From Candidatus Dormiibacterota bacterium (GTDB lineage: Bacteria > Acidobacteriota > Terriglobia > Acidiferrales > UBA7541), in assembly GCA_035534415.1 (NCBI GenBank), contig DATLSB010000164.1, forward strand, positions 445 through 64,444: DNA of 64,000 bases, in the 5' to 3' direction. Every line of letters starts with the position of its first letter. Position 1 is the stretch's first letter. This document shows, in pieces, positions 1 through 64,000 of the stretch. The notes beneath the pieces were generated by a model. It was not told the DNA's origin, made no database searches, and saw only the letters and a list, made by a program, of their open reading frames with translations. A program made the translations under genes and the position numbers.

Positions 1-648
1 GGGTTCGGTTTCGGATCGTCCCTCAGTGAGTTTCTTAAGTTCCGCTACTGTCGAGTTCCACAGCGGACAGAACCGGACCTTGTCACCCTTACCACGCAAG
101 CGAGCGGATGGGTGCCTCCGTAGATTCAGATCACCCACCGCTAACTGCGCAGCTTCGTTGGCGCGCGCTCCAGAGTTGTATAGGAACAGCAACAACGTGT
201 AGTCCCGGCGGCCTAGAGGTTTCGTGCGATCAGGCTCGTTCAGCAGGGCGTCGATCTCATTTTTCTCCAGATACGGAACAGGAAGCCTAGTCGTCCGTTT
301 GAAAGGCACACCGTGGATTTCAGCACACCAAGCTAAGCTTTCGGGGCTGTGCTGCCCGATGTATCGCGCCAGCGCGTGGACCGCCGCGAGTCTCTGATTG
401 CGAGTCGCGGTGCTGCACCTCCGATGTTCCTGGATATATTTCAGGAACTCCCGCAGATGGCTGGCAGAAAGATCTGCAACCAGAAGCTCGTCCGCACGCT
501 TCCCCATCATTGCGGCAAGGAAGAGAACGAGCAGCCGCACCGTATCGCGATAGCTCTTCTGTGTATTCCGTGAAAAGTTTTTCTCCGCTGTGATGTATTC
601 CAGCAGGAACCGTTTGATCCATGTCCCGAGAGTCGCCTTATCGATCAT
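1..648 (-). CDS. tyrosine recombinase, third gene of a recombinase trio (RitC-like); partial, 3' end runs off the left window edge
   Basis: Not in the supplied ORF track because it is open at the edge. My minus-strand translation from ATG 648-646 gives MIDKATLGTWIKRFLLEYITAEKNFSRNTQKSYRDTVRLLVLFL...RDYTLLLFLYNSGARANEAAQLAVGDLNL...GKGDKVRFCPLW. This is a SAM-like core-binding domain followed by the first Arg box of the phage-integrase fold. It is open for all 216 codons. The start overlaps the upstream recombinase stop (638-640) by 11 nt. Confidence 0.85.
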   Translation of the reverse strand, partial: MIDKATLGTWIKRFLLEYITAEKNFSRNTQKSYRDTVRLLVLFLAAMMGKRADELLVADLSASHLREFLKYIQEHRRCSTATRNQRLAAVHALARYIGQHSPESLAWCAEIHGVPFKRTTRLPVPYLEKNEIDALLNEPDRTKPLGRRDYTLLLFLYNSGARANEAAQLAVGDLNLRRHPSARLRGKGDKVRFCPLWNSTVAELKKLTEGRSETEP

Positions 649-1591
649 GACGGCCTCCTCGAAGGACGTAAGCCTCAAAGCGATGACAGGCCTGTTCCAA
701 GAGCTCCGGTGTCATGGTCAGATACAGCTGCGTCGAAGAGAGATTGATGTGTCCCAGGTAGGTTGACAGAGCAGGAAGCAAACGCTGCACGTCCGCTCCT
801 TGGCGGTACCAGCTGATGAGCCGATGAACCGCGAAGGTATGGCGGAGGTCGTGGATGCGGGGACGGCACTTCATGCCATCGCGAGGTTTGCTAGCTGTGT
901 AGATTCCAGCGTGTCTGAGTGCTCTGCGAAGGCTGACTTGGACGGCGAGTGATTTTACTGCTTCCTCTTTCTTCGTGAGAAAGACATGCGTGTGAGGCTG
1001 TTTTCGTCGCGCAGATGAGAGAAGATATCGACGCAGCAACTCGCGTACGTCCGCTCCGATGGGCACGAGCCGTGATTTATAAAACTTCGTTTCGTGGAGC
1101 GTAATAACGCCCCTCTTCAGGTCAACCTGCTTACATTCGAGTCCCAGAGCTTCGCCCAGCCGCATTCCTGTTCCATAGAGGAAAAGCAGCATGGAACGGA
1201 AAGTCTGAGCGTCAAAAGAACACCAGGGAGCTTTCTGGCTGAGCTCTGTGGCTTCAAGGAGGCTTTTCAACTCCTGGCGTGTGTAAATATGAGGTACGAA
1301 CGTCTGGCGGCACTTAGGCATTTTCGGTGGCAAAGGTACGGATTTAAGAAGACCTCGCGCCACCCAGTATTCGAAGAACTGCTCGATGAACCGATGCTTC
1401 CTCCAGCGTGTGTAAGTGCCCGCGTATCGGCCCTCGATGGAGGGAACGACATCGGTTTGAGTGATCTTCGTTAAATCGATATCACCGACACGGCGACTCA
1501 AAGAAGAAAGGAGCCATTCGGCGGTACGGTGCTTTGTGCCGGAACTCTGCTTTCGTTCGAGGTACGTCTCTACAGCCTCGGCCAGCTTCAT
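638..1591 (-). CDS. tyrosine recombinase/integrase (RitB-like, middle gene of trio)
   Basis: 317 aa. Catalytic C-terminus IHDLRHTFAVHRL...LSTYLGHINLSSTQLYL (HxxR, H, Y boxes) and GMRLGEALGL Arg box. ATGA overlap with the upstream gene at 1588-1591. Confidence 0.9.
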   Translation of the reverse strand: MKLAEAVETYLERKQSSGTKHRTAEWLLSSLSRRVGDIDLTKITQTDVVPSIEGRYAGTYTRWRKHRFIEQFFEYWVARGLLKSVPLPPKMPKCRQTFVPHIYTRQELKSLLEATELSQKAPWCSFDAQTFRSMLLFLYGTGMRLGEALGLECKQVDLKRGVITLHETKFYKSRLVPIGADVRELLRRYLLSSARRKQPHTHVFLTKKEEAVKSLAVQVSLRRALRHAGIYTASKPRDGMKCRPRIHDLRHTFAVHRLISWYRQGADVQRLLPALSTYLGHINLSSTQLYLTMTPELLEQACHRFEAYVLRGGRHDR

Positions 1592-2946
1592 TGCAGACCC
1601 CCGAAGTGGAAGTCGGCAACTTTTCGCAGCATTGTGAGATCAGTTTTCGCGTAAATTCCCGGAGAATTAGGGCTGCGGTGCCCAAGAAAATCTCCGATTT
1701 CCTTGTAAGAAGAACCCTTCCTTAACAGGTGTGTTGCGCAGGCATGGCGCAGAGCATGTGGCCCATAGTGCCGACACACGACTCCGATTGTTTCCAATCG
1801 ATGCTTGGTTATATCCCACACCATCTGCTTCGTCAGTGGCCGATAGGGAATCTGCATCGATACGAAAACGTGCCGGCAAGTGCATCGAGGCCGGGCTTTC
1901 GTCAGATAGCTTAGGATGGCGTTGCCAACCTCACGTTTCAGTGGGTACTGCCGATCACCGCCCCGTTTGGAATGGTGCACCGTAAAAATCTCCCGCCGCC
2001 AATCGAGGTCAGTTAAAAGGAGACGGCATAGCTCACCGCTCCGGAGACCATAGACGGCAAGCAGCGACAGGATCGCGCGGGCACGAATGTCCGCCGCCCG
2101 CTCGTTCGGGGTGTGCCGAAGCAACCGCAGGATTTCATCCCAACTTGGCCCTTCCGGGATATCGGCATTCCTGTACAGCCGAGGCGCCAATATCCCTTTC
2201 GCAATGCCCACTCCACACCAACCGCGTCGTTCGGCGTGAGCAAAGAAGGCCCTTAAACTTCGAGCGAGAGTTGCTTCGGAGATACGGTTCCAACCGCCAC
2301 GTCCCTTGAGGGCAAGAAAATTGTCAGCATCTTCCAAACGAACTCGCGAGAAAAGGCGATGATGCTCAGCAAACCATCGCAAAAATAATCCAGTCTGTGC
2401 ACAGTAAGTCTTAACTGTTTCGGAAGAGAAGCCACGCTCATCAGACATCCACTTTGCAAAGTCCGCCAGCAGTTCGCCGAATGGCATGGCGGGACGTAAC
2501 GGAACTTTCAATCTGCCCAGAAAGCGCAGCCAATTTGTGGCGACACGTCTGAAGCCAAAACTCGCCTGTTTTGCTTCTTGTAGTTGTAGATCCGGTCGAC
2601 GTCTCCTAGCATGTCGCTTTCCGGCTTCGAACACTTCGCTCGGTTGGACATCTCGGGGTTCCTTTAAGTCAAGTTCTTGAACTACGTGCAGAAGCATTGC
2701 GGCGGTGTCCCTCACAGCCTTCAGCTTTGATCCTTGTTCGTCCAGATGTGCCAGATATTTCTCTCGCTCTTTGAGCTGAGGGCCTTCTCGGTGTCGCAGC
2801 AAATCAGCTTCTTGTGGATATAGCTTTTCGAGCATGCAAAGGGCCTCCTTGCCCTCCCCGCATCGTAGGTCAAGGAATCGCTCAGTTATGTTGTCTTCGA
2901 AATTATCGGAGGTGCTGGTTAGCAGGGGGCTTTCGTCGAGGGTCAC
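1588..2946 (-). CDS. tyrosine recombinase/integrase (RitA-like, first and longest gene of trio)
   Basis: 452 aa. YGLRSGELCRL Arg box, HALRHACATHLL and LGHRSPNSPGIYAKTD catalytic boxes. GTG start as listed; a downstream in-frame Met is also possible. Confidence 0.9.
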   Translation of the reverse strand: MTLDESPLLTSTSDNFEDNITERFLDLRCGEGKEALCMLEKLYPQEADLLRHREGPQLKEREKYLAHLDEQGSKLKAVRDTAAMLLHVVQELDLKEPRDVQPSEVFEAGKRHARRRRPDLQLQEAKQASFGFRRVATNWLRFLGRLKVPLRPAMPFGELLADFAKWMSDERGFSSETVKTYCAQTGLFLRWFAEHHRLFSRVRLEDADNFLALKGRGGWNRISEATLARSLRAFFAHAERRGWCGVGIAKGILAPRLYRNADIPEGPSWDEILRLLRHTPNERAADIRARAILSLLAVYGLRSGELCRLLLTDLDWRREIFTVHHSKRGGDRQYPLKREVGNAILSYLTKARPRCTCRHVFVSMQIPYRPLTKQMVWDITKHRLETIGVVCRHYGPHALRHACATHLLRKGSSYKEIGDFLGHRSPNSPGIYAKTDLTMLRKVADFHFGGLQ

Positions 2947-2967
2947 ATAAATACCGAGACCACATAA

Positions 2968-2999
2968 TCGAATTTATGTTGGGCACAACATAAATTCGA
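2968..2999. repeat. perfect 14-bp inverted repeat with 4-nt spacer: TCGAATTTATGTTG-GGCA-CAACATAAATTCGA
   Basis: Read directly from the sequence. AT-rich. Sits 21 nt from the first recombinase start and contains the premature stop of the methyltransferase frame. Confidence 0.9.
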
Positions 3000-3441
3000 G
3001 CACGTCGGGAATGCGCTCGGCTGGCTGTGGAGGATTGCCCTTTGCAAGCAAGTATGCATTCTCGTGATGGTACTGGAGAAATCGCTCGGCTGACGAATAT
3101 CGCTTGGTGAACGTCAGGTGCCCAGCGAGCCGGAAACCCGCCTCGCGCCACGCGGCGATGAACTTGTCCGCGTGGCGCCATCCATAGAAGCTCACGCAGA
3201 AGGAGTCACGGCGTAACACGCGGAAGATTTCCGCGAACGCAGGCTTAAGCCATGCGCCATCGCCATCATTGGCTACCGTGCGCCCGTCGCGCGAGCGGTA
3301 ATGCGCCAGATACGGAGGATCGGTCAGCACGAAATCGACGCTCGAACTGCGGAAGCGCCGCATGATTTCGATGCAATCGCCTTGCGAAACGGTGTTCGGC
3401 TGTGGCCCGCTGGTGATTGGTTTGCTCTGCTGTAAGTTCAT
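2974..3441 (-). pseudogene. beta-class N6-adenine/N4-cytosine DNA methyltransferase, 3'-truncated (lacks SAM-binding motif I)
   Basis: MNLQQSK...GDCIEIMRRFRSSSVDFVLTDPPYLAHYRSRDGR...FYGWRHADKFIAAWREAGFRLAGHLTFTKRY...YLLAKGNPPQPAERIPDVLEF, then MLCPT-stop. The DPPY motif IV is present. The expected downstream HPTxKP and FxGSG motifs are absent. RBS AAGGGGAG lies 7 nt before ATG 3441. The 123-codon upstream extension in the ORF track is Arg/Ser/Pro-rich junk. Confidence 0.7.
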
Positions 3442-3457
3442 TTGAGTTCTCCCCTTC

Positions 3458-3518
3458 GTGTCGGAATTTGGTTCCTTCACTGGAACGCAGAGGAACAAAT
3501 CCGACACGGAGAGAACTA
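3458..3518 (-). promoter_or_regulatory. imperfect ~18-bp inverted repeat immediately upstream of the methyltransferase RBS
   Basis: GTGTCGGAATTTGGTTCCT...(14-nt loop)...AGGAACAAATCCGACAC. The arms pair with two small bulges. Confidence 0.35.
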
Positions 3519-3822
3519 GCTGCGGAGGCGTTGCTGGTCCGGGACGCAGCGGATGGCAACGCGAGTGACGGGAGCGGTGTTCGCGACTGGCGCGAGAGTC
3601 TGCAAGCGGAGTCCCGGCGCGAAGCGTGGCGCGCGAGCGCCAGAGAACCAGCAATGCGAAGCAGCACTCTGGCAGAGCAGGCAAGTCACTCCGGGACAGC
3701 AACAGTATGCGAGAAGGGCTGGAGACCTTCAAAGAGTGTGAAACGTCACGACGCGTTGGGGCACAGGTGCTTTTGAAATGAGCGGTGTGAGGGCGGAGGA
3801 GAGCACTCAATAAGAAGAGTCG

Positions 3823-4068
3823 CTAGTCCACGAAAAAGGAGAGTTCCTTTTTGTAGACTTTGGCCAGCTGCTGAAGCTCGACGAAATCGACCCGGCGTTC
3901 GCCGAGTTCGCATTTGGAGAGGAAGGAATGGGCCTTGCCCAACCGCCTGGCAACTTCCACCTGCGTCAGCCCGGCGTCGCGGCGCGCCTGCACCAAACGA
4001 ACGAGAAACCGCTTGTAGGCTCGGTGGTAGTCCCTATCGTTGGCATTCACACCCGCATGTATATTCAA
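3823..4068 (-). CDS. XRE-family helix-turn-helix transcriptional regulator
   Basis: 81 aa. LTQVEVARRLGKAHSFLSKCELGERRVDFVELQQLAKVY is a classic HTH_3/XRE motif. TTG start as listed. Confidence 0.85.
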   Translation of the reverse strand: MNIHAGVNANDRDYHRAYKRFLVRLVQARRDAGLTQVEVARRLGKAHSFLSKCELGERRVDFVELQQLAKVYKKELSFFVD

Positions 4069-4664
4069 TCCTTGACGTATTCCCCAAATTAGGGAATGCT
4101 GCGTTTTGCTCCCGTTCCGAGCGGGACGAGCCCCATGAGATCCGAATCGCTACAAAGCGGCTCCGATAGGACTAACGACGAGGGGCTCTTTCGCGTTCGC
4201 TGCGATGCAGAAACCGACGGCGGGTTTAGCCTCCATGCGCGCTCGCTGTGCGTTACGGTAGGACAGCGGGTGTTGAGGCAAGGTCTCGCACAAATATGGG
4301 ATTCCGTCAGTATCCATGCGGATGAAGACGCGGACGGTAATTTGATCATTGAGGTTTTTGTGTTTAGGCCCGAGTGGGACGAGCCGCTGCGGATAGCGCG
4401 CATTTGTTCCCGTCCTGGCGACACCAAATGTCCGACACTGCTCGGCTGCAACCTGGATCACGTGGCACCGTAACGTGGCGGAGCCTCAGATCGAATAATA
4501 AGCGATATGGGCGGGCCGAAGCCGAATGAAAGTTTGCGTGGGTTTTGCGCAGAGAATGTGGAATGTTCACGTCGTCGTGCTGGAGATTTCGCGCCCGCTG
4601 AGCGCCGCCGGATTCCGAAAAACTCATCCCAAGGCTTCTGTAAATGGAAGGTAATTGTAATCTT

Positions 4665-4682
4665 TGCTTACTATAGTAAGCA
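4665..4682. repeat. perfect 18-bp palindrome TGCTTACTATAGTAAGCA in an AT-rich intergenic region
   Basis: Read directly. Lies about 40 nt upstream of a sigma70-like promoter for the RHS operon. Confidence 0.8.
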
Positions 4683-4720
4683 GCATCTACACTCGCAGTA
4701 ATAAAAGTTGGAGAGTTCTA

Positions 4721-4749
4721 TTGACAAGCAAATTGGGCGGGAGTATTTT
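4721..4749 (+). promoter_or_regulatory. sigma70-like promoter: TTGACA, 17-nt spacer, TATTTT
   Basis: -35 TTGACA at 4721-4726 and -10 TATTTT at 4744-4749. RBS AGGAGG at 4770-4775 and ATG at 4781. Confidence 0.45.
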
Positions 4750-4780
4750 TCCGCCAGTTTTCGTGTTTTAGGAGGCGTTT

Positions 4781-5656
4781 ATGCGCGTCCCACGGCCCTT
4801 CCTATTGTTATTCGCTGCCTTCCTTGTAGCCGTTCCCGCTTCCGCCCAAACCACTTCAACCGCGCCCGCGACGAGCGATCCGCAAGCCGTAGCTCTGGTG
4901 CAGAAGTCGCTTGCCGCCCTTACAGGTGGTCTCGCCGTTACGGATGTGACGCTCACCGGCTCGTCGCGTCGCGTCGCTGGCTCCGACGATGAAACCGGCA
5001 CGGCTACCCTCGAAGCCACATCCGCCGGAGACAGCCGCGTCGAACTCAGCTTCGGCTCGGGCAACCGCGTCGAGATTCGTAACCACGCCGGTGCGCCCTT
5101 GCCGAACGCACTTCCTCCAGCCGTGCCGCTTCCGTCGGCAGCGATGCAGCCACAACCAGTCGGAGCGTGGTCCGGGCCAGATGGTGTGCTGCACGGCATG
5201 GCTCAGCAAAACACGTTGACGGAAGCCGCTTGGTTCTTCCCGGCGCAAGCCGTTGGGGACATTGCGAAAGCCCCGCTTTGGGTGCTGACCTACGTCGGCC
5301 CCGAGACCCACGACGGCGTATCGGTGGTTCACATTCAAGCCGCACAGGAAATTCCGGCCATCGCCAATGCCCCTCAACAGGTGGTCGATTCGATTCTGCG
5401 CCTCACCCGGACAGACCTCTATTTCGACCCCAACTCTCTGCTCCCGGTCGCGCTCGCTTTCAATACGCACCCTCACAACAATGCCTTCGTCGATATTCCC
5501 GTTGAGGTTCGGTTCTCCAACTATCAATCGGTGAACGGCGTGGCCGTTCCCACAGACGTTCAGAAGTATGTGAATCGCGGCCTGGTTCTCGATCTTCAAT
5601 TCTCCAAAGTAACCCTCAACTCCGGCCTGACCGCTTCGGCCTTCGCGCTCCAGTGA
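4781..5656 (+). CDS. secreted hypothetical protein, first gene of the RHS operon
   Basis: 291 aa. Signal peptide MRVPRPFLLLFAAFLVAVPASAQ. Strong RBS. Its stop is 18 nt before the RHS ATG. Confidence 0.75.
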   Translation: MRVPRPFLLLFAAFLVAVPASAQTTSTAPATSDPQAVALVQKSLAALTGGLAVTDVTLTGSSRRVAGSDDETGTATLEATSAGDSRVELSFGSGNRVEIRNHAGAPLPNALPPAVPLPSAAMQPQPVGAWSGPDGVLHGMAQQNTLTEAAWFFPAQAVGDIAKAPLWVLTYVGPETHDGVSVVHIQAAQEIPAIANAPQQVVDSILRLTRTDLYFDPNSLLPVALAFNTHPHNNAFVDIPVEVRFSNYQSVNGVAVPTDVQKYVNRGLVLDLQFSKVTLNSGLTASAFALQ

Positions 5657-5673
5657 TGCGAGGAGACTCGGCG

Positions 5674-8600
5674 ATGAAAAACATTCTTCGTTCCATGCTG
5701 CTGATCGGCGTTCTCTCATTTTTCGCGGGCGTCACCTCCGCGCAGGTCACGACCGGCACGCCAAAGTTCGCTTCAATCGGCGGCGGCCCTGACCAAATCA
5801 ATTTGGCAAACCTGAACGTGCACCTTACGATTCCCGTCCTGCACAAGCCAGGGCGGGGGCTTCCCTTCGATTACGACATCACCTACGACAGCTCGATTTG
5901 GCAGCCCGTAGGTTCGAGCGGCAGCCAAACCTGGGAGCCAACCAACGTTGGAGGCTTCGGTTTTTCCTTCTCGGCGACGGGCAAGGCGCAGGTGAGCTAC
6001 GCGGTGCTCCTGTCCTATTGCTATACCCAGTTACCGCCTCCATGGGGCGAGACATTAACCGGATACGTTTATGGCTTGTACTACGCCTATATCGATGCGT
6101 TCGGGACTCCTCACGGCTTTCCAGGACAGGTAGACGATTACGTAGGAACCTGCGGAGACGGCTCCCCCGATTACTCCGGATCGCCCGGCACGGCGACCGA
6201 TGGTTCTGGCTACACTGCGTCTGTGGGTAGTTCGACAGGCAACCTTACGGTTACCGCAAGAAACGGGCAACTTGTCTATTGGACGGCGGATTCCAATAAT
6301 AATCTCACTGTACCCTACGAGACCGACACGAACGGAAACCAAATCACGACCAACAGCAGCAACCAATTTTTCGACACGCTGAATTCGAGCACGCCGGTGC
6401 TTACCGTCTCGGGCGCAGCGCCGAGTCCCACTACGTTCACGTACACGGCTCCGTCCGGCGGAGGCAACGTCTCCTACACGATGAAATACAGCAGCTACAC
6501 CGTGAAGACCAATTTCGGTTGCAGCGGGATCGCCGAGTACGGGCCCACGTCGCAGAATCTCGTGAGCGAAATCGACCTGCCCGATGGGTCGAAGTACACG
6601 TTGACTTACGAGCCGACGCCCGGCTATTCGGGCGACTACACGGGGCGACTTGCGTCCGTCACGCTGCCCACAGGCGGCACGATCTCTTATTCCTACTCAG
6701 GCGGAAACAACGGAATCGTCTGCGCCGACGGCAGCACGGCTACGCTGACGCGCACCACGCCGGACGGCGCGTGGACGTACGCGCATTCGGAGAACGGCGC
6801 CGCTTGGACCACCAACCAGACCGATCCGCAGGGAAATCTCACGGTCATGAATTTTCAAGGAATCTATCCGACTGAAGCTCAAGTCAACCAGGGACAGAGC
6901 ACGACGCTTCAAACCACTTACACTTGCTATAACGGTGCGGCAGCCCCATGCAATTCCACGTCGATAACACTTCCCATTACCCAGGTAACCTCGCTGCCGC
7001 AATGGGCCAATGGGCAGGAATCCAAAACAAACGCAACGTACAACTCCTACGGCCTGGTCACGGAGGAAGACGATTACGACTATGGAAGCGGCGGACCGGG
7101 GCCGCTCCTCCGCAAGACCACGACGAGTTACGCCAGCCTTGGTAACGGGATTGTTGACCGGCCCTCGCAGGTGGTCGTCTACAACGGCTCGGGAACCGCT
7201 GTTGCACAAACGGATTATAATTACGATCAAACCAACCCGGTATCCTCCGGGATCACGACCCAGCACGTTTCCGTCTCCGGATCACGGGGCAATCTGACGG
7301 AGGTGAGCCAGTATCTAAACACCACGAACAGCTGGGTCTACAGCTCAAACACGTACTTCGACACCGGGATGGTGAACGTCGCCTATGACGGGAAGAACAA
7401 CCCGACCACTTACGCGTACTCTTCCACCTACGCGGGTGCGTATCCCACGACAATCACAAACGCGTTGAATCAGTCCACGACCTACGCCTACGATGCAAAC
7501 TCGGGTCAGGTTACCTCCGTCACCGACCCGAACAATCAGGCGACGAGCTACACCTACGACAGCATGATGCGGCCCGCGGGCGTCAGCTATCCCGACGGAG
7601 GACAGACAACTTACTCTTATTCGCCGCAATATACGGGATGGAACGTCGCGACCACGCGAAAAGTTGATGTCGCCGGGGGCAGCCAAACGTCATACGCTTG
7701 GTTCGACGGCCTCGGCCGCAATGGTCGCGAAGCTTTCCCCAGCGGTGAAGAACCCCCCTGGAATGAAGTCGGAGACACCTGCTACAACAATGACGGTCTG
7801 GTAAGCTTCACGGCTTATTCATACCAGGATGGAGGCTGGTCCGGTCCGCCTCCCTGCAATCAAGCCGGAGACTCTTTCGCCTACGATGCGCTCGGCCGGG
7901 CCACAAAAGTTGCTCATTCGGACGATTCGACGATTACAACTTCGTATTCCGGTCCGTGCGCGACGGTGACGGATGAACAAGGTAACACGAAGGAAATGTG
8001 CAGCGATGGGCTTGGACGGCTCACCGAGGTGATCGAGAATCCAGGGGGACTGAATTACACGACGAACTACAGCTACGACGCGCTCGGGAACCTCACCAGC
8101 ATCGTGCAAAATGGCTCTCACCAGCGCACGTTCGTATACGATTCGCTGTCGCGTCTCACCAGCTCCACGAATCCAGAATCCGGCACCACGACTTACGCTT
8201 ACGACGCAAACGGCAACGTCACCAGCCGAACCGGTGCTCGCGGCATCACTACGACGTATTCTTACGACGCTCTGAACCGGCTGACTGAGAAAACGTACTC
8301 GGACGGCACCACTCCCGCTCACTATTATTACGACGCCATGCCGTCGTGGTGGGGCGGCATTCCAACATCCAATGCCGTCGGCCGGCTCACCGCCGAAGGA
8401 ACATCCGCCGATCTCTCGACCTGGCCCTCGGCCCAGTGGTTCAGCTACGACGCGATGGGCCGCGTTGTCGGCGAGCCCCAATGGGACCTTTCGGACGGCA
8501 GCATTTATTGGATAAGTGCTGGCCGCGACCTACTCGGCAACGTCACGTCGTTTTCGAACGGCCTCAGCACTACGTTCACTTATCAGCGTAATGCTGCCGG

Positions 8601-10242
8601 AGAAGTAACCGGTGTGACGAGCAGCTTAAACGATTCGCAGCACCCCGGCACTCTGGCAATAGTCGATCCCAATATCGGCTACTGGCCGACTGGTGCGCTG
8701 CGCTTGTTCACGCTTCCGAACGGATTGACCGAGGACACGATGTACGATGCGCGCTGGCGGCCCTGCCGGATAAATGTGAATACCTGGGGCGGATATCTGA
8801 GCGCCTGCAATCAGGCAGCATCGGGCAGCACCCTCGACCTCACGATTGGTCCGGCCGCGAATGGGAACGTCACGTCTTTGTCAGCCTTCGGAGCGCAGGT
8901 GTTCAATCGGAGTTACACTTACGACGCCGTGAACCGCCTCGCTACCATGTCCGCTCCCGGCGACGCCTGTACCGGATTGTCGTGGACCTACGACGCCTGG
9001 GGCAACCGCACCGATCAGACGGCCACGGGCGGAACGTGCGATACTTTCCAACAGTCGGTGAACGCGAACAATCAGTTCGTGAGCGGCTACCAGTACGACG
9101 CCGCCGGGAACATCACGGGCGACGGGGTTCACACCTACACCTACGATGCGGAAGACCGATTGACGGAGGTGGACGGCGGCTCGACGGCGAGCTACGTCTA
9201 CGGTCCAGACGGTCAACGGGTACAGAAAACGACCGGCGGCGTGACGGTGCAATACTTGTACGACTCTAACGGACATCAGATCGCCGAAATCAACTCATCC
9301 GGTGGCTGGAACCGCGCGGAAATTTACGCGGACAACTGGCACATCGGAACCTACAGTGGCGGGCCCAGCGGCACGACGAACTTCCTGATCTCTGATAATC
9401 TCGGCTCGACACGCCTGATGACCGGCTACCCGAGTCCGACCATTGCCGATTGCGACGACTACTACCCGTTCGGCGAGCGCATTTCCTGCGGCGCAAACGG
9501 TACGACGCCGTTCGAATTCACCGGCTACCAGCGCGATGCGGAAACGAACCTCGACAACGCCAACGTCCGCTACTTCGCTTCATCCCTGGGCCGCTTCATG
9601 TCTCCCGACCCATCGGGGTTGTCGCTGCAGAATCCCGCCGATCCGCAATCGCTAAACCTGTACAGCTACGTCCGCAATAGCCCGCTAGTCGGCACCGATC
9701 CAACGGGTATGGACGATTACTGCCTGGGGCTTGGTCCGCCGTGTGTAGACTTGGGCGATGCATTGCTTGGGGGTGCACCTAACGAAGACCCAACATTGAT
9801 GTATTTGCCCGGTGGGTGCGCGAGCTGCTTGATTAGCCAACAACCCTACACCGGGTACTTCGGCACCGACTCGATACAGGCGGCGGCAGATGCGGCAGTG
9901 GGCGTCAATGATTTGTGGAACACGATTAACATCAACACCGATCCGTGGTTCATCTCGAACGGCCCCGGTTCGGTTACCTATTATGTGCCTGATCCAAAGC
10001 AACCCGGCCAAAAGACACAAATTGGGCCGTTCCCGACACCCCCGTCGCCGCCCCCGCAGTGGGTGACTGACCTCAACCTCTTCGGCAATTCCTCAGCCCC
10101 GATACCATTTAAGGTTGGAATTACGCTTACGAAAACCTTTCAAGCCTGCATCAAACAAGTAGTGAAGGAGCTACAATCGGGGTCGCCCGCGGCGGCAAAC
10201 GGGTTTGGCCAATGCAGCATAGAAGGGGCGGTTTTCCAGTAA
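5674..10242 (+). CDS. RHS/YD-repeat polymorphic toxin with Sec signal peptide and variable C-terminal domain
   Basis: Signal peptide MKNILRSMLLIGVLSFFAGVTSAQ, with RBS AGGAG 8 nt upstream of ATG 5674. Many YDxxGN/YDALGR YD repeats. RHS core end is NLGSTRLMTG...YYPFGE...RYFASSLGRFMSPDPSGL...GTDPTGM (double DPxG motif), followed by a 176-aa tail. Confidence 0.95.
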   Translation: MKNILRSMLLIGVLSFFAGVTSAQVTTGTPKFASIGGGPDQINLANLNVHLTIPVLHKPGRGLPFDYDITYDSSIWQPVGSSGSQTWEPTNVGGFGFSFSATGKAQVSYAVLLSYCYTQLPPPWGETLTGYVYGLYYAYIDAFGTPHGFPGQVDDYVGTCGDGSPDYSGSPGTATDGSGYTASVGSSTGNLTVTARNGQLVYWTADSNNNLTVPYETDTNGNQITTNSSNQFFDTLNSSTPVLTVSGAAPSPTTFTYTAPSGGGNVSYTMKYSSYTVKTNFGCSGIAEYGPTSQNLVSEIDLPDGSKYTLTYEPTPGYSGDYTGRLASVTLPTGGTISYSYSGGNNGIVCADGSTATLTRTTPDGAWTYAHSENGAAWTTNQTDPQGNLTVMNFQGIYPTEAQVNQGQSTTLQTTYTCYNGAAAPCNSTSITLPITQVTSLPQWANGQESKTNATYNSYGLVTEEDDYDYGSGGPGPLLRKTTTSYASLGNGIVDRPSQVVVYNGSGTAVAQTDYNYDQTNPVSSGITTQHVSVSGSRGNLTEVSQYLNTTNSWVYSSNTYFDTGMVNVAYDGKNNPTTYAYSSTYAGAYPTTITNALNQSTTYAYDANSGQVTSVTDPNNQATSYTYDSMMRPAGVSYPDGGQTTYSYSPQYTGWNVATTRKVDVAGGSQTSYAWFDGLGRNGREAFPSGEEPPWNEVGDTCYNNDGLVSFTAYSYQDGGWSGPPPCNQAGDSFAYDALGRATKVAHSDDSTITTSYSGPCATVTDEQGNTKEMCSDGLGRLTEVIENPGGLNYTTNYSYDALGNLTSIVQNGSHQRTFVYDSLSRLTSSTNPESGTTTYAYDANGNVTSRTGARGITTTYSYDALNRLTEKTYSDGTTPAHYYYDAMPSWWGGIPTSNAVGRLTAEGTSADLSTWPSAQWFSYDAMGRVVGEPQWDLSDGSIYWISAGRDLLGNVTSFSNGLSTTFTYQRNAAGEVTGVTSSLNDSQHPGTLAIVDPNIGYWPTGALRLFTLPNGLTEDTMYDARWRPCRINVNTWGGYLSACNQAASGSTLDLTIGPAANGNVTSLSAFGAQVFNRSYTYDAVNRLATMSAPGDACTGLSWTYDAWGNRTDQTATGGTCDTFQQSVNANNQFVSGYQYDAAGNITGDGVHTYTYDAEDRLTEVDGGSTASYVYGPDGQRVQKTTGGVTVQYLYDSNGHQIAEINSSGGWNRAEIYADNWHIGTYSGGPSGTTNFLISDNLGSTRLMTGYPSPTIADCDDYYPFGERISCGANGTTPFEFTGYQRDAETNLDNANVRYFASSLGRFMSPDPSGLSLQNPADPQSLNLYSYVRNSPLVGTDPTGMDDYCLGLGPPCVDLGDALLGGAPNEDPTLMYLPGGCASCLISQQPYTGYFGTDSIQAAADAAVGVNDLWNTININTDPWFISNGPGSVTYYVPDPKQPGQKTQIGPFPTPPSPPPQWVTDLNLFGNSSAPIPFKVGITLTKTFQACIKQVVKELQSGSPAAANGFGQCSIEGAVFQ
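9418..9447 (+). repeat. direct repeat copy 1: ATGACCGGCTACCCGAGTCCGACCATTGCC (inside the RHS core domain)
   Basis: 28/30 identical to 11755-11784. Confidence 0.9.
9712..10239 (+). other. C-terminal variable (putative toxin) domain of the RHS protein, 176 aa, no motif recognised
   Basis: Begins directly after DPTGM: DDYCLGLGPPCVDLGDALLGG...CSIEGAVFQ. Confidence 0.6.
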
Positions 10243-10283
10243 AAAATGGACTGAAAACGGGCTACGTGCGGAGCCTCATCTCA

Positions 10284-11753
10284 ATGTGTGGGTGGCGGAA
10301 ATCCAGTGCAATAGTGTGCATGTTTTGGCTGTGCGGGGCCTCTGCATGTTTTCCCACTGCTGAGGCGCAGGATGTAAGCCCGGGGCCCATTCGTGTGGAA
10401 TCGAAGGAGGTCATTGTTCCCGTCTTGGTGCTGGACAAAAAACGCCTTCAAGATATTCGCGGCATGGACGTGCTTGCTTATATCCGGGAAGCCGACGCGC
10501 CCAATTCTCGCTTGCTAGAGGGCCTCGCTGTACGCGGTTTGGCAGTGGAGGATTTCCGAGTTTTCGATAACGGGGCGAAACAGAAGATACAGCGACTAAC
10601 GCCCGATTCCTTCGGGTTCGGCGACGAACCCGGCGCAGGGATAGGAAAATGGGAGGTCCCGGAGACGCACGCTGGCGATAGCGGCTCGGCCGTCATCCAT
10701 ATGCCGCTCTGGCCTAGCTATCTAATTGCGTACCCCAAGCCGCCCGCAACGAGCGGGAATTGCCACAAGGTTGTCGTGAAGGTTGATCGGCCCGACTCGC
10801 TGGTTTATAGCAGTGGCCGGTACTGTAACGGAAAGAACTCGCTGGCTGACCCGTTGAGGGGAACCAAAGTCGGTAACCAGATGGAAGACTTACTTAAGTC
10901 CGGGAAGAGCGGGGCCATCGGCTTGTGGCTCGATGTTTTCCCTTTCCTTGGCGGTGATGGCCGACCGGCGACCGACATCACCGTTGGATTCTATCTAAAG
11001 CCTAGGCCTGAAGACTGTGGCAAGTGGCGCCAGATTGGCGTCTTGGGGCTGATCTACGCGAAAAACAGAACCCTCGCGACGCGCTTCAGCGACATCATGT
11101 CTACCGTCGCTTTTCATGGTGTGTCGTTGCCCATGCCAGGGCCTTTGCCTCCGGGACCGTGCATAGCGCACGATGATCCTCCCAACGGGTATGAAACTGC
11201 AGTTCACCTCCCGCCGGGCAAGTACACGTTGAGCGTGATCCTCCGCGACGGGAAGAGGTTCGGCGAGGCTGAAACGCTATTCAACGTGGAAGGCAGCGAC
11301 CAGGAACATTTGGAGATTAGCGGGATCGTACTCGCGAAACAGTTCCGGCAGCTACGCGCTGAACAGAGAGAAGATGCCTCATCGGGGCGAGGATACGTGC
11401 CATTGGTGAGCAAGGGATTTGAAGTTGTTCCCACGGCGAATACGCGCTTTAGGAAGGGCGGGCCGTTTTACTTTTACTTGCAGATATACGATCCGATGCT
11501 GCTGGAGGCCCTGGTTCCGAGAGTCGAAGCACATCTGCGAATTGTGAACGTAAAAACTGGCCAAGTGGTCAAGAGCCTTGCACCAGTCAACGCGGCGTCA
11601 TACGCTAAACTTGGCGATCCAGTGATCCCCATTGGTGGAGGAATCGACATCAACGGCTTACCGAAAGGTTCCTACATGCTTGAGGCGCAAGCTACCGACT
11701 CGGCTGGCGACACTACTTCTTGGCGAACAGCCAAGTTCACGATTGAGCATTAA
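10284..11753 (+). CDS. secreted protein resembling the N-terminus of acidobacterial VWFA-related (TIGR03436-like) proteins
   Basis: Signal peptide MCGWRKSSAIVCMFWLCGASACFPTAEAQ. IRVESKEVIVPVLVLDKK...LAVEDFRVFDNGAKQKIQ matches, from memory, the conserved start of that family. No MIDAS DxSxS motif seen. Confidence 0.7.
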   Translation: MCGWRKSSAIVCMFWLCGASACFPTAEAQDVSPGPIRVESKEVIVPVLVLDKKRLQDIRGMDVLAYIREADAPNSRLLEGLAVRGLAVEDFRVFDNGAKQKIQRLTPDSFGFGDEPGAGIGKWEVPETHAGDSGSAVIHMPLWPSYLIAYPKPPATSGNCHKVVVKVDRPDSLVYSSGRYCNGKNSLADPLRGTKVGNQMEDLLKSGKSGAIGLWLDVFPFLGGDGRPATDITVGFYLKPRPEDCGKWRQIGVLGLIYAKNRTLATRFSDIMSTVAFHGVSLPMPGPLPPGPCIAHDDPPNGYETAVHLPPGKYTLSVILRDGKRFGEAETLFNVEGSDQEHLEISGIVLAKQFRQLRAEQREDASSGRGYVPLVSKGFEVVPTANTRFRKGGPFYFYLQIYDPMLLEALVPRVEAHLRIVNVKTGQVVKSLAPVNAASYAKLGDPVIPIGGGIDINGLPKGSYMLEAQATDSAGDTTSWRTAKFTIEH

Positions 11754-11754
11754 A

Positions 11755-11784
11755 ATGACCGGCTACCCGACTGCGACCATTGCC
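11755..11784 (+). repeat. direct repeat copy 2: ATGACCGGCTACCCGACTGCGACCATTGCC
   Basis: Starts 2 nt after the stop of the 10284-11753 gene. The sequence after it no longer translates as RHS core. Confidence 0.9.
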
Positions 11785-12374
11785 CTGTCGTTCGCCAAAA
11801 TGCTATTCGCGACGAGATCGACGCTGTGCCTCGCCAAATGCTGTCCGCGCCGAAGTCGATGCCGTATTGGTTCTGTCGGAGCGAGGCTGGGGGATCGCGC
11901 ACGCCGGGGGCTTGTCGGTCTCGACGGAGACGTTTCTTGCGGGCGGAAAGCGAGGCACACTTCGCGCATGGAGATCCGCAAAGTAGATCAAATTCTGCCC
12001 GAACTAGGCGGCTCTGTCGTAGCGGTGATGCAGCCCGCCGAGTCGCGGATGAGAGAGGACGCAGCCGGAACCCGCACATCGAGTTCTGCCCGCCCAGTGG
12101 CCGGTTAGCTGTGAAATGTGGCATCGGTCGCCCGTTGCTGGCAGTTAACGCAGAGCGCCCAAGAGCGCCGGAGGACGGTGCCTGCGGCACCGGGAGTAGG
12201 GAGGACACGCCGCCCCACTTTTCGGGTTGCAACGAAAACTGCGGTTTAGCTGACAAACTTCTGCGCTCGGTAACGCGTCGTCGCCGCTGCACTTAGGTTG
12301 ACAGAATTCGCTCTGAATTGCCTTTTTGAACTCCGGAGCGATTGATTCGACGGCACTTAGCGATTTGATTCTTG

Positions 12375-12419
12375 CTCATAACCCGGAGGTCGTTGGTTCA
12401 AATCCAACCCCCGCAACCA
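12375..12419 (+). tRNA. 3' half of an initiator tRNA-fMet only (anticodon loop to CCA); a fragment, not a functional tRNA; att-like remnant
   Basis: CTCATAACCCGGAGGTCGTTGGTTCAAATCCAACCCCCGCAACCA. It has a CAT anticodon loop, a CCC anticodon-stem run, the T arm GTTGG-TTCAAAT-CCAAC and the acceptor end CCCCGCA-A-CCA. It matches about 41/45 nt of the E. coli tRNA-fMet 3' half as I recall it. The upstream 30 nt cannot form the 5' acceptor, D arm or anticodon-stem strands. Confidence 0.8.
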
Positions 12420-12640
12420 AACTTTTCCTGCGACAAGCACTTCGGCTTACCCTGCAACCATCGGAATTTGCGATACTAAGCGGCGAGTCGGCCAATCGTC
12501 GTGCGTAGAAGCTCGGTTCATCCGATTGCCCCTCGCCAACCCGAGTGCAATGAAACGGTCATTGGATCACCGTTTTCGTCTCCGACCGCGTACACCCCAG
12601 GATAGGTGTTTTGGGCACAGGTCGCACAGACCACTTCATC

Positions 12641-12662
12641 TATATTCGCAGTTTCGAATATA
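12641..12662. promoter_or_regulatory. perfect 8-6-8 palindrome TATATTCG-CAGTTT-CGAATATA; candidate ArsR operator overlapping -10-like hexamers
   Basis: Ends 8 nt before the ArsR ATG (12671). No Shine-Dalgarno sequence lies between them. Confidence 0.5.
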
Positions 12663-12670
12663 CTGTGTTA

Positions 12671-13027
12671 ATGAGCGACGCACTACGCCAGTTCAAAAGT
12701 GATATTTTTCAGGGGCTCGCAAATCCTACTCGGATTGCGATCGTCGAGCTTTTGCGTGAGGGCGAGCTGCCGGCGGGAAAGCTGATTGAGCGGCTCGGCA
12801 TCGAGCAGGCGAATGCCTCGCAGCATCTGGCAGTTCTGCGGGCAAAGCAGATTGTGGTCAGCCGGAAAGCTGGGAATCAAGTCTATTACTCGATTCGAGA
12901 TCGAGCGCTGATCGACGTTCTCGATATCTTGCGACGCTATTTTTACTCCCAGCTGAGCAGCACTGTGAGCATGCTGCAGGAAGTAGCGAGCGAAAAGCCG
13001 AAGACCCGCCTGAAGACGCCCCGATGA
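12671..13027 (+). CDS. ArsR/SmtB-family transcriptional regulator (cysteine-free)
   Basis: FQGLANPTRIAIVELLREGELPAGKLIERLGIEQANASQHLAVLRAKQIVVSRKAGNQVYYSI is a winged HTH. ATGA overlap with the next gene. Confidence 0.9.
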   Translation: MSDALRQFKSDIFQGLANPTRIAIVELLREGELPAGKLIERLGIEQANASQHLAVLRAKQIVVSRKAGNQVYYSIRDRALIDVLDILRRYFYSQLSSTVSMLQEVASEKPKTRLKTPR

Positions 13028-15846
13028 GCGACGACAGCGGCTCCACACGATCGCGGGTGGATAGACTTCGCGCTGCGGTGAAAAACTCTGCTCACCTCCT
13101 GCCGGCTCAGGGCCCTATCGGCGTCTTCGTTCATCACAACACGCTGCATGCCTTTGAACACCTGCCATTCGAGGAAGCCGTTGTACGAGCCGCGCAACTC
13201 TTTGGTGCCGAACCGTACCTGAGCGAGGCGGCCTACCGGGCCGAATTGGCCCGCGGACGCATCCAGTTCGTGGACGTGGATGCTGTTCTCGATCGTGAGG
13301 CCGACTCGCTGATCTTCGCTCGACTGAACCGGAGCTCGCTTCGCAGGGCCATGATTACGCCGGGAGTCCGGGAATTCGATGCGGCAACGATTGTTTGGCG
13401 CACGGAACAGGGCGATTTGGCCAGGGACTTTCGGCGGGCAGCGTTGCGGGCGCTCTTCGAGGTATGCTTTGCCCGCACCGTAGCTCACGAAGAGGAACCG
13501 GCCCCACCTCGTCCCGTGGATGAAGTCATTCATCCGTGGCTAATCCGGCTTTGCTCGGTGTATTTGGATCAAGGCACGGCGTATTGGCCCATGCCGAATC
13601 GCGAAGGAGGGTTTTACGCAAGCGCTCGGAGACTCTTCTCCGGGCGCGGCGGAATTTTCCCCCAGTACTTGGTCGGGCTCGACGAGGAATTTCGAAGACA
13701 GAAGTGGCTTTCTTTTTCAGTGGCAGACGCGGTGCTGGATTATCTCGACAGCCAGCGTTTCCAAGAAACGGAGTGGCCGGCGATTGTGGAAGCGGAACTC
13801 CTGGCACTGCCCGGTTGGGCGGGCTTGATGCACACGCTGGAGAAAGACCCGACTCTGGCACCGCACAAAACTCTCCCGTGTTCACTCATGGACTTCCTGG
13901 CCGTGCGGCTGACGATGTCGCGGGTGGCGTCGCGCGGCGGCGCTACGGACGCGGTTCCGGAAGAAAGCCCTCTGAAGACACAGGAAAAACGGCGACTGAG
14001 CCGGACCGCGCGGGTCTATGACGCAGCCCGCGTGATCAGGCTTTCTGCTCAAGAGATAAGACGCCTGTCCGATCTCGAGTGGGCGGCGTTTGCGGCCGAA
14101 GTGAAAGCGTTCAACGGGCTGGAGCGGCGGAGAATTTTGCACCTCGCTTACGAGCGCGCGCACGAGCGCGAGATCCTTCGCGGGCTCGCGAGCCATAGGA
14201 AATACGGCAGGCTATTCGAGCTTCAAGGAAGACCTTCTGCGCAGGTGTTTTTCTGCATCGACGAGCGCGAAGAGTCGATGCGGCGCGCCCTCGAAGAGGT
14301 GGACCCGCTCCTGGAAACGTTCAGTGCCGCTGGCTACTTCGGAGTTGCTGTGGAATATAAGGGAATCGACGATCCACGCAGCGCGGCGTTCTGCCCCGTC
14401 GTGGTAAAGCCCGAACACGCCGTTTTCGAACAGCCGAAACCAGAAGACAGCAGCTTGCTTGAAAGCCACCGCTCGCGGCGAAAACTTTTGGGACTGCTCA
14501 TGCGAAATTCGTTTGTTTCGTCAAGGACGCTGGTGAGGGGATGGCTTTCGACTTCCATGCTGGGGCTGCTTTCCGCGGTTCCGCTGATCGGTCACTTGCT
14601 GGCGCCCCGAAGGTATGCACTTTTGCGCGACTGGCTGAACGGCATGTTTCTTCCGGAGCTGCGGACGGAACTGACGTTGATGCGCAACACGAAACAATCG
14701 CAAAGCGCGATGGAAGGCCTGGTGACGGGATTCGCTCCGGCCGAAAAGACCGAACGGATCTCGAGCGTGCTGCGTCCGGCGGGTCTGGTGACTGGATTCG
14801 CCCGCTTGGTAGTGGTTTTGGGCCATGGATCGACCAGCCTCAACAATCCTCACGAATCAGCACATGATTGCGGAGCTTGCGGCGGACGCCGCGGCGGACC
14901 CAACGCACGACTTTTCGCCGCGATGGCCAACCGGCCTGAGGTACGCGAGCGCTTGCGCGGAGAAGGCATCGACATTCCCGCGGATACGTGGTTCATCGGC
15001 GGCTATCACGATACCTGCAGCGACGACGTGGAACTCTTCGACGTGGATGGCGTTCCCGATACGCACCAGGTGGATGTCGATTCGATTTGCAAGTCCCTCG
15101 ATGCAGCGAGAGGGCAGAATGCACGCGAGCGCGTACGGCGATTCGAATCGTGCCCTCCAAACGCAGATGCCGAGCAGGCGCTTCGCCACGTCGAAGAGCG
15201 GAGCGAACATCTGGCGCAGCCGCGACCCGAGTACGGACATTGCACGAATGCGGTTTGCGTCGTCGGGCGCCGCGGCTTGACGCGAGGGCTATTTCTCGAC
15301 CGGCGGGCCTTCCTCGTTTCGTACGACGCCAGCCAAGACCCCGATGATTGCAGCCTAGCGGTGCTCATGGCGAGCGTGGTGCCCGTGTGCGCTGGAATCA
15401 GCCTTGAATACTACTTTTCGTTCGTGGACAACGACCGATATGGCTGTGGGACGAAGCTTCCGCACAACGTAACGAGCTTGATGGGAGTAATGGATGGCCA
15501 CGCGAGCGACCTGCGCACAGGACTCCCATGGCAGATGGTCGAAATCCACGAGCCGGTGCGGATTCTTTTTGTGATCGAGACGACGCCAGAGAGATTGCAG
15601 AAGGTCATCGACGCCAGCGCCTCGTTTAAGCAGCTCGTGAGCAATCGCTGGATTCGGCTGGCGACGATCGATCCCCAGTCGGGACGCGTTCATGCTCGAA
15701 GAGATGGCGGATTCGAGGAGTTCAACGAGGCTTTAGAACGCCTTCCCGTCGCGCTTACGTCGAACGAGTGGTATGCGGGCAAACTCCAACATCTTCCGAT
15801 GGCCTGGATTCAAACACCCCCAGTGGCGACGGGAGATGTGCTGTGA
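13024..15846 (+). CDS. dabA: DUF2309/DabA-like protein (carbonic-anhydrase-like subunit of a DAB inorganic-carbon pump)
   Basis: 940 aa. FVHHNTLHAFEHLPFEEAV, FFCIDEREES (Cys411, Asp413) and VVLGHGSTSLNNPHESAHDCGACGG (His601, Cys616). The C-x-D ... H-x14-C spacing equals the Zn-ligand pattern reported for H. neapolitanus DabA2. Confidence 0.9.
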   Translation: MSDDSGSTRSRVDRLRAAVKNSAHLLPAQGPIGVFVHHNTLHAFEHLPFEEAVVRAAQLFGAEPYLSEAAYRAELARGRIQFVDVDAVLDREADSLIFARLNRSSLRRAMITPGVREFDAATIVWRTEQGDLARDFRRAALRALFEVCFARTVAHEEEPAPPRPVDEVIHPWLIRLCSVYLDQGTAYWPMPNREGGFYASARRLFSGRGGIFPQYLVGLDEEFRRQKWLSFSVADAVLDYLDSQRFQETEWPAIVEAELLALPGWAGLMHTLEKDPTLAPHKTLPCSLMDFLAVRLTMSRVASRGGATDAVPEESPLKTQEKRRLSRTARVYDAARVIRLSAQEIRRLSDLEWAAFAAEVKAFNGLERRRILHLAYERAHEREILRGLASHRKYGRLFELQGRPSAQVFFCIDEREESMRRALEEVDPLLETFSAAGYFGVAVEYKGIDDPRSAAFCPVVVKPEHAVFEQPKPEDSSLLESHRSRRKLLGLLMRNSFVSSRTLVRGWLSTSMLGLLSAVPLIGHLLAPRRYALLRDWLNGMFLPELRTELTLMRNTKQSQSAMEGLVTGFAPAEKTERISSVLRPAGLVTGFARLVVVLGHGSTSLNNPHESAHDCGACGGRRGGPNARLFAAMANRPEVRERLRGEGIDIPADTWFIGGYHDTCSDDVELFDVDGVPDTHQVDVDSICKSLDAARGQNARERVRRFESCPPNADAEQALRHVEERSEHLAQPRPEYGHCTNAVCVVGRRGLTRGLFLDRRAFLVSYDASQDPDDCSLAVLMASVVPVCAGISLEYYFSFVDNDRYGCGTKLPHNVTSLMGVMDGHASDLRTGLPWQMVEIHEPVRILFVIETTPERLQKVIDASASFKQLVSNRWIRLATIDPQSGRVHARRDGGFEEFNEALERLPVALTSNEWYAGKLQHLPMAWIQTPPVATGDVL

Positions 15847-17192
15847 GTTTTCCGCGAGACATTTTGGTTTTCGTGGTGCTGGCGCCGGGTGCCATGTTCG
15901 CGATACTGGCATCGTTGTGGATGGTTGGCTGGACGCCCAGCGAGCGCGTTCTGACGTGGCTTACGGGCGCGACATTTCTCGGCTGCACACTCGGCGTCGC
16001 GGCGCTTGCTTGGACCATCTTGGCGCCGCGTGGTCCTTCAGCCGTCGTGGTCACGTTCGGCAATTGGTTTAGCGTCGGAGACTACCATTTCCCACTAGTG
16101 TTCATCGCGGACCGCCTTTCGCTGCCGTTCCTGGCGCTGGCAGCCGTGTTGTCCGGGTTGATCGGCCAGTTCTCCGCGACTTATCTTCATCGAGATTCGG
16201 GATTCCTGCGATTTTTCCTTTTTCTGCACCTTTTCGCGTTCGGATCATTGCTGGCATTTGCCTCCGGTTCATTCGATCTGCTGGCGGCAGGATGGGAAAT
16301 CGTGGGGATCACGTCGGTCTTGTTGATAGGTTTCTTTCAATTGAGGCCAGCACCTGTCGAAAACGGCCTTCGCGTTTTCGGCATATATCGCGCTTGTGAC
16401 ATTGGCCTGTTCTTAGGCGTATTCGCGATGCATCACTGGGCCGGGACAGCATCGTTCGATCACGGCTTTCCAATTCTCACCGGAAAACAGGCGCTAATCG
16501 TCAGTTTACTACTGCTGCTGGCCGCCTCTGGAAAAGCTGCGCAGGTTCCTTTTTCAGGATGGCTGCCACGCGCCATGGAAGGGCCGACTCCCTCGAGCGC
16601 CATCTTCTACGGGGCGATCTCGATTCATGCGGGCGCATTCCTGCTGCTTCGGGCGCAGCCGCTGCTGGCACAATCGGCGTTTGCTTCCACGCTGGTGATC
16701 TTGATCGGCGCGGCCACGGCCATCCACGGCACAATCGTCGGGCGCGCCAGCGCCGACGCCAAGACGTCGCTCGCGTATGCCACATTGACGCAAGTCGGCG
16801 TGGTGTTTATCGAGATTGGGTTGGGATGGAAATGGCTGGCGGTGGCACACATACTCGGCAATGCCACAGTGCGCACTATGCAGTATCTGCGTGCGCCCTC
16901 GATGCTTCACGACTACCACCAAATGCACTCCGCGATTGGAAGCGAGGTTGCACCGACGGGCAAGCAAATCGAGGAACTGCTGCCGGAGGGCGTCCAGCTA
17001 TGGCTCTATCGTTGGGCCTTCGATCGCGGCCATCTCGACACGATTCTGGACCGCTGGGTGATTGCTCCACTTCTGCAGGCTTCTGCGTATCTGGCAAAGG
17101 GTGATCGGATCGGAGGGCGTTCGGCGAACATGCGGCGGTTCGATGTAACGCCGATTACGTTGCCCGGCCCGGTCGGCCCGAGGGGCGAATAA
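15843..17192 (+). CDS. dabB: NuoL/MrpA-like proton-conducting membrane subunit (DabB-like, PF00361-type)
   Basis: GTGA overlap with the dabA stop. GWEIVGITSVLLIGFF and SGKAAQVPFSGWLPRAMEGPTPSSAIFYGAISIHAG match NuoL TM motifs. Confidence 0.85.
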   Translation: MSFPRDILVFVVLAPGAMFAILASLWMVGWTPSERVLTWLTGATFLGCTLGVAALAWTILAPRGPSAVVVTFGNWFSVGDYHFPLVFIADRLSLPFLALAAVLSGLIGQFSATYLHRDSGFLRFFLFLHLFAFGSLLAFASGSFDLLAAGWEIVGITSVLLIGFFQLRPAPVENGLRVFGIYRACDIGLFLGVFAMHHWAGTASFDHGFPILTGKQALIVSLLLLLAASGKAAQVPFSGWLPRAMEGPTPSSAIFYGAISIHAGAFLLLRAQPLLAQSAFASTLVILIGAATAIHGTIVGRASADAKTSLAYATLTQVGVVFIEIGLGWKWLAVAHILGNATVRTMQYLRAPSMLHDYHQMHSAIGSEVAPTGKQIEELLPEGVQLWLYRWAFDRGHLDTILDRWVIAPLLQASAYLAKGDRIGGRSANMRRFDVTPITLPGPVGPRGE

Positions 17193-18646
17193 TGTCCGCG
17201 CCCGGATGGATGATCCAAGCGCCGTTGTTAACGGATGTCTCCGTTGGAGTTCCGTGGTTGGCAGCGGGCCTTTTAACGGTATTCCGGCGACACGCGCGCG
17301 GCGTTGGTTGCGTGGCGGCAGTCCTGTCGGTAATCGCGAGTGCCATGCTCCTTTGGGAGGCAACCAAAGGAGCTTCACTGTATGAAGCGTTGATGCTCCT
17401 TTTCTCATGCCTGGCTCTCGGGGCGATGCTGGTGCTTCCGCGCCGTGACTGCACGTGGGAAACGGTCAACGGAATCCTTTTTCTGCTCGGGTGCACGCTG
17501 CTAGCGTACTCGGCTGAAAATCTGATCGTTTTGCTGGCCGCGTGGGTTTTGTCTGAAGTGCCATTCGTTTCTGCTGGATGGTTTAGAGCTGGCACTTGGC
17601 GTCCGTTGCTTGGGCTTCTATTGTCGAGTCTGGCCTTTGCGACTGCCATCGGGATAATCGTGGCCAGCACGGGAGTAGTCTCGATTCATTTGCTGAAGGA
17701 CCATAGCCCCGGGGGGATTGCAGCATTCGGGCTTCTCGTGATTGCGGTAATTTTTCGCAAAGGAATTTGCCCCGCTCACGCATGGGTGGCGGACGCAGCG
17801 GAGACTGGTCCAGCGGTTCCAACCGCACTTCTGTTGAACGGACATTTCGGAGCTTTGCTGGTCGTCAAGCTAATCGTGCCGCTGTTCCCGCGCACGGACG
17901 AACTCTTCCCAGTACTTTCGTATCTAGCGATCGTTACTGCCCTTTATGTCGCTATCCGTGCGCTCGGCGAGAATTCGCCCAGGCGCTTGCTGGCGTTTCT
18001 GGCGGTCAGCCAATCCGCTTGTATATTGAGCGGACTGGAAAGTCGCACGCCGGAAGGAATTGCCGGCGCGATCGTACATTGGTTCGTGGTTTCGGTGTCC
18101 ACGGTGGGCCTTTTCGGGATTTTGCGGCTGCTGGAGGTTCGTTTTGGTGAGAACCTCACGGCGAGCAAGCACCTCGGTTTGTCGGAACATGCGCCTCGCC
18201 TCGCAGTGTCGTTCGCGATCCTCGGCCTGGCATTGGTCGGCTTGCCCGGCACCCTGGGCTTCTGTTCTCAAGACTTGCTGATACATGGAGCGCTTACGTC
18301 GCATCCGCTCACCGGATTGCTGCTCCCCATCGCGACGGCAATGAATGCCATAAGCATATTTCGATTGTTCAGCCGTTTATTCCTGGGCAAGCGCCGAACC
18401 GATTTCACAGTGATGGCGGACGCAATGCCGCGCGAGCGATGGGCTCTCGCGGCCGGCGTTTTGTTCGTCGTCCTGGGAGGGTTGTTCCCGAACATGATCG
18501 TGATTCAGCATCCCGCGGAGGCCGACACTGTCAAAGAAGCCGTCCTCCGTCGCCGTGGCCGAGAAGATACGAAGACAGGAAATGCACGTTTCCTACATAA
18601 AACCGTCTCATGGCGTGGCGAAAGTAATTGGCAACGAGGTCGTTAA
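17192..18646 (+). CDS. second, divergent NuoN/NuoM/MrpD-like antiporter-type membrane subunit
   Basis: TAATG overlap with the previous gene. Polytopic. FRKGICPAHAWVADAAETGPAVPTALLL resembles the K..P.H.WLPDA motif. The last ~40 aa overlap a convergent gene and look non-native. Confidence 0.8.
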   Translation: MSAPGWMIQAPLLTDVSVGVPWLAAGLLTVFRRHARGVGCVAAVLSVIASAMLLWEATKGASLYEALMLLFSCLALGAMLVLPRRDCTWETVNGILFLLGCTLLAYSAENLIVLLAAWVLSEVPFVSAGWFRAGTWRPLLGLLLSSLAFATAIGIIVASTGVVSIHLLKDHSPGGIAAFGLLVIAVIFRKGICPAHAWVADAAETGPAVPTALLLNGHFGALLVVKLIVPLFPRTDELFPVLSYLAIVTALYVAIRALGENSPRRLLAFLAVSQSACILSGLESRTPEGIAGAIVHWFVVSVSTVGLFGILRLLEVRFGENLTASKHLGLSEHAPRLAVSFAILGLALVGLPGTLGFCSQDLLIHGALTSHPLTGLLLPIATAMNAISIFRLFSRLFLGKRRTDFTVMADAMPRERWALAAGVLFVVLGGLFPNMIVIQHPAEADTVKEAVLRRRGREDTKTGNARFLHKTVSWRGESNWQRGR

Positions 18647-18821
18647 GATCTTCGGTAATTTCGTCCTGCGTTAGAACTCTGACGAATCGTACGACGAATT
18701 CCGGACTGACGAGCCACAGGGCGATGCCGCCGGCGATCTCCACGACACCATCCAGCCCTTTGAAAACCACTCCTAGTCGAAACAGAAGTTTTCGAAGACG
18801 AGCTTTGTCAATTTGGGTCAT
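18531..18821 (-). CDS. small membrane protein, DUF2127-like (possibly 3'-truncated)
   Basis: FKGLDGVVEIAGGIALWLV...LTQDEITEDLNDLVANYF...SSYLLGHG resembles DUF2127 from memory. It starts 30 nt after the outer-membrane factor stop. Confidence 0.5.
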   Translation of the reverse strand: MTQIDKARLRKLLFRLGVVFKGLDGVVEIAGGIALWLVSPEFVVRFVRVLTQDEITEDLNDLVANYFRHAMRRFYVGNVHFLSSYLLGHGDGGRLL

Positions 18822-18851
18822 CGGGTTTAAGGATCAAAACTCCGTGCGTGC

Positions 18852-20207
18852 CTACGGCGTGTTGGCTCCTGTACCAAATGGCAGGCCCAAGAGAGTGTTC
18901 AAAGATGATTGCGCGGTCGCGAGAGAGCCACGCAACTTAATTTCTTCGGCTTCGGTTGTCAGCAGGCTTGATTCGACGGTTACATACAAAGCCGCAGACA
19001 CGTTCGCCTGCTCGAAGCCTTGCTTGGCAGCCGCGGCCGTCTGGCGCAGGACTGCGAGTCGCGCATCGAGATCGCCAAGTTGTTTCTGCATAATTTTCGT
19101 CGCTTCCCAGACTTGGTTGGCACTACCTACGGCCTGGTCAAGCCGCGCCTGATACGCTTCGCGAAGGACGGTCCGCGTTGCCCGTTGAATCGCGATGTTG
19201 CCGCGGTTGCGATTGAAAAGCGGCAGCGATAACGTGACGTTCGGCCCGAAACTGTTCACTCCTTCCACCGAATCGCGGCTGTACGTGACGCCGGCGCTTA
19301 GGTCTGGAAATTGCGCGAGAATGGCCTCGCGTAAACTTTGCTGCTGAGCTTCATATCCTGCCTGAAGTGCGAGCAGGTCCGCGCGGCGACGCGGGAGCGC
19401 GGTCACTGCTGCTTGGAACTGTGCTTTCGGGAGCGCTTGCATGGCAGTGGGGCCGGTCAACTGAAGCTGCACGCCTGGCTGCAGTCCAAGCAACTGATCG
19501 AGCTGTTGGCAGGTGGCGCTCGCGTTCAGTTGAAACTGGCGGAGTTTACTTTCAGCGTCCGCGAGTAACGTGAGGTCCGCTGTCGCAATGCTAATCGTGA
19601 TGTCCTCTCTGTGCAGAGCCGCCTGATCTTGGCGATAACGTTCGGCGAAAAAGTCGCGCGCTGAGGCCAGCACTCGCTGAAGTTGAGCGTTCGATTGCGA
19701 TTGGATAAATAGCTCCCGGGCTCGCTCCGCGACCTGCCATTCCTGCCAGAGGATATTGAGCTGCACCTGCCGTTCGTTCGCTCTGGCTGCGGCTTTTGCA
19801 GCGCCGCGAGAAATCAGGGCTTGAATGTCCTCGCTGAGTCCGATACCACCACCATAGTTCAAGGCGGATTTTGCGAAATCCGCACTCAGCACCGGATCGG
19901 GCAGCAATCCCGCTTGAAGAAGCTGGGCGCTTGCCACTCCTTCCTGCAGCCGCGCCGTTTTGAGGTCGGGATTGTCAAAAACGGCTAGCGTGACCACGGC
20001 CGTTTCGTCCAGGCCATTCTTTGGAAACGAATGCGGCTTGAGTCCCGGCAGCCAAAATTCGCTGGCAGGAACCGTGAGCGGTGGTGTGGCAGCCAAGTCA
20101 GGAGCCGGCGGCAACGGAGCCGGATGATAAACAGCGCAGCCCGCGAGGCAGGCCAATGCCAAGCAAAAGGCGAATTTCAGCAGCCGCACGCGATGATGCG
20201 ACCTCAT
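18852..20207 (-). CDS. outer-membrane efflux lipoprotein (TolC/CzcC-like OMF) of the RND system
   Basis: Start at the internal Met MRSHHRVRLLKFAFCLALACLAGC (lipobox), which has an ATGA overlap with the RND stop. The coiled-coil-rich OEP-type sequence follows. The 242-codon upstream extension lies inside the RND gene. Confidence 0.85.
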   Translation of the reverse strand: MRSHHRVRLLKFAFCLALACLAGCAVYHPAPLPPAPDLAATPPLTVPASEFWLPGLKPHSFPKNGLDETAVVTLAVFDNPDLKTARLQEGVASAQLLQAGLLPDPVLSADFAKSALNYGGGIGLSEDIQALISRGAAKAAARANERQVQLNILWQEWQVAERARELFIQSQSNAQLQRVLASARDFFAERYRQDQAALHREDITISIATADLTLLADAESKLRQFQLNASATCQQLDQLLGLQPGVQLQLTGPTAMQALPKAQFQAAVTALPRRRADLLALQAGYEAQQQSLREAILAQFPDLSAGVTYSRDSVEGVNSFGPNVTLSLPLFNRNRGNIAIQRATRTVLREAYQARLDQAVGSANQVWEATKIMQKQLGDLDARLAVLRQTAAAAKQGFEQANVSAALYVTVESSLLTTEAEEIKLRGSLATAQSSLNTLLGLPFGTGANTP

Positions 20208-23200
20208 GCCAAATTCGCCTTTGCTATTTGTTTGCGGCGCTGATCGAGGTATAGGGCCGGAATCAGATTGGCGCTGAGCAACGCGCTCCAAAAGATGCCT
20301 CCCATGACGACGACCGCTAGTCCTTGCTCCGGCGCGGCGCCCTGTCCCCAACCCAGTGCGGTCGGCAACATACCCAGAACCGCTGTTAACGTAGTGAGGG
20401 TGATCGGACGAAAGCGCACGTGGACTGCCTCGGTCACTGCCTCCTCGGGTGCCATTCCCGAAGCCTCGTTGCGCCGTGCGCGGTACAGCAGCACGATTCC
20501 GTGGTTGAGTCCGATGCCGACCAAGGTCAGCAAGCCGACCAAACCCACAGCGTTCAATCCGACTCCACTGGCGATCAGCGCCATCAAGCCTCCGCTGAAA
20601 GCGAGAGGAATCTGCAACAGCAGTATCCCGGGCACTAGAAGTCCCTCGAACTGAAGAATCATAATTCCGGCCATGAGCACGAACGCCGCAGCAGCAGCGA
20701 TCGCCAGTCCCAGAGCGGCATCCTCCAGCTGCGGATAAAGACCACCGAATGCGATCCGGTATCCCGGCGGCAGACGCAAACCGCTTAAGGCGGAACGGGC
20801 AGACGCGATAGCGCTGCCCAGCGGTCCAGTGGGCGTCGCGAGGATCTGCAGCGCTCGTGCACCATCGATATGACGAATTTGGATCGGCGTGGTAATCATC
20901 TTCAGACTCGCCAATTGCCCGAGCGGGGTCCAACCGGCGGTGCGAATCGGCAGTCTGCTCAGATCATCGAGAGACTTTTGGGGAGCGTCGGCCAATCGCA
21001 CGTAGATGTCGAGTGGAACATTTCCCTCCGGCACCTGCGCCACGATGTCGCCGTTCAACAAAGGCGAAATCTGATCGTTCAATTCAAACGGGGTTAGCCC
21101 GGATGCGGCAAGCGCTCCTGGTTTCGGCTCCAACTGAAGTTCCGTAACTGGATACGCATCGTTATTAAAAACGCCGCTGAGTGCAGGCACGGTTCTAAGT
21201 CGCGCGGTTATTTCGTCTGCTAGCGTTCGCAATTCAGTGACGCTGCTTCCGTACAGATTCAGGACAAACGGTTGAGGCAAGCCGGAAAGGCTCTCACCAA
21301 CGCGTTCGATTGTTGGTGTATCGAACGCAAGTTGCACCCCGGGGAACTGGCTCTTGGCGTGTAGACGATCTGCGATCTCCGTGAGGCTGTTTACGCTCAC
21401 GTTCGGTTTCAGCGTCACTTGAATTTCGCCGGCGTACGCGGGTTCCGTGTACATGGTGCTGGTTGATGAACCGATGCGCGCGAAGGTGTGCCCCACCGCC
21501 GGATCGGAGCGCAGGCGTCGCGTGATGTCCGTCACCGTGCGTTCCGTGTCGAGCATCGAACTTCCGGGCGCAAGCGCGAAACTTTCCAGTAGCACGCCTT
21601 CGTTCGGTAGCGGAAGGAAATTAACTGGGACGAGGACGAGTCCGCCGATACTGGCCACGAGTATTACGACGCATGAAATCAAACTCGCTCGCGGATGCCG
21701 TGCGACGAAATGGAACAATCGCATATTTCCGCTGCTCAGCTTGTCAAGCGCTCTGGTCGCGCTGGTCGGGGTTTCTCTCGCGCGCGTCCGCAAAAGGCCC
21801 AGACTCAACGGCACCAAGCTCAGCGAAATCACGAGCGACGCGAGCAGAGCGAGTGCCATAGCCAGCGCGAATGGGATGAAAAACAGCCCTGCCAGCCCGC
21901 CCACAAACAGCAGCGGAATAAACACTGCCCCAGTTGTGAGGGTTCCCGTAACGTCGGGGCTTGCGATTTCCCTAAGCCCATTCGCGATTCCGACTCGATG
22001 CTCGTCGCCCTGTTCCCAGCGATGGTAGATGCTTTCGAGCACAATGATTCCGTCGTCGGCGAGCAGACCAACAGCCACAGTTAGCGCGCCGAGGGTCATC
22101 AAGTTGAGACTCTGGCCCGCAGAGTAGAGTCCAGCGATGGCCATGAGCAGCGACAACGGAATGCTAATCGCAAGAATCCATACCCCGCCGCTCGCTCCCA
22201 GAACCCAGAGCATCACCGCAATCGCCAGCGTGCCGCCGATCAGCAGGTTGCGCGTCAAATCCGCGCCGACAACGTGCACCAAGTGCCCTTGATCGTAGAT
22301 GCGCACCCAATGCACGCCGTGCGGTAATTGGCCCGACGTCTCGGTCAAAGTAGACTGGACAGCCTGAGTCACGGGCACAGTCGAAGCGCCGGGCTGCTTG
22401 AAAACGATCAGCGCAATACTGTGCTTGCTGTCGAAATAGATAGTGTTCAGGGTAGGAACGGGGCCGCGCACAATGCGCGCAAGATTGCCGAGAGGAATTC
22501 GACCGGTGATGCTTGAAACGGGAATGTCCGCCAATTCCGAGGTGGTCACTGGCAGGTTGCGGACTTCGATGAACGTGTCCTGGTGGCTTTGCGAAAGATA
22601 TCCGCCCGGCTGCAACAGCACGTCCTGTTGCAGCGCTTGCGTGATCGATGTGATCGGCACGCGATAGCGCACCATTGCGCTTAGGTCTGGTTGCACCCAC
22701 AAACCTTCGTCACCAGCGCCATACACTTCCACTCGCTGCACGCCCGGCAGGGCGCGCAGCGCGGGCACAATATTGGCGAGAACGTCCCGCTGGACCTCCA
22801 CGGGCGGGACGGTCACGGGTATTTGGGCAGTGTAGTCGGCCACTTCGTTGATGGCGTTCCCCATGATCTCGGCGAGCGGATGCACGGATGTAGGAATGCG
22901 CCCACGCGCCCGATCGATGGCGCCGTTCACGGATTGAAGCTCAGCCTGCGGATCGGTCCCCTGCTGAAACCGCACGTCCGTCTCTACTGTGCCATTGCCC
23001 ATTGTGCTGCGCAGGTTGACGATGTTCGGCAGCGCGAGAATCTCGCCTTCCACCGGCCAAGTAATCTGCGTCTCCAGTTCCTCGGCGGTTGCCCCAGGCT
23101 CATGAGTAATGACGCTGATCTCAGGAAAGTTAAACTGTGGCAACACCTCGACCGGAATTTTCCAAAGTGCGTACGCCCCGTATCCAACTAGCGCGCCGTA

Positions 23201-23263
23201 GACCAGCACCCAAAATACTGGTTGTAGCAGTAGACGACTGAGCGTGTTTTGTTGGTTCATCAT
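20204..23263 (-). CDS. RND efflux transporter permease (AcrB/CzcA superfamily)
   Basis: 1019 aa with 12-TM/two-large-loop RND architecture. N-terminus ...IPVEVLPQFNFPEISVITHEPGATAEELE is CzcA/CusA-like. Confidence 0.95.
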   Translation of the reverse strand: MMNQQNTLSRLLLQPVFWVLVYGALVGYGAYALWKIPVEVLPQFNFPEISVITHEPGATAEELETQITWPVEGEILALPNIVNLRSTMGNGTVETDVRFQQGTDPQAELQSVNGAIDRARGRIPTSVHPLAEIMGNAINEVADYTAQIPVTVPPVEVQRDVLANIVPALRALPGVQRVEVYGAGDEGLWVQPDLSAMVRYRVPITSITQALQQDVLLQPGGYLSQSHQDTFIEVRNLPVTTSELADIPVSSITGRIPLGNLARIVRGPVPTLNTIYFDSKHSIALIVFKQPGASTVPVTQAVQSTLTETSGQLPHGVHWVRIYDQGHLVHVVGADLTRNLLIGGTLAIAVMLWVLGASGGVWILAISIPLSLLMAIAGLYSAGQSLNLMTLGALTVAVGLLADDGIIVLESIYHRWEQGDEHRVGIANGLREIASPDVTGTLTTGAVFIPLLFVGGLAGLFFIPFALAMALALLASLVISLSLVPLSLGLLRTRARETPTSATRALDKLSSGNMRLFHFVARHPRASLISCVVILVASIGGLVLVPVNFLPLPNEGVLLESFALAPGSSMLDTERTVTDITRRLRSDPAVGHTFARIGSSTSTMYTEPAYAGEIQVTLKPNVSVNSLTEIADRLHAKSQFPGVQLAFDTPTIERVGESLSGLPQPFVLNLYGSSVTELRTLADEITARLRTVPALSGVFNNDAYPVTELQLEPKPGALAASGLTPFELNDQISPLLNGDIVAQVPEGNVPLDIYVRLADAPQKSLDDLSRLPIRTAGWTPLGQLASLKMITTPIQIRHIDGARALQILATPTGPLGSAIASARSALSGLRLPPGYRIAFGGLYPQLEDAALGLAIAAAAAFVLMAGIMILQFEGLLVPGILLLQIPLAFSGGLMALIASGVGLNAVGLVGLLTLVGIGLNHGIVLLYRARRNEASGMAPEEAVTEAVHVRFRPITLTTLTAVLGMLPTALGWGQGAAPEQGLAVVVMGGIFWSALLSANLIPALYLDQRRKQIAKANLA

Positions 23264-23266
23264 GAA

Positions 23267-24409
23267 TTATTGGTCCGGAGGTTGATAGGTGTTCGAAATG
23301 CCGCGATGGAATAGAAGATAGGCATTCTCAACGACCACCTGCGAACCCACGCTCACTCCGCTTTCAAGAAACGTGTTCCAGCCTTGCGTGGGTCCGGGCA
23401 CGACCTGCTGCGGATGGTCACCCTGCGCCGTATGCACTAGCACCCACCATTTGCCTTGGTCGAGAATCAGCGAACGCGTAGGTACCGCGACCAGCTTTCG
23501 AGACGGCTGGTCGAGCGTTACAGTGCCGAATTCGCCGTTGATCCACTGCGCCGTTGAACTCACCGGCGTCAGCCCAATCATTTCTCCTTCGCCTGCGGTC
23601 ATCGCACCGAAGATAGCTCGAACTCGAACCGAAATAGGCGCGCTTCCGTTTGCAGGCGAAAAGACGCCCGTCATTCCAACTCGAATCAGCGACAAATCGG
23701 CGCCGTAGTACGAAGCCTGTAGCCACAACCTGGCGGTCGTCTGAAGCGTCACCACTGGCAGCCCGGTGCTAACGAGCTGGCCGTCCGACGCATTGATGGC
23801 GAGCACCGTCCCATTTGCTGGCGCAGAAATGGTCATCATCTGGCGCACGGCCTGCAGATGCGACTGCGCGTTATCCAAATTCGTTCGAGCCTGAGCCGCA
23901 GCGCTCTCGGCCTGTTGAACTGCGGCCCGCGTGCTCAGATGGGAGGGCAACTGTTCGCGTTCGATCGCCAAAATCTTCTGATCGGCCGTGAGCTGCGCCT
24001 GCGCGCTGCGAGCGTCCGCTGCACTTTGCTGAAGGGCCAACTGTATGGCCGGTCCGCTCAGGTGCGCGATTTCCTGCCCTGCGCGGACGTGCATACCGGG
24101 GAGTACGCTGAGACCGGCCACGGTTCCTTTCTCTGCCGCATTCACAGGGAGCGCAGAAATGGGTTCCACTTGGCCGTAGGATTCCAGCGTGGGAGTGACC
24201 ATGCTTGCTTCTACGGTTATGTACGCTGGCTCCGAAGAAGAGGGCGCGTCCGTCACAGGCGTCGAGTCAACACTCGTCTGCGCGGCGAACGAGGCGTGGG
24301 ATTCTGCTCTCTTCCGGGCTTGCGCATTGGTGCGAGACTCCTTGCCCAGGTGAACACCCACCAGCAGCGCCACAATAACAACAGCAGTCGCTGCAGCGAT
24401 TCTTCTCAT
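23267..24409 (-). CDS. RND periplasmic adaptor (membrane fusion protein, HlyD/CzcB-like)
   Basis: 380 aa. N-terminal TM segment, coiled-coil region AQAQLTADQKILAIEREQL, then beta-barrel/lipoyl-type segments. Confidence 0.9.
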   Translation of the reverse strand: MRRIAAATAVVIVALLVGVHLGKESRTNAQARKRAESHASFAAQTSVDSTPVTDAPSSSEPAYITVEASMVTPTLESYGQVEPISALPVNAAEKGTVAGLSVLPGMHVRAGQEIAHLSGPAIQLALQQSAADARSAQAQLTADQKILAIEREQLPSHLSTRAAVQQAESAAAQARTNLDNAQSHLQAVRQMMTISAPANGTVLAINASDGQLVSTGLPVVTLQTTARLWLQASYYGADLSLIRVGMTGVFSPANGSAPISVRVRAIFGAMTAGEGEMIGLTPVSSTAQWINGEFGTVTLDQPSRKLVAVPTRSLILDQGKWWVLVHTAQGDHPQQVVPGPTQGWNTFLESGVSVGSQVVVENAYLLFHRGISNTYQPPDQ

Positions 24410-24514
24410 TCTTCAGACTCCCTTCGGTCGTGGCGTACAGGCGCACCGAACCCGAAACAAATCGACAACTAGCTTGTGAGAAACGAGCGAATTACAAGCG
24501 AGACAAAACTGAGA

Positions 24515-24988
24515 CTAGATGCGGAGAGGAGAGTAAGTTGGAACCAGCGGAATCGAACTGCCAGCAGACAAACACGGCACGCAGAGCGGGGCCGAGCACG
24601 GGCTGAACAACCGGGTCGTCCACCTGCGGCTGCACGCGATAATGGCTGCGGCCAAAGCGGCCGCAATTGCTATTGCCTTCGTAATCGCGTCATGTGGCGA
24701 AAAGAGCGTGCGTCCAAGTTGAGCATCGACCGTGAGAACGGACGCACCTAATGATGTCGCGAGTAACGATAAGAAAGCGGTGCCGAGGAGAAGCTGCCGC
24801 GTCAGAGAAATAGTCGAGCGCTGTAAGACTAGGGCGGCACCGAGCATCACGCAGACTAAACCTAGAGCAAATACGACGTTTACGCTCGGCCAAAAATGGT
24901 CCCAGTGGTCGTAGGGCAAGTAGCCTATAGCAAACGGAAATAGCAAAAATAAAGAACTTGCCGTCAAAGCTGTGAGCCAGCGCCGCAT
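24515..24988 (-). CDS. hypothetical polytopic membrane protein (start uncertain)
   Basis: Hydrophobic segments run from MRRWLTALTASSLFLLFPFAIGY. The longer ORF up to 25171 adds a CMSCH heme-like motif that may belong to a decayed upstream gene. Confidence 0.35.
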   Translation of the reverse strand: MRRWLTALTASSLFLLFPFAIGYLPYDHWDHFWPSVNVVFALGLVCVMLGAALVLQRSTISLTRQLLLGTAFLSLLATSLGASVLTVDAQLGRTLFSPHDAITKAIAIAAALAAAIIACSRRWTTRLFSPCSAPLCVPCLSAGSSIPLVPTYSPLRI

Positions 24989-25695
24989 TGCAAGAAAAAT
25001 GATAGCACCCCAAAAATCAAAAGCAACCGCGCATTCTATCGAAACTCTGCGAATGCCTTCCCTACATGCGCCAAGGGGAGTATCAGCGCTGCAACATTGT
25101 GTCGCCCATTGTACGGACCTGTCCGTGTGGCATGACATGCAAGGATTGGGAATGCCGTACATAATCGTCATCGCGTCAAGTTGATCGGCTCAAATCCGCA
25201 ACAAACGACAGACGAAAAAGAGCAAATCGCGTTGCCCTCCGATTTATCTCGGCTCCGGCAAGTCGTGATAAATTAAATTTCACGGCTGTCACCCGAAGGC
25301 TCTGGGCAGTTCGTTCAAGCTGCCGAGCATTCGGTCAGTGAAAGGCTTGCGCCGAGCAGGAGAAGCGCCTGCCTCGTGAGCAGGTGCTCTGCCCCCGGTC
25401 GTTGGTAGGATTAGGCTTCGGTAACCGAACATTCGCTCGCCATACGCGACTTGGTTTGCGCCAGCGCGTAGCAAGTGATTTCCCTCGAAGAGCTGGCGCT
25501 CCTGCCTCCCAAGTAGGCGTCCCACCGAATGGCACTCGGTGGTTGTCCTCGGTGACTTTCGTTCATACGCAATTGCACGCTGGACGCGGGACGCGGCGTG
25601 GGTTTGCGAATAGCGATTGGGTGATTTTCGATTTGGACCATCCGTATCATCGCCCGCGGACCTGGAGACTTTCTACCTGAGCATCTCGAATGAGT

Positions 25696-26811
25696 TTAGT
25701 AAAGCCTGCGGAAGAGCCTGCCAGCGACGATCATGCTTCCAATCCCAATCACGGCTAGCGGCCAATACTGAGGCCAGTAGAGTGCCGCGCCCCCTCCTTG
25801 TAGGAAGCTCTCGCGCAACACGATCAGAAAATACCGAAGCGGATCGAGAAAGGTGATGTATTGCACTGCCCGCGGCATATTGGCGATGGGCGTCGCAAAA
25901 CCGGAAAGGACAATGGCCGGCACCAGGAAAAGAAAAACTCCCAATAATCCTTGCTGCTGCGTCCTCGCCAACGAAGAGATCATTAGCCCGATTCCTACCG
26001 TAGCGAGCAAAAAACAGAACAGACCTACGTAGAGTCCCAGAAAGCTGCCGGTGAATGGAACGTGAAACCAGAAAATAGCAACCAGAATAATCAGCGATCC
26101 TTCCAGCGTACCAACGAGAAAACCAGGCAGCGCCTTGCCAAGAAGAATCTCAGTTGGCCGCATGGGAGTAACCAGAAGCTGGTCGAACGTACCCATCTCG
26201 CGCTCGCGCGCAACCGAGAGGCCGGTGGTCAGCATACTTTCGAGAAGAGTCAGTATTCCGCAAATACCGGGGATGATGAACCAGTGGGAGTCGAGATTCG
26301 GATTGAACCATGCGCGGTCCAGCACCACCGTCGAGGGCGGTGATTCTCCGTGCTCTGCGATCTGCGCTTCATTGAACGTAGTTACGATGGATTGGGCATA
26401 CCCCATCGCCAGGCCTGCCGTGTTGGAATCTCTCCCATCCAGGATGAACTGAACGTGGGCCGGTCTGCCGCGCTCCACGTCGGAGGTAAAGGTCGGGCCA
26501 ATGTCTATCGCCATGAGCGCGGACTTATCATCGATGGCCTGCTGGATCGCGCTCTGATTGTGGACGATGCGCAGCAACTCAAAACTCGGCGAGCCAGCGA
26601 AGCGGGCGATGAGATCGCGAGATAATCGCCCCTGATCCTGGTTATAGACAACGAACGGCACATGCGTTAGATCGAAAGTAGCGGCGTAGCCGAATACCAG
26701 CAGCTGAATAATTGGCGGGCCAATCAGGACAGCCCGGCTAGCTGCGTCACGCAGCAAGGCTAGAAGCTCCTTGATGCTGAGCGCAATTACGCGTTGGAGT
26801 ATCAAACGCAT
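25696..26811 (-). CDS. ABC-2 type transporter permease (YbhS/YbhR-like)
   Basis: Start at internal Met MRLILQRVIALSIKELLALLRD. ABC-2 membrane domain. Confidence 0.9.
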   Translation of the reverse strand: MRLILQRVIALSIKELLALLRDAASRAVLIGPPIIQLLVFGYAATFDLTHVPFVVYNQDQGRLSRDLIARFAGSPSFELLRIVHNQSAIQQAIDDKSALMAIDIGPTFTSDVERGRPAHVQFILDGRDSNTAGLAMGYAQSIVTTFNEAQIAEHGESPPSTVVLDRAWFNPNLDSHWFIIPGICGILTLLESMLTTGLSVAREREMGTFDQLLVTPMRPTEILLGKALPGFLVGTLEGSLIILVAIFWFHVPFTGSFLGLYVGLFCFLLATVGIGLMISSLARTQQQGLLGVFLFLVPAIVLSGFATPIANMPRAVQYITFLDPLRYFLIVLRESFLQGGGAALYWPQYWPLAVIGIGSMIVAGRLFRRLY

Positions 26812-27926
26812 CAGTCCAACCTCTTGCGAAATCGCAGGAGTGCGATGCCCAAAAAGACGACGCACAGTATGGCCATGCCAAGGCCATTGCGCAGGATCAC
26901 CGGCCACACGTCACCAGCCAAAAAGCTGCTTTGCAGCATGGCTACAAAATAGCGCGCTGCGACAACGTGGGTTAGGACCTGTATTACTTGCGGCATCGAG
27001 CGGATATCAAAGAGAAAGCCGGACAATATGAAAGCTGGGAGAAAAGTAGTAATGATCGCGACCATCGCGGCGACAAACTGGCTGCGTGCGAGCACGGAGA
27101 TGACGAGCCCCATGCCCAGGGCGGTGAGTAGGAAAAGTGTTGCGATCCCGAAGAGTACCAGTAGCGATCCACGCAGCGGAACGTCAAACAAAAAGACGGC
27201 CATGGCCGTGGATAGAATCATTCCACCCATGCCCATGGCAAAATATGGGACCAGCTTTCCCAGCAGAATCTCTGCCATGCTAACCGGCGTTACCATAATG
27301 CCCTCCATGGTTCCGCGTTCCCATTCCCGCGCTACAACCAGAGCCGTCAGCAAGCCCCCGATGAGCGTCATGATGATGGCGATCAGTCCCGGAATCAGAT
27401 AGTCGCGGCTGCGCAACGCAGGATTGAACCAAACCCGCATGTCGGCAACCACGGGCACCGATAATTGCGTGCCTTGTCGGGTGGCTTCCTGTTGCAGCCA
27501 CACCAGCCATGTCCCATTCACGTAATTTTTAATGATGCGTGCTTGGTTGGCATCGACGCCGTTTACGGTGAGATCAATCGGAGCGGTATTGCCACTGTAC
27601 GACAGGCGCGTGAAATCGCTCCGCAGCCACAGGATCGCGTCGGCACGCCCATGCACGAGCGCGCGCTCGGCGGAAGCTTGATCGGGGTATATGGTAGGAC
27701 GAAACCACGGAGAGCTTTGTAGCTCCGCCAGAAATGAAGCGGTGAGCTGCGTTGGATGATCGACGACTTCTGCCACGGAGACGCGCCGAGCGTCGAGCGA
27801 AACGCCATACCCGAAGATCAGCAGAAGCACCAGCGGCAGCACGAACGCGATGGCTATGCTCGAGGGATCGCGCACGATCTCATACGCCTCCTTCCTCATC
27901 AGACCGCGTAGGCGCATCCAACTCAT
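26811..27926 (-). CDS. ABC-2 type transporter permease (YbhS/YbhR-like)
   Basis: 371 aa, MSWMRLRGLMRKEAYEIVRDPSSIAIAF. Paralog of the downstream permease. ATGA overlap with the ATPase stop. Confidence 0.9.
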   Translation of the reverse strand: MSWMRLRGLMRKEAYEIVRDPSSIAIAFVLPLVLLLIFGYGVSLDARRVSVAEVVDHPTQLTASFLAELQSSPWFRPTIYPDQASAERALVHGRADAILWLRSDFTRLSYSGNTAPIDLTVNGVDANQARIIKNYVNGTWLVWLQQEATRQGTQLSVPVVADMRVWFNPALRSRDYLIPGLIAIIMTLIGGLLTALVVAREWERGTMEGIMVTPVSMAEILLGKLVPYFAMGMGGMILSTAMAVFLFDVPLRGSLLVLFGIATLFLLTALGMGLVISVLARSQFVAAMVAIITTFLPAFILSGFLFDIRSMPQVIQVLTHVVAARYFVAMLQSSFLAGDVWPVILRNGLGMAILCVVFLGIALLRFRKRLD

Positions 27927-29656
27927 GAAGCTCTCCGGCTAGTTTGCTCGTGTTCTTCAATTAGCGAGATGAAAGCGTCTTCCATGGTCGGCATGGGTCG
28001 ACCTGGGCTCCGGCTCGCCTCTTTGATTTCCGTAGGCGTACCTTGCGCGAGGATTTCTCCAAGTGACATCAATACGATGTGGTCGCAATATTCCGCCTCC
28101 TCCATAAAGTGCGTCGTTACAAGGCAGGTCGTTCCGCCTTCCGCGAGCGCGTTCACGCGTGCCCAGAATTCTCGTCGGGCCAAAGGATCGACGCCGGAAG
28201 TCGGTTCATCCAGGAAGAGAATGCTCGGTTCGTGCATCAGCGCGCAGGCCAGAGCAAGACGCTGCTTGTAGCCCAAGGGGAGATCCCCTGCATTCATGTC
28301 GCTGTAGTCTTTCAGCTCCAGCTCTTCCAGCGCCCATGCCATCCTGTCCTTCTTGCGCTGATTTTCCAAACCGTAGGACGCTGCGAAGAAGGACAAATTT
28401 TGATGCACGCTCAGAGACCCATACAAAGCGAACTTCTGAGACACATAACCGATGCGAGCACGGGCGGCGGCGCTCGCTGTACGCAGATCGACACCCGCGA
28501 CCCGCAGCGTTCCAGAAGAGGAAGGCAGCAAGCCGCAGAGCATACGGAAGGTTGTCGACTTACCTGCTCCGTTGGCTCCCAGCAGCCCGAAGATCTCGCC
28601 CTTGCATACGGAAAAGTTGACATTCTTCACCGCAGCGAAGGGGCCAAAGTAGCGATAGAGATCCTTGACCTCGACGACTGTCACATCGCGGTCGGTCGCA
28701 GCTCGTTGCGGCGGGAGCGGAATGGGATGACGCGGAGTCCGGCTAAAGAGAAGACTGACGAAGGCGTCTTCCAATCGCGCTGGAACCGGCTTGGGCGCTC
28801 CGTGGCCAGCCAGACCCCCTGGCAATACCGGCGGCCCAGACTGCTGCATCACGATGCGCAGCCCATCGCCTTGAATCACCGTATCCACCACGCCCGGCAG
28901 TTGGGCAATCTGGGACTGCAGATTCCGCTGTGCTGTGGGGATATTTCCCAGAACAAATGCATGGCCTTCTAGCGGTGCGGCGAGTTGCGCCGGATTTCCC
29001 TGCGCGAGAATTTCCCCTTCGTGCAACAGAATGACACGGTCGCAGCGTTCGGCCTCGTCCATATAGGCAGTACTGAGCAGGACGGTCACCTTCTGGCTGA
29101 CAACCTGTTGTTGGATGATGTTCCACAGTTCTCGTCGCGAAATGGGGTCGACGCCCACGCTTGCTTCATCCAACAGCAGCAGGCGGGGAGGATGAATTAA
29201 GGTGCAAGCTAAGCCGAGCTTTTGTTTCATGCCGCCGGAAAGCCGCCCGGCCTGCCGTTTGCGAAACGGACCGAGAGCCGTCATGGTGAGCAACTCCCGG
29301 AAGCGGCTCGCTCGCATCGTGTGCGGTATGCCGTGCAGGTCGGCAAACAGGTCGAAATTTTCTTCGACCGTCAGATCTTCATAGAGGCCGAAGCGCTGCG
29401 GCATATAGCCAATCTGGCTCTGCAATGCTAAGGCTTGCTCTGGCAACGGATATCCAAGTACGCGAATCTCTCCGGCGACTGGCGTCAGAATGCCGACGAG
29501 AAGACGCAGCAGCGTGGTTTTGCCCGCGCCATCCGGACCGATGAGGGCCGTCATGCTTCCCGCGGGGATTTCGAGGGAAACATTCTTGAGGGCTTCTCTT
29601 CGAGCGGCTCCTTTTCCGAACGCCATCCGAAGGTCCTTGACGGAGATTGCGTTCAT
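27923..29656 (-). CDS. ABC transporter ATP-binding protein with two fused ATPase domains (YbhF-like)
   Basis: Start MNAISVKDLRMAFG. Two Walker A motifs (GPDGAGKTT, GANGAGKST), two LSGG signatures (LSGGMKQKL, LPLGYKQRL) and two Walker B motifs (LLLLDEA, ILFLDEP). Confidence 0.9.
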   Translation of the reverse strand: MNAISVKDLRMAFGKGAARREALKNVSLEIPAGSMTALIGPDGAGKTTLLRLLVGILTPVAGEIRVLGYPLPEQALALQSQIGYMPQRFGLYEDLTVEENFDLFADLHGIPHTMRASRFRELLTMTALGPFRKRQAGRLSGGMKQKLGLACTLIHPPRLLLLDEASVGVDPISRRELWNIIQQQVVSQKVTVLLSTAYMDEAERCDRVILLHEGEILAQGNPAQLAAPLEGHAFVLGNIPTAQRNLQSQIAQLPGVVDTVIQGDGLRIVMQQSGPPVLPGGLAGHGAPKPVPARLEDAFVSLLFSRTPRHPIPLPPQRAATDRDVTVVEVKDLYRYFGPFAAVKNVNFSVCKGEIFGLLGANGAGKSTTFRMLCGLLPSSSGTLRVAGVDLRTASAAARARIGYVSQKFALYGSLSVHQNLSFFAASYGLENQRKKDRMAWALEELELKDYSDMNAGDLPLGYKQRLALACALMHEPSILFLDEPTSGVDPLARREFWARVNALAEGGTTCLVTTHFMEEAEYCDHIVLMSLGEILAQGTPTEIKEASRSPGRPMPTMEDAFISLIEEHEQTSRRAS

Positions 29657-29657
29657 T

Positions 29658-30743
29658 TCAGTTCGCCCCACAGGGATGGGCACCGATTGCGTGCGGAGGA
29701 TTGTTGCGAAGTGGAATGACCACCGTGGCTGGCATTCCGAGGCGCAGTCGATGATCCGGGTTACAAGCATAAACGCGCACTCGATAAACAAGCTGGGAGC
29801 GCAGCTGCGTGGTTTCCACATTCTTCGGCGTAAATTCCGATACCGGAGAAATGTAGCCGATCCATCCTGGAAATTGTTGCCCTGGAAAACTGTCGGACTT
29901 AATCGACGCGCGCATGCCGAGGGCCACTTTGCCCATCTCCGGCTCTGGCAGATAGGCGCGCACCCAGAGTGGATTGTCCAGAGCCAAAGTAAACACAGGT
30001 GTCTGCGGAGTGGCCATATCGCCGGGCTCAAGAATCCTGCTCTGGATGACACCGTCGGCGGGAGCATAGAGCTGAGTGTCGGCCAGCTCTTTTTGTGCCA
30101 AAGCCAACGCGGCTTTGTCCGCTTGGAGCGTAGCCTGGGCTGCGGCAATGTCTTCCTTGCGCGGGCCGATGACGGCGAGCCGCAAGGCTTGCTGCTTGGC
30201 CGCGAGCAACTGCCGTTTGGCTGCCAGGTCAGCTTGATCGGCAAGATACGAGCGTTGTGCATCGTCGCGGATCTGCAAGGAAACATACTGTTGTTGTGCC
30301 AGAGTTTCCTGGCGGTGATAAAGCAGTTCAGCGTTTGTCAGGTTGGCTTGTGCTGCGGTGACATCCGCTTGTGCAGCAGCAACCTCTGCTCGCGCCTCTG
30401 CAATCTCCTCCGGCCGGCTCCCGGCCAGGAATCGCGCAACGATTTGTTGTTGCGCCGCCATCGTCGCCCTGTCCTGCGCCACGGCATCCGAAAAGCGTTG
30501 CTGCACCAACTGTGCGACAAGCTGGCCCGCGTGGACTGCGCTGCCCTCATCCACCACCAACTTATCGATTCGCTCATTGTCGTTGAAGGCCAACTGCACC
30601 TGTCTAATATCTACATTGCCATAGAGGGTCATGGTGTCGCTGGGAGCACGCTTCGGGAACAGCCAGCGTCGTCCCAAGAAGCCCGCAACGATAAGAGCGA
30701 CCAGAACCATCAGGAAAAGAAGGCGTTTCTTCACCGAAAGCAT
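29658..30743 (-). CDS. HlyD-family periplasmic adaptor (YbhG-like)
   Basis: Start MLSVKKRLLFLMVLVALIV with RBS GGAGGA. Long coiled-coil (AEARAEVAAAQADVTAAQANL). Confidence 0.9.
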   Translation of the reverse strand: MLSVKKRLLFLMVLVALIVAGFLGRRWLFPKRAPSDTMTLYGNVDIRQVQLAFNDNERIDKLVVDEGSAVHAGQLVAQLVQQRFSDAVAQDRATMAAQQQIVARFLAGSRPEEIAEARAEVAAAQADVTAAQANLTNAELLYHRQETLAQQQYVSLQIRDDAQRSYLADQADLAAKRQLLAAKQQALRLAVIGPRKEDIAAAQATLQADKAALALAQKELADTQLYAPADGVIQSRILEPGDMATPQTPVFTLALDNPLWVRAYLPEPEMGKVALGMRASIKSDSFPGQQFPGWIGYISPVSEFTPKNVETTQLRSQLVYRVRVYACNPDHRLRLGMPATVVIPLRNNPPHAIGAHPCGAN

Positions 30744-30765
30744 ATCGGTCCTCCGAATATCCTGC

Positions 30766-32163
30766 TCACTTGGCGGGCCCGCTGTACAGCAGGTCATTGA
30801 GGGCCTGTATATCCAGTGGCGTCAGTACTCCCGCGGCTGCCTTTAGTTGAGTCCTGTCCACCAGTTGCGTGTAAAGGGCCAGGTAGTAATTCCTCTGCGC
30901 GGATGCATAGTTTGTTGTCGCAGTCAGTAAGTCAATGATGGAGCGGCTCCCGATTTCATACCCCTTCCGCGTTCCATCCAGAGATACCTTTGCGGAAGTC
31001 ACCGCTTGGTGCGTGGCCTGAAACTGGGCGACGCTGTCTTGTAGATCATGGAATGCAGTTTGTGTATCCAGCGTGATCTCGTCCTGAATGTTGGCCATGC
31101 TCGCGCGGCTGGCCTCGGAAAGCGCTTTGGCCTGACGAATCTCGGCTCCGGTGCTTCCGCCTTCATAAATCGGGATCGAAAGGTTCAGCGACGCGCCAAC
31201 CTGATTCACGGCCAATGGGGGAATGAGCGTACCGACAGCGTGCTGCCCGATACCGCTCAGGGTCAAAGTGGGCCAACGCTCCCGTTTTGCAAACTGTACC
31301 TGCTGTTCTGACACTTTCAGCGTTGCCTTCGCCTGCTGGAGAAGCGGCTGGTTCTTGAGCGCAATCGAAACCCATGGCTCCAAAGTGTCCGGCTGCGGGC
31401 CCATCGCCTGCAGGGTAGATACATCCTTTAGCGTTCTCACGGGACGATGTGTCAGGCGCTCCAACTGGTTCTTCGCTATCGTCACAGCATTGTTCGCGGT
31501 AATGAGATCGGCCTTCGCAGCATCTAACTGGGCTTGAACTTCCTGGACCGAGATAATGTCTCCGGTGCCCACCTGCAAGCTTGCTTCTGTTTGCTTGTCG
31601 ATAGTTTCGAGCAGGTCCATCTGCTGCTGCGTCACTCGTTGGTTGGCTTGTGCCTGTAAAACGCCAAAGTACGCCTGGGTGACCTGCAATGCGACAACTT
31701 GCCGTGCATAAGTCAGCGCCGCTTCGCTTGCCTGAATACGGCTGTCAGATTGCTCCAACGCCGTGAAGGCCTGACCATCGAAAATGGTTTCCGTCAAACT
31801 GACGCTAAAGACATCCGAATGATACCCGGTCGAGATTGGCTGAGCGCCGAAGCCTGTCACATAGGCCGTATTCATACCTCCGCTGGCCCCGCCATTAACG
31901 TGGGGAAGCAGTGCTGCTCGCGCCAGCGGCTTGCCGGCGGAATCCGCGTCTAGCTGCGCGCGCGCCTGAGCAATGACGGGCGACGTCGAAGCCGCCTGCT
32001 GATAAGCGGTTTGTAAATCCTGTGCCACACATGGCGCGGCGTTGAAGATCACACAGCCAAAGATCAGGGACAGGGATAGAAAGGGTGCCAAAGAACGGCA
32101 CTTCAGGAGAGTATTAGCCTGCTTTTTCGCTGGACTATCAACATCTCTCTTGACCGATGGCAT
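30766..32163 (-). CDS. TolC-family outer-membrane channel
   Basis: Two OEP repeats. DLQTAYQQA...LDADSAGKPLARAALLPHV is typical of a TolC N-terminus. Start chosen at MPSVKRD (RBS GGAGAG); an alternative ATG lies at 32220. Confidence 0.85.
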   Translation of the reverse strand: MPSVKRDVDSPAKKQANTLLKCRSLAPFLSLSLIFGCVIFNAAPCVAQDLQTAYQQAASTSPVIAQARAQLDADSAGKPLARAALLPHVNGGASGGMNTAYVTGFGAQPISTGYHSDVFSVSLTETIFDGQAFTALEQSDSRIQASEAALTYARQVVALQVTQAYFGVLQAQANQRVTQQQMDLLETIDKQTEASLQVGTGDIISVQEVQAQLDAAKADLITANNAVTIAKNQLERLTHRPVRTLKDVSTLQAMGPQPDTLEPWVSIALKNQPLLQQAKATLKVSEQQVQFAKRERWPTLTLSGIGQHAVGTLIPPLAVNQVGASLNLSIPIYEGGSTGAEIRQAKALSEASRASMANIQDEITLDTQTAFHDLQDSVAQFQATHQAVTSAKVSLDGTRKGYEIGSRSIIDLLTATTNYASAQRNYYLALYTQLVDRTQLKAAAGVLTPLDIQALNDLLYSGPAK

Positions 32164-32248
32164 TTTGGTTTCTCTCCGCATAAGGAAGCCGGTCGAGCGG
32201 AAAAGCTTGCTATTTGCCATTCGGCTTTCGGCTGTCGCTCATTCTCAT

Positions 32249-32611
32249 TTACTCTTTCTTAGTCTCGCGGCGGGCGTTGGGCCTGGCCAGTCCTGCCCTC
32301 GTTCTACCTACGCGCAATCGCGCAACATCAGGACCGAACGGCTGTTGTTCGCGGAAAGCACGTCGAAGGAAGCTGAAAAGGCCGGGCAACACATTTCCTT
32401 CCGCTAGGCGGTAGAACACTCGGAAACCTTCTCGGCGATCCACCACGAGGCCTGAACGCTTCAAATAGACGAGGTGCCGCGAGATTAGGGGTTGCGTGAT
32501 TCCAAGCAACCGCTGGATATCGCTGCCGCACAGCTGTTCGTGAAGCAGCAAGTTAATGATGCGAAGGCGCGTCGCATCTGACAAGCCGCGGAAGTAATCT
32601 TTTAAACCCAT
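32249..32611 (-). CDS. ArsR-family transcriptional regulator heading the TolC/ABC operon
   Basis: LSDATRLRIINLLLHEQLCGSDIQRLLGITQPLISRHLVYLKRSGLVVDRREGFRVFYRL. Confidence 0.9.
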   Translation of the reverse strand: MGLKDYFRGLSDATRLRIINLLLHEQLCGSDIQRLLGITQPLISRHLVYLKRSGLVVDRREGFRVFYRLAEGNVLPGLFSFLRRAFREQQPFGPDVARLRVGRTRAGLARPNARRETKKE

Positions 32612-32704
32612 ATGCTGAATCCTCTATACCTGTACATGTGTAGACCTATAGAAGCGCGTGGGCGGTGATGCCTGTCACATCCCTGCGTGACGCGCTGATT
32701 TACC

Positions 32705-33109
32705 TTACTTTTGCGACGGTCGTCGCTGATTGCTATAGAGTCCAGAAGCGTTAAACCTGCGGACGGATCTGCGGCCATGAAAGGATGCGATACCGGCGTT
32801 CGAAAACGCCTCTTCGCGGCTTTTCGGAACGGGCTCCGTGAACGATCGCTTGAACTGCATCAACTGCTGCCAATCAATTCTGAGCTGTTCTGCTCGGATT
32901 GCCTTACGTTCCATGCGTCGAGCCCAATCAATGATCTCCGTGGCTCCCACGAGTACCTTTTTCGGGTCACAACCACGAAGCGCAGAGGTTCCCCCAAACA
33001 GCCTGGAATCGAGAATCGCAACCTTCCAACCGGCGGCGCGACACTTCGTCGCAACCGTTGAACCTGCGGCTCCAGTTCCGATAACGATGAGATCGAGCGT
33101 CTGTTTCAT
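32705..33109 (-). pseudogene. N-terminal remnant of a FAD-dependent pyridine nucleotide-disulfide oxidoreductase
   Basis: DLIVIGTGAAGSTVATKCRAAGWKVAILDSRLFGGTSALRGCDPKKVLVGA. The FAD dinucleotide fold is present, but only about 134 aa remain of an expected ~450. The first redox Cys is replaced by Ser and the tail is out of register. Confidence 0.65.
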
Positions 33110-33428
33110 GATGTCACCCAACACCTTCGAATGAATTGACAGCGCGGAGTCGCCTCGGAAACGTACTTGTGTAATTCCCACCATTCAGTTGACAGGTTGG
33201 TGCTGCAAAAGGGTTCAGGACTCCCTGCGAATGAGCTTCAGATTTTCTTGCGAATCTTTTCCCGTTCGCTTCCGGTCTCATCAGCGGAAGAAAAGAAAAC
33301 CGGTCCTGGCTGGTGACCGAGCTGTAATGACTGAACGAAGTTCTCGGCACTGCGGGCGCGATGAGGGCGGCACTTCCAAAGACCGCGCTGTTTTTCAAAT
33401 CGCCCACGCAAGAAATAAGGAGAAATAC

Positions 33429-33887
33429 ATGAAAGTGAAATCTCTTTTGTTGCTGTTCGGCCTCGTATTCGCCGGACTTTTCACCCTGCCTGCTTCTGCG
33501 CAAGAGAGCCGGGTAACGGTGGAGACCACACATTCCTATGAACAGACCATCGACAAACTGAAGGAAGCTGCCGGCCAAGACGGCATGATGGTGATGGCTC
33601 AGGTTGACCAAGGCCACATGCTTTCGATGACTGGACTCAGTCTCAAAGCGACGCTGTTCCTTGTTGGCAATCCGACGGTCGGAAAGAAACTCTGCGATCA
33701 GGATCACGGAGTGGGACTTTATCTTCCGCTCCGCGTGTTCGTGTACAAGGGCAAAGACGGAAAGACCTACGTCAGCTACGACAAACCGTCCTCGTTGCTG
33801 CAACAGTTCAACGACAAGCAGATCGACATGGTGGCCAGTATGCTCGACCAGAAGATTGAAGGTCTGGCGCAGATGGCTACGCACTAA
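33429..33887 (+). CDS. DUF302 domain protein with signal peptide
   Basis: RBS AAGGAG. MKVKSLLLLFGLVFAGLFTLPASAQ. ...MVMAQVDQGHMLSMTGLSLKATLFLVGNPTVGKKL...GLYLPLRVFVY is DUF302-like. Confidence 0.8.
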   Translation: MKVKSLLLLFGLVFAGLFTLPASAQESRVTVETTHSYEQTIDKLKEAAGQDGMMVMAQVDQGHMLSMTGLSLKATLFLVGNPTVGKKLCDQDHGVGLYLPLRVFVYKGKDGKTYVSYDKPSSLLQQFNDKQIDMVASMLDQKIEGLAQMATH

Positions 33888-33948
33888 CAATCCTGCACAG
33901 GACGGTAAGGGAGTCCTTTTCTGCTCCCTCCCGTCAGGAGAGTCGTGC

Positions 33949-34698
33949 ATGAACTTCGCTAACTTTGTAAAAGAGCTTCGACCGCTGTCGCTTGTTCTGC
34001 TGGCGCTCTTGGCTGCTGCCGTAGGACCCAATATTTTTCCTGCTGCCTAGGCGGGTTATGGCGAGCTAAACATATTTGCGGTCCGCTTATTGTTACCCGC
34101 GATTGCAGTTCTTCTGGTCATCGTCGTGTTCAGCCAAACGTCGGAGTACGCCATCTCCCGGTCGATCGTCTGGGGCGCTCTTGCCGGTGCTCTTGCGACG
34201 ATTCCGCTCGAAGCAGTTCGCATATCGGGTTACCTTTTGGGCTTCTCGCCGGGGAACCTTCCACGTTTGATGGGGGTGTTGCTGCTCAATCGCTTCGCGC
34301 TCGGTCCTTCGATCGCGTCGGATATCACTGGATGAGCCTATCACTTCTGGAATGGTGCGAGCTTCGGCATCATCTACGTCCTGGTCGTTGGCGCGGCTCG
34401 ACGGTGGGCTGGCGTGCCCTATGGCATTGCCGTAGGCGTCGGTTTCATGCTAAGCCCCGTTGTGGTTGCGCTCGGAGTCATTCTTCCCCTTCTGTTCTCT
34501 CCCATCGCCGCACTTCTTTTAACTTTCGGAGCCCGAGCTTTAACTGTTCGATTTGTGCCCGACAACGGAATTCCGGATTGCATTTGCGCTGATGAGCCTG
34601 GGACGATCGCGCTGGCTGGGAATTCTCAGATGTCCGTCACGACCGCTCTGTTGCCGTCGCTGCGCTGGGCACCAGAGCGACGGAGGCCTCCGAGGTGA
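33949..34698 (+). pseudogene. polytopic membrane protein gene interrupted by two in-frame stops (TAG 34048-34050, TGA 34333-34335)
   Basis: A single frame runs from ATG 33949 (RBS AGGAG 8 nt upstream). Hydrophobic helices continue across both stops (...GPNIFPAA*AGYGELNIFAV... and ...SIASDITG*AYHFWNGASFGIIYVLVVG...). Confidence 0.6.
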
Positions 34699-35461
34699 GC
34701 AGCAGGAACGTAAATGTCTCCTGCAAGTACAGCCGGACGACGGCGTCGGTGTGGCTGAGATAACCGATGGAGACATCCTGTCCAATGTGAAAGTCGAAAT
34801 CGCCACCACGGGTGGTCAGCACGAAGGCGCCGTGGATGGCGGGCGCCCAGATGATGTCACCTTTCACGAGGCGCTTAACGTGCTCCAGCACGGGATAGCC
34901 ATGGTCGCTGGTCTCGGCGAGCGCGGTGTAGGCGTCCGAGCCGAACAGCACGGAGTAGGGACCATTGACGCCCACGAGCCGCAACTGGCTTAAGGCGTGC
35001 GATATGGCCTCGGGATACGCGCGGACGTCGTTTGGAAGCGTCATCTTCGGGTTGCTGGTTCCCTGGCGAATGCCCACGATGCCCGCCGCGTCGTAACCCT
35101 CGAAAATGGCTGAATCCTCGGCGAATGCGATCTCGCGGGCGGCGTCCTTAGCCGGTTGCCAATCGGAGTCGTTGGCGCCGCGATCGACGTCGTCGATCGT
35201 CTGGCGCTCCAACTCGAAGGGAACGCGCAGTTCGACGATGGCCTTTACCTCGCGCTGCCTTGCGATGATGCCGTCACGCGAAGCAGCGATCGTCCGCAGG
35301 TGTCCGGTGCCGACGGCGGAGAGAGCCGTACCCGCAGGCCCCTGCACGTCGACGACGCGGCGACCGGCAAGGTAGCGCTTGAAGGTGCGCGATGTTTCCT
35401 CTTCGATCTGCGACCACGCGGCATCAGAAATCGGGGCAAGCTCGCGATGGAGATTATTCAT
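34637..35461 (-). CDS. family-1 encapsulin shell protein (linocin M18-like)
   Basis: MNNLHRELAPISDAAWSQIEEETSRTFKRYLAGRRVVDVQGP...DFDFHIGQDVSIGYLSHTDAVVRLYLQETFTFLLLTSEA is the canonical encapsulin sequence pattern. The start overlaps the DyP stop by 8 nt. Confidence 0.95.
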   Translation of the reverse strand: MNNLHRELAPISDAAWSQIEEETSRTFKRYLAGRRVVDVQGPAGTALSAVGTGHLRTIAASRDGIIARQREVKAIVELRVPFELERQTIDDVDRGANDSDWQPAKDAAREIAFAEDSAIFEGYDAAGIVGIRQGTSNPKMTLPNDVRAYPEAISHALSQLRLVGVNGPYSVLFGSDAYTALAETSDHGYPVLEHVKRLVKGDIIWAPAIHGAFVLTTRGGDFDFHIGQDVSIGYLSHTDAVVRLYLQETFTFLLLTSEASVALVPSAATATERS

Positions 35462-36551
35462 GTGAGGTTTCTCCTTTGAGGGAACCGATGCCCAGCGAGC
35501 CATCGTTCCGTGACGCGCTGGAAGAAGGTGTTTCGCCCGAAACCGGGGCTGACGCCGCGGACGTTGGTTCCGCGCTGCCGTCCGCCGTGGCGTTGTCCAG
35601 AAATGTTGCGGACGGAACGAAGAACAGGTTTCCCGTAACGGCGCGGCTGAAATCCAGCAGGCGGTCGTAATTGCCGGGCGGACGGCCGACGAACATATTC
35701 TCAATCATTTGCTCAGTCGTACGCGGGGAACGGCTGTAGCCGATAAAATAAGTTCCAAATTCAGAGTGCGAAGGCCGGCCGAAAGGCATGTTGTCGCGCA
35801 GGATTTTGATTTCTTTTCCGCCCTCGGTGATGGTGGTGAGGGCGTTGTGCGCCGAGGTTGGTTTCACCGAGTCATCCAATTCGATATCGGCGAGCTTGGT
35901 GCGGCCTATGATTCGTTCCTGTGTTTCGGTGGGAAGCGCATTCCATCCATCGAGGTCGTGGAGATATTTCTGCACGATCACGTAGCTGCCGCCCGCGAAG
36001 GCGGCGTCCTCTTCTCCGATGAGTACAGCATCGATCACCGCCTGTCCCGCGGGATTTTCAGTGCCGTCGACGAAACCGATGAGGTCGCGGTCGTCGAAGA
36101 AACGAAAGCCTTGGACTTCATCTACCGGCGTGACGGCGGGCCCTATGCGCGACATGATTTGCGTCTCGAGTTCGAAACATAAATCCATGCGCTTGGCGCG
36201 GATGTGAAAGAGCATGTCGCCCGGCGTGGAGACCGCATGGCGCGCTCCGGCACGAATTTCGCAGAAGGGATGAAGCTCCGCGGGCCGCGGCGCCCCAAAG
36301 AGCCGATCCCACGCTTCGGAACCAAATCCCATGACGCAGGAAAGGTTCGCTTCCAAGTCGCGAAAGCCTACCGCGCGAAGGAGCGCGGAAAGATCCGCGC
36401 AGAACGACCGAATAACGGCACGGGTTTCGCTGCCGGGATTCAAGGTGACGACCAGGAAGATCGCAGCGCGGGAGAGCGGTGCAGCGACCGGCTGCGAGTG
36501 GTTTCGCGAGAGAGCGGCAGCATCAGACGTGCTATTCGGATCGTACGCCAT
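35454..36551 (-). CDS. DyP-type (dye-decolorizing) peroxidase with C-terminal encapsulin targeting peptide
   Basis: DyP fold motifs (...FVDGTENP..., ...RDNMPFG...GTYFIGYSRS...). A Ser/Ala/Pro linker is followed by SLGIGSLKG near the C-terminus. Confidence 0.95.
   Translation of the reverse strand: MAYDPNSTSDAAALSRNHSQPVAAPLSRAAIFLVVTLNPGSETRAVIRSFCADLSALLRAVGFRDLEANLSCVMGFGSEAWDRLFGAPRPAELHPFCEIRAGARHAVSTPGDMLFHIRAKRMDLCFELETQIMSRIGPAVTPVDEVQGFRFFDDRDLIGFVDGTENPAGQAVIDAVLIGEEDAAFAGGSYVIVQKYLHDLDGWNALPTETQERIIGRTKLADIELDDSVKPTSAHNALTTITEGGKEIKILRDNMPFGRPSHSEFGTYFIGYSRSPRTTEQMIENMFVGRPPGNYDRLLDFSRAVTGNLFFVPSATFLDNATADGSAEPTSAASAPVSGETPSSSASRNDGSLGIGSLKGETSHE
35472..35498 (-). other. encapsulin cargo-loading peptide SLGIGSLKG at the DyP C-terminus
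   Basis: Matches the SxGIGSLKG-type targeting consensus known for DyP and ferritin-like cargos. Confidence 0.85.
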
Positions 36552-36977
36552 CGCATGTCATCCTGGCAGGGTGCGCGGAATTTCGCGATTCGAACTTTCG
36601 CCCTCGACTCACTGGCAAAGAGCCGGACCGAAAGCTTACCGAAATTGCGTGTAGAGTCGCAAGCGTCGCGAGAGCCGGCGACGGCAGTTTCAGCGGAGCG
36701 ACGCGCCATGCTCCCATGGAACGATCGAAGGTATCGGCGAAGCGATGAGTTGGCTCACGTTACGATTCGCCTGAGGTTCGGCATGGTCGATGGCGTAATC
36801 ACAAAACGACGCACAGGACGGATAGACCTCAAAAGGGCGACAAGTCCGCGGTCATCAAGTCGACGGAGGGTATGCTGGAAAAGGACTAGCAGTTTGACCG
36901 CGGAGATTCCTACGCAGCGTCGGGCCCAGCGAAAGTGCCGCTTCGGATTTGCACAAGTGTCTGGGGAACGCCAAGCT

Positions 36978-38222
36978 TCAGCGGGTAATTTCCAATTCTG
37001 TCTCGCTGTTCTGTTGCGAGCCTTCCGCGGGCACGCCGCTCTCGGCACAAGCGTTGGCGGGAGATTCCGTTCCGCTGGACGCTTCGATCAAGTCGGCCAA
37101 TTGTAAGCGTAGGTTTCCGGCGTTGGTTGCATACGTGAGCCCGGTGTCGAGGTCAATCGCTCCGGCGCGAATTTGCTTTTCGATTTCGTCATCAAAGCAT
37201 TGCATGCCATCCATCGAACCGTCGCGCATGGCATCGAGCAAAGACTTGCCCGCGGTTTTGCCTTTCTGAACGTACTCGCGAGCGCGCAGCGTGGACTTCA
37301 ATATTTCGAATACTGCAACGCGGCCCGTGCCGCCGCAGCGGGGCAGCAGGCGTTGCGAGATGATGTAACGGAACGATCTCGAAAAGCGCATGCGAATGGT
37401 GGCCTGCTCAGCAATCGGAAAAATACCCACGATGCGCTCGATGGTTTTCGAGGCATCTATGGTGTGCAGCGTCGAGAACACCAAATGGCCGGTTTCGGAA
37501 GCTTCGAGCGCCACTTCCATGGTCTCGCGATCGCGAATTTCATCGACCAGAATGAGCTTGGGAGCCTGACGCAACGCCGCCCTCAGCGCAGTCGCAAAGT
37601 TTGGAGTGTCGGTATGCAGTTCCCGCTGGTGGACGGTGGCTTTTTGGTGGGCGTGAAGAAATTCTATGGGGTCCTCGATAGTAACAATATGGCAGGCAAT
37701 TTCCTTGTTGATCTTGTCCACGAACGCGGCCAGCGTTGACGATTTCCCGCTGCCCGTTGGACCGGTGACCAGCACGATGCCAGGCCGCAATCCGGCCGCT
37801 TCCGCAAGCTGCTTGGGCAGGTGCAACGATTCAAAATCCGGCACGGTGCTGGCCACCACGCGCATGACGATCGCGCAGCTGCCGCGCTGCGTAAAAACAT
37901 TCACGCGAAAGCGCGACACCCTGGGCAAGCTGTAGGAGATGTCGCACGATCCATCGTGCTTCAGCTTTTCGACGGCATAGCTGTTGCGCCCGATCAAATC
38001 CGCGGCGATTCGCGCCGTGTCTTCCGAGCCCAAAATGCCGACGCCTGGAATCTGCAGTTGCACCAGCTTGCCGTGCACTTCGGCCTGCGGCAAACGTCCG
38101 GGAGAGAAAATCACATCGCTGGTCCGTGGAGCCGCCTGAAGGATCGCGGCGATGATACTGGCCGTTGGGACAGCGGGCTTCGCTTCAATGGCAGCTGGAA
38201 TATTCGGTCTTGTAGTGTCCAT
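36978..38222 (-). CDS. pilT: type IV pilus retraction ATPase PilT-family protein
   Basis: VTGPTGSGKSSTLAAFV (Walker A), IVTIEDPIEFLH, LILVDEIRD (Walker B), GHLVFSTLHT. It carries about 40 extra C-terminal residues compared with typical PilT. Confidence 0.9.
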   Translation of the reverse strand: MDTTRPNIPAAIEAKPAVPTASIIAAILQAAPRTSDVIFSPGRLPQAEVHGKLVQLQIPGVGILGSEDTARIAADLIGRNSYAVEKLKHDGSCDISYSLPRVSRFRVNVFTQRGSCAIVMRVVASTVPDFESLHLPKQLAEAAGLRPGIVLVTGPTGSGKSSTLAAFVDKINKEIACHIVTIEDPIEFLHAHQKATVHQRELHTDTPNFATALRAALRQAPKLILVDEIRDRETMEVALEASETGHLVFSTLHTIDASKTIERIVGIFPIAEQATIRMRFSRSFRYIISQRLLPRCGGTGRVAVFEILKSTLRAREYVQKGKTAGKSLLDAMRDGSMDGMQCFDDEIEKQIRAGAIDLDTGLTYATNAGNLRLQLADLIEASSGTESPANACAESGVPAEGSQQNSETELEITR

Positions 38223-38278
38223 AGTTGTCCGTGGCGCTGCGCAGCCAAAAGTGGCCGCACTGCGCGCGTGATAAGAAT

Positions 38279-38644
38279 TCAGGATGCCCGGTGTTCAGCG
38301 TCGATCCATCGCGCCAAGATCTGTTCGTGGTTGGTACCAAGAAATGCAAACCCCATACAACCGTCATTCTGCACGCCCGTCACTCTGGCCCATATTTCAG
38401 CGGTCTCCTCTTGCCAGTGGAATTCGAGTTTGACAACTGCACCCGGGTCAAATTGCGCCGGGCCGTTCACGCAACAGCCTTTGATGCTGACCTCGTTTGT
38501 TTGCGCATCAACGCGAGTGCGTTGAATGGGATCGAGTATCCGCACCTGCCATCGAAGCAAGTAACGGGAACATGTGCGCCTCTGCGGAAAACGTTGTCCG
38601 GCGTCCAATCCCGCCGCGAACGGATCTACTAGACGAGTGCTCAT
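38279..38644 (-). CDS. PilZ-domain protein
   Basis: QRRTCSR (RxxxR) and EVSIKG ([D/N/E]xSxxG), correctly spaced for a PilZ domain. Confidence 0.7.
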   Translation of the reverse strand: MSTRLVDPFAAGLDAGQRFPQRRTCSRYLLRWQVRILDPIQRTRVDAQTNEVSIKGCCVNGPAQFDPGAVVKLEFHWQEETAEIWARVTGVQNDGCMGFAFLGTNHEQILARWIDAEHRAS

Positions 38645-38802
38645 GCGCAAATGATAGGGTTTTTGGCCGCACTGCGATTGAATTCTCGAAAAATGCTCGG
38701 AATCGGAAGCAGAAAATTCGCACTGGAAGCAACCGAATGGCCGACTGTGCTGAAAAGTTTTTGCGAGTTTCCAATCGCACAGCGCCGTCGGGCGCGGAAG
38801 CG

Positions 38803-39606
38803 TTACTTTGCGGAGGATTTTGCAGCGGAGACCGTGAAAAGGCAGGAATACGTCAGCGTCTCCGGATTACGCAGATAGGCGAGGAATCGTTCCGAGTAAA
38901 TTCGCGCCGACTCCTCGCTGCCGAGCACGGCCACAATCTGAGGCCGCGCGATGTCCAGCTTCGTTTTCCACTGGGAGAACTGTTTGTCGTCGATTCTGCC
39001 GGCGTAGAGATGATAGGGATCCACTTGGACCGTCACATCCGAGAGGGCCGCCTTCACGCACAGACTGAACAGCTTTCGTCCGACAAACGGATCGAAGCCG
39101 GTTGATCCCAGATAATTCACCACACGTTCGGTGGTTTCGCGCAGCTCCGTATCTTCGGGATAGTGCCAGAGGAGTTGGCCATCGAGGTCCTGCAGCAAAA
39201 GTTTGCCGCCTTCGCTGCAGACGCGAGCCATTTCTCGCACCGCCAGCTGCTTATCAGGAAGGTATTCCAGCAGAAAGCGGCAGAACACCAGATCGAAGCG
39301 ATTCGCTTCGAAGGGAATGTCCATGGCGTCGCCGACATACGCATGTGCGTTCGGAAGCCCGCGAAAGCGCTGCTTGGCCTGCTCCACTCGGTCGATGCTT
39401 TTGTCCAGGCCAACAATTTCGATATCCGGATGGCTCTCCGCCAGTTCGCGAAGAAACACGCCGGGCCCGCACCCCACGGACAGGAAGCTTTTGACGCGAG
39501 GCAAATAGGGATCGAGAAACTTCGCGATCCACGCGCCCGCGTCCGCTTTATCAAGGAGCCGCTGGCCCTCGGCGGGATGTTCCATGATGTAGGAGTGTGT
39601 GCTCAT
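38803..39606 (-). CDS. class I SAM-dependent methyltransferase
   Basis: SVGCGPGVFLRELA (motif I), IVGLDKS, FDLVFCRFLLEYL. Confidence 0.85.
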   Translation of the reverse strand: MSTHSYIMEHPAEGQRLLDKADAGAWIAKFLDPYLPRVKSFLSVGCGPGVFLRELAESHPDIEIVGLDKSIDRVEQAKQRFRGLPNAHAYVGDAMDIPFEANRFDLVFCRFLLEYLPDKQLAVREMARVCSEGGKLLLQDLDGQLLWHYPEDTELRETTERVVNYLGSTGFDPFVGRKLFSLCVKAALSDVTVQVDPYHLYAGRIDDKQFSQWKTKLDIARPQIVAVLGSEESARIYSERFLAYLRNPETLTYSCLFTVSAAKSSAK

Positions 39607-39644
39607 ACCTTAATTTGGCGAAGACGCCGCCCTTCCCAAGATCT

Positions 39645-41735
39645 TTACCAAGCAACGTGCGCGGCCAAGAGCGCTTCCGCGTCTCGCCGCGACACTGGTT
39701 TCGAAAAATAGAATCCTTGCGCGTACCGGCACTTTAATTTTTTCAGCTCGTCCGCCTGTTCGACTGTTTCCACTCCTTCAGCGACCACATCCAGGCAAAG
39801 ATTCTTAGCCAACGGGAGAATGGTGCGAGCGATCTCCATCCCGTTCACACCAGCCGATGTGCCGCTGATAAACGAGCGATCGATTTTCAGCGTGTCCAGG
39901 GGAAACCGGTGCAAATAGCTCAGCGAAGAGTATCCCGTGCCGAAGTCGTCGATGGCCAAGCTAATTCCAAGCGCTTTCATCTGTTGCAACATCTCGACGG
40001 TAGCCGCGGGATCTTCCATCACCGTGCTTTCAGTTATCTCGAGCTTCAAAAATGCGGGCGAGAGATTCAGTTCCTTGAGCAGCGATGCGATGTTCTCGAC
40101 TAAATTCGGCTGCATGAACTGCTTGACGGAAAGGTTCACGCTGATCGTCAACGAGCGATCCGGCCCCAGGTTGCGGTTCCATTCGCTGATATCCTTGCAC
40201 GCCTGGCGCAGATTCCACCAGCCGAGCTCGCGGATCAAGCCTGTCTCCTCGGCGACGGGAATGAACTCCTTGGGAGCCAGCAATCCGCGCGTGGGATGCT
40301 GCCAGCGCAGCAAAGCTTCGAAGCCGGTGATCTCGCCGGAATCGAGGTCCACAATCGCCTGGTAGTAGTTCTGAAACTCCTCGCGATCGATGGCGCGGCG
40401 CAAGTCCGTCTCCAGCTGCAAGCGGGCCATCACGGTGGCGCGCATGTCCGCGTTGAAAATTTCGTACCGCGCTTTTCCAAGAGATTTCGCGCGATACATG
40501 GCCGTGTCCGCGTCGCGCAGTATCTCTTCCGGATGGCGATAGCTGGAATTGCCCTGCGCGATGCCGATGCTGGCCGAAGTGAACAATTCCTTGCCGCCCA
40601 GCATAAAAGGTTCGGAGAGTCCCTTCATGATTCTCTCGGCGGCGCGCTCCGCGTCGCTGGGATCTCGCAGATCGTCGAGGAGCACGGTGAATTCATCGCC
40701 GCCCATGCGCGCCAGCGTAAAGGTCTCATGCCCTAATCGAGCCACCGTGTCCGTCGCACGGAGGCAGCCTTCCAATCGTTTGGAAACACCCATCAGCAGC
40801 TGATCTCCGATCAAATGGCCCATCGAATCGTTGATCATCTTGAAGGCATCGAGATCCAAAAACAGGACTGCAAAGGAGCGTTCGGTGTGCCGCTTGGCGT
40901 GCTTCATCAAGCGATCCAGGCGATCCATAAAGAGCAAGCGGTTGGGCAATCCAGTCAGCGGATCGGAAACCTTGCCTTCGGTAATATCCGTCTGCGAGCC
41001 AGCCATACGCACAGGTTTACCTGAAGCATCGCGTGTGGCCACACCTCGGCTGAGCATCCAGCGGAAGATTCCGTCCCGATGCCTCATGCGGTGGACGGCT
41101 TCGAAATGGGGCACGCGCCCTTCCTGATGTGCGACGATCTCTTGCTTCATGCGGTCGCGATCCGCGTCATGAATGCGATCGAACCATTCGTCTGGACTAT
41201 CGCCGATCTCGTCATCTTGAAAGCCGAGCATCGCTTTCCAGCGCGGCGAAAAATAGATCACGTTGGTCGCAAGATTCCAGTCCCACAGTCCGTCGTTGGC
41301 GCCGCGCGCCGCCAGCGCGTAACGCTCTTCGCTCTCTTTGAGTCCTTCTTGGGCGCGCTTGTGCGAAAGCTGCGTTCCGATACGCGCCAAAGCTACTGCA
41401 AAGTCCACCGGCTTGGTCAGATAGTCGTTGGCGCCCATGCTCAAAGCGGTGACCACGTCTTCGCTTTGGCTTCTGGCGGTGACCATGATGACCGGCAGTT
41501 CGATGGGCGAATGGTGTTTTCGAATCTCCTGCAACGCTTCGAGGCCGCTTACTTCGGGCATTTCGATATCCAGCAGCACTAGATCGTATTTCTCTTCTTT
41601 GATCCGCTTCATCAACTCCTGTGCGCTCGCAGCAACTTCCACTTGGTACCCTTTGCGCTCGAGACGACGCGCCAGCATGTCGCGATTCAGCTCGTTGTCG
41701 TCGACAATCAGTAGACAGTTTTGGCGCGAATTCAT
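39645..41735 (-). CDS. response regulator REC-PAS-GGDEF-EAL (c-di-GMP cyclase/phosphodiesterase; FimX-like architecture)
   Basis: REC domain (LIVDDNELNRD...DLVLLDIEMPE). PAS domain. Intact RMGGDEF with no RxxD I-site 5 aa upstream. Intact FEALLRW EAL motif and DDFGTGYSS. Confidence 0.95.
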   Translation of the reverse strand: MNSRQNCLLIVDDNELNRDMLARRLERKGYQVEVAASAQELMKRIKEEKYDLVLLDIEMPEVSGLEALQEIRKHHSPIELPVIMVTARSQSEDVVTALSMGANDYLTKPVDFAVALARIGTQLSHKRAQEGLKESEERYALAARGANDGLWDWNLATNVIYFSPRWKAMLGFQDDEIGDSPDEWFDRIHDADRDRMKQEIVAHQEGRVPHFEAVHRMRHRDGIFRWMLSRGVATRDASGKPVRMAGSQTDITEGKVSDPLTGLPNRLLFMDRLDRLMKHAKRHTERSFAVLFLDLDAFKMINDSMGHLIGDQLLMGVSKRLEGCLRATDTVARLGHETFTLARMGGDEFTVLLDDLRDPSDAERAAERIMKGLSEPFMLGGKELFTSASIGIAQGNSSYRHPEEILRDADTAMYRAKSLGKARYEIFNADMRATVMARLQLETDLRRAIDREEFQNYYQAIVDLDSGEITGFEALLRWQHPTRGLLAPKEFIPVAEETGLIRELGWWNLRQACKDISEWNRNLGPDRSLTISVNLSVKQFMQPNLVENIASLLKELNLSPAFLKLEITESTVMEDPAATVEMLQQMKALGISLAIDDFGTGYSSLSYLHRFPLDTLKIDRSFISGTSAGVNGMEIARTILPLAKNLCLDVVAEGVETVEQADELKKLKCRYAQGFYFSKPVSRRDAEALLAAHVAW

Positions 41736-42112
41736 GAGGTTTTTTTCTCCGTAAGGGCGCTGCTGATTTTCTCCTGCAGGCGGACGAAATCGATGGGCTT
41801 CGTGTCGTAGTCGTCGCAGCCGGCTTCAATGGCTTTGGTGCGGTCGGTGGCAAGAGCGTGAGCGGTGAGGGCGATGATCGGAATGTTGCGCGTGGCCGGA
41901 TCGGATTTGAGCAGCCGCGTAACTTCCCATCCGTTCATTACGGGGAGGCTCATGTCCATCAGAATAAGGTCCGGAAATTCGGAGTGAGCGAGATCGTGGC
42001 CCTGAGCTCCATCGTGAGCGGCGATTACGCGGTAGCCCTTTCGTTCGAGCCGCCGGGTCAGCATGTCCCGATTCATTTCGTTGTCTTCAACGAGCAAGAT
42101 TGTGACGGGCAC
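41732..42112 (-). CDS. single-domain CheY-like response regulator
   Basis: ILLVEDNEMNRDML...DLILMDMSLPVMNGWE...ALTAHA. GTG start. ATGA overlap downstream. Confidence 0.95.
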   Translation of the reverse strand: MPVTILLVEDNEMNRDMLTRRLERKGYRVIAAHDGAQGHDLAHSEFPDLILMDMSLPVMNGWEVTRLLKSDPATRNIPIIALTAHALATDRTKAIEAGCDDYDTKPIDFVRLQEKISSALTEKKTS

Positions 42113-42114
42113 GA

Positions 42115-44175
42115 CTAGTTGCTCCTGTTCGATTGCGGATCTTTGCGTTTCGCTGTTTTCGATTTCGTGTCTGAAGTCCGCTCGACGCCAACGCCGACCG
42201 CTTCAGGATTGGCGGCCATGTGAGCGCCGCTATACCGTTCGATCAATTCCGCTAGTCGCTCGCGGTCGACGGGCTTCACAAGATAGCTGGAAGCTCCCAG
42301 GTTAACGCCGGTGACCTCGTTATCAACGATGGTAACCATGATCACGGGAATGGCCGCTAGCTCCGGATCCGATTTCAGGCGCTTGAGCACCGTCCAGCCG
42401 TCTACGCCGGGCATCACGACGTCCAAAGTGATGACCACAGGCCGAATTTTCCTGGCGAGTTTGATCCCTTCCTCACCGTTAGAAGCAGCGGTCACCTGAA
42501 AGCCCATTTTGGTGACAAAGCGGGTCATCAGATCGCGCACGGCGGGATCGTCATCGATCACCAGAATCGTTTCGGCCCTCGATTTGGACTTCAATGCAGC
42601 GGCTGGTTGCTCAGTGTCTGCTTTCGGGCTGGCAGTACTCGATGGCTCGCTGGTGACCTCGGCAGGCAAATACACCGTAAACACGGAACCTTTGCCTGGC
42701 TCGCTTTCAACGCTCATGTTCCCGCCCATCATCTGAGCGAAACGGTGACTAATCGCGAGGCCGAGGCCGGTACCGCCATACTTCCGGGCGATCGAGACGT
42801 CCGCCTGCGCGAACTCCTTGAATAAGTTTTGTTGCTGCTCCGCGGTGATTCCGATACCGGTATCTCGTACTCGAAGGCGAATCCATGCTAGACCATCCGC
42901 TTGCGTTCGTTCGGCTTCCAAAGAAATCGTTCCGTGGTCGGTAAATTTGGCTGCGTTGCTGAGCAAGTTGGCCAGAATCTGGCGCACCTTGGTTACGTCC
43001 GAACGCATACTGCCAAGGTGTTCGGAAAGGTTCAGCTGGAAAGCGTTCGAGTTCTTGGCCACGGCAGGCTGCAGAGTGGAGGCGAGATCCTGAATCATGG
43101 TTCCCAGATCGAAGGTTTCCACGTGCAGAGCCATCTTTCCGGCTTCGATCTTGGAGAGGTCCAGAACGTCGTTAATTAGGGCCAGCAAGTGCTTGCCGGC
43201 CGATTCAATTTTTTGCACGTCCTTGACGTTTTGAATTTCCCCGGAGTCTTCAATTTCCTCCTGGATCATTTCGCTATAGCCGATGATGGCATTCAGAGGC
43301 GTGCGCAATTCGTGGCTCATATTGGCCAAAAACGCGCTTTTCGCGCGGCTAGCGTCTTCGGCCGCACGCTTGGCGGAAAGCAACTCTTCCTGCGTTTTCT
43401 TGCGGTGGATGATTTCGCCTTCCAATTCCTGCGTTCGTGTCTGCAGCTCGTCGTTGGCGCTTTGCAATGCTGAATCGCGTTGCTGAATTTCGGCCAACAT
43501 GGTGTTGAAGCCGTCGATTAGCCTGCCGATTTCGTCATCGTAAAATTTCAGCGCTCGGACTTCATAGTTCTTCTTGGCGGAAACGATGCGCATGGTGTCT
43601 TCCAAGCGCAAGATCGGCTGCGAAATCAGCGCCTGCAATTTGGAGGCGATCAGCAGCGCGAGAAAAGACGATCCCAGCATGAAGAGCAGCAGAAACCCCG
43701 CGTAGCGTTTGGCTCGCGAACTCCACTGGCTCATATCCGATTGCAGAAATAGGGTCCCGACGGAATCGCCGTTGAACGATACGTCGTGAAACACCTCCAG
43801 ATAGCTCCCTCGAAAGCGGGAACCGTTGCTCTGGATCACATCCGAAGGAAGATCCGGGTGCGCCACATCCGCGCGCACGTACTTGGCGAATATTTTTCCG
43901 TTGGGACTGTACAGCACCGCGGCCACGATGTCTTCTTTGGCTTTGAGCGCCGATAACGTGGCGGTCGCCGCGGACGCGTCTTTGAAGCCCATGGCGACGG
44001 CGCTGTTGTAACCGATGATTTCCGCTTGCGTCGCCAGATCCTCGCTCAGCACGTGGCGAAACGAGAGAAGGTCGTACATCAGGAAACTGGCGGACAGGAG
44101 AACCAACGCGACGCTGCTAGTCAGCATCGTGATGATCATCAATTTAGCTTTGATGGAGAGGTTTTTCAGGTTCAC
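42115..44175 (-). CDS. hybrid sensor histidine kinase (periplasmic CHASE8-like sensor, HAMP, HisKA, HATPase, REC)
   Basis: Two TM segments flank a ~150-aa periplasmic domain. H-box is [17 protein letters not shown]-boxes are GTGLGL. C-terminal REC domain is [12 protein letters not shown]...[15 protein letters not shown] overlap with the upstream gene. Confidence 0.95.
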
Positions 44176-44768
44176 TGCGCCCTCCGGCCATCAGACGCAG
44201 TGTCGGGCACAATTTTGGCCAGAGCCAAAAGCCGTGAACTGATGTTGATGCGCGCTTGCTTCGCGGCATTCACGTCGATTTCAAACCGTACCTTGTCATC
44301 CTCCAGAACGAAGTTGATGATGCCGCCGCGCTCGGCGAACCCAGGCGTGTCTCCGATCGTCAGGATCGGGAGTCCATGAATCATCCGAAAAAGGTCGTCG
44401 AAGTGCGCCTTTTCCGAAGAACTCACAAAGATGATATTGCAACCCTTGAGGTCGTCTCCCCACTTCAGGTGTTTCACGACGAATTCCCTGCCATTCACTT
44501 GCTTCCCGCGAAGCACGTTATCGAGCGTGCCTTGAAACGGATCGGTGCCCAAAATAGCGATAACGATCGGAGAATTCGGTTCCGGAAAAACCGGCGCGGG
44601 CCACTCCATCAGCTTGGCGAAATTGTAGATGAATCCCGCCTTGATCAGATACTCGGACGAGGCCGAATCAGCGCCCTGTGCTGGGATCGACTGCGCGGCA
44701 AGCAAACAGATTAGGCACGCGGCGGCGATCGTAAACTTCCAGATTTTTCTCCGCCCCTTGGTCACCAT
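44172..44768 (-). CDS. YfiR-family periplasmic protein (DUF4154)
   Basis: Signal peptide, then [19 protein letters not shown] and ...[30 protein letters not shown], the typical DUF4154 sequence. Confidence 0.85.
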
Positions 44769-44803
44769 CGACTCCCGGAATCCTTTTGGCGCTGAATGAA
44801 CCG

Positions 44804-46939
44804 TTACCGCTTCGCGAAATCGATCGTGATCGAACCGAAAATGCTTCGGGTGACCACGGTGGGCATGGTGTTAATGAAGTCAGGGACGAATTCGATATGG
44901 CGATTGTCCAGCCAGTTGAGGCCATCGAACCCAAGGGTGACATGAGGCATCGGACTCCACCGGATCCCCGCATCGAGCGAGGTGTACGAAGGGATGTTGA
45001 GCCCCGGCAGGTGGTCCACGTAACGCACGCTGAAATGCTGCTCGATGTTTCTCGGCAGTTCCAGCGAGGATTGGAAGTAGGCTTGGTTTTTAGGATTGCT
45101 TCCGTTCGGCAGGTCCGGAGTCGGATCGTTGCTGTTGGCGTTCTTATGGATGTTCATCTCCAGGTAGCTGTAGTTGCCGTACAGCTTCCACATGGGAAGA
45201 ACTTTCCAGTTGAAGAATGGCTCGACCCCGTAAGTCCCGCCGCTCATCTTGTTGCCGGCCATCAGCGGAAACACATAATGGAATGGCGGTGGGGTGGCTT
45301 CCGGGAAAGGCGTTCCGGCCTCCGCCGTCAGCAAATTCGTGTAGCTGTTGTAGAAGGTGGCAATGTCGGCCGAAAATGTTTTAGTGGCCTGCACGCGGTA
45401 GCCAACTTCGTAGGCAATCATGTCCTCTGATCGAAACTGAGGGTTGCCGTATATTGCCTCGATCACAGGAACCGGGCTGTAAAACGGCGGTGCGCCCGGC
45501 GGCACGACGCCGGAGTTGAGGCGCAAACCTTCCTCGGTGATCGCCGGGGTGCGTACGGCGCGCGAGATGGCTCCCCAAACCGACTGGTTCGCGCTGAGGT
45601 TGACGAGCAAGCGGACGTTGGGTTCGTACTCGAACCCGGTAAAATCGTTGTGCTCGAGCTTCGAGCCGACCGTCAGCCGCAGCCGATCGTTTAGGAAATG
45701 AATCTCGTCCTGCAGAAAAGCGTTAAATAGATTGTACTGGCCCTGGCTCGGCTGAACGGCGACCGTGAACGTGGAATCGCTGCGATCCTGGATCGATCGG
45801 TAACCCGCCCCCCAGACGATTTCGTGCCTGTCCCCGACGTGGAAGTCGTGCTGGAACTCGACGTCGTAGACCGACTCGTGGTCAACGAAAAGGTTGTTAT
45901 CCGCGTAATTCGTGCGATCGAAGTACGCCTGGAGCGAAAGCGAAGAGTTGCTGTACGTGTGAGTCCAGCGGCTGAGCACGTCTCCGCCGCTATATTCGCC
46001 GGTGTTGGCAAACGTCTGAGAATACGGAGCGGTAAGCGACGGAATCGTCAGAGTCTCACCGTCCTGGCTATGGTACATGTCGCCTTGGACGGTCAGCGAA
46101 TCTTTGCCTGAGAGCGTCCAATCGGACCGGAACCCGCCGCTTTCCTGATACCAGCCATCGGACGCATTCTGTCCCGCCAAATTGGTCGAGGATCCGAAAT
46201 CAAAACCTTTCACGTATGCCCTGTAGTAGCCCTTGTTGCCAACCTGACCGCCATATCGGACGCCGTCGGCGGTAAGCTCTTCATCTCCACCGCCCGCCTT
46301 GATCAGTCCAGATTGAGTCTCTTTCGCGGGTTTGGTGATGATATTAATCACGCCGTCGACCGCGTTGGCGCCCCACAGCGTTGCTCCCGGTCCGCGAATC
46401 ACTTCGATGCGCTCCACATCGTCAAGCATCACGTCTTGAACGTCCCAGTAGACGCCGGAGAACAGCGGAGTGTACACGCTGCGACCATCGATCAAGACGA
46501 GCAGCTTGTCATCGAAACGTCCGTTGAATCCTCGCGCGCCGATGGCCCATTTATTTTCGTCAATGCGCGCCACCTCAAGACCAGGCACCATCTCCAGAAG
46601 TTCCGGGATGTTCCGCGCGCCCGAGCGCTGGATGTCTTCCTGCGTGATCACGAAAATGGCCGCAGCGGCGTCGGCGAGCTTTTGCGCTCTCTTCGAGACG
46701 GAGGTGACCTGAACGTTCATTAGGTCTTCCACGCTCATGGCGGTGACGTCCGGGACGTTCTGCCCGTCGCTGGCACCCGCGTTGCCGGTCAGAAACAGTC
46801 CGACCACAGCAGTAGCGAGGATGCGCTTTAGGAGCGTTGGCCGCGCGCTCGCGTGCCGGCGCGAGATGTCTCCGGTCACGCGCTTCCGCGTCGTTTCCGC
46901 AGTTCGAGGTGCCGCCTGTTTCGTTAAATCGCTTTTCAT
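44804..46939 (-). CDS. TonB-dependent outer-membrane receptor
   Basis: Plug domain (VITQEDIQRSGARNIPELLEMVPGLEV...IRGPGATLWGANAVDGVINIITK). Long beta-barrel ending ...GSITIDFAKR. Start MKSDLTK overlaps the upstream stop. Confidence 0.9.
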   Translation of the reverse strand: MKSDLTKQAAPRTAETTRKRVTGDISRRHASARPTLLKRILATAVVGLFLTGNAGASDGQNVPDVTAMSVEDLMNVQVTSVSKRAQKLADAAAAIFVITQEDIQRSGARNIPELLEMVPGLEVARIDENKWAIGARGFNGRFDDKLLVLIDGRSVYTPLFSGVYWDVQDVMLDDVERIEVIRGPGATLWGANAVDGVINIITKPAKETQSGLIKAGGGDEELTADGVRYGGQVGNKGYYRAYVKGFDFGSSTNLAGQNASDGWYQESGGFRSDWTLSGKDSLTVQGDMYHSQDGETLTIPSLTAPYSQTFANTGEYSGGDVLSRWTHTYSNSSLSLQAYFDRTNYADNNLFVDHESVYDVEFQHDFHVGDRHEIVWGAGYRSIQDRSDSTFTVAVQPSQGQYNLFNAFLQDEIHFLNDRLRLTVGSKLEHNDFTGFEYEPNVRLLVNLSANQSVWGAISRAVRTPAITEEGLRLNSGVVPPGAPPFYSPVPVIEAIYGNPQFRSEDMIAYEVGYRVQATKTFSADIATFYNSYTNLLTAEAGTPFPEATPPPFHYVFPLMAGNKMSGGTYGVEPFFNWKVLPMWKLYGNYSYLEMNIHKNANSNDPTPDLPNGSNPKNQAYFQSSLELPRNIEQHFSVRYVDHLPGLNIPSYTSLDAGIRWSPMPHVTLGFDGLNWLDNRHIEFVPDFINTMPTVVTRSIFGSITIDFAKR

Positions 46940-48060
46940 ATCGATTCCTGGAATACGCGAGATAGCTGCAAACCATGCCTTTGCGATCGAGACAGAACCT
47001 TGGAGTAGAAGCTGTCGACGTGCCGGTACGATCGGGCGTAACCGTCTTTCAGCCAAATGCATTGGCAATAGTGACGCACGATCTGCGCCCCCAACTTTTC
47101 AAGCCTGGGAGCCGCCTCTTCTGAGGCGATTACCGGTATGTCCGACAATTCGAAATTCTCGTAAGCGGTCATTGCCGCCGTGAGCAGTGATGTTCCGGCC
47201 CCCTCGATTTCCGAAGCCGAAAGGTACGATGGCAAAAGCAAATCGCAGCGGTTCTCCAGATAGCTGAAGTTCAGTCCCAGCGGACCTCGGTATGCGATTG
47301 CCGCGCCGATGGGCTCGTCGGTACCTTTACGGTAGGCAAGCCAGACCTGCCGGGTGCGCCGCAGTCCCACACGGCGGTACAGTCCATCCAGAGCGTTGAA
47401 CGGAACATCTTCCGCCAGCTCTTCGGCGGTCAGATAGATGTGGCCCCTGGTTAGCTCCGCGATGGCCCATAAATCCCGCTTCCGCGCCGGATCGTAGGCA
47501 ATCACGCGAACCCCAGCATCTGTTGGCAGCGACAGTTTTCGCGAGAGAGCCAGATAGGCGTATTGCTGTGCGGACGACAGAGAATCGCCGATGCTTTGTG
47601 TCATGGAGCCGAAAACGCGCGCTGGAAAGCGGTTTTCAGGCCGGTACCAGTTTTGCGCCGATTCATCCGACCCCTTCAGGATGCTTTCAGCTTCCGCGGC
47701 GAGCATCACCGCGCGCGACGCGAATGGATTGTCTTCGGAAACCAGGTGCTGGTAGGTCCAACCGTGACGGGAACTGCGCCAGACAGCCAAGGCAGCGCGC
47801 CCCTTCTTGTCATCGCCCGCGGTGAGCACGTAGAGCAGAGACTCTTCCGCTCGCAACATTCGCCGCCAGTTTTCCTTCACAAGCTCCATGTGGGGCAGAA
47901 GCCGAGCAGCTTTTTCGGGGTAGAGAAATCCGGTGCTCTCGTACAGCCTAAAAAGTTCATCGATGTCAATCTCGTTTACCTGCACCCCATAGGAGGCGCG
48001 CAGTTCCGAAAGCCGCGGAAGCTTATTTATTGTTTCCTGGTCTTGCGCGTCCAAGGGCAT
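46936..48060 (-). CDS. conserved-looking hypothetical protein, first gene of the receptor/kinase array
   Basis: 374 aa. No signal peptide and no motif recognised. The C-terminal half is vaguely GNAT-like. Translationally coupled to the TonB-dependent receptor. Confidence 0.65.
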   Translation of the reverse strand: MPLDAQDQETINKLPRLSELRASYGVQVNEIDIDELFRLYESTGFLYPEKAARLLPHMELVKENWRRMLRAEESLLYVLTAGDDKKGRAALAVWRSSRHGWTYQHLVSEDNPFASRAVMLAAEAESILKGSDESAQNWYRPENRFPARVFGSMTQSIGDSLSSAQQYAYLALSRKLSLPTDAGVRVIAYDPARKRDLWAIAELTRGHIYLTAEELAEDVPFNALDGLYRRVGLRRTRQVWLAYRKGTDEPIGAAIAYRGPLGLNFSYLENRCDLLLPSYLSASEIEGAGTSLLTAAMTAYENFELSDIPVIASEEAAPRLEKLGAQIVRHYCQCIWLKDGYARSYRHVDSFYSKVLSRSQRHGLQLSRVFQESI

Positions 48061-48443
48061 ATGTTCTCCACGAGAGTTGTTGAATCTGTTTCAATACGGA
48101 CTTTCCGGCTTTCCGAAACCGTCCCCCGGACTTAGCCCCCGCTGGCCCGCTTCGCTCGGCGACATTCCCAATCGAAAGCACGTGTCGCCTACGCATAAGT
48201 GCGCCGCGCAGTACACGACCGTAGGCACATTTATAGAGTTACGGTCCGTGCTCCTAAATGGGCCGTCCGTACCATTTGCACACTTATGCGGCGAGTGGGT
48301 TAATAGCAGCTTCGAAGGCGCTGGGCAGGCGACTTCCCTTGGCTTTTTCGGCAATTGAGCGTTGGTTGTTGTGGCTATGCGGTGAGTGAGGTATCTAAAA
48401 TTGGGTGTGAAGGCGTAGTGTTCCACAGCGACAGGAGACGAGC

Positions 48444-48818
48444 ATGGCTCAAGCAGCTTTTGCGATTCGACGCATGAATCCGCGATTCCCATGTGCCGCG
48501 GATGCCGAAATCACTTTTCACGACGGAAACGCGCTCCGCGCCAAGCTCAGCGAGTTAAGCTCGCGTGGATGCTACATCGATACGCTCCAGCCTGTTCCGG
48601 TAGGCACTGAAATGCACATCGCGATCTGCGACGGTCCGAGCCGGTGCGAGGTGGACGGCAAGGTCATCTACGGGCACGCTGGCAGCGGCTTTGGTGTGTT
48701 TGGGATGGGCGTCGTGTTCGCGGAGATGAGCTCCGAGCAGAACCTTACGATAGCGGCATGGCTGAATGAACTTGCCGCGCAGGCTTCGAAACGCAACGAA
48801 CCGGCGTACGAGTCGTAG
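48444..48818 (+). CDS. PilZ-domain protein
   Basis: RRMNPR (RxxxR) and ELSSRG motifs. RBS AGGAGA. Confidence 0.7.
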   Translation: MAQAAFAIRRMNPRFPCAADAEITFHDGNALRAKLSELSSRGCYIDTLQPVPVGTEMHIAICDGPSRCEVDGKVIYGHAGSGFGVFGMGVVFAEMSSEQNLTIAAWLNELAAQASKRNEPAYES

Positions 48819-49104
48819 AGTCGCGCCTCGACCGGCGCCGTTATCAGAGTGAACTTAACCAGATTTTCGCGTGCCCTCATTACGCTGTGGCAGCGTAAAG
48901 CCGATCGATCCCGCGAGATGTTTGGTGCGGCCACTGCACATTCCGCGCTCCCGCGCACAGCAACGCAACCGCAGGTTCGGCACGCTTAACCTCAACCGCC
49001 GTATGAGTCGGGATGCCAGAGGCCCGGCTCTCCACTGCTCCGGTTGAATCAGCCCGTCTGGAAGCTTTCCGTCAGCAGAAAATTTCTGCTTTACGATCCC
49101 CGCT

Positions 49105-50733
49105 TTAGGCTCTGCGTAATATTTTGTCCAATGCGAGCCGCGATTCCCCGTATGGATCGTCCACGGCTTCGCACTGGTCGTTGAAGATCATGACGGCTCG
49201 CTTTGTCTCATTAAACGCGGGCCAGTTAGCAAGTCCCTTGTGATTGGGATTGCCGCTGCGCGCGAAAGCTGTCCACGCTCCGCTCATCTTCGCCTCGAGA
49301 GCATATCGGTCCTCGCCGGAGCCGGTCATCGATTTCGCCAGGTCGACATTGTCGAATACAAACGGAATCTCCAACGTATGGAAGGTTCGAAGCTTTCCAT
49401 CGCGCACCGGCGATCTCCAGGTGAAATAATATTGATAGACCGGCGCGCCGCCCTGCGCGGCTTTCCGGTCGGCCTCAATCAGCACTCCCTGGCGAAACGT
49501 AGCATCGGAAGCGATGATCAGGTAGAGATCCGTGTTGCTCGCCTTCGGGCGCCCTTTCCGATACGCGGCAATTAGCGCGTCCACCTGTGTGTCATCCGCG
49601 CCGCGCAGGATTTGCTTCACGTGCATGTGCAGCGATGCGTCGTCGATCGGATCGAGGATCTGATTCGGGAAAAACGTCACTTCCGTCTCGACGGTGCCGA
49701 TCAGCAGCGGAACATTCGCGGAAATCGCGGGTGCCGTGGGATTAAATGGATCGCTCGGCAGCGTGGTGCCGTCCACCACGGGCGCAAGAGCGAGAGAACC
49801 CGATCCCGGCATTCCGTTTCCGGACAATTCCCCCATGACCTGCAAAAGCTGATTCATCGGGAGCTTCTGAAGCTGGTCAACCTGCCCGGATTGCAATCCC
49901 AGCTTTGCCATAAATGCTTCGGCCGATTTCGTGGCACGCTGGCGTGGAAGCCCTGTCACTGCCGCGCCGCTTTCCACGATCGCACGATGGAATAGTCCGT
50001 GGGCGGGAGGCATGGCCATCAATGCGCTTACTTTCCCTCCGCCTCCAGACTGTCCGAAGATGGTCACGTTGGCGGGGTCGCCGCCGAATTGCGCGATGTT
50101 GTCGCGAACCCACTCAAGCGCGGCGACCATGTCCAGCATTCCCACGTTGCTCGCCTGCGCGAAACTTTCACCGCCAAGTTCGGCTAGATAAGTGAACCCA
50201 AAAACTCCGAGGCGGTGGTTCAGAGTCACCACCACAACGTCGTGTTTGCGCGCCAAGTTCGTGCCGTCGTAGCAGACAAATGCGCCCGAGCCGGTGGTGT
50301 ATCCGCCGCCGTGCATCCACACCATCACGGGCCGCTGGCCGCCAAGCCCGGCGGTCCAAACATTCAGACACAGGCAGTCCTCGCTCATCGGGCCGCCTGG
50401 ATCCATTGGCTCGAACTCGGGAGGCACCATGCCGTGAAATTGATTGTCAAGCTGCAGCGCGCGTGGTCCGAACTCAACCGCATCGCGCACGCCCGTCCAC
50501 TGTGCAGCCTTTCGTGGAGGCATAAACCGGGCATTGCCGTCGGTGGGAGCGCCGTATCGGACGCCCTTGAAAATGTGTACGCCGCCGGTGGTCGCTCCTC
50601 GGATTTTTCCGGCGCTCGTTTCCACCACGGCGCCCGACGCGGCTTTCGGTTCCATCCCGAGCGCGTTTAATTTGCCACTCATCAAGGCTCCTGCCGCCAA
50701 AGTTCCGAGGCCCATGAACGATCGTCGGTCCAT
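49105..50733 (-). CDS. type-B carboxylesterase/lipase with Tat signal
   Basis: MDRRSFMGLGTLAAGALM (twin-Arg). VWMHGGGY oxyanion region. FGQSGGG nucleophile elbow. RBS GGAGGA precedes ATG 50733. Confidence 0.9.
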   Translation of the reverse strand: MDRRSFMGLGTLAAGALMSGKLNALGMEPKAASGAVVETSAGKIRGATTGGVHIFKGVRYGAPTDGNARFMPPRKAAQWTGVRDAVEFGPRALQLDNQFHGMVPPEFEPMDPGGPMSEDCLCLNVWTAGLGGQRPVMVWMHGGGYTTGSGAFVCYDGTNLARKHDVVVVTLNHRLGVFGFTYLAELGGESFAQASNVGMLDMVAALEWVRDNIAQFGGDPANVTIFGQSGGGGKVSALMAMPPAHGLFHRAIVESGAAVTGLPRQRATKSAEAFMAKLGLQSGQVDQLQKLPMNQLLQVMGELSGNGMPGSGSLALAPVVDGTTLPSDPFNPTAPAISANVPLLIGTVETEVTFFPNQILDPIDDASLHMHVKQILRGADDTQVDALIAAYRKGRPKASNTDLYLIIASDATFRQGVLIEADRKAAQGGAPVYQYYFTWRSPVRDGKLRTFHTLEIPFVFDNVDLAKSMTGSGEDRYALEAKMSGAWTAFARSGNPNHKGLANWPAFNETKRAVMIFNDQCEAVDDPYGESRLALDKILRRA

Positions 50734-50845
50734 ATTCGCTCCTCCCACCGGTTGCGAATTCCTCTCGTGCGAGTCCCCATGCGAATCCTTCCGCCCAAAT
50801 TCTCCACGATCTGGTTCTCAATTATCGAAGCGGTCGCGATTTACG

Positions 50846-52000
50846 CTACGCTGCCCGTCCCCACAGTTTCTTCGACGCGATCTGAGCGCCTTCGGCGAGC
50901 GCGCGGAATTTCATCCACGCAAACGCAGGGAACACCGGACCGAACCCGGCAAACGTGCCAAAGCCGCAGTCGCTTCCAGCCATCAACCGCTCGCGTCCCA
51001 CCACTTCCGCATAACGCAACAGGCGCTGCGCCACCACTTCCGGATGTTCCACGTAGTTGATGCCCGACGAAATTACTCCGGGAATCAAAATCTTTTCGTC
51101 AGGCAGCTTGATCGTCTTCCACGCTTCCCATTCGTGTTCGTGGCGCGGATTCGCGCCCTCCACCAGCAGCGCCATCGGCTTGGCTTTGATGACCAGCGGA
51201 AAAATTTTCATGCAGGACATATCGTGAACGTGCGAGCCGTCATAATTTCCCCAGCACACGTGCATGCGCACGCGATCCGCGGGGATATCGGCGAGCGCAT
51301 GATTGAGAGCCTCAACCTGCAGTTCCGCGTAGCCAAGGAACTCTTCGTCGCTCAGGTTTTTAAAACGCGAATGCCGCCCCATCGCCAGATCGGGGCAATC
51401 GAGCTGCAGCAGCAGGCCCGATTTCGCGATCATCTGGTACTCTTCGCGCATCGCGTTGGCCAGCGCCTCCAGATATGCCTCGTGCGAAGGGTAATATTCA
51501 TTCGGCTGGAACACGGCGATGGTGCCAGGCGACACCGCGTTCATGAAACCTTCCGTCACCTTGGCCTTGGCCATCGCTTCCTTCATGTGCGCGATATCTT
51601 TTTCAACGGGCGATAGATCCCGCACCTTGATCGGCCCTTTGCAAACGGGCCGCCGGTAGGTGGCCGAATGCCCGGTCTTCACCAGTCGGTCGCGAAACTC
51701 GGGAAAGTCTTCCAGATCCTGCGGCGTGGGGCGCGCGGAATCGCCTTCAAAACCCGTCAGACGATGCCTAATGTAGGTGGCGTAACTGATCTTGCTCATT
51801 TCGCCGTCGCTGACGACGTCAATGCCCGCCTCGCGCTGGCGGTTCACCACCTCGGCGACGGCCCTCCGCATCACTTCATCGAATTGTGCCGGGTCGTAAT
51901 CATCGTCGCGGTCCTGCGCGAATAGCAGATCCACAACTTCCTGCGGGCGCGGCAGGCTGCCTACGTGTGTGGTGAGGATTCGGTCTGTGCTGCGCTTCAT
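50846..52000 (-). CDS. cobalamin-independent methionine synthase (MetE C-terminal domain)-like protein
   Basis: THVGSLPRP..., ...DCPDLAM..., ...HVCWGNY... are typical of the COG0620 / Meth_synt_2 family. Confidence 0.8.
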   Translation of the reverse strand: MKRSTDRILTTHVGSLPRPQEVVDLLFAQDRDDDYDPAQFDEVMRRAVAEVVNRQREAGIDVVSDGEMSKISYATYIRHRLTGFEGDSARPTPQDLEDFPEFRDRLVKTGHSATYRRPVCKGPIKVRDLSPVEKDIAHMKEAMAKAKVTEGFMNAVSPGTIAVFQPNEYYPSHEAYLEALANAMREEYQMIAKSGLLLQLDCPDLAMGRHSRFKNLSDEEFLGYAELQVEALNHALADIPADRVRMHVCWGNYDGSHVHDMSCMKIFPLVIKAKPMALLVEGANPRHEHEWEAWKTIKLPDEKILIPGVISSGINYVEHPEVVAQRLLRYAEVVGRERLMAGSDCGFGTFAGFGPVFPAFAWMKFRALAEGAQIASKKLWGRAA

Positions 52001-52146
52001 CGGAGTCCCTTCGCGGCGGCAATCAACGCGGCTGAGAAAATACTCCGCAACCCCGCCGCTTGCAACCAGAAACGGTCAGCATCCAACGCCGAGCCGCCCT
52101 ACATGGCAATTTGGCTTCCGTCCGTCCTGAATGCGATCATATTTAC

Positions 52147-52683
52147 ATGCGCAAACGAAACATCATTATCCTTGGCAGCCTGATTGGCGCTGCCGCTGGC
52201 TGGGCCTTCGCCCATTCCAACTCGCCCCTCGAAACCGTGCCGAATGTTGACCTCAGCAGATATACCGGCCGATGGTATGAAATTGCCCGTTACCCCAACC
52301 GGTTCGAACGCAAATGCGACCGCGACGTCACCGCGGAGTACTCGATCAAAAACAATGGCGACATACGTGTGGCGAACTCCTGCGTCAAATCTTCGGGCGC
52401 GATCACGCAAGCTATTGGTACAGCCAAGGCCATCGACAAGGCGACGAACGCAAAGCTGAAGGTCGCGTTTTTTTGGCCGTTCTACGGCAAATATTGGATC
52501 ATCGATTTGGGACAAAACTACGATTACGCCGTGGTCGGAGAGCCTGCCCGCGAATATTTATGGATTCTCAGCCGGACTCCCCAAATGCCGGACCCACTGT
52601 ATCAACAAATCACCGCGCGCCTGGCCTCCAAGGGCTACGATGCCTCCAAACTGGTCAAAACGCGCCAGACCGCACTTCGCTGA
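52147..52683 (+). CDS. blc: bacterial lipocalin (Blc-like)
   Basis: YTGRWYEIARYPNRFERKCD...VAFFWPFYGKYWIIDL..DYAVVGEPAREYLWILSRTP is the classic Blc sequence. Confidence 0.9.
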   Translation: MRKRNIIILGSLIGAAAGWAFAHSNSPLETVPNVDLSRYTGRWYEIARYPNRFERKCDRDVTAEYSIKNNGDIRVANSCVKSSGAITQAIGTAKAIDKATNAKLKVAFFWPFYGKYWIIDLGQNYDYAVVGEPAREYLWILSRTPQMPDPLYQQITARLASKGYDASKLVKTRQTALR

Positions 52684-52777
52684 TCGAAATCGCGGGAATT
52701 CGGCGACGATACGATTGATCTCGCGCTAAATCTCCTCGACAAGCTCAATCGTTACCCCATGTTGTATACTGCGCGCC

Positions 52778-53899
52778 ATGGAAGCGCCCAATTTCGAATT
52801 TAACCTAAGCCGCCTGGAACGCGTGATCGAGGGACCCGGCAAAGTTGCCGCGCTCGGCGACGAACTCGACCGTCGCGGCCTGCAGCGCGCCATCATAGTC
52901 ACCGGCAAAACTCTCGGCGCGTCTGTCCTGCTCGAAAAACTTACGGGAGCGATTGGCTCTCGCTGCGCGGGCGTATTCCGCAGAGCGAAGCAGCATGTTC
53001 CGTGGAGTTCCGTTCACCAGCTGAAAGCGGAAATCGAACGGCTGAATGCGGACTCGCTGATCAGCTTCGGCGGCGGCAGCCCGATCGATACCTGCAAAGT
53101 GGCTACACACGCCTTGCTGCCGACGCGCGAACTCGTTCATATCGCCGTCCCAACCACTCTCTCCGCCGGCGAATACACGCACGCCGGCGGCGTCACCGAC
53201 GAAAAGACGCTGGTGAAATCAGGCGTGTCCGATCCGCGCCTGCAAGCCCGCACCATCCTCAACGACCCGGAGCTGACTCTTGAAACTCCCTCCTGGCTGT
53301 GGGTTTCCACTGGCATGCGTTCGCTCGATCATGCCATCGAGAGCATTTACGCGATTCGCCATCACCCGCTCAGCGATACGCTCGCCTCGAAAGCAATTGC
53401 GATACTTTTCGAGCACCTAAAACCATCCATCGAAGGTGACAGTAAGGAACAAATCCCGCATCGCGGCTACTGCCAAATGGCCGCGTGGTTTTCAATCTTC
53501 GGCGCGATGAACACGCGCTTCGGAATTTCGCATCTGCTCGGCCATCAGATCGGCCCGCGCTGGAATGTGCCGCACGGAGTCACGTCTTGCATTACGCTGC
53601 CGCACGCAATGCGATTCATGGCTGAAATCGCGCCGCAGCGGTTCGGTCCAATTGCGGAGGGCCTCGATCTGCCATTCGATCCAACGAAGTGCAGGGCGGC
53701 GGCTCTCGCGTGCGCCGACAAAGTGGAAAAGTTCATTGCCCAATTCGACGTGCCGCACACCCTAAAGCACGCCGGCGTTCCCGGCGGCGAGTTAGATCAA
53801 ATTGTCCCCACCGTGGCGCACGAACTTGAACGGTCGGGCACGATGGACCGCCCGGTGACAGAGAAAGAGATCGCTTCCCTGCTGAAAGCGGCGTATTGA
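52778..53899 (+). CDS. iron-containing alcohol dehydrogenase family (maleylacetate reductase-like)
   Basis: ISFGGGSPIDTCK glycine-rich motif. His-rich metal-site region ...HLLGHQIGPRWNVPHG. Confidence 0.8.
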   Translation: MEAPNFEFNLSRLERVIEGPGKVAALGDELDRRGLQRAIIVTGKTLGASVLLEKLTGAIGSRCAGVFRRAKQHVPWSSVHQLKAEIERLNADSLISFGGGSPIDTCKVATHALLPTRELVHIAVPTTLSAGEYTHAGGVTDEKTLVKSGVSDPRLQARTILNDPELTLETPSWLWVSTGMRSLDHAIESIYAIRHHPLSDTLASKAIAILFEHLKPSIEGDSKEQIPHRGYCQMAAWFSIFGAMNTRFGISHLLGHQIGPRWNVPHGVTSCITLPHAMRFMAEIAPQRFGPIAEGLDLPFDPTKCRAAALACADKVEKFIAQFDVPHTLKHAGVPGGELDQIVPTVAHELERSGTMDRPVTEKEIASLLKAAY

Positions 53900-53961
53900 G
53901 AGGCAGCGCCAGCCGCGGGCTCTCTCGAATCCCGCGGGCTGGACGCAAGCCCTGAAGTAAG

Positions 53962-55062
53962 CTACTTCTGACGTTTGTCTCCCCCGATAAATACCGCGCT
54001 GGTGCGCCGGGAAGCAGTCAACCCAGATGCGGGCTGTTCGGCTGCGCTAGTAGCCGCTTCCGCGGGTGCGGGCGCATTCACCGGAATCTTTCGCGCTCCT
54101 GGAGGCCGATTGCCTTCCGGCACCGTGATCGGCTCGAGCATGGCCTCCACTTCCTTGCGCCGCGATTCAAACCACGGCGGCAACAAGAGGCTTGTTCCCA
54201 ACTGATCGGCCGGCTCGTCCACCGCAAAGCCTTGCGGTACGTTAGCCGCGCACTCCACCAAAATTCCGCCCGGGCAGCGGCAATACACCGAGTGGAAATA
54301 CATGCGGTCCTTGATTTCAGACGCGTCCGTGTATCCCAGCTCGTCGTAAATTCCCTTCTGCTCGGCCAGCTTTTCGTCATTCTCCACTTCGAGAGCCAAG
54401 TGGTGCGCCGTGCCCGCGCCGAAAATCCAGCTGCCGGCCGGCCGATCGGGCTCGTGCAGTAGCGTCACCGTCTTCGCCGCTCCGCCTTCTCCGATTTCGA
54501 AGCGGTGGTATGGTCCCTCGACGCCGGTCTTGCGAAACCCAAGCGCGTCCACGAAGAACCGCTCCGTCTCCGGAATTTCACGAACCGAAAGAACCGGCCC
54601 ATGAAACCCTCGCGAGGTCACATCGCTGGTCACGTCCTTCGTCGTCCAACCCTTGCGCTTATCCGCATTATCCTCGAGCACTTCGAGCTGAATGCCGGAG
54701 GGATGGCTGAAGCGCACGAATTTCTGCCCGAACCGCTCCTGAATTCCGCCGTTTTTCACGCTGTGACGGTTCAGATGCTCGGCCCAAAACTTCAGCGAAC
54801 CTTTGGGAACCGTGTAGGCCGTCGATTGAATCTGCCCTGACCCCGGCTTGCCCTGCACGCGCTTGTACGGAAAAGTCGTATACACCGAGCCTGGCTCGGC
54901 GTCGGCGTTGGCATAGTACAGATGGTAGTGCGCGTAACGCCCGTCAAACAGAACCGTCTGCTTGATCAACCGCTGCCCGAACACTTGTGTCTGAAAGTCG
55001 ATATCCTCTTGCGCCCCACCCACGCACACAGTGATGTGATGAACTCCCTTTACCAGCGACAT
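53962..55062 (-). CDS. VOC-superfamily ring-cleaving dioxygenase-like protein (two glyoxalase/VOC domains)
   Basis: VKGVHHITVCVGGAQEDIDFQTQVFGQRLIKQTVLFDG..YHLYYAN. Start at MSLVKG with RBS GGAGGT 8 nt upstream. Confidence 0.8.
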   Translation of the reverse strand: MSLVKGVHHITVCVGGAQEDIDFQTQVFGQRLIKQTVLFDGRYAHYHLYYANADAEPGSVYTTFPYKRVQGKPGSGQIQSTAYTVPKGSLKFWAEHLNRHSVKNGGIQERFGQKFVRFSHPSGIQLEVLEDNADKRKGWTTKDVTSDVTSRGFHGPVLSVREIPETERFFVDALGFRKTGVEGPYHRFEIGEGGAAKTVTLLHEPDRPAGSWIFGAGTAHHLALEVENDEKLAEQKGIYDELGYTDASEIKDRMYFHSVYCRCPGGILVECAANVPQGFAVDEPADQLGTSLLLPPWFESRRKEVEAMLEPITVPEGNRPPGARKIPVNAPAPAEAATSAAEQPASGLTASRRTSAVFIGGDKRQK

Positions 55063-55430
55063 GTCTCTTACCTCCGCCGTGACCGCCACACCTTCGATTG
55101 TGGTTCATCGCGCCGAAAAGCGCCGCGGTTGCCCGCGCGTTTTCTCCGACCCCGCCTTCCGGAGCCTGCCCACCTGCGGCGGATTCTATACACGCCCGCG
55201 GCACACGCGCAAGTTTTAGTGGCCCGCCAATCCGCCGCCAATCGAACGCCGCCCGGAGTACGTCTGTTGACTGGAGGACCGACACTTGCATTCACGCTCG
55301 TACTAAGCGCTGGCCTGCCCTGCAAAACGAATCTCGAAATAGATGTTCGCGCTGGTCCATTTTATGGTACAAAGCGCGCGTCCGAAGGGTGGGACCGCCG
55401 CGCGCGTGTTTCTTTGGGGGCCTCCTAATT

Positions 55431-56432
55431 ATGGTCACCGGTCGTGAGGTTAGGTCACTAGGTTTCTTGCTGCTTGTACTGTTGTGCATGAGTACCGCCA
55501 CGCCGGCGACCGCGCGAATGGGTCCATCCGGCGAGGAATCGCAAAACCAGGTACACATCTGGCACGTGCAGGGCAATGTTTACATGCTAGTCGGAGCTGG
55601 CGCGAACATCACCGTCCAGGCGGGCGACGATGGCGTGCTGGTTGTGGACACCGGAACCGCTGCGATGAGCCAGCAAGTGCTCGCCGCCATCCGCTCCATT
55701 TCAGACAAACCGATCCGCTACGTCATCAACACCAGCGCGGATCCCGATCACACGGGCGGCAACTTGGTAATCGCGCAAGCAGGCAGCACGATCGCCGGAG
55801 GCAACGTCGTCGGCAATATCGGCGCCAGCGCCGGTGATCAGGCCACTGTGATCGCTTTCCAATCCGTGCTCGACCGCATGAGCGCGCCCACCGGCGAAAA
55901 GTCGCCCACGCCGCAAGGCGCATGGCCTACCGATACGTATACGACCGACGAAAAGAAGCTCTATTTCAATGGCGAGCCGATCCGCATCATTCACATAGCA
56001 AACGCGCATTCCGATGGCGATAGCATGGTTTTCTTTCAGAGGTCAGACGTTATCTCGACAGGCGACATCTTCTCTACCGTTTCGTATCCCGTCGTGGAGC
56101 TGGACAAAGGCGGCAACATCAACGGCCTGATTGACGGGCTGAATCGCATCATCTACCTCACCACTCCGATCTCCATGCAGGAGGGCGGTACGATGGTCAT
56201 TCCCGGTCATGGGCGCGAGTGCGACCAGTCGGACGTGAAGTGGTATCAGGAAATGGCCACCATCCTTCGCAATCGAGTTCAAACCTATATTAAGAGAGGC
56301 ATGACGCTCGAACAGGTGAAGCAGGCCAGTGTGACATTGGGTTACGATCCGCGCTATGGCGCGACGGAAGGCCCGTGGACCACGAAGATGTTTGTGGACG
56401 CGATGTACAAGAGCCTTACCGAAAAACACTGA
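55431..56432 (+). CDS. secreted MBL-fold protein with a non-canonical metal motif
   Basis: Signal peptide after MVTGREVRSLGFLLLVLLCMSTATPATA. ...VLVVDTG...YVINTSADPDHTGGN (S-x-D-x-D-H in place of H-x-H-x-D-H) ...NAHSDGD...IPGHG. Confidence 0.8.
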   Translation: MVTGREVRSLGFLLLVLLCMSTATPATARMGPSGEESQNQVHIWHVQGNVYMLVGAGANITVQAGDDGVLVVDTGTAAMSQQVLAAIRSISDKPIRYVINTSADPDHTGGNLVIAQAGSTIAGGNVVGNIGASAGDQATVIAFQSVLDRMSAPTGEKSPTPQGAWPTDTYTTDEKKLYFNGEPIRIIHIANAHSDGDSMVFFQRSDVISTGDIFSTVSYPVVELDKGGNINGLIDGLNRIIYLTTPISMQEGGTMVIPGHGRECDQSDVKWYQEMATILRNRVQTYIKRGMTLEQVKQASVTLGYDPRYGATEGPWTTKMFVDAMYKSLTEKH

Positions 56433-56497
56433 CGCGACTTTTGGGCGCCGCTGTCTTATTGTTATTAAGGGAATGCCTTTTTAGCAGGGGGAGTGCC

Positions 56498-56884
56498 ATG
56501 AAACAGAAAATCGCGGTTCTTTTTCTTGCCGTGTCCATTCTAGCCACTGGCGCGGCTTACGCACATCATTCTTTCGCGGCCACGTATTTCGTCGATCGCG
56601 AGATCACCGTCAAGGGCACCTTAACTCAGTTTCTCTATCGCAACCCGCACTCGTTCATCAAAATCCAGGGGCCCGATAGCGAGGGCCATATGCAAACGTG
56701 GTCAATCGAGTGGGGTGGCGGCGCTCAACTCACCCACGATCACGTTTCGCGCGATACGCTCCGGCCCGGAGACGTGGTGATCGTCACTGGCAATCCGGGA
56801 CGCGAAGCCAGCGAGCATCGCATCCGCTTGCACAAGATCGTACGGCCGTCCGACGGCTGGAAGTGGGAAGGCGTGATCATGTAG
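56498..56884 (+). CDS. small secreted protein whose mature N-terminus is His-His (DUF6152-like, from memory)
   Basis: MKQKIAVLFLAVSILATGAAYA / HHSFAATYFVDREITVKGTLTQFLYRNPHSFIKIQ...WSIEWGG. Confidence 0.75.
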   Translation: MKQKIAVLFLAVSILATGAAYAHHSFAATYFVDREITVKGTLTQFLYRNPHSFIKIQGPDSEGHMQTWSIEWGGGAQLTHDHVSRDTLRPGDVVIVTGNPGREASEHRIRLHKIVRPSDGWKWEGVIM

Positions 56885-56993
56885 CCGTTCTTTCGCCGGC
56901 CGATCGAGCTGGCGCAAGTTCGGCGGATCCGTAGTTGTCTGGGCCGAGTCGCGCTTGTCCGCGACAAGCGGCCTGACCGATGGAGGGGGAAGC

Positions 56994-57815
56994 ATGTACC
57001 GCCAAGTGTGCTTGAGGCGTATCCTGCCGCTCTGTCTGAGCCTGGCGGCGCTTTCGATCGCGATTCCCAGCCGCGCCAGCGCTCAGTTCGGCGGGTACCC
57101 TCCGCCAGCGCGCCCTGCGAATCCCCGCCAAATCGCGCCGCAGGATTTCACCGGCTATTGGGTCTCTCTCGTCACGGAAGACTGGCGCTGGCGGATGCTA
57201 ACTCCCGATAAAGGGGACTACTCAAGCGTTCCGCTGAACTCCGTTGGCAAAGCGCTGGCTGATACTTGGGATCCAGCCAAGGACACGGCCGCGGGCGAGC
57301 AGTGCAAGTCGTATGGCGCTCCTGCACTGATGCGGATTCCGACGCGCCTGCATATCGCGTGGGCGGATGACCATACGCTTCGCATCGATACAGATGCGGG
57401 CACCCAAACAAGACTCCTTCATTTCGATAGCGCCGCGCCTGCGGATTTCACTCCGTCGTGGCAGGGCTATTCGGTGGCCAGTTGGGAAGGCCTAAAGCAA
57501 GGCGGCATGTTCCGCCTGCCCACGGTCGCAGGCGGAGGCGCCCAGCAGACGCGCGCGCCAGAGGGATATCTGAAAGTCGTCACCACGCATCTGCGGCCCG
57601 GTTATCTGCGCAAAAATGGCGTGCCCTACAGCGCGAATACCGTTCTCGAGGAATATTACGACGGCTTCACCGAGCCCAACGGCGATAGTTATCTGGTGGT
57701 GACCACCATCGTCACCGATCCCCAATACCTGTCCCAGCCCTTCATCACCAGCTCGCACTTCAAAAAGCAGACGGATGCTTCCGGATGGAATCCCACCCCC
57801 TGCGAAGCGCGATGA
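56994..57815 (+). CDS. secreted hypothetical protein
   Basis: MYRQVCLRRILPLCLSLAALSIAIPSRASAQ signal peptide. No motif recognised. Confidence 0.7.
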   Translation: MYRQVCLRRILPLCLSLAALSIAIPSRASAQFGGYPPPARPANPRQIAPQDFTGYWVSLVTEDWRWRMLTPDKGDYSSVPLNSVGKALADTWDPAKDTAAGEQCKSYGAPALMRIPTRLHIAWADDHTLRIDTDAGTQTRLLHFDSAAPADFTPSWQGYSVASWEGLKQGGMFRLPTVAGGGAQQTRAPEGYLKVVTTHLRPGYLRKNGVPYSANTVLEEYYDGFTEPNGDSYLVVTTIVTDPQYLSQPFITSSHFKKQTDASGWNPTPCEAR

Positions 57816-57869
57816 CCCACAGCCGGATCGACGGGATCATTCCAATTTCGTCGGCCCCAAGGATGGGTG

Positions 57870-58373
57870 ATGTATCTCACTAGATTCCTGGTGTGGCTGG
57901 ACGCCACTCATTTCAGCCACTGGATGCGCGATTCGATCTATGCCGAGCCTATTGTGGAGAGCATTCACGTCCTCACGCTCACGTTCTTTCTGGGATTTGC
58001 CGTTCTCCTCGATCTGCGGTTGCTCGGCGTGTGCATGAAAAAGCGGCGCGTATCCGAGGTGCTCGGCCAATTCAATCCGTGCCTCTTCTGCGGATTCGCG
58101 GTGATGATCATTTCCGGAGTTTTGCTATTCTCCGGCGATCCGGTGGACTTTTACAGCACGAGTTTCTTCAAGATCAAAATGATTCTGCTGGTCTTCGCTG
58201 GACTGAACGTTTTGATCTTCAACGCCACCATTGGCCGCAAAGTGGCGGAATGGGATGCGGCGCTGAAAACTCCGAAGGCTGCGAAAGTCGCGGCCATCGT
58301 TTCTCTCGTGTTGTGGGCTGCCATCGTGGCCGCAGGCCGCGCTATCGCGTATGTGCTTCCGCCGCCATCATAA
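57870..58373 (+). CDS. 4-TM membrane protein, paralog 1 of 4 (DUF6644-like, from memory)
   Basis: ...AEPIVESIHVLTLTFFLGFAVLLDLRLLGV...FFKIKMILLVFAGLNVLIF...AGRAIAYV. Confidence 0.75.
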   Translation: MYLTRFLVWLDATHFSHWMRDSIYAEPIVESIHVLTLTFFLGFAVLLDLRLLGVCMKKRRVSEVLGQFNPCLFCGFAVMIISGVLLFSGDPVDFYSTSFFKIKMILLVFAGLNVLIFNATIGRKVAEWDAALKTPKAAKVAAIVSLVLWAAIVAAGRAIAYVLPPPS

Positions 58374-58399
58374 GGAGTCTCATTAGGAGATGAGCTACA

Positions 58400-58888
58400 A
58401 TGCATCCTGAAAAATGGCTCCTGGTGTTTTGCCAATGGGCGCTCAATTCGCATTTCGGCCACGGCGTGCGCGACTCCGTCTGGCTTTTCCCAGCCGTCGA
58501 AATCTGCCACCTGCTGGGACTCGCGGTGCTGGGCGGCACCGTTTTAATTTTGAATTTGCGCCTCATGAATCTGCGCTTCCCGAATGAACCGGTGGCCGAG
58601 TTGGCGCGCGACGTGCAGCCTCTCATGATCGGCAGCCTCATCGTCATGCTGATCTCCGGCTTTTTTCTGTTCTCTTCCGAGGCCGTGAAAATGTACGACA
58701 ATGTCGCGTTCCACTACAAAATGGTCTTTCTGCTACTCGCCATCGCCTTCACGTTCACCATTCACCGCAAAGTAGTGATGTCTGCCGAAGGCCGCGTGCC
58801 GCTATTCTGGCGCGTTGCCGTCGCTCTGCTTTCGCTGGCGCTGTGGGCTGGCGTGGGGCTCGCCGGCCGCGCGATCGGATACGTCTGA
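58400..58888 (+). CDS. 4-TM membrane protein, paralog 2 of 4
   Basis: ...LFPAVEICHLLGLAVLGGTVLILNLRLMNL...FHYKMVFLLLAIAFTF...AGRAIGYV. Confidence 0.75.
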   Translation: MHPEKWLLVFCQWALNSHFGHGVRDSVWLFPAVEICHLLGLAVLGGTVLILNLRLMNLRFPNEPVAELARDVQPLMIGSLIVMLISGFFLFSSEAVKMYDNVAFHYKMVFLLLAIAFTFTIHRKVVMSAEGRVPLFWRVAVALLSLALWAGVGLAGRAIGYV

Positions 58889-58943
58889 TGCGACAAATTG
58901 CCAGTCGCAAAAATAAATTTGAGATTTGTGAGCGTTGCCAGCC

Positions 58944-59426
58944 ATGATCGCTGAAATCGCCCAAGCCGCCAACGACTCGCTTTCGCTGAATCCCATCAAC
59001 CGCTGGGTATGGGTTTTCCCGGTGGTCGAATCGATCCATATCTGCGGGTTCGCGCTGCTGGTCGGCACTATCGCAGTGCTCGACTTGCGCTTGTCCGACC
59101 TATGCCTCACGCGCCAATCGATCAACCGGCTTGCTGAAGTGCTCGCGCCGTGGATTTACCTGGGCATCGCCATTCAATTCGTTACCGGACCGTATCTATT
59201 CTCGGCTTCTCCGCACGACTACGTTCACAATCCTTCGTTTCGCATGAAGATGATGTTCCTGGCTGCGGCGCTGATTTTTCACTTCACCGTGGTTCGCGGC
59301 ACGGCGGGAAAAACCGAACCGCTCGCGCCCGTCTGGCGGCGGCTGGTCGCAGTCGTATCGATGGGGCTGTGGATCGGCGTGATTCTCGGTGGGCTCGGCA
59401 TCGGATTCTGGGCGGTCAACGACTGA
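58944..59426 (+). CDS. 4-TM membrane protein, paralog 3 of 4
   Basis: ...VFPVVESIHICGFALLVGTIAVLDLRLSDL...FRMKMMFLAAALIFHF. Alternative TTG start at 58935. Confidence 0.75.
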   Translation: MIAEIAQAANDSLSLNPINRWVWVFPVVESIHICGFALLVGTIAVLDLRLSDLCLTRQSINRLAEVLAPWIYLGIAIQFVTGPYLFSASPHDYVHNPSFRMKMMFLAAALIFHFTVVRGTAGKTEPLAPVWRRLVAVVSMGLWIGVILGGLGIGFWAVND

Positions 59427-59439
59427 GAGGTATTTCGCG

Positions 59440-59928
59440 ATGTCGCTCCATTCAGCAGCTCAATGGCTGACCGATACGAACTTGAGCACCGCCCTGCGCG
59501 AAGATCCCTATCCCTATCCGGTACTCGGCACGATTCACGTGCTCAGCATCGCGCTTTTCGGCGGCATGGTGGCAATGGGCAATTTACGGGTGCTCGGCTA
59601 CGCCATGCGCGACGTGCCGGTGTCGCAAGTGATCGACCAATTTCGCCCGTGGAAATGGACTGGCTTCGCGATTCTGGCCGCCAGTGGGGTCGTGCTCACC
59701 CTGTCCGAGCCAATCGACTGCTACAAGAGCGTGTTTTTCTGGATTTCGCTGGTTCTGCTTGCGCTCGTCGGATTGAACGCGTGGCTCTTTCACTCCGGCA
59801 TCTATCGCCGCGTCTCCGAGTGGGATACGTCTGCTATCGCGCCGCCATCGGCCCGGCGATGGGCTTGGCTTTCGCTGGTGCTGTGGATCGCCCTCGTCTT
59901 CGCCGGACGCCTAATCGCCTTCGGCTGA
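59440..59928 (+). CDS. 4-TM membrane protein, paralog 4 of 4
   Basis: ...PYPVLGTIHVLSIALFGGMVAMGNLRVLGY...AGRLIAFG. Confidence 0.75.
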   Translation: MSLHSAAQWLTDTNLSTALREDPYPYPVLGTIHVLSIALFGGMVAMGNLRVLGYAMRDVPVSQVIDQFRPWKWTGFAILAASGVVLTLSEPIDCYKSVFFWISLVLLALVGLNAWLFHSGIYRRVSEWDTSAIAPPSARRWAWLSLVLWIALVFAGRLIAFG

Positions 59929-60045
59929 CCTGTCTGAAGATTTGCTCCGTGTCTCTGCTAAGACTCATTGCCAAAAAAGTCGCGACTCGTATTTTAGAGG
60001 AGCAGACCTTCAGAGACTGTGCGTGAAAACCGTAGGCGCTTTGTG

Positions 60046-60065
60046 GTCATGGCTTCAGCCATGAC
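60046..60065. terminator. perfect hairpin GTCATGGCT-TC-AGCCATGAC between convergent genes
   Basis: Read directly. No clear U-tract, so the terminator function is tentative. Confidence 0.3.
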
Positions 60066-60192
60066 ATAAACAAACGGCGCGCAGCGCCTTCCTTTGCGGC
60101 TGCGTCACCCGCCGCAAGCATTCGGCATTTTGGCTGTGGCGCTAAACAGCCGCAGCGCGCTTCCTACTCTCCAAGCTCCCGAAAGTTGGCGG

Positions 60193-61764
60193 CTAAATCG
60201 CGCCGTTTTTCATCTGCTCTTCAACGTATTCCGACTGCCGCAGCGTGAGCGCCACAATCGTCAGCGTCGGATTCTCTCCGCCGCTCGAAACAAACTGGCT
60301 GCCGTCGGAAACAAAAAGATTCTTCACGTCGTGGCTCTGGCCAAACTTATTCACCACGCCATCGCGCGCATTGTCAGCCATCCGAGCCGTGCCCATGTTG
60401 TGCGTCGAAGGATATGGCGGCACTCTGACGATCTTTTTTGCGCCGATCGAATCGTAGAGCGCGGTTCCCTGCTTGTACCCATGTTCCCGCATGGCCGTGT
60501 CGTTCGGATGATCGTCGAAATGCACGTTGGGAATGGGCATGCCGAACCGGTCTTTCTTATCCGCATCCACGGTGATGCGATTCGTTTCCTGGGGCAAATC
60601 CTCGCCAATTACCCAAAGCCCTGCCACGTTCGCATAATGATCGAGCACCCAGGCGCGCTCGCGTCCCCATCCGCCGGGAATCACATTTTGTGCGAAGCTC
60701 GGCAGCCCCTGCGGCAGCAGTTCCATCTGATAGCCGCCCACGAATCCGCGCTTCGCATTGAGCCGCGCTTCGTCCATCACGATTCCCGATTGCGCCGTGC
60801 CCCGATACATATGCACCGGTTTTTCGAACACGCCAAACGCCGTGCCGGTAGTGTGCTTCATATAGTTGCGTCCCACTTGCCCGGACGAATTTGCCAGCCC
60901 ATGCGGAAACATACTCGAATGCGAGTTCAGCAGCAGTCGCGGCGTTTCAATCGCATTGCATGCCACGGCAACCACGCGCGCTTTCTGCCGATGCTGCACG
61001 CCTTCGCTGTCTGTATAAATCACGCCGGTAACTTTTCCGGACGCGTCATGCTCGATCCGCAGCACCTGCGATTCCGCGCGGACCTCCGCTTTCCCAGTAG
61101 CTTCCGCGGCGGGAATTTCCACGTACATCGTCGACCACTTCGCCTGGAACGTGCAGCCCTGAATGCAGAATCCGGTCTGCTGGCACGACGCGCGCCCATC
61201 GCGCGGCACTGAATTTATGGCCATCGTGGGCACGCGAAATTCCGTGTAGCCGATCTTTTTCGCGCCTGCGAACAGCACCTTGCCGTGATTGCTGACCGGC
61301 AGCAGCGGAATTCCATGCCTTCCTGAAACGCCCATTTTGTCTTCCGCGCGGTCGTAGTACGGCTCCATCTCTTTCAGGTCGACCGGCCAGTCCATCAGAT
61401 TCGCGCCCGCAATATTCCCGTAATGCGTGCGCGGTTTGAATTCGTGTTCCTGAAGACGCAGCGCCACCGCTCCCCAATGGACGGTCGTGCCACCAACCAG
61501 CTTGCAAGTCCACACCGGCAATGTTGGAAAATTCTTCGCCACCGACCAGGTGCCAGACGTAGTGCGCGGGTCTTCCCAAGTGAACAAGCCAAACATCGCG
61601 ACCTCGTCGTTCTTGATGTCGCTCATCTGCAGCCGCTTCCCCGCTTCCAGCACGACCACAGGAATTCCTTTGTGCGCCAGCTCGTTCGCCAGCGTTGCGC
61701 CGCCCGCCCCGGAGCCAATGATCACCACTACTGATGAATCGTTCAGATCAAAGTTTGCGGGCAT
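60193..61764 (-). CDS. GMC-family FAD oxidoreductase (gluconate 2-dehydrogenase flavoprotein-like)
   Basis: VVIIGSGAGGATLANELAHKGIPVVVLEAG Rossmann motif. C-terminal GMC motifs ...HNMGTARM..., ...NLFVSDGSQF.... RBS GGAGG. Confidence 0.9.
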   Translation of the reverse strand: MPANFDLNDSSVVVIIGSGAGGATLANELAHKGIPVVVLEAGKRLQMSDIKNDEVAMFGLFTWEDPRTTSGTWSVAKNFPTLPVWTCKLVGGTTVHWGAVALRLQEHEFKPRTHYGNIAGANLMDWPVDLKEMEPYYDRAEDKMGVSGRHGIPLLPVSNHGKVLFAGAKKIGYTEFRVPTMAINSVPRDGRASCQQTGFCIQGCTFQAKWSTMYVEIPAAEATGKAEVRAESQVLRIEHDASGKVTGVIYTDSEGVQHRQKARVVAVACNAIETPRLLLNSHSSMFPHGLANSSGQVGRNYMKHTTGTAFGVFEKPVHMYRGTAQSGIVMDEARLNAKRGFVGGYQMELLPQGLPSFAQNVIPGGWGRERAWVLDHYANVAGLWVIGEDLPQETNRITVDADKKDRFGMPIPNVHFDDHPNDTAMREHGYKQGTALYDSIGAKKIVRVPPYPSTHNMGTARMADNARDGVVNKFGQSHDVKNLFVSDGSQFVSSGGENPTLTIVALTLRQSEYVEEQMKNGAI

Positions 61765-61879
61765 CCAGTGCCTCCGCCGTGGCGGCGCAACTTGCCCGCC
61801 GCCTATCTTCCGCTCGCGCCTTTGGCTTCATTCGCGCCTTCGCGTTCATTCCGCTTTCGCGCACCGTTGCGTCAGCCGC

Positions 61880-62422
61880 TTACAGCCAATCAAGATCGTT
61901 GAATCCGCGATGTAAATATCCGCTCTGCGCCGACGAGGGCCCCTGATATCCGAAAATCGGCCACAGCGCCCGCTGGTTGTAAAACGAAACCACCGTGGTG
62001 CCGTAAACCTTGGCGAAAAAAGGCCCCTGCTCGATCTGCTTGATGGCCGCCACGCGAACGTTTTCGTCAGCCACATCCGCGTACGTTTTCCCGGGCGCCG
62101 CTTTCGCTAGCCGGTTCAGCTGCGCGATTCCGCTAACCAGCAGTTTCTTCGCCGATAAATTCTTGGCTGCCTCATCGTTCAGCGGCACGATCGCCTGCGC
62201 GTAATACTTCTCGGCAATTTGCGAATGCGGGAAGAGATCGCGCACGAACTGGAGCAACACCCGCGCTTGCGCGGGCGTCAAAGTATCTAGCTCGATGGCA
62301 AAAGTGCCATGCGGGTCCACCAACATGGTCGCGCCGCTGACTGCAACCGTGACAATAGCTGCCGCACCGCTGGCCAGAAAGCCGCGGCGTGAAACCTTCA
62401 ACTTGCGGCTCGCGTCTTTCAT
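61880..62422 (-). CDS. gluconate 2-dehydrogenase subunit-3-like small Tat-signal protein
   Basis: MKDASRKLKVSRRGFLASGAAAIV (twin-Arg). RBS AAGGAG before ATG 62422. Directly upstream of the GMC flavoprotein. Confidence 0.75.
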   Translation of the reverse strand: MKDASRKLKVSRRGFLASGAAAIVTVAVSGATMLVDPHGTFAIELDTLTPAQARVLLQFVRDLFPHSQIAEKYYAQAIVPLNDEAAKNLSAKKLLVSGIAQLNRLAKAAPGKTYADVADENVRVAAIKQIEQGPFFAKVYGTTVVSFYNQRALWPIFGYQGPSSAQSGYLHRGFNDLDWL

Positions 62423-62554
62423 TTCGTCTCCTTGCAATACATTATCAGCCTCGGCCGCCAGCCGGTTGCTGCGCATTCCGGGCTGCGTTTGCTACCATAG
62501 AGGGCCGATAGCAGGAGAACATACCACTACAACCGACAAGGGGAACACACCGAT

Positions 62555-63061
62555 ATGAATTCGGGCTCAAATTATCGCTCGCCGGATAAACACAACCGGC
62601 TTTCGCAAGGAATCGCTTTCGCAGCTATTTTGTTGGCAGCCATTTTCCTGGTTCATTCGCAGATTTCCTTGCATGCCGTGAACGCCGCGCCAACCACCAC
62701 GCCGCCGGCGACCAAGACTACCGCGGACGGCGTCTACTCGCCGGATCAAGCGGCCAAAGGCAAAGATCTCTACTCGCAAAATTGCTCCGCCTGTCATTTG
62801 GACGACATGAGCGGCAGCGGCGAAGCGCCGCCGCTCGCCGGCGAGGGTTTTACGGACAGCTGGGACGGCCACACCGTCAACGAACTCGACCAGACCGTCC
62901 TGAACACCATGCCGCTCGACAATCCCGGCAGCCTCGATCCCAGCGATGCGCTCGCCATCGTCACGTACATCTTTCAAAAGAACAACATGCCTCCGGGCGC
63001 TGCACCGCTCAAGAACGACTCCGCCACGCTGAAGGACATCACCATCAGCACCAAAAAGTAA
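62555..63061 (+). CDS. membrane-anchored mono-heme c-type cytochrome
   Basis: N-terminal TM segment. A single CSACH heme motif and a distal Met (NTMPLDNPGSL). Confidence 0.8.
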   Translation: MNSGSNYRSPDKHNRLSQGIAFAAILLAAIFLVHSQISLHAVNAAPTTTPPATKTTADGVYSPDQAAKGKDLYSQNCSACHLDDMSGSGEAPPLAGEGFTDSWDGHTVNELDQTVLNTMPLDNPGSLDPSDALAIVTYIFQKNNMPPGAAPLKNDSATLKDITISTKK

Positions 63062-63129
63062 CACGCTGGAATCGCGCCGGCGCGGAGCAAATTTTCCGCG
63101 CCGGCGACGCCGCTCGCACGTGCTGCACC

Positions 63130-63480
63130 TCATCGACGGAACTTCCTCCGCACCGGAAAGGTAACCGGTCCAAATTGCGGCTTCCCGTCACCGTAAAGAT
63201 CGGCTTCATCGCTAATTTCAATCGGCTCGAAATATCGCAGGAGAGAATCCCGATCGGTCGTCTGCTCATACCTGCCTTCTTCATTGACCAACCATATTGC
63301 GTCGAGACCGTCCTGTTGGCTGTAATACCCAATTCGGAAGACACGCCCGATATCAGGTTTCCACCCAGGCGTTTTGCGATCACTGCGAACCAGGCGGAAG
63401 ATCGAACCGGGCGGAATGATCCTCGGCAACGCTGCCTTCCTGGCTTTCTTTCGGGACGTCTGAGTTTCTGTGCGCTGCAT
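63130..63480 (-). CDS. hypothetical protein
   Basis: 116 aa from MQRTETQ. Begins 7 nt after the PQQ-dehydrogenase stop. No motif recognised. Confidence 0.45.
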   Translation of the reverse strand: MQRTETQTSRKKARKAALPRIIPPGSIFRLVRSDRKTPGWKPDIGRVFRIGYYSQQDGLDAIWLVNEEGRYEQTTDRDSLLRYFEPIEISDEADLYGDGKPQFGPVTFPVRRKFRR

Positions 63481-63487
63481 GCGTGAT

Positions 63488-64000
63488 TCACCGAACGGAA
63501 AACGCCAGCAGCACATTTCCGGGCTTTCCTCCGCCCACGTTCGCGTAGCCCGAGCCGACGAAAACCATTCCGTTCACTACCACCGCACCCGGACCGCCCA
63601 TCGAGCCACCCTTCGCCGCAACTCCGTTCACAGTTTTGAAATTTTGCTCGGTGTTGAATTGCCAGAGCACTTTCCCATCTGCCGTCGCAAGCGCGCGGAT
63701 CAAGCCGTCCCATCCTTCAGTGAACACAGCGCCGGGAATCAGCATCGCCGCCGCCGATTGGCCGAAGCGCAATCCCGCCTTGGTGCGATTCTCTCCATTC
63801 GGTGTTTTGGCACCCAAATCGCTCAGCGGCTGCAGCCTCACGTCCCACAAGACCTTGCCACTCGATGGATCGAGCGCCACGAATCTCCCATCTTCCAGCG
63901 GCACGTAAAACGCGTCCGCATCGGCTGCGCCTCCGAAAGCGATCTCGCCATTATTCGGAGCAACGGTGTTGATCAAAGGCAGCTTCCAAAGCAGCGCGCC
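63488..64000 (-). CDS. PQQ-dependent (quinoprotein) dehydrogenase, C-terminal part; 5' end lies outside the window
   Basis: Beta-propeller repeats ...ALDPSSGKVLWDVRL..., ...ALATADGKVLWQFN..., ...VVVNGMVFVGSGY.... The frame is open to the window edge. Confidence 0.8.
   Translation of the reverse strand, partial: GALLWKLPLINTVAPNNGEIAFGGAADADAFYVPLEDGRFVALDPSSGKVLWDVRLQPLSDLGAKTPNGENRTKAGLRFGQSAAAMLIPGAVFTEGWDGLIRALATADGKVLWQFNTEQNFKTVNGVAAKGGSMGGPGAVVVNGMVFVGSGYANVGGGKPGNVLLAFSVR

What the first reader, a model, noticed from the sequence alone, without database searches (positions are those of the whole stretch)
12641..18646. ArsR-coupled DAB-like inorganic-carbon pump with two antiporter-type subunits
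DabA (DUF2309, 940 aa) carries the Cys-x-Asp ... His-x14-Cys pattern (C411, D413, H601, C616). This reproduces the beta-carbonic-anhydrase-like Zn site reported for H. neapolitanus DabA2 (C351/D353/H524/C539, from memory of Desmarais et al. 2019). It is translationally coupled on both sides: ATGA with an upstream ArsR regulator and GTGA with a NuoL-like DabB. A second, more divergent NuoN/M-like subunit follows with a TAATG overlap. Described DAB/Mps systems are usually presented as a two-gene DabA/DabB unit. A four-gene regulator-A-B-B' module in what looks like a heterotrophic soil bacterium would be a distinct architecture. The extra subunit could add a second ion channel, and the ArsR-type repressor suggests ligand-controlled expression.
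Basis: partly seen in the sequence, partly recalled or inferred. Interest (0 to 1): 0.7.

Follow-up and report, generated by a model that had tools for sequence, protein, structure and literature searches.

The report
Three-subunit DAB CO2 pump variant
This is an intact operon for a DAB-type CO2-hydrating inorganic-carbon pump whose third subunit is a full-size complex-I NuoM-like membrane protein rather than the small DabC of known three-subunit DABs. This undescribed but conserved variant is common in soil Acidobacteriota and points to where DabC came from.

Summary
Four overlapping + strand genes encode an ArsR-family regulator (12671-13027), DabA (13024-15846, PF10070, E=4.7e-233), a NuoL-like DabB (15843-17192) and a second PF00361 protein, B' (17192-18646). 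The four Zn ligands C411/D413/H601/C616 align to those of solved DabA2 and are invariant in relatives.

The interpretation needs correcting. Three-subunit DABs (DAB1 = DabA/B/C) are already known and solved. B' is the full-length version of DabC: the DabC profile matches B' residues 192-432 (hhalign 97.4%, E=1.2e-11). The B' model (pLDDT 91) matches NuoM/NdhD/MrpD over its full length (TM-score 0.82).

This lineage differs from DAB1 and DAB2 in several ways:
- Gene order is A-B-B'.
- DabB is short (about 450 aa, 11 TM, no TM12-15).
- DabB keeps the complex-I TM5 Glu that the sampled DAB1- and DAB2-type DabB proteins lack.
- B' keeps the charged or polar channel residues that DabC lacks.

A-B-B' is syntenic in every informative locus of 80 genome loci (Acidobacteriota) and in Sandaracinus (Myxococcota). 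A natural DabB-B' fusion exists.

ArsR accompanies only one clade. It has no Cys or His sensing site, and a conserved operator-like inverted repeat lies upstream. The other clade carries SulP instead.

Verdict: a new variant of a known kind. Function and subunit contacts are inferred.

The parts
12641..12662 (.). Perfect 8-6-8 inverted repeat TATATTCG-N6-CGAATATA. It is the putative ArsR operator. It overlaps a TATACT -10-like hexamer and ends 8 nt before the arsR ATG.
   Evidence: the repeat finder I3. The same repeat, exact or with one or two mismatches, lies a similar short distance (about 8-17 nt) upstream of arsR in all 28 orthologous loci listed, while the flanks diverge. Binding was not tested.
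12671..13027 (+). ArsR/SmtB-family winged-helix regulator, 118 aa, Cys-free. Its stop overlaps the dabA start (ATGA).
   Evidence: Pfam HTH_5 7.4e-10 and HTH_20 2.7e-10. NCBIfam NF033788, 86 bits against a cut-off of 55. Cys is absent from the window protein and from 26 of the 28 other proteins listed, and the only conserved His is in SQHLAVLR.
13024..15846 (+). DabA, 940 aa. Cytoplasmic beta-carbonic-anhydrase-like subunit with Zn ligands C411, D413, H601, C616. A hydrophobic 'finger' lies at about 500-530.
   Evidence: PF10070 E=4.7e-233. Alignment to DabA2 9rd0_A. Ligands invariant in relatives. 38.5% identical over its full length to Sandaracinus DabA, against about 30% to the DabA of two-gene DABs.
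15843..17192 (+). Short DabB, 449 aa. NuoL-like with TM1-11 only, then a conserved non-membrane tail of about 95 aa. It keeps TM5 Glu (E152), TM7 K231, H262, H336 and R344.
   Evidence: PF00662+PF00361. Best NCBIfam and PDB hits are NuoL. Hydropathy. Alignment with DabB1 and DAB2-type DabB shows missing TM12-15 and a lineage-specific GWE motif. Residues are invariant over 83 loci.
17192..18646 (+). B' ('long DabC'), 484 aa. Full-length 14-TM NuoM/NdhD/MrpD-class antiporter-like subunit. R189-K190 (TM7), H218 (TM8), Q360-D361 (TM12), H365 and H371 are present. The canonical TM5 Glu is absent.
   Evidence: PF00361 5.5e-30. AF2 pLDDT 91, pTM 0.91. Foldseek top hits NdhD/NuoM/ND4/MrpD with TM-score 0.82. 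hhalign to the DabC profile 97.4%, E=1.2e-11. Synteny. Residue statistics.

Best explanation
The locus encodes a three-subunit DAB/DAC-type energy-coupled ('vectorial') carbonic anhydrase that traps CO2 as cytoplasmic bicarbonate.

Proposed mechanism:
- DabA hydrates CO2 at a buried beta-CA-like Zn site (C411/D413/H601/C616).
- Turnover is coupled to downhill cation (most likely H+) flow through a membrane module made of two complex-I-type antiporter-like subunits.
- One is a truncated NuoL-like DabB (TM1-11).
- The other is B', a full-length NuoM-like subunit and the untruncated homologue of DabC of DAB1.
- B' most likely sits where NuoM sits next to NuoL, and where DabC sits next to DabB in the DAB1 structure. 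Its TM12 (Gln/Glu360-Asp361) would then face DabB's retained TM5 Glu / TM7 Lys pair.
- In that position it would supply or stabilise the part of the ion path that DAB2 builds from DabB TM12-13 plus the DabA finger Glu444.

Regulation: the four genes are translationally coupled. They are probably transcribed from a promoter overlapped by an 8-6-8 inverted repeat, at which the Cys-free ArsR-family protein autorepresses. Its effector is unknown.

Shown: gene content, Zn ligands, fold class of B', homology of B' to DabC, strict synteny, a natural fusion, and residue conservation.

Inferred: complex formation, the position of B', ion flow through or along B', CO2-uptake activity, and ArsR binding.
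For: Identity of the parts: Pfam, NCBIfam and PDB matches.

Zn ligands: aligned to solved DabA2 and invariant.

B' is an integral partner:
- A-B-B' occurs in the same order, directly adjacent, in every locus with enough flank among 80 genome loci, down to 40% B' identity. The one exception is L063, where DabB and DabA lie on the opposite strand about 3 kb away.
- The same arrangement occurs in Sandaracinus amylolyticus and in a further metagenome contig.
- All three proteins co-vary.
- Start and stop codons overlap.
- A natural fusion exists of short DabB with the C-terminal half of B' (P0241).

B' = long DabC:
- hhalign of the DabC profile against the B' profile gives 97.4%, E=1.2e-11, DabC 13-245 on B' 192-432.
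- The control against a DabB profile gives 0.2%.
- DabC is an essential, structurally resolved subunit that aligns with the NuoM helices next to NuoL (10.64898/2026.05.01.722082).

B' fold: AF2 pLDDT 91; NuoM/NdhD/MrpD TM-score 0.82.

A NuoM-NuoL-like interface is plausible:
- The TM5 Glu (GWE) is present in 78 of the 79 DabB of this lineage that cover the motif. It is F/G/A/I/S in DabB1 and DAB2-type DabB and Ile151 in DabB2.
- B' TM12 (E/Q)D, TM7 RK and TM8 H are conserved.
- DabB lacks TM12-15.
- The DabA finger shows no acidic residue at the position of Glu444.

Inorganic-carbon context: SulP lies directly upstream or divergent in the sister clade, and SulP plus a beta-CA lie next to the fused form.

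Operator: a conserved inverted repeat just upstream of arsR (8 nt in the window, about 8-17 nt in the orthologous loci).
Against: - There are no functional data for any member of this lineage.
- The DabB-B' contact could not be modelled.
- B' lacks the canonical TM5 Glu. In the window's clade the TM12 Glu is Gln (35/35) and DabB His340 is Asn (31/35). B' may therefore be structural, like DabC, rather than ion-conducting.
- The DabC HMM scores B' only modestly above complex I subunits: 34-51 bits against up to 28 bits. A specific sister relationship between DabC and B' is not proven.
- The finger alignment to DabA2 around Glu444 is low-confidence.
- ArsR has no recognisable sensing site, and no sigma-70 consensus promoter was found.
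Confidence: 0.72

Rival explanations
1. B' is a purely structural or allosteric scaffold. Like DabC, it holds DabB and DabA in place and carries no ions. All ion flow runs through DabB and DabA.
For: - DabC is judged structural in DAB1.
- B' has lost the TM5 Glu (position 119 is Ile/Val).
- In the window's clade TM12 Glu is Gln in 35/35.
- The truncated fused form P0241 shows that the N-terminal half of B' is dispensable in some lineages.
Against: - B' keeps R189-K190, H218, D361, H365 and H371 almost invariantly. The sister clade keeps Glu360 in 47/48. DabC has hydrophobic residues at these positions.
- DabB keeps the inter-subunit TM5 Glu only when B' is present.
- All 14 TM helices are conserved and confidently modelled.
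Confidence: 0.3
2. The module is not an inorganic-carbon pump. It is a cation (Na+ or H+) transporter or membrane-potential generator of the Mrp / MpsA type, with DabA acting as a regulatory cap.
For: - MpsAB was first described as membrane-potential generating and Na+ transporting.
- Two antiporter-like subunits side by side resemble MrpA/MrpD (Foldseek hits 6z16_D and 7qru_D).
- Clade-specific E to Q and H to N changes might alter ion handling.
Against: - The Zn-binding beta-CA ligands are invariant.
- The partners are SulP and a beta-CA, not mrp genes.
- No MrpB/C/E/F/G genes are nearby.
- Tested DAB/Mps homologues rescue CA-deficient E. coli.
Confidence: 0.08
3. The ArsR gene is an incidental neighbour, or a regulator of something else such as the nearby efflux pump, and not the regulator of the DAB genes.
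For: - ArsR is absent from the Bryobacterales and Sandaracinus clade.
- It has no sensing residues.
- An RND efflux operon lies downstream in the window.
Against: - ArsR is directly upstream of dabA in 27 of 28 clade-1 loci with upstream DNA, usually with overlapping stop and start codons, while the other flanking genes differ.
- The conserved inverted repeat lies just upstream of its own start, so it heads the operon.
Confidence: 0.1

Closest known systems
DAB1 (DabA1/DabB1/DabC) of Halothiobacillus neapolitanus and Thermocrinis albus; example read here: Nitrobacter hamburgensis plasmid NC_007959.1 (L084)
   Same: - Three subunits.
- A DabA with the beta-CA-like Zn site.
- A NuoL-like PF00662+PF00361 DabB.
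- A third membrane subunit homologous to the C-terminal half of an M/N-class antiporter subunit (hhalign 97.4%).
   Different: - The third subunit is 484 aa with 14 TM, hits PF00361 and has conserved polar or charged channel residues. DabC is about 253 aa, has no Pfam hit and is hydrophobic at those positions.
- Gene order is A-B-B' instead of B-C-A.
- DabB is about 450 aa without TM12-15, against 565 aa.
- DabB keeps the TM5 Glu, which is Phe in DabB1.
- There is no P-II gene, and no carboxysome or RuBisCO context was seen.
DAB2 / MpsAB / two-subunit DAC (H. neapolitanus DabA2B2, PDB 9rd0; S. aureus MpsAB)
   Same: - PF10070 + PF00361 pair.
- Identical Zn-ligand pattern.
- DabB TM4-11 with NuoL-type Lys and His residues.
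   Different: - There is an extra full-size subunit.
- DabB lacks the TM12-15 that cradle the DabA finger in DAB2.
- DabB has Glu where DabB2 has Ile151.
- No acidic residue aligns with DabA2 Glu444, although that alignment is low-confidence.
- Gene order is reversed.
- The regulator is ArsR or the neighbour is SulP, instead of LysR.
Cyanobacterial NDH-1MS/MS' CO2-uptake modules (NdhD3/NdhF3/CupA, NdhD4/NdhF4/CupB)
   Same: A NuoM-class (NdhD) and a NuoL-class (NdhF) antiporter-like subunit are paired with a Zn-dependent vectorial CO2-hydrating protein. NdhD is the top structural match of B' (6nbq_D).
   Different: - The catalytic subunit is DabA, not CupA/B.
- No other NDH-1 subunits and no redox module are present.
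- Coupling is presumably to the ion gradient alone.
- The resemblance is architectural, not membership.
Complex I NuoM-NuoL and Mrp MrpD-MrpA pairs
   Same: - Fold of both membrane subunits.
- TM5 Glu and TM7 Lys in the L-type subunit.
- A TM12 acidic residue in the M-type subunit.
   Different: - There are no partner nuo or mrp genes.
- The L-type subunit is truncated after TM11 and has no long lateral helix.
- The M-type subunit lacks the TM5 Glu.

Membership tests
DAB / DAC / MpsAB inorganic-carbon accumulating complexes | Cytoplasmic PF10070 (DUF2309) DabA subunit | tested here: met
   PF10070 E=4.7e-233, covering 2-747 of 747 profile positions. 9rd0_A E=9e-70.
DAB / DAC / MpsAB inorganic-carbon accumulating complexes | Beta-CA-like Zn ligands Cys-x-Asp ... 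His-x14-Cys | tested here: met
   C411/D413/H601/C616 align to C351/D353/H524/C539 of DabA2. They are invariant in all relatives that cover those columns, 73-76 of 78.
DAB / DAC / MpsAB inorganic-carbon accumulating complexes | Adjacent NuoL-like PF00361 membrane subunit (DabB) | tested here: met
   PF00662+PF00361. Overlapping GTGA junction. DabB2 9rd0_B E=2.1e-23.
DAB / DAC / MpsAB inorganic-carbon accumulating complexes | DabB TM12-15 plus the DabA finger Glu (DabA2 E444) forming the outer half-channel | tested here: not met
   DabB ends after TM11. No acidic residue is found in finger 500-530 in 73 relatives. The finger alignment is low-confidence.
DAB / DAC / MpsAB inorganic-carbon accumulating complexes | Energy-dependent inorganic-carbon accumulation and rescue of CA-free E. 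coli | not testable with these tools
   This needs an experiment. The only support here is context: SulP and a beta-CA as neighbours.
DAB1 (DabABC) | Third subunit homologous to DabC | tested here: met
   hhalign A3 against A1: 97.4%, E=1.2e-11, 227 columns. Control against DabB: 0.2%.
DAB1 (DabABC) | DabC is small (about 250 aa, half a NuoM), has no Pfam domain, and its proton-path residues are hydrophobic | tested here: not met
   B' is 484 aa with 14 TM and hits PF00361 at 5.5e-30. R189-K190, H218, (E/Q)360-D361 and H365 are conserved. Nitrobacter DabC is 253 aa with no Pfam hit.
DAB1 (DabABC) | Operon order dabB-dabC-dabA, often with P-II and carboxysome or RuBisCO genes | tested here: not met
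   The order here is dabA-dabB-B' in 80+ loci. Nitrobacter has B-C-A-PII.
ArsR/SmtB metalloregulators | Winged helix-turn-helix of the ArsR type | tested here: met
   PF01022 and PF12840. NF033788, 86 bits against a cut-off of 55.
ArsR/SmtB metalloregulators | Cys/His metal- or thiol-sensing site (alpha3, alpha3N, alpha5 types) | tested here: not met
   Cys is absent from the window protein and from 26 of the 28 other proteins listed. The single conserved His is in the recognition helix. Which motifs define these sites is taken from general knowledge of the family.
Complex I NuoM / NdhD / MrpD antiporter-like subunits | 14-TM fold with discontinuous TM7 and TM12 | tested here: met
   AF2 pLDDT 91. 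TM-score 0.82 to NdhD, NuoM, ND4 and MrpD.
Complex I NuoM / NdhD / MrpD antiporter-like subunits | Full set of TM5 Glu, TM7 Lys, TM8 Lys/His and TM12 Glu/Lys, and a location within a nuo, ndh or mrp operon | tested here: not met
   The TM5 Glu position is Ile/Val. TM12 is Gln-Asp in the window. The neighbours are dabA and dabB, not nuo or mrp genes. Bit scores to curated NuoM/N models are far below their cut-offs.

The most novel reading that the evidence does not exclude
This lineage is the ancestral-like, 'two-module' form of DAB.

- DabB and a still-functional NuoM-like B' would form a complex-I-style lateral proton relay: B' TM12 Glu/Asp to DabB TM5 Glu / TM7 Lys.
- More than one ion could then be coupled per CO2 hydrated, or a periplasmic entry could be provided through B'. 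That would give a different stoichiometry and driving force than DAB1 and DAB2.
- DabC of DAB1 would be a degenerate remnant of B'.
- The clade-specific, paired Glu360-to-Gln (B') and His340-to-Asn (DabB) switch in the ArsR-coupled clade would mark a change of ion path or coupling ion.
Probability: 0.25. Interest if true: 0.8.

Novelty: new variant of a known kind. Interest (0 to 1): 0.6.

Why it matters
DAB complexes are being solved right now (two 2026 cryo-EM preprints), and open questions remain about how ion flow is coupled to one-way CO2 hydration and what DabC is for.

What this lineage adds:
- It supplies a natural 'missing link': a DAB whose third subunit is still a complete NuoM-class antiporter subunit with conserved channel residues.
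- Its DabB still carries the inter-subunit TM5 Glu of complex I but has lost the helices that hold the DabA finger in DAB2.
- It suggests that DabC derives from a truncated antiporter-like subunit.
- It ties DABs architecturally to the cyanobacterial NdhD/NdhF/Cup CO2-uptake modules.
- It offers a ready set of mutational and stoichiometry tests.

The lineage is also widespread in Acidobacteriota, a dominant soil phylum. It was found in 118 species genomes from a single narrow motif scan and forms 219 clusters at 50% identity. It may therefore matter for anaplerotic or dark CO2 assimilation in acidic soils, where CO2 is the main inorganic-carbon species.

Tried and rejected
- T. albus DabB/DabC from the synthetic-gene table of the DAB1 preprint: the machine-read DNA is too corrupted, and even DabB gave no tblastn hit. 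DabC was taken from a Nitrobacter plasmid instead.
It was repeated with 16 sequences. The single motif used biases the survey towards Acidobacteriota.
- Modelling the DabB-B' contact:
  - MAFFT misaligned trimmed B' halves onto DabB (A5, A6).
  - The natural fusion P0241 with a shallow alignment gave pLDDT 64 and pTM 0.47, with the DabB half below 50. No conclusion was drawn from it.
- MpsC of S. aureus as a candidate equivalent of B': rejected, because it is dispensable and not syntenic outside staphylococci.
- Consensus promoter and terminator scan of 12200-19000: nothing above the shuffled expectation.
- Rfam and ARAGORN on the leader region: nothing found.
- Idea that B' is simply the split-off C-terminus of DabB: rejected. 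B' is a complete 14-TM M/N-class protein, and DabB plus B' total 933 aa, against 551-565 aa for DabB1 and DabB2.
- Idea that B' is a DabB paralogue: rejected. Its best PDB hits are NuoM, NuoN and NdhD, and DabB2 is not among the hits at E<=1e-5.
- Literature searches for this architecture found nothing. Subscription-only papers are not covered.

Full report
OBSERVATION

The window carries four co-directional, overlapping genes on the + strand.

- arsR, 12671-13027, 118 aa. The ATG lies 60 nt inside the longest ORF.
- dabA, 13024-15846, 940 aa. It overlaps arsR as ATGA.
- dabB, 15843-17192, 449 aa from the GTG that forms GTGA with the dabA stop. Gene calls on homologous contigs use the same 4-nt overlap.
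- A second membrane gene, called B' here, 17192-18646, 484 aa. It overlaps dabB as TAATG.

Family matches:
- ArsR-type HTH for arsR.
- PF10070 DabA, E=4.7e-233, for dabA.
- PF00662+PF00361 for dabB.
- PF00361 alone for B'.

By NCBIfam and PDB, the best relatives of DabB are NuoL/ND5, and those of B' are NuoM, then NuoN and NdhD.

Against the solved DabA2 (PDB 9rd0_A, E=9e-70), C411/D413 fall on C351/D353 and H601/C616 on H524/C539. All four are invariant in the relatives that cover those columns, 73-76 of 78.

WHAT IS ALREADY KNOWN

That is outdated.

- H. neapolitanus DAB1 has been described as a three-gene cluster since 2018 (10.1101/476713).
- A 2026 preprint reports a 2.13 A cryo-EM structure of T. 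albus DAB1 as a DabA/DabB/DabC heterotrimer (10.64898/2026.05.01.722082).
- In that work DabC is small (about half a NuoM) and has no Pfam domain. It superposes on the NuoM helices next to NuoL, has hydrophobic residues where NuoM has proton-path residues, and is essential.
- The DAB2 structure (10.64898/2026.03.13.711513) shows DabB2 TM1-11 superposing on NuoL. TM12-15 are splayed to hold a DabA2 'finger' whose Glu444 replaces NuoL K399/D400. The NuoL TM5 Glu is replaced by Ile151.

WHAT B' IS

A real DAB1 operon was recovered from the Nitrobacter hamburgensis plasmid NC_007959.1. It contains DabB1 (565 aa), DabC (253 aa, no Pfam hit), DabA1 (1037 aa) and P-II.

Evidence that B' is a full-length relative of DabC:
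- A profile of 35 DabC sequences aligns to a profile of 71 B'-family sequences with 97.4% probability and E=1.2e-11. DabC 13-245 falls on B' 192-432, that is, TM7b to TM14.
- The same DabC profile does not match a DabB profile (0.2%).
- As a caution, the DabC HMM scores B'-family members at 17-51 bits and PDB complex I subunits at up to 28 bits. DabC clearly belongs to the M/N class, and B' is the closest thing found, but a strict sister relationship is not proven.

Evidence on the fold of B':
- An AlphaFold2 model of B' is confident (pLDDT 91, pTM 0.91).
- It matches NdhD, NuoM, ND4 and MrpD over its whole length (TM-score 0.82).
- B' is therefore a complete 14-TM antiporter-like subunit. It is neither a fragment of DabB nor a DabB paralogue.

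A natural intermediate exists. P0241 (676 aa) is a fusion of a short DabB to the C-terminal half of B', and it still carries the AEDLL TM12 motif. It is encoded next to DabA, a SulP transporter and a beta-carbonic anhydrase.

CO-OCCURRENCE

- B' has hundreds of close relatives. A homology search gave 984 hits at E<=1e-10, and the top 120 are at least 70% identical, all with PF00361. The hits that carry an organism name are mostly Acidobacteriota MAGs.
- There are 219 clusters at 50% identity with E<=1e-30, all scoring far above canonical NuoM, which reaches about 80 bits.
- A scan of one genome per species found 118 relatives. The 80 loci kept are nearly all Terriglobia-type Acidobacteriota MAGs: Acidoferrales, Terriglobales, Bryobacterales and Solibacter, plus some evidently mislabelled bins.
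- In every locus with enough upstream DNA, DabA and DabB lie directly upstream in the order A-B-B', down to 40% B' identity. The one exception is L063, where DabB and DabA are on the other strand about 3 kb away.
- More distant B' relatives show the same three genes in Sandaracinus amylolyticus, a cultured myxobacterium (CP011125), and on another contig.
- Window DabA, DabB and B' are each closest to their Sandaracinus counterparts (38.5%, 41% and 34% identity). They are less similar to the DabA and DabB of DAB1 and of two-gene DABs: about 30% identity for DabA of two-gene DABs, a partial 337-residue match for DabA1, and 23-30% for DabB. The trio therefore evolves as a unit.

HOW THIS LINEAGE DIFFERS FROM DAB1 AND DAB2

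1. Gene order is A-B-B'. DAB2-type operons are B-A and DAB1 is B-C-A.
2. DabB is short, with a median of 448 aa. It has 11 TM helices followed by a conserved non-membrane tail (LLP..WLYR.A.DRGHLD..L.R). It lacks the TM12-15 present in DabB1, DabB2 and MpsA.
3. The complex-I TM5 Glu (GWE) is present in 78 of the 79 DabB of this lineage that cover the motif. It is F, G, A, I or S in DabB1 and four two-gene DabB proteins, and Ile in DabB2. In complex I this Glu, together with the TM7 Lys, faces the neighbouring antiporter subunit.
4. B' keeps R189-K190 (TM7), H218 (TM8), (E/Q)360-D361 (TM12), H365 and H371. It has lost the TM5 Glu.
5. The DabA finger (about 500-530) is conserved but has no acidic residue where DabA2 has Glu444. 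That alignment is low-confidence.

MECHANISM (INFERRED)

These features fit a model with three elements.
- DabA does the Zn-dependent CO2 hydration.
- DabB TM4-11 provides the cytoplasm-side ion path, as in DAB2.
- B', sitting in the NuoM/DabC position, contacts DabB's TM5 Glu / TM7 Lys through its TM12. It would thereby supply or stabilise the part of the path that DAB2 builds from DabB TM12-13 plus the DabA finger.

The contact itself could not be modelled.
- The natural fusion folded poorly with the shallow alignment that was allowed (pLDDT 64).

Whether B' carries ions or is only structural remains open. Two observations weaken an ion-conducting role in this particular window.
- The window's own clade has Gln at B' 360 (35/35) and Asn at DabB 340 (31/35).
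- The sister clade has Glu (47/48) and His (46/48) at those positions.

The architectural parallel to the cyanobacterial NdhD3/NdhF3/CupA CO2-uptake module is striking: an M-class plus an L-class subunit plus a Zn hydratase. It is analogy only, not membership.

REGULATION AND CONTEXT

ArsR:
- ArsR precedes dabA in 27 of 28 loci of the clade closest to the window (B' at least 59% identical).
- It is replaced in the other clade by a SulP (PF00916) gene, co-directional in about two dozen loci and divergent in seven, Sandaracinus included.
- SulP and beta-CA neighbours support a role in inorganic carbon.
- The ArsR protein has the wHTH but no Cys, and only one conserved His, in the recognition helix. 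It lacks the classical metal or thiol sensing sites, so nothing points to a particular ligand.

Putative operator:
- A perfect 8-6-8 inverted repeat (TATATTCG-N6-CGAATATA, 12641-12662) ends 8 nt before the arsR ATG.
- It overlaps a TATACT hexamer.
- It is conserved, exactly or nearly so, in all 28 orthologous loci listed, while the flanks diverge.
- This is a plausible autoregulatory operator on a nearly leaderless transcript. Binding was not tested.

Flanking genes in the window are an RHS-repeat protein upstream and an RND efflux operon on the other strand downstream. They differ between loci and are not part of the unit.

NOVELTY

No paper in the searchable library describes a DAB with a full-length NuoM-class third subunit, or DABs in Acidobacteriota. 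Subscription-only literature is not covered.

The system belongs to a known kind, DAB/DAC vectorial carbonic anhydrases, including three-subunit forms. Its subunit architecture is distinct, conserved and apparently undescribed, so it is rated a new variant of a known kind.

It would matter for three reasons:
- It is a natural intermediate that points to the origin of DabC.
- It ties DABs to complex I and NDH-1MS architecture.
- It offers specific residues and subunit combinations for testing the still unresolved coupling mechanism.

All functional statements here are inferences from homology, synteny and conservation.

Noticed in passing
window 12384-12419: A stretch that reads like the 3' part of a tRNA: T arm GTTGGTTCAAATCCAAC, acceptor strand and CCA. 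No complete tRNA is detected by ARAGORN or Rfam. It may be a remnant of an integration site between the RHS locus and the DAB operon.
   Followed up: partly
window 17192-18646 (B') and 15843-17192 (DabB); loci L004-L083: There are paired clade-specific substitutions. B' TM12 position 360 is Gln in 35/35 ArsR-type loci and Glu in 47/48 SulP-type loci. DabB position 340 is Asn in 31/35 ArsR-type loci and His in 46/48 SulP-type loci. Two protonatable residues are replaced together by amide look-alikes. The meaning is unknown.
   Followed up: partly
window 17192-17425: The public annotation of this protein (HVB87705.1, 406 aa) starts 78 codons downstream of the ATG used here. The 484-aa start overlaps the dabB stop, is the one conserved in homologues, and its N-terminal helices are modelled at pLDDT above 90. 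The deposited start therefore looks too short.
   Followed up: yes
whole window (source record): Identical proteins are deposited under 'Candidatus Dormibacteraeota bacterium' (MAG, contig of about 66-69 kb). All close homologues of the DAB genes come from Acidobacteriota (Acidoferrales/Terriglobales) MAGs. The bin's taxonomic label may be wrong, or the contig may be mis-binned.
   Followed up: partly
window 5653-11753: A 1529-aa RHS-repeat protein is followed by an overlapping 513-aa ORF with no Pfam hit. This is the typical layout of a polymorphic toxin locus. It lies directly upstream of the DAB operon.
   Followed up: no
window 18852-24409, - strand: An RND efflux operon: an outer-membrane factor (PF02321), an AcrB-type pump (1019 aa) and a membrane-fusion protein. 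It converges on the end of B'.
   Followed up: no
L092 3071-10309: A metagenome contig carries DabA split into two ORFs (456 + 507 aa), a fused short-DabB/B'-C-terminal-half protein (676 aa), SulP and a beta-carbonic anhydrase in one row. It is an intermediate form between B' and DabC.
   Followed up: partly
L084 3518-9404 and 10437-14997: The Nitrobacter hamburgensis X14 plasmid carries two tandem copies of the DAB1 operon (dabB-dabC-dabA) with identical DabC proteins.
   Followed up: no
L035-L083 (Bryobacterales-type loci), L085: A SulP-family transporter gene sits immediately upstream of dabA, often overlapping it, in the clade that lacks ArsR. ArsR and SulP are mutually exclusive upstream partners.
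   Followed up: yes

Follow-up and report, generated by a model that had tools for sequence, protein, structure and literature searches.

CopC and CopD, known as YobA and YebZ in Escherichia coli, are fused as YcnJ in Bacillus subtilis, and CopD spans the membrane with eight transmembrane (TM) helices. CusF is a periplasmic OB-fold chaperone for Cu(I)/Ag(I), with a site composed of His36, Trp44, Met47, and Met49; some redox partners of LPMOs carry YceI-like and cytochrome domains. The Bacillus MhqR regulon comprises the ring-cleaving dioxygenases MhqA, MhqE, and MhqO, the carboxylesterase MhqD, and the DoxX-type membrane protein MhqP. An N-terminal histidine exposed by signal cleavage serves as a copper ligand in CopC, YcnI, LPMOs, and pMMO, and the copper site of YcnI uses His27, Glu50, and Trp137 (PMC8424229). 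YcnJ function requires the CopC His-brace residue H24, together with H295, the single conserved histidine of its CopD part (PMC13344008).

Two interleaved envelope modules

The window, namely the whole 64,000-nucleotide stretch of DNA that we analysed, carries seven plus-strand genes at 55431-59928:

55431 to 56432, plus strand: g1, secreted MBL-fold protein, 333 aa (Pfam Lactamase_B)
56498 to 56884, plus strand: g2, DUF6152, 128 aa, secreted (PF19649)
56994 to 57815, plus strand: g3 (G3), secreted protein, 273 aa, with a signal peptide and without a database model
57867 to 58373, plus strand: g4, DUF6644 4-TM membrane protein, first of the g4-g5 pair (PF20349)
58400 to 58888, plus strand: g5, DUF6644 paralogue, second of the g4-g5 pair (PF20349)
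58935 to 59426, plus strand: g6, DUF6644 paralogue, first of the optional g6-g7 pair (PF20349)
59440 to 59928, plus strand: g7, DUF6644 paralogue, second of the g6-g7 pair (PF20349)

The ORFs and gaps of 13-109 nt given in the preliminary description were reproduced (65, 109, 51, 26, 46, and 13 nt from g1 to g7), and the names DUF6152 and DUF6644, offered there, are both correct by the Pfam cut-offs. As that description also held, none of the seven genes maps to a characterised family in our Pfam and NCBIfam assignment of the ORFs, and the literature that we searched contained no mention of DUF6152 or DUF6644.

All seven genes are under purifying selection, with dN/dS values of 0.03-0.135 against three relatives. 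The cluster was found again in >100 loci and is kept in many soil bacteria, and the order MBL-DUF6152-G3-DUF6644 is repeated in dozens of independent GTDB and metagenome loci. Among 56 G3-anchored loci with flanks of >=5 kb in both directions, the MBL gene was present in 53/56, G3p (a ~298-aa paralogue of G3; hhalign 99.5%) in 50/56, DUF6152 in 35/56, and DUF6644 in 21/56. Co-occurrence across genomes had been set beforehand as a test that could refute the grouping; the genes proved to occur together in different genomes and phyla. They form a genuine, selected, co-inherited envelope cluster, which consists of two separable, interleaved modules and not, as first proposed, of a single seven-gene unit.

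In module 1, G3p-MBL-G3, barrel proteins of the G3 family, normally two, flank a periplasmic MBL-fold protein; module 2 consists of DUF6152 together with DUF6644 pairs. G3-like, DUF6152, and DUF6644 genes occur without the MBL gene on alphaproteobacterial replicons of Novosphingobium, Sphingobium, and Sinorhizobium, and Paracoccus versutus and Azospirillum have, of the cluster genes, only DUF6152 and DUF6644, with one DUF6644 gene each. Divergent DUF6152-DUF6644 duplicates were present in three loci (L140, L149, and L172). The DUF6644 genes make up two conserved pairs, g4-g5 and g6-g7, in the constant order g4-g5(-g6-g7), and the g6-g7 pair occurs only in four-copy loci.

DUF6152 and DUF6644 compared with CopC/CopD and CusF

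The g2 product scored 77.7 bits against PF19649 (cut-off 27), and its predicted signal-peptidase site, A-Y-A/H-H-S-F, would yield the His-His mature N-terminus that had been noticed earlier in this small secreted protein. Residues A22, H23, and H24 are invariant or near-invariant in 59 DUF6152 sequences from several phyla, as are N49, P50, H51, W68, E71, and G91. The DUF6152 AF2 model (pLDDT 84.6; beta1-3/helix/beta4-5) predicts an OB-fold, with Foldseek matches to OB domains (~5e-5), and the N-terminal histidine is a candidate His-brace-type metal site. Because the His-His segment has a pLDDT of <50 in this model, the geometry of the site is a proposal only.

DUF6152/DUF6644 resembles CopC/CopD and YcnI in that the gene for a small secreted beta-protein, with histidine as the first residue of its mature form, adjoins a gene for a multi-TM protein; E. 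coli YobA matures to H-A-H. However, DUF6152 is predicted as an OB-fold, not the beta-sandwich of CopC or a cupredoxin fold, and has no CopC or CusF Pfam match, which counts against a CopC/CopD-like reading. It is like CusF in being a small periplasmic OB-fold protein with a conserved His and Trp on the beta2-beta3 face (H51, W68, and E71 in DUF6152), but lacks the Met ligands, carries an N-terminal His-His instead, and has no CusCBA partner.

The four tandem 4-TM paralogues proved to be as first described: g4, g5, g6, and g7 scored 38.9, 66.6, 45.4, and 45 bits against PF20349 (cut-off 27), have four hydrophobic spans each, and share 27-42% identity (38% for g5-g4 and 42% for g7-g4); g5 has a dN/dS of 0.03. 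The invariant residues (listed for g4) are H34, G84, W150, and G157. The positive-inside rule gives an N-out/C-out topology, with the single invariant histidine of each protein (99%) at the periplasmic end of TM1 and with conserved Lys, Arg, Trp, and Phe gathered at the periplasmic face. Two DUF6644 genes together supply eight TM helices, the same number as in CopD. The CopD-type membrane protein likewise has a single conserved histidine, which in its case is needed for function (PMC13344008).

Some DUF6644 members match CopD (5/16) or DUF2214 (6/16; among the cluster proteins, weakly g6) below threshold. We rejected an assignment of DUF6644 to CopD, in that g7 scored 22.1 bits where the cut-off is 32.1 and the profile gave no alignment to YebZ; DUF6644 also differs from CopD in dividing the membrane part among separate 4-TM paralogues. 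Moreover, unlike CopCD, the cluster lacks a copper-homeostasis context and contains G3 barrels and an MBL protein. Two observations on the neighbourhoods count against a CopC/CopD-like reading, namely (i) that no CopA, multicopper oxidase, Cus, Sco, CueR, or CsoR gene lies in any neighbourhood examined, the regulators nearby being of the AraC, TetR, MarR, and LysR types, and (ii) that, of the DUF6152 loci in proteobacteria, roughly half have no DUF6644 gene within 7-8 kb.

G3 barrels, hydroquinone genes, and the proposed relay

The preliminary description had found no recognisable motif in g3. Indeed, G3 has no match in Pfam or NCBIfam, but it belongs to a large family (>8,000 homologues; 2,937 clusters at 50% identity) with very strong conservation (>60 positions at >=93%); g3 itself has a dN/dS of 0.07-0.10. 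Its AF2 model (pLDDT 87.7), with 8-9 strands and a helical insert, confidently predicts a calycin-like barrel; Cys104 and Cys270 form a conserved pair. G3 is without a solved relative, and the top PDB fold match, avidin/streptavidin, reached only E ~0.07. In E. coli, yceJ-yceI, whose own function is unsettled, similarly pairs a gene for a calycin-like barrel (the lipocalin-like YceI) with one for a 4-TM membrane redox protein (cytochrome b561). However, G3 has neither a sequence match nor a significant fold match to YceI, and DUF6644 is not a cytochrome b561.

Four linked neighbour genes lie upstream of the cluster:

53962 to 55089, minus strand: PcpA-like hydroquinone ring-cleaving dioxygenase (VOC superfamily), divergent from the cluster (PDB match)
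52778 to 53899, plus strand: Fe-ADH family protein, maleylacetate-reductase-like (PDB match)
50846 to 52000, minus strand: MetE-like (Meth_synt_2) protein (Pfam PF01717, 2.5e-12)
49105 to 50748, minus strand: type-B carboxylesterase (Pfam COesterase, 1e-106)

The dioxygenase, which matches 4huz (2,6-dichloro-p-hydroquinone 1,2-dioxygenase; 3e-72) and MhqO (3oaj; 1e-58), adjoins the cluster in 17/56 loci, in three different arrangements. The Fe-ADH gene, present in 12/56 loci, encodes a protein matching 9ph0 'MAR1' (3e-44) and the maleylacetate reductases 3hl0 (1e-27) and 3w5s (3e-26). Loci of Acidobacteriota and Steroidobacteraceae combine the MetE-like gene with the cluster; in L068, it lies between the dioxygenase and MBL genes and is co-directional with them. 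A carboxylesterase gene immediately adjoins the cluster in many metagenome loci. Overall, ∼30% of loci place the cluster beside PcpA-like dioxygenase, maleylacetate-reductase-like, MetE-like, and carboxylesterase genes; in Acidobacteriota and Steroidobacteraceae, the dioxygenase and Fe-ADH genes occur in three arrangements, including co-directional ones in which they immediately precede the cluster or lie within it. Further, one G3p-MBL-G3 triad (L004) lies beside a PnpCD hydroquinone dioxygenase. In genomic terms, the cluster is linked to genes for hydroquinone ring cleavage, among them those just upstream in the window. This setting, in which genes for a dioxygenase of the PcpA/MhqO kind, a carboxylesterase, and a maleylacetate-reductase-like protein lie next to those for small 4-TM membrane proteins, recalls the PcpA/PcpE-type (chloro)hydroquinone pathway and the MhqR regulon, but the seven cluster genes have no counterpart in those systems and DUF6644 is not DoxX.

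At the cell envelope, the cluster probably serves to hold a metal or to pass on electrons. Of the periplasm-to-membrane metal or redox system proposed earlier, what stands is its fit with the His-His, N-P-H, Trp, and Glu residues of DUF6152, with the DUF6644 histidine, with the weak CopD/DUF2214 similarity, and with one cytochrome b561 locus (below); the CopD assignment failed, and the system as such is deduced from sequence. Our tentative reading, which we regard as possible, is a CopC/CopD-like metal or electron relay that serves the periplasmic processing of an aromatic compound. Module 2 would act like CopC/CopD. Signal-peptide cleavage of DUF6152 would expose His1-His2. A metal ion, most likely Cu(II), would then be bound by the imidazoles and free N-terminal amine of this segment and, on the face of the OB-fold, by the N-P-H histidine, Glu, and Trp. 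The g4-g5 and g6-g7 pairs would form 8-TM units in which the invariant histidine of every subunit lies at the membrane surface facing the periplasm, and DUF6152 would swap metal, or electrons via the metal, with these units. This metal centre would serve both the MBL protein and the periplasmic G3 barrel, for which we propose a hydrophobic or aromatic ligand; the two might jointly process an imported aromatic compound, and the enzymes encoded next to the cluster (the PcpA-like dioxygenase, the maleylacetate-reductase-like protein, and the carboxylesterase) would break down the hydroquinone-type product in the cytoplasm. Against this, the hydroquinone genes are absent from the alphaproteobacterial loci and present in only ∼30% overall, and G3 is not an obvious metal client, because its conserved residues include no His, Met, or free Cys.

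A relay of electrons rather than a transfer of metal is a somewhat unlikely alternative, in which the DUF6644 pairs would hold a b-type haem between two invariant histidines, or join the quinone pool, and exchange electrons with the DUF6152 metal centre, which with the G3 barrels would reduce or oxygenate a periplasmic aromatic or quinone substrate. Such logic would resemble that of a His-brace copper enzyme supplied with electrons by a cytochrome domain. In L098, a true cytochrome b561 gene (PF01292, 1.7e-23) directly follows DUF6152, in the usual place of DUF6644, and is accompanied by three G3-like and three DUF6152 genes, which recalls yceJ-yceI; this replacement, however, was seen in one locus only. 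Other DUF6152 loci lie beside PSCyt-type cytochrome-domain proteins or cytochrome c, and the neighbouring genes are quinone- or hydroquinone-related. The single conserved polar ligand per 4-TM subunit, the conserved gene pairs, and the Lys, Arg, Trp, and Phe residues at the periplasmic face also favour electron relay, but DUF6644 matches no haem-binding family, DUF6152 and G3 have no haem or flavin motif, and the single DUF6644 genes of Paracoccus and Azospirillum, compatible with a homodimer, add no support.

Metal-free shuttling is unlikely. Here, TonB-dependent receptors would import a hydrophobic or aromatic compound, the G3 barrels would carry it, the MBL protein would hydrolyse a conjugate, DUF6644 oligomers would provide inner-membrane entry, and DUF6152 would be an adaptor. 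TonB-dependent receptor genes do adjoin genes of the cluster in L090, L094, L097, and L098, and a TonB-receptor-like family is present in 26/82 acidobacterial loci, but the window cluster has no adjacent TonB receptor, the nearest Plug-domain gene (44804-47068) belonging to another unit. The predicted calycin-like barrel of G3, the nearby catabolic enzymes and MFS or SSF transporters, and the small-molecule type of the nearby regulators would suit a shuttle. However, the invariant His-His and the N-P-H, Glu, and Trp residues of DUF6152 are hard to account for without metal, and 4-TM proteins with one conserved polar residue would be atypical permeases.

The MBL protein and the missing G3p gene

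The degenerate metal motif that had been pointed out in g1 is present as T-S-A-D-P-D-H, but the degeneration is lineage-specific and not a family trait. Motif 2 reads T-H-x-H-x-D-H in 54/73 relatives and THxHxDH in nearly all other DUF6152-linked MBLs (55/58 in the metagenome set); TSADPDH occurs in the MBLs of the window, L007, and L101, and TSADPDQ in that of L100. While g1 lacks both motif-2 histidines of site 1, the remaining ligand positions (D106, H107, H193, D212, and H260) are retained. Having lost two His ligands, the window MBL may not be a hydrolase at all, which counts against the relay reading given above.

The window also lacks G3p:

55090 to 55430, no strand: site of the absent G3p gene; L007 and L101 have G3p between the dioxygenase and MBL genes

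In alignment, window positions 55193-55548 replace L007 positions 7321-8519; tblastn found no G3p remnant in the window, and the close relative L100 also lacks G3p. With G3p lost and the MBL motif degenerated, the window copy is atypical. It is nevertheless quite unlikely that it is a decaying remnant, with the MBL/G3 module non-functional in this lineage and DUF6152/DUF6644 alone still working. The missing G3p genes, the altered motif, and the dN/dS of the MBL gene, the highest of the seven (0.135), would favour decay, but the ORFs are intact, and the dN/dS ranges of MBL (0.08-0.135) and G3 still denote strong purifying selection. Moreover, similar [S/T/N]-x-D-x-D-H variants are kept in a separate triad clade (L004, L009-L014), which argues for an altered rather than a dead MBL site.

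That the seven genes are merely functionally unrelated neighbours, or g1 an ordinary beta-lactamase, is highly improbable and already contradicted by the co-occurrence data, since gene order and interleaving are kept across phyla and the weak, sub-threshold class B matches of g1 fall within the 16-38 bits that it reaches against all beta-lactamase models (cut-offs 100-750).

The g1 product matched Pfam Lactamase_B at 54 bits (2e-14; cut-off 22.7), and its top PDB sequence matches were 8d2z (8e-13) and chlorothalonil dehalogenase (Chd; 6uxu, 1e-5). Chd has a secreted MBL fold like g1, aligns over most of it, and has a motif 2 that also begins with Ser (S-Y-H-G-D-H), but the score is marginal (27.7 bits) and g1 is without the site 1 histidines of that motif. 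SoxH-like periplasmic MBL proteins share the secreted MBL fold and supply the top NCBIfam model, SoxH_rel_PQQ_2, at a marginal 88 bits, far under the cut-off of 280. Among the module 1 proteins, one clean natural G3p-G3 fusion was found (P0244).

The gene cluster and its conserved modules

ORF listing and start-codon inspection delimit seven plus-strand genes at 55431-59928 of the window, which are given here together with the block that follows them.

Genes of the cluster and of the downstream block (window coordinates)
55431-56432, plus strand, g1, metallo-beta-lactamase-fold (MBL) protein, 333 aa
56498-56884, plus strand, g2, DUF6152 protein, 128 aa
56994-57815, plus strand, g3, protein of the family here called G3, 273 aa
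57867-58373, plus strand, g4, DUF6644 protein, 168 aa
58400-58888, plus strand, g5, DUF6644 protein, 162 aa
58935-59426, plus strand, g6, DUF6644 protein, 163 aa
59440-59928, plus strand, g7, DUF6644 protein, 162 aa
60193-63061, GMC flavoprotein dehydrogenase, 198-aa small subunit, and cytochrome c, in a layout like that of three-subunit membrane dehydrogenases
63488-63976, PQQ-dehydrogenase-like ORF, after the GMC block

The gaps between the seven genes measure 65, 109, 51, 26, 46, and 13 nt, in agreement with the range of 13-109 nt in the preliminary description, and the two family names given there are both correct: g2 scores 77.7 bits against PF19649 (DUF6152), and g4, g5, g6, and g7 score 38.9, 66.6, 45.4, and 45.0 bits against PF20349 (DUF6644), each with a cut-off of 27. 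The g1 product matches the metallo-beta-lactamase superfamily (PF00753, 54.3 bits, cut-off 22.7), and g3, in which no motif had been recognized, indeed matched nothing in Pfam or NCBIfam. The reading of g4-g7 as tandem paralogous 4-TM proteins is borne out by pairwise identities of 27-42% and by four hydrophobic spans in each, and that of g1, g2, and g3 as secreted proteins by (i) a hydrophobic signal-like start, followed by (ii) an A-x-A-type site in each; the cluster products are predicted to reside in the periplasm and the inner membrane. Pairwise comparisons with three relatives (loci L100, L007, and L101) gave dN/dS values of 0.03-0.135 for all seven genes, which are therefore selected coding genes. 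Rfam, repeat, and promoter/terminator scans of the cluster region yielded nothing above background.

A homology search with g3 returned at least 8,000 hits, and an exhaustive search resolved the G3 family into 2,937 clusters at 50% identity. We sampled 80 loci from species-representative genomes, 80 from metagenomes, and about 20 others, labeled their ORFs by BLAST and purpose-built HMMs, and counted co-occurrence in the 56 G3-anchored loci with at least 5 kb on either side. The genes proposed as a unit do co-occur in other genomes. The commonest unit is a triad in which the MBL gene is preceded by G3p, a 298-aa paralogue of g3, and followed by G3; MBL is present in 53/56 and G3p in 50/56 of these loci. 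DUF6152 lies between MBL and G3 in 35/56 loci, and DUF6644 comes next in 21 of those, with two copies in 14 loci and four copies in 6. The order of the DUF6644 genes is constant (g4-type and g5-type, then optional g6-type and g7-type), so the four membrane genes are two conserved pairs. The cluster is conserved and modular.

DUF6152 and DUF6644 are, moreover, a module in their own right. They occur alone in Azospirillum and, only 4 nt apart, in Paracoccus versutus pTAV3, and as a divergent duplicate (6644< 6644< 6152< 6152> 6644> 6644>) in three loci (L140, L149, and L172), within the fetched extent of which neither an MBL nor a G3 gene was detected. Replicons of Novosphingobium, Sphingobium, and Sinorhizobium carry DUF6152 and DUF6644 with one or two distant G3-like genes and no MBL; the relationship of these G3-like proteins is illustrated by that of Novosphingobium humi, which aligns with the G3 profile at 97.7% probability (hhalign, E = 2e-12). 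Other proteobacterial metagenome loci typically have DUF6152 beside a tandem G3-like pair, often near genes for TonB-dependent receptors, and DUF6644 is missing nearby in about half of the proteobacterial DUF6152 loci. A metagenome scan with the DUF6152 alignment returned close acidobacterial relatives only and so brought no further contexts into the sample, and a plasmid search with G3 gave no match. The cluster is real, and better supported than could be known when it was first described.

A link of the cluster to the GMC oxidoreductase, cytochrome c, and PQQ genes downstream of it was rejected, because these adjoin it in the closest relatives only. Many loci with four DUF6644 copies have, at the place of the window's GMC block, a second, non-secreted-looking MBL-fold gene convergent to the last DUF6644 gene (e.g., L001 11017-11859, minus strand), followed by genes for an NAD-binding dehydrogenase, a CMD-family protein, and an aldehyde dehydrogenase. 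Elsewhere (L096, L181/L182, and L184), DUF6152 is directly followed by a gene for a beta-keto acid cleavage enzyme (BKACE) and preceded by PSCyt/DUF1501 genes, which are typical of Planctomycetes-like "cytochrome + sulfatase-like" pairs.

Conserved features of the component families

The DUF6152 alignment comprises 59 sequences from Acidobacteriota and from Alpha- and Gammaproteobacteria. Ala22, His23, His24, Pro50, His51, and Gly91 are fully or at least 97% conserved, and Asn49, Trp68, and Glu71 are at least 93% conserved. The His-His mature N-terminus that had been noticed in g2 extends to the entire family: in 59/59 sequences, the A-x-A rule predicts cleavage directly before the two histidines, and, as residue -1 is always Ala, mature DUF6152 would always begin with His-His. 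The AF2 model of DUF6152 (pLDDT 84.6), built with database proteins, is a classic OB-fold, in which His51 sits at the opening of β2, and Trp68 and Glu71 lie on β3; these modeled positions are on the face where OB-folds usually bind their ligands. The His-His segment itself has a pLDDT below 50, because the signal peptide was included in the model. A Foldseek search with the model retrieved generic OB domains (LysRS and SSB, ∼5e-5) that give no functional hint. DUF6152 shares the OB-fold with CusF; a CopC/cupredoxin-like fold was rejected, given the OB-fold of the model and the lack of any CopC or DUF1775 profile match. From the conserved His-His, a new type of metal site with an N-terminal histidine would be expected on this OB-fold, and the test for it would be cheap and sharp. 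Such sites are known from copper chaperones as well as from powerful oxidative enzymes.

In DUF6644, a single His at the start (periplasmic end) of TM1 is 99% conserved; Gly84, Trp150, and Gly157 are invariant; and Arg or Lys is conserved after TM1 and before TM3, as is a C-terminal Gly-Arg. Loops 1-2 and 3-4 are cytoplasmic by the positive-inside rule, which would place both the invariant His and the remaining conserved polar residues on the periplasmic side. Matches to DUF2214 (6/16 members, best 2e-5) and to CopD (PF05425; 5/16 members, best 1e-4) remain below the cut-offs. Membership in the CopD family was rejected (best score in the window 22.1 bits, versus 32.1 required), and the DUF6644 profile gave no alignment with Escherichia coli YebZ in hhalign (probability 0.1%) by which the TM1 His might be equated with the YebZ histidine or with His295 of YcnJ; we therefore do not claim direct homology to CopD. 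DUF2214 itself appears in the searchable literature in two catalogue-type papers only.

G3p is 28% identical to g3 (hhalign probability 99.5%), and in locus L001 its stop codon overlaps the MBL start. The confident AF2 model of G3 (pLDDT 87.7) is an 8-9-stranded barrel that follows a stretch of short helices. It was compared with the 8-stranded up-and-down barrels of the calycin superfamily (lipocalin, avidin, and YceI-like); the best PDB fold matches, to avidin and streptavidin, fall short of significance (E 0.07-0.3, TM about 0.5 to the target). Conservation across the superfamily is confined to Cys104 and Cys270, which presumably form a disulfide, a G-x-S-x-x-x-W-x-G motif, Arg114, Thr197, Asn208-Gly209, and Asp242-Pro243, with no superfamily-wide His or Met. 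In the 501-aa library protein P0244, a G3p-type half and a G3-type half appear to be cleanly fused in frame, which fits two barrels acting together. Four other apparent fusions (P0362, P0389, P0368, and P0345) contain Arg-rich, frameshift-like stretches that look like assembly errors, and were left out as evidence. PDB sequence searches with the G3, DUF6152, and DUF6644 profiles returned nothing below E = 0.1.

The window's copy of the cluster has lost G3p. In the nearest relatives with the same flanks (L007 and L101), G3p separates the dioxygenase gene from the MBL gene; the corresponding site in the window (55090-55430, compared with L007 7321-8519) spans only 342 nt, and no G3p remnant was found there. 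The loss is shared by L100, which is 84-88% identical to the window at the nucleotide level, and was thus inherited in the lineage and is not an assembly artifact. In addition, the first ∼39 codons of the window's MBL gene, including the signal peptide, cannot be aligned to L007. The metal motif of g1 is degenerate, as the preliminary description had observed, reading S-A-D-P-D-H instead of the H-x-H-x-D-H found in 54/73 relatives. It is T-S-A-D-P-D-H in the window, L007, and L101, and T-S-A-D-P-D-Q in L100; the canonical T-H-x-H-x-D-H is present in 55/58 MBLs of the DUF6152-anchored metagenome set, and a separate triad clade without DUF6152 (L004 and L009-L014) has T-[T/N]-D-D-P-D-H. That the degenerate motif tracks with DUF6152/DUF6644 was rejected, since the variant is specific to one lineage (window, L007, L100, and L101) and degeneracy also occurs in the DUF6152-less clade. 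These changes leave decay of the window's MBL module as a rival explanation; the other ligand positions are nevertheless conserved (Asp106, His107, His193, Asp212, and His260) and g1 is constrained (dN/dS = 0.08-0.135), for which reason we read the metal site as altered, not dead.

The best solved relative of g1 is 8d2z (8e-13), an unannotated MBL-superfamily protein for which we found no relevant paper in the searchable literature; chlorothalonil hydrolytic dehalogenase (6uxu) follows at 1e-5, with alkylsulfatase and B2 lactamases then at similarly weak scores. Two specific assignments were rejected: (i) a SoxH-related "quinoprotein relay" hydrolase (best NCBIfam model SoxH_rel_PQQ_2, 88.5 bits versus a cut-off of 280) and (ii) a class B beta-lactamase (NCBIfam models at 16-38 bits versus cut-offs of 100-750). 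None of the membership tests placed any component in a characterized family, in keeping with the original statement that no gene of the cluster has an assigned function.

Hydroquinone-catabolism neighbors

By full-length similarity, the product of window 53962-55089 is a putative PcpA-type hydroquinone 1,2-dioxygenase: residues 13-319 match 2,6-dichloro-p-hydroquinone 1,2-dioxygenase (4huz) at 3.4e-72, and MhqO (3oaj) is matched at 1.3e-58. Upstream in the window are also genes for an Fe-ADH, which has "MAR1" (3e-44) as its closest match and resembles maleylacetate reductases, for a MetE-like protein, and for a carboxylesterase of type B. Among the 56 G3-anchored loci, the cluster is accompanied by the dioxygenase gene in 17 and by the Fe-ADH gene in 12, in at least three arrangements: divergent (window); co-directional, 110-176 nt upstream of G3p (L015 and L016); and downstream (Steroidobacteraceae). 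In L068, the dioxygenase and MetE-like genes lie co-directionally between G3p and MBL. The triad of L004 adjoins genes for a PnpCD-type hydroquinone dioxygenase, an aldehyde dehydrogenase, an AraC regulator, and an MFS transporter, and HpaB-like phenol hydroxylase genes are present in eight loci. The occurrence of two unrelated types of hydroquinone dioxygenase beside the same triad argues for a functional connection and against inherited synteny. Near proteobacterial DUF6152 loci, no hydroquinone-pathway genes were found at E < 1e-6; since the alphaproteobacterial loci lack them, the catabolic link belongs to the MBL-containing form. The association with genes for PcpA-like dioxygenase and maleylacetate-reductase-like enzymes points to a candidate physiological setting, the turnover of lignin-, humus-, or organochlorine-derived hydroquinones by abundant, poorly cultured soil bacteria.

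Three further features of the region were recorded. A bacterial lipocalin gene (Blc-like, Pfam Lipocalin_2 1e-48; 52060-52683, plus strand) lies between the MetE-like and Fe-ADH genes; as it is absent from that position in the syntenic loci L007 and L100, it appears to have been inserted recently into the block of hydroquinone genes. A gene for a DyP-type peroxidase (Dyp_perox_N, Dyp_perox_C; 35454-36551, minus strand), an enzyme type that often figures in discussions of lignin and aromatic oxidation, is also present, but at a distance of 20 kb from the cluster. The minus-strand signaling block of four genes at 39645-47068, which looks like a separate unit, encodes a response-regulator/PAS/GGDEF/EAL protein, a CHASE8 hybrid histidine kinase, a YfiR/HmsC-like protein, and a 754-aa TonB-receptor Plug-domain protein.

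A possible mechanism and its alternatives

Histidine as the first mature residue is a hallmark of the copper sites in CopC, YcnI, LPMOs, and pMMO (PMC8424229), and the function of YcnJ requires a His-brace residue of its CopC part together with one conserved histidine of its CopD domain (PMC13344008). DUF6152 and DUF6644 would repeat this logic with different folds, and a CopC/CopD-like metal relay is therefore the reading that we favor, CopC/CopD with YcnI being the nearest analogue in the possible way of working. By this analogy, DUF6152 and DUF6644 would relay a metal, most likely Cu(II), to serve the periplasmic G3 and MBL components, which may act on an aromatic compound, with the hydroquinone product cleaved by the neighboring enzymes. 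We offer this mechanism as a whole only tentatively. The copper reading is weakened by (i) the absence of copper-homeostasis genes and metal regulators from every neighborhood examined, (ii) the failed CopD membership, and (iii) the lack of a nearby DUF6644 gene in half of the proteobacterial DUF6152 loci.

The main rival is an electron relay in place of a metal relay. In locus L098 (6149-10922), a run of three pairs of G3-like and DUF6152 genes leads up to a gene for cytochrome b561 (PF01292) in the position of DUF6644, and several other DUF6152 loci adjoin genes for cytochrome-domain proteins; the cytochrome b561/YceI pair has the same layout of a barrel plus a small membrane redox protein. 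Metal and electron relay are overlapping readings, since delivery and redox cycling could both apply to a copper center. On its flanks, the L098 set has two genes for TonB-dependent receptors and one for an AraC regulator, and a metal-free shuttle for compounds imported by such receptors is possible, but it leaves the His-His/N-P-H/Glu/Trp signature of DUF6152 unexplained.

Returning to the metal relay, its novelty would be one by analogy, the pattern being that of a periplasmic N-terminal-His protein with a CopD-like membrane partner; if the chemistry were oxidative catalysis and not metal trafficking, it would be categorically new. The boldest reading is improbable in our estimation: that DUF6152 founds a new OB-fold class of histidine-brace metalloproteins which, with paired G3 barrels and a membrane partner of CopD-like or cytochrome b type, would constitute an unrecognized copper-dependent oxidoreductase or oxygenase system of the periplasm, widespread among Acidobacteriota and Proteobacteria of soils, acting on imported aromatics and feeding hydroquinone ring cleavage.

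Of the three families, DUF6152 and DUF6644 already have catalogue entries as DUFs, and G3 has none. The searchable literature mentions neither DUF, nor does it contain the three-family linkage, the paired architecture, the optional MBL, or the hydroquinone tie. Since G3, DUF6152, and DUF6644 are genomically linked across Acidobacteriota, Gammaproteobacteria, and Alphaproteobacteria, they can be studied as one system and not as orphans. The His-His on an OB-fold, the cross-phylum linkage, and the culturable hosts together make a directly testable lead; the minimal module is carried by Paracoccus versutus pTAV3 (WP_036754405.1 and WP_036754408.1), and further culturable carriers are Novosphingobium humi, Novosphingobium sp. 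PP1Y, Sinorhizobium mexicanum, and Azospirillum argentinense.
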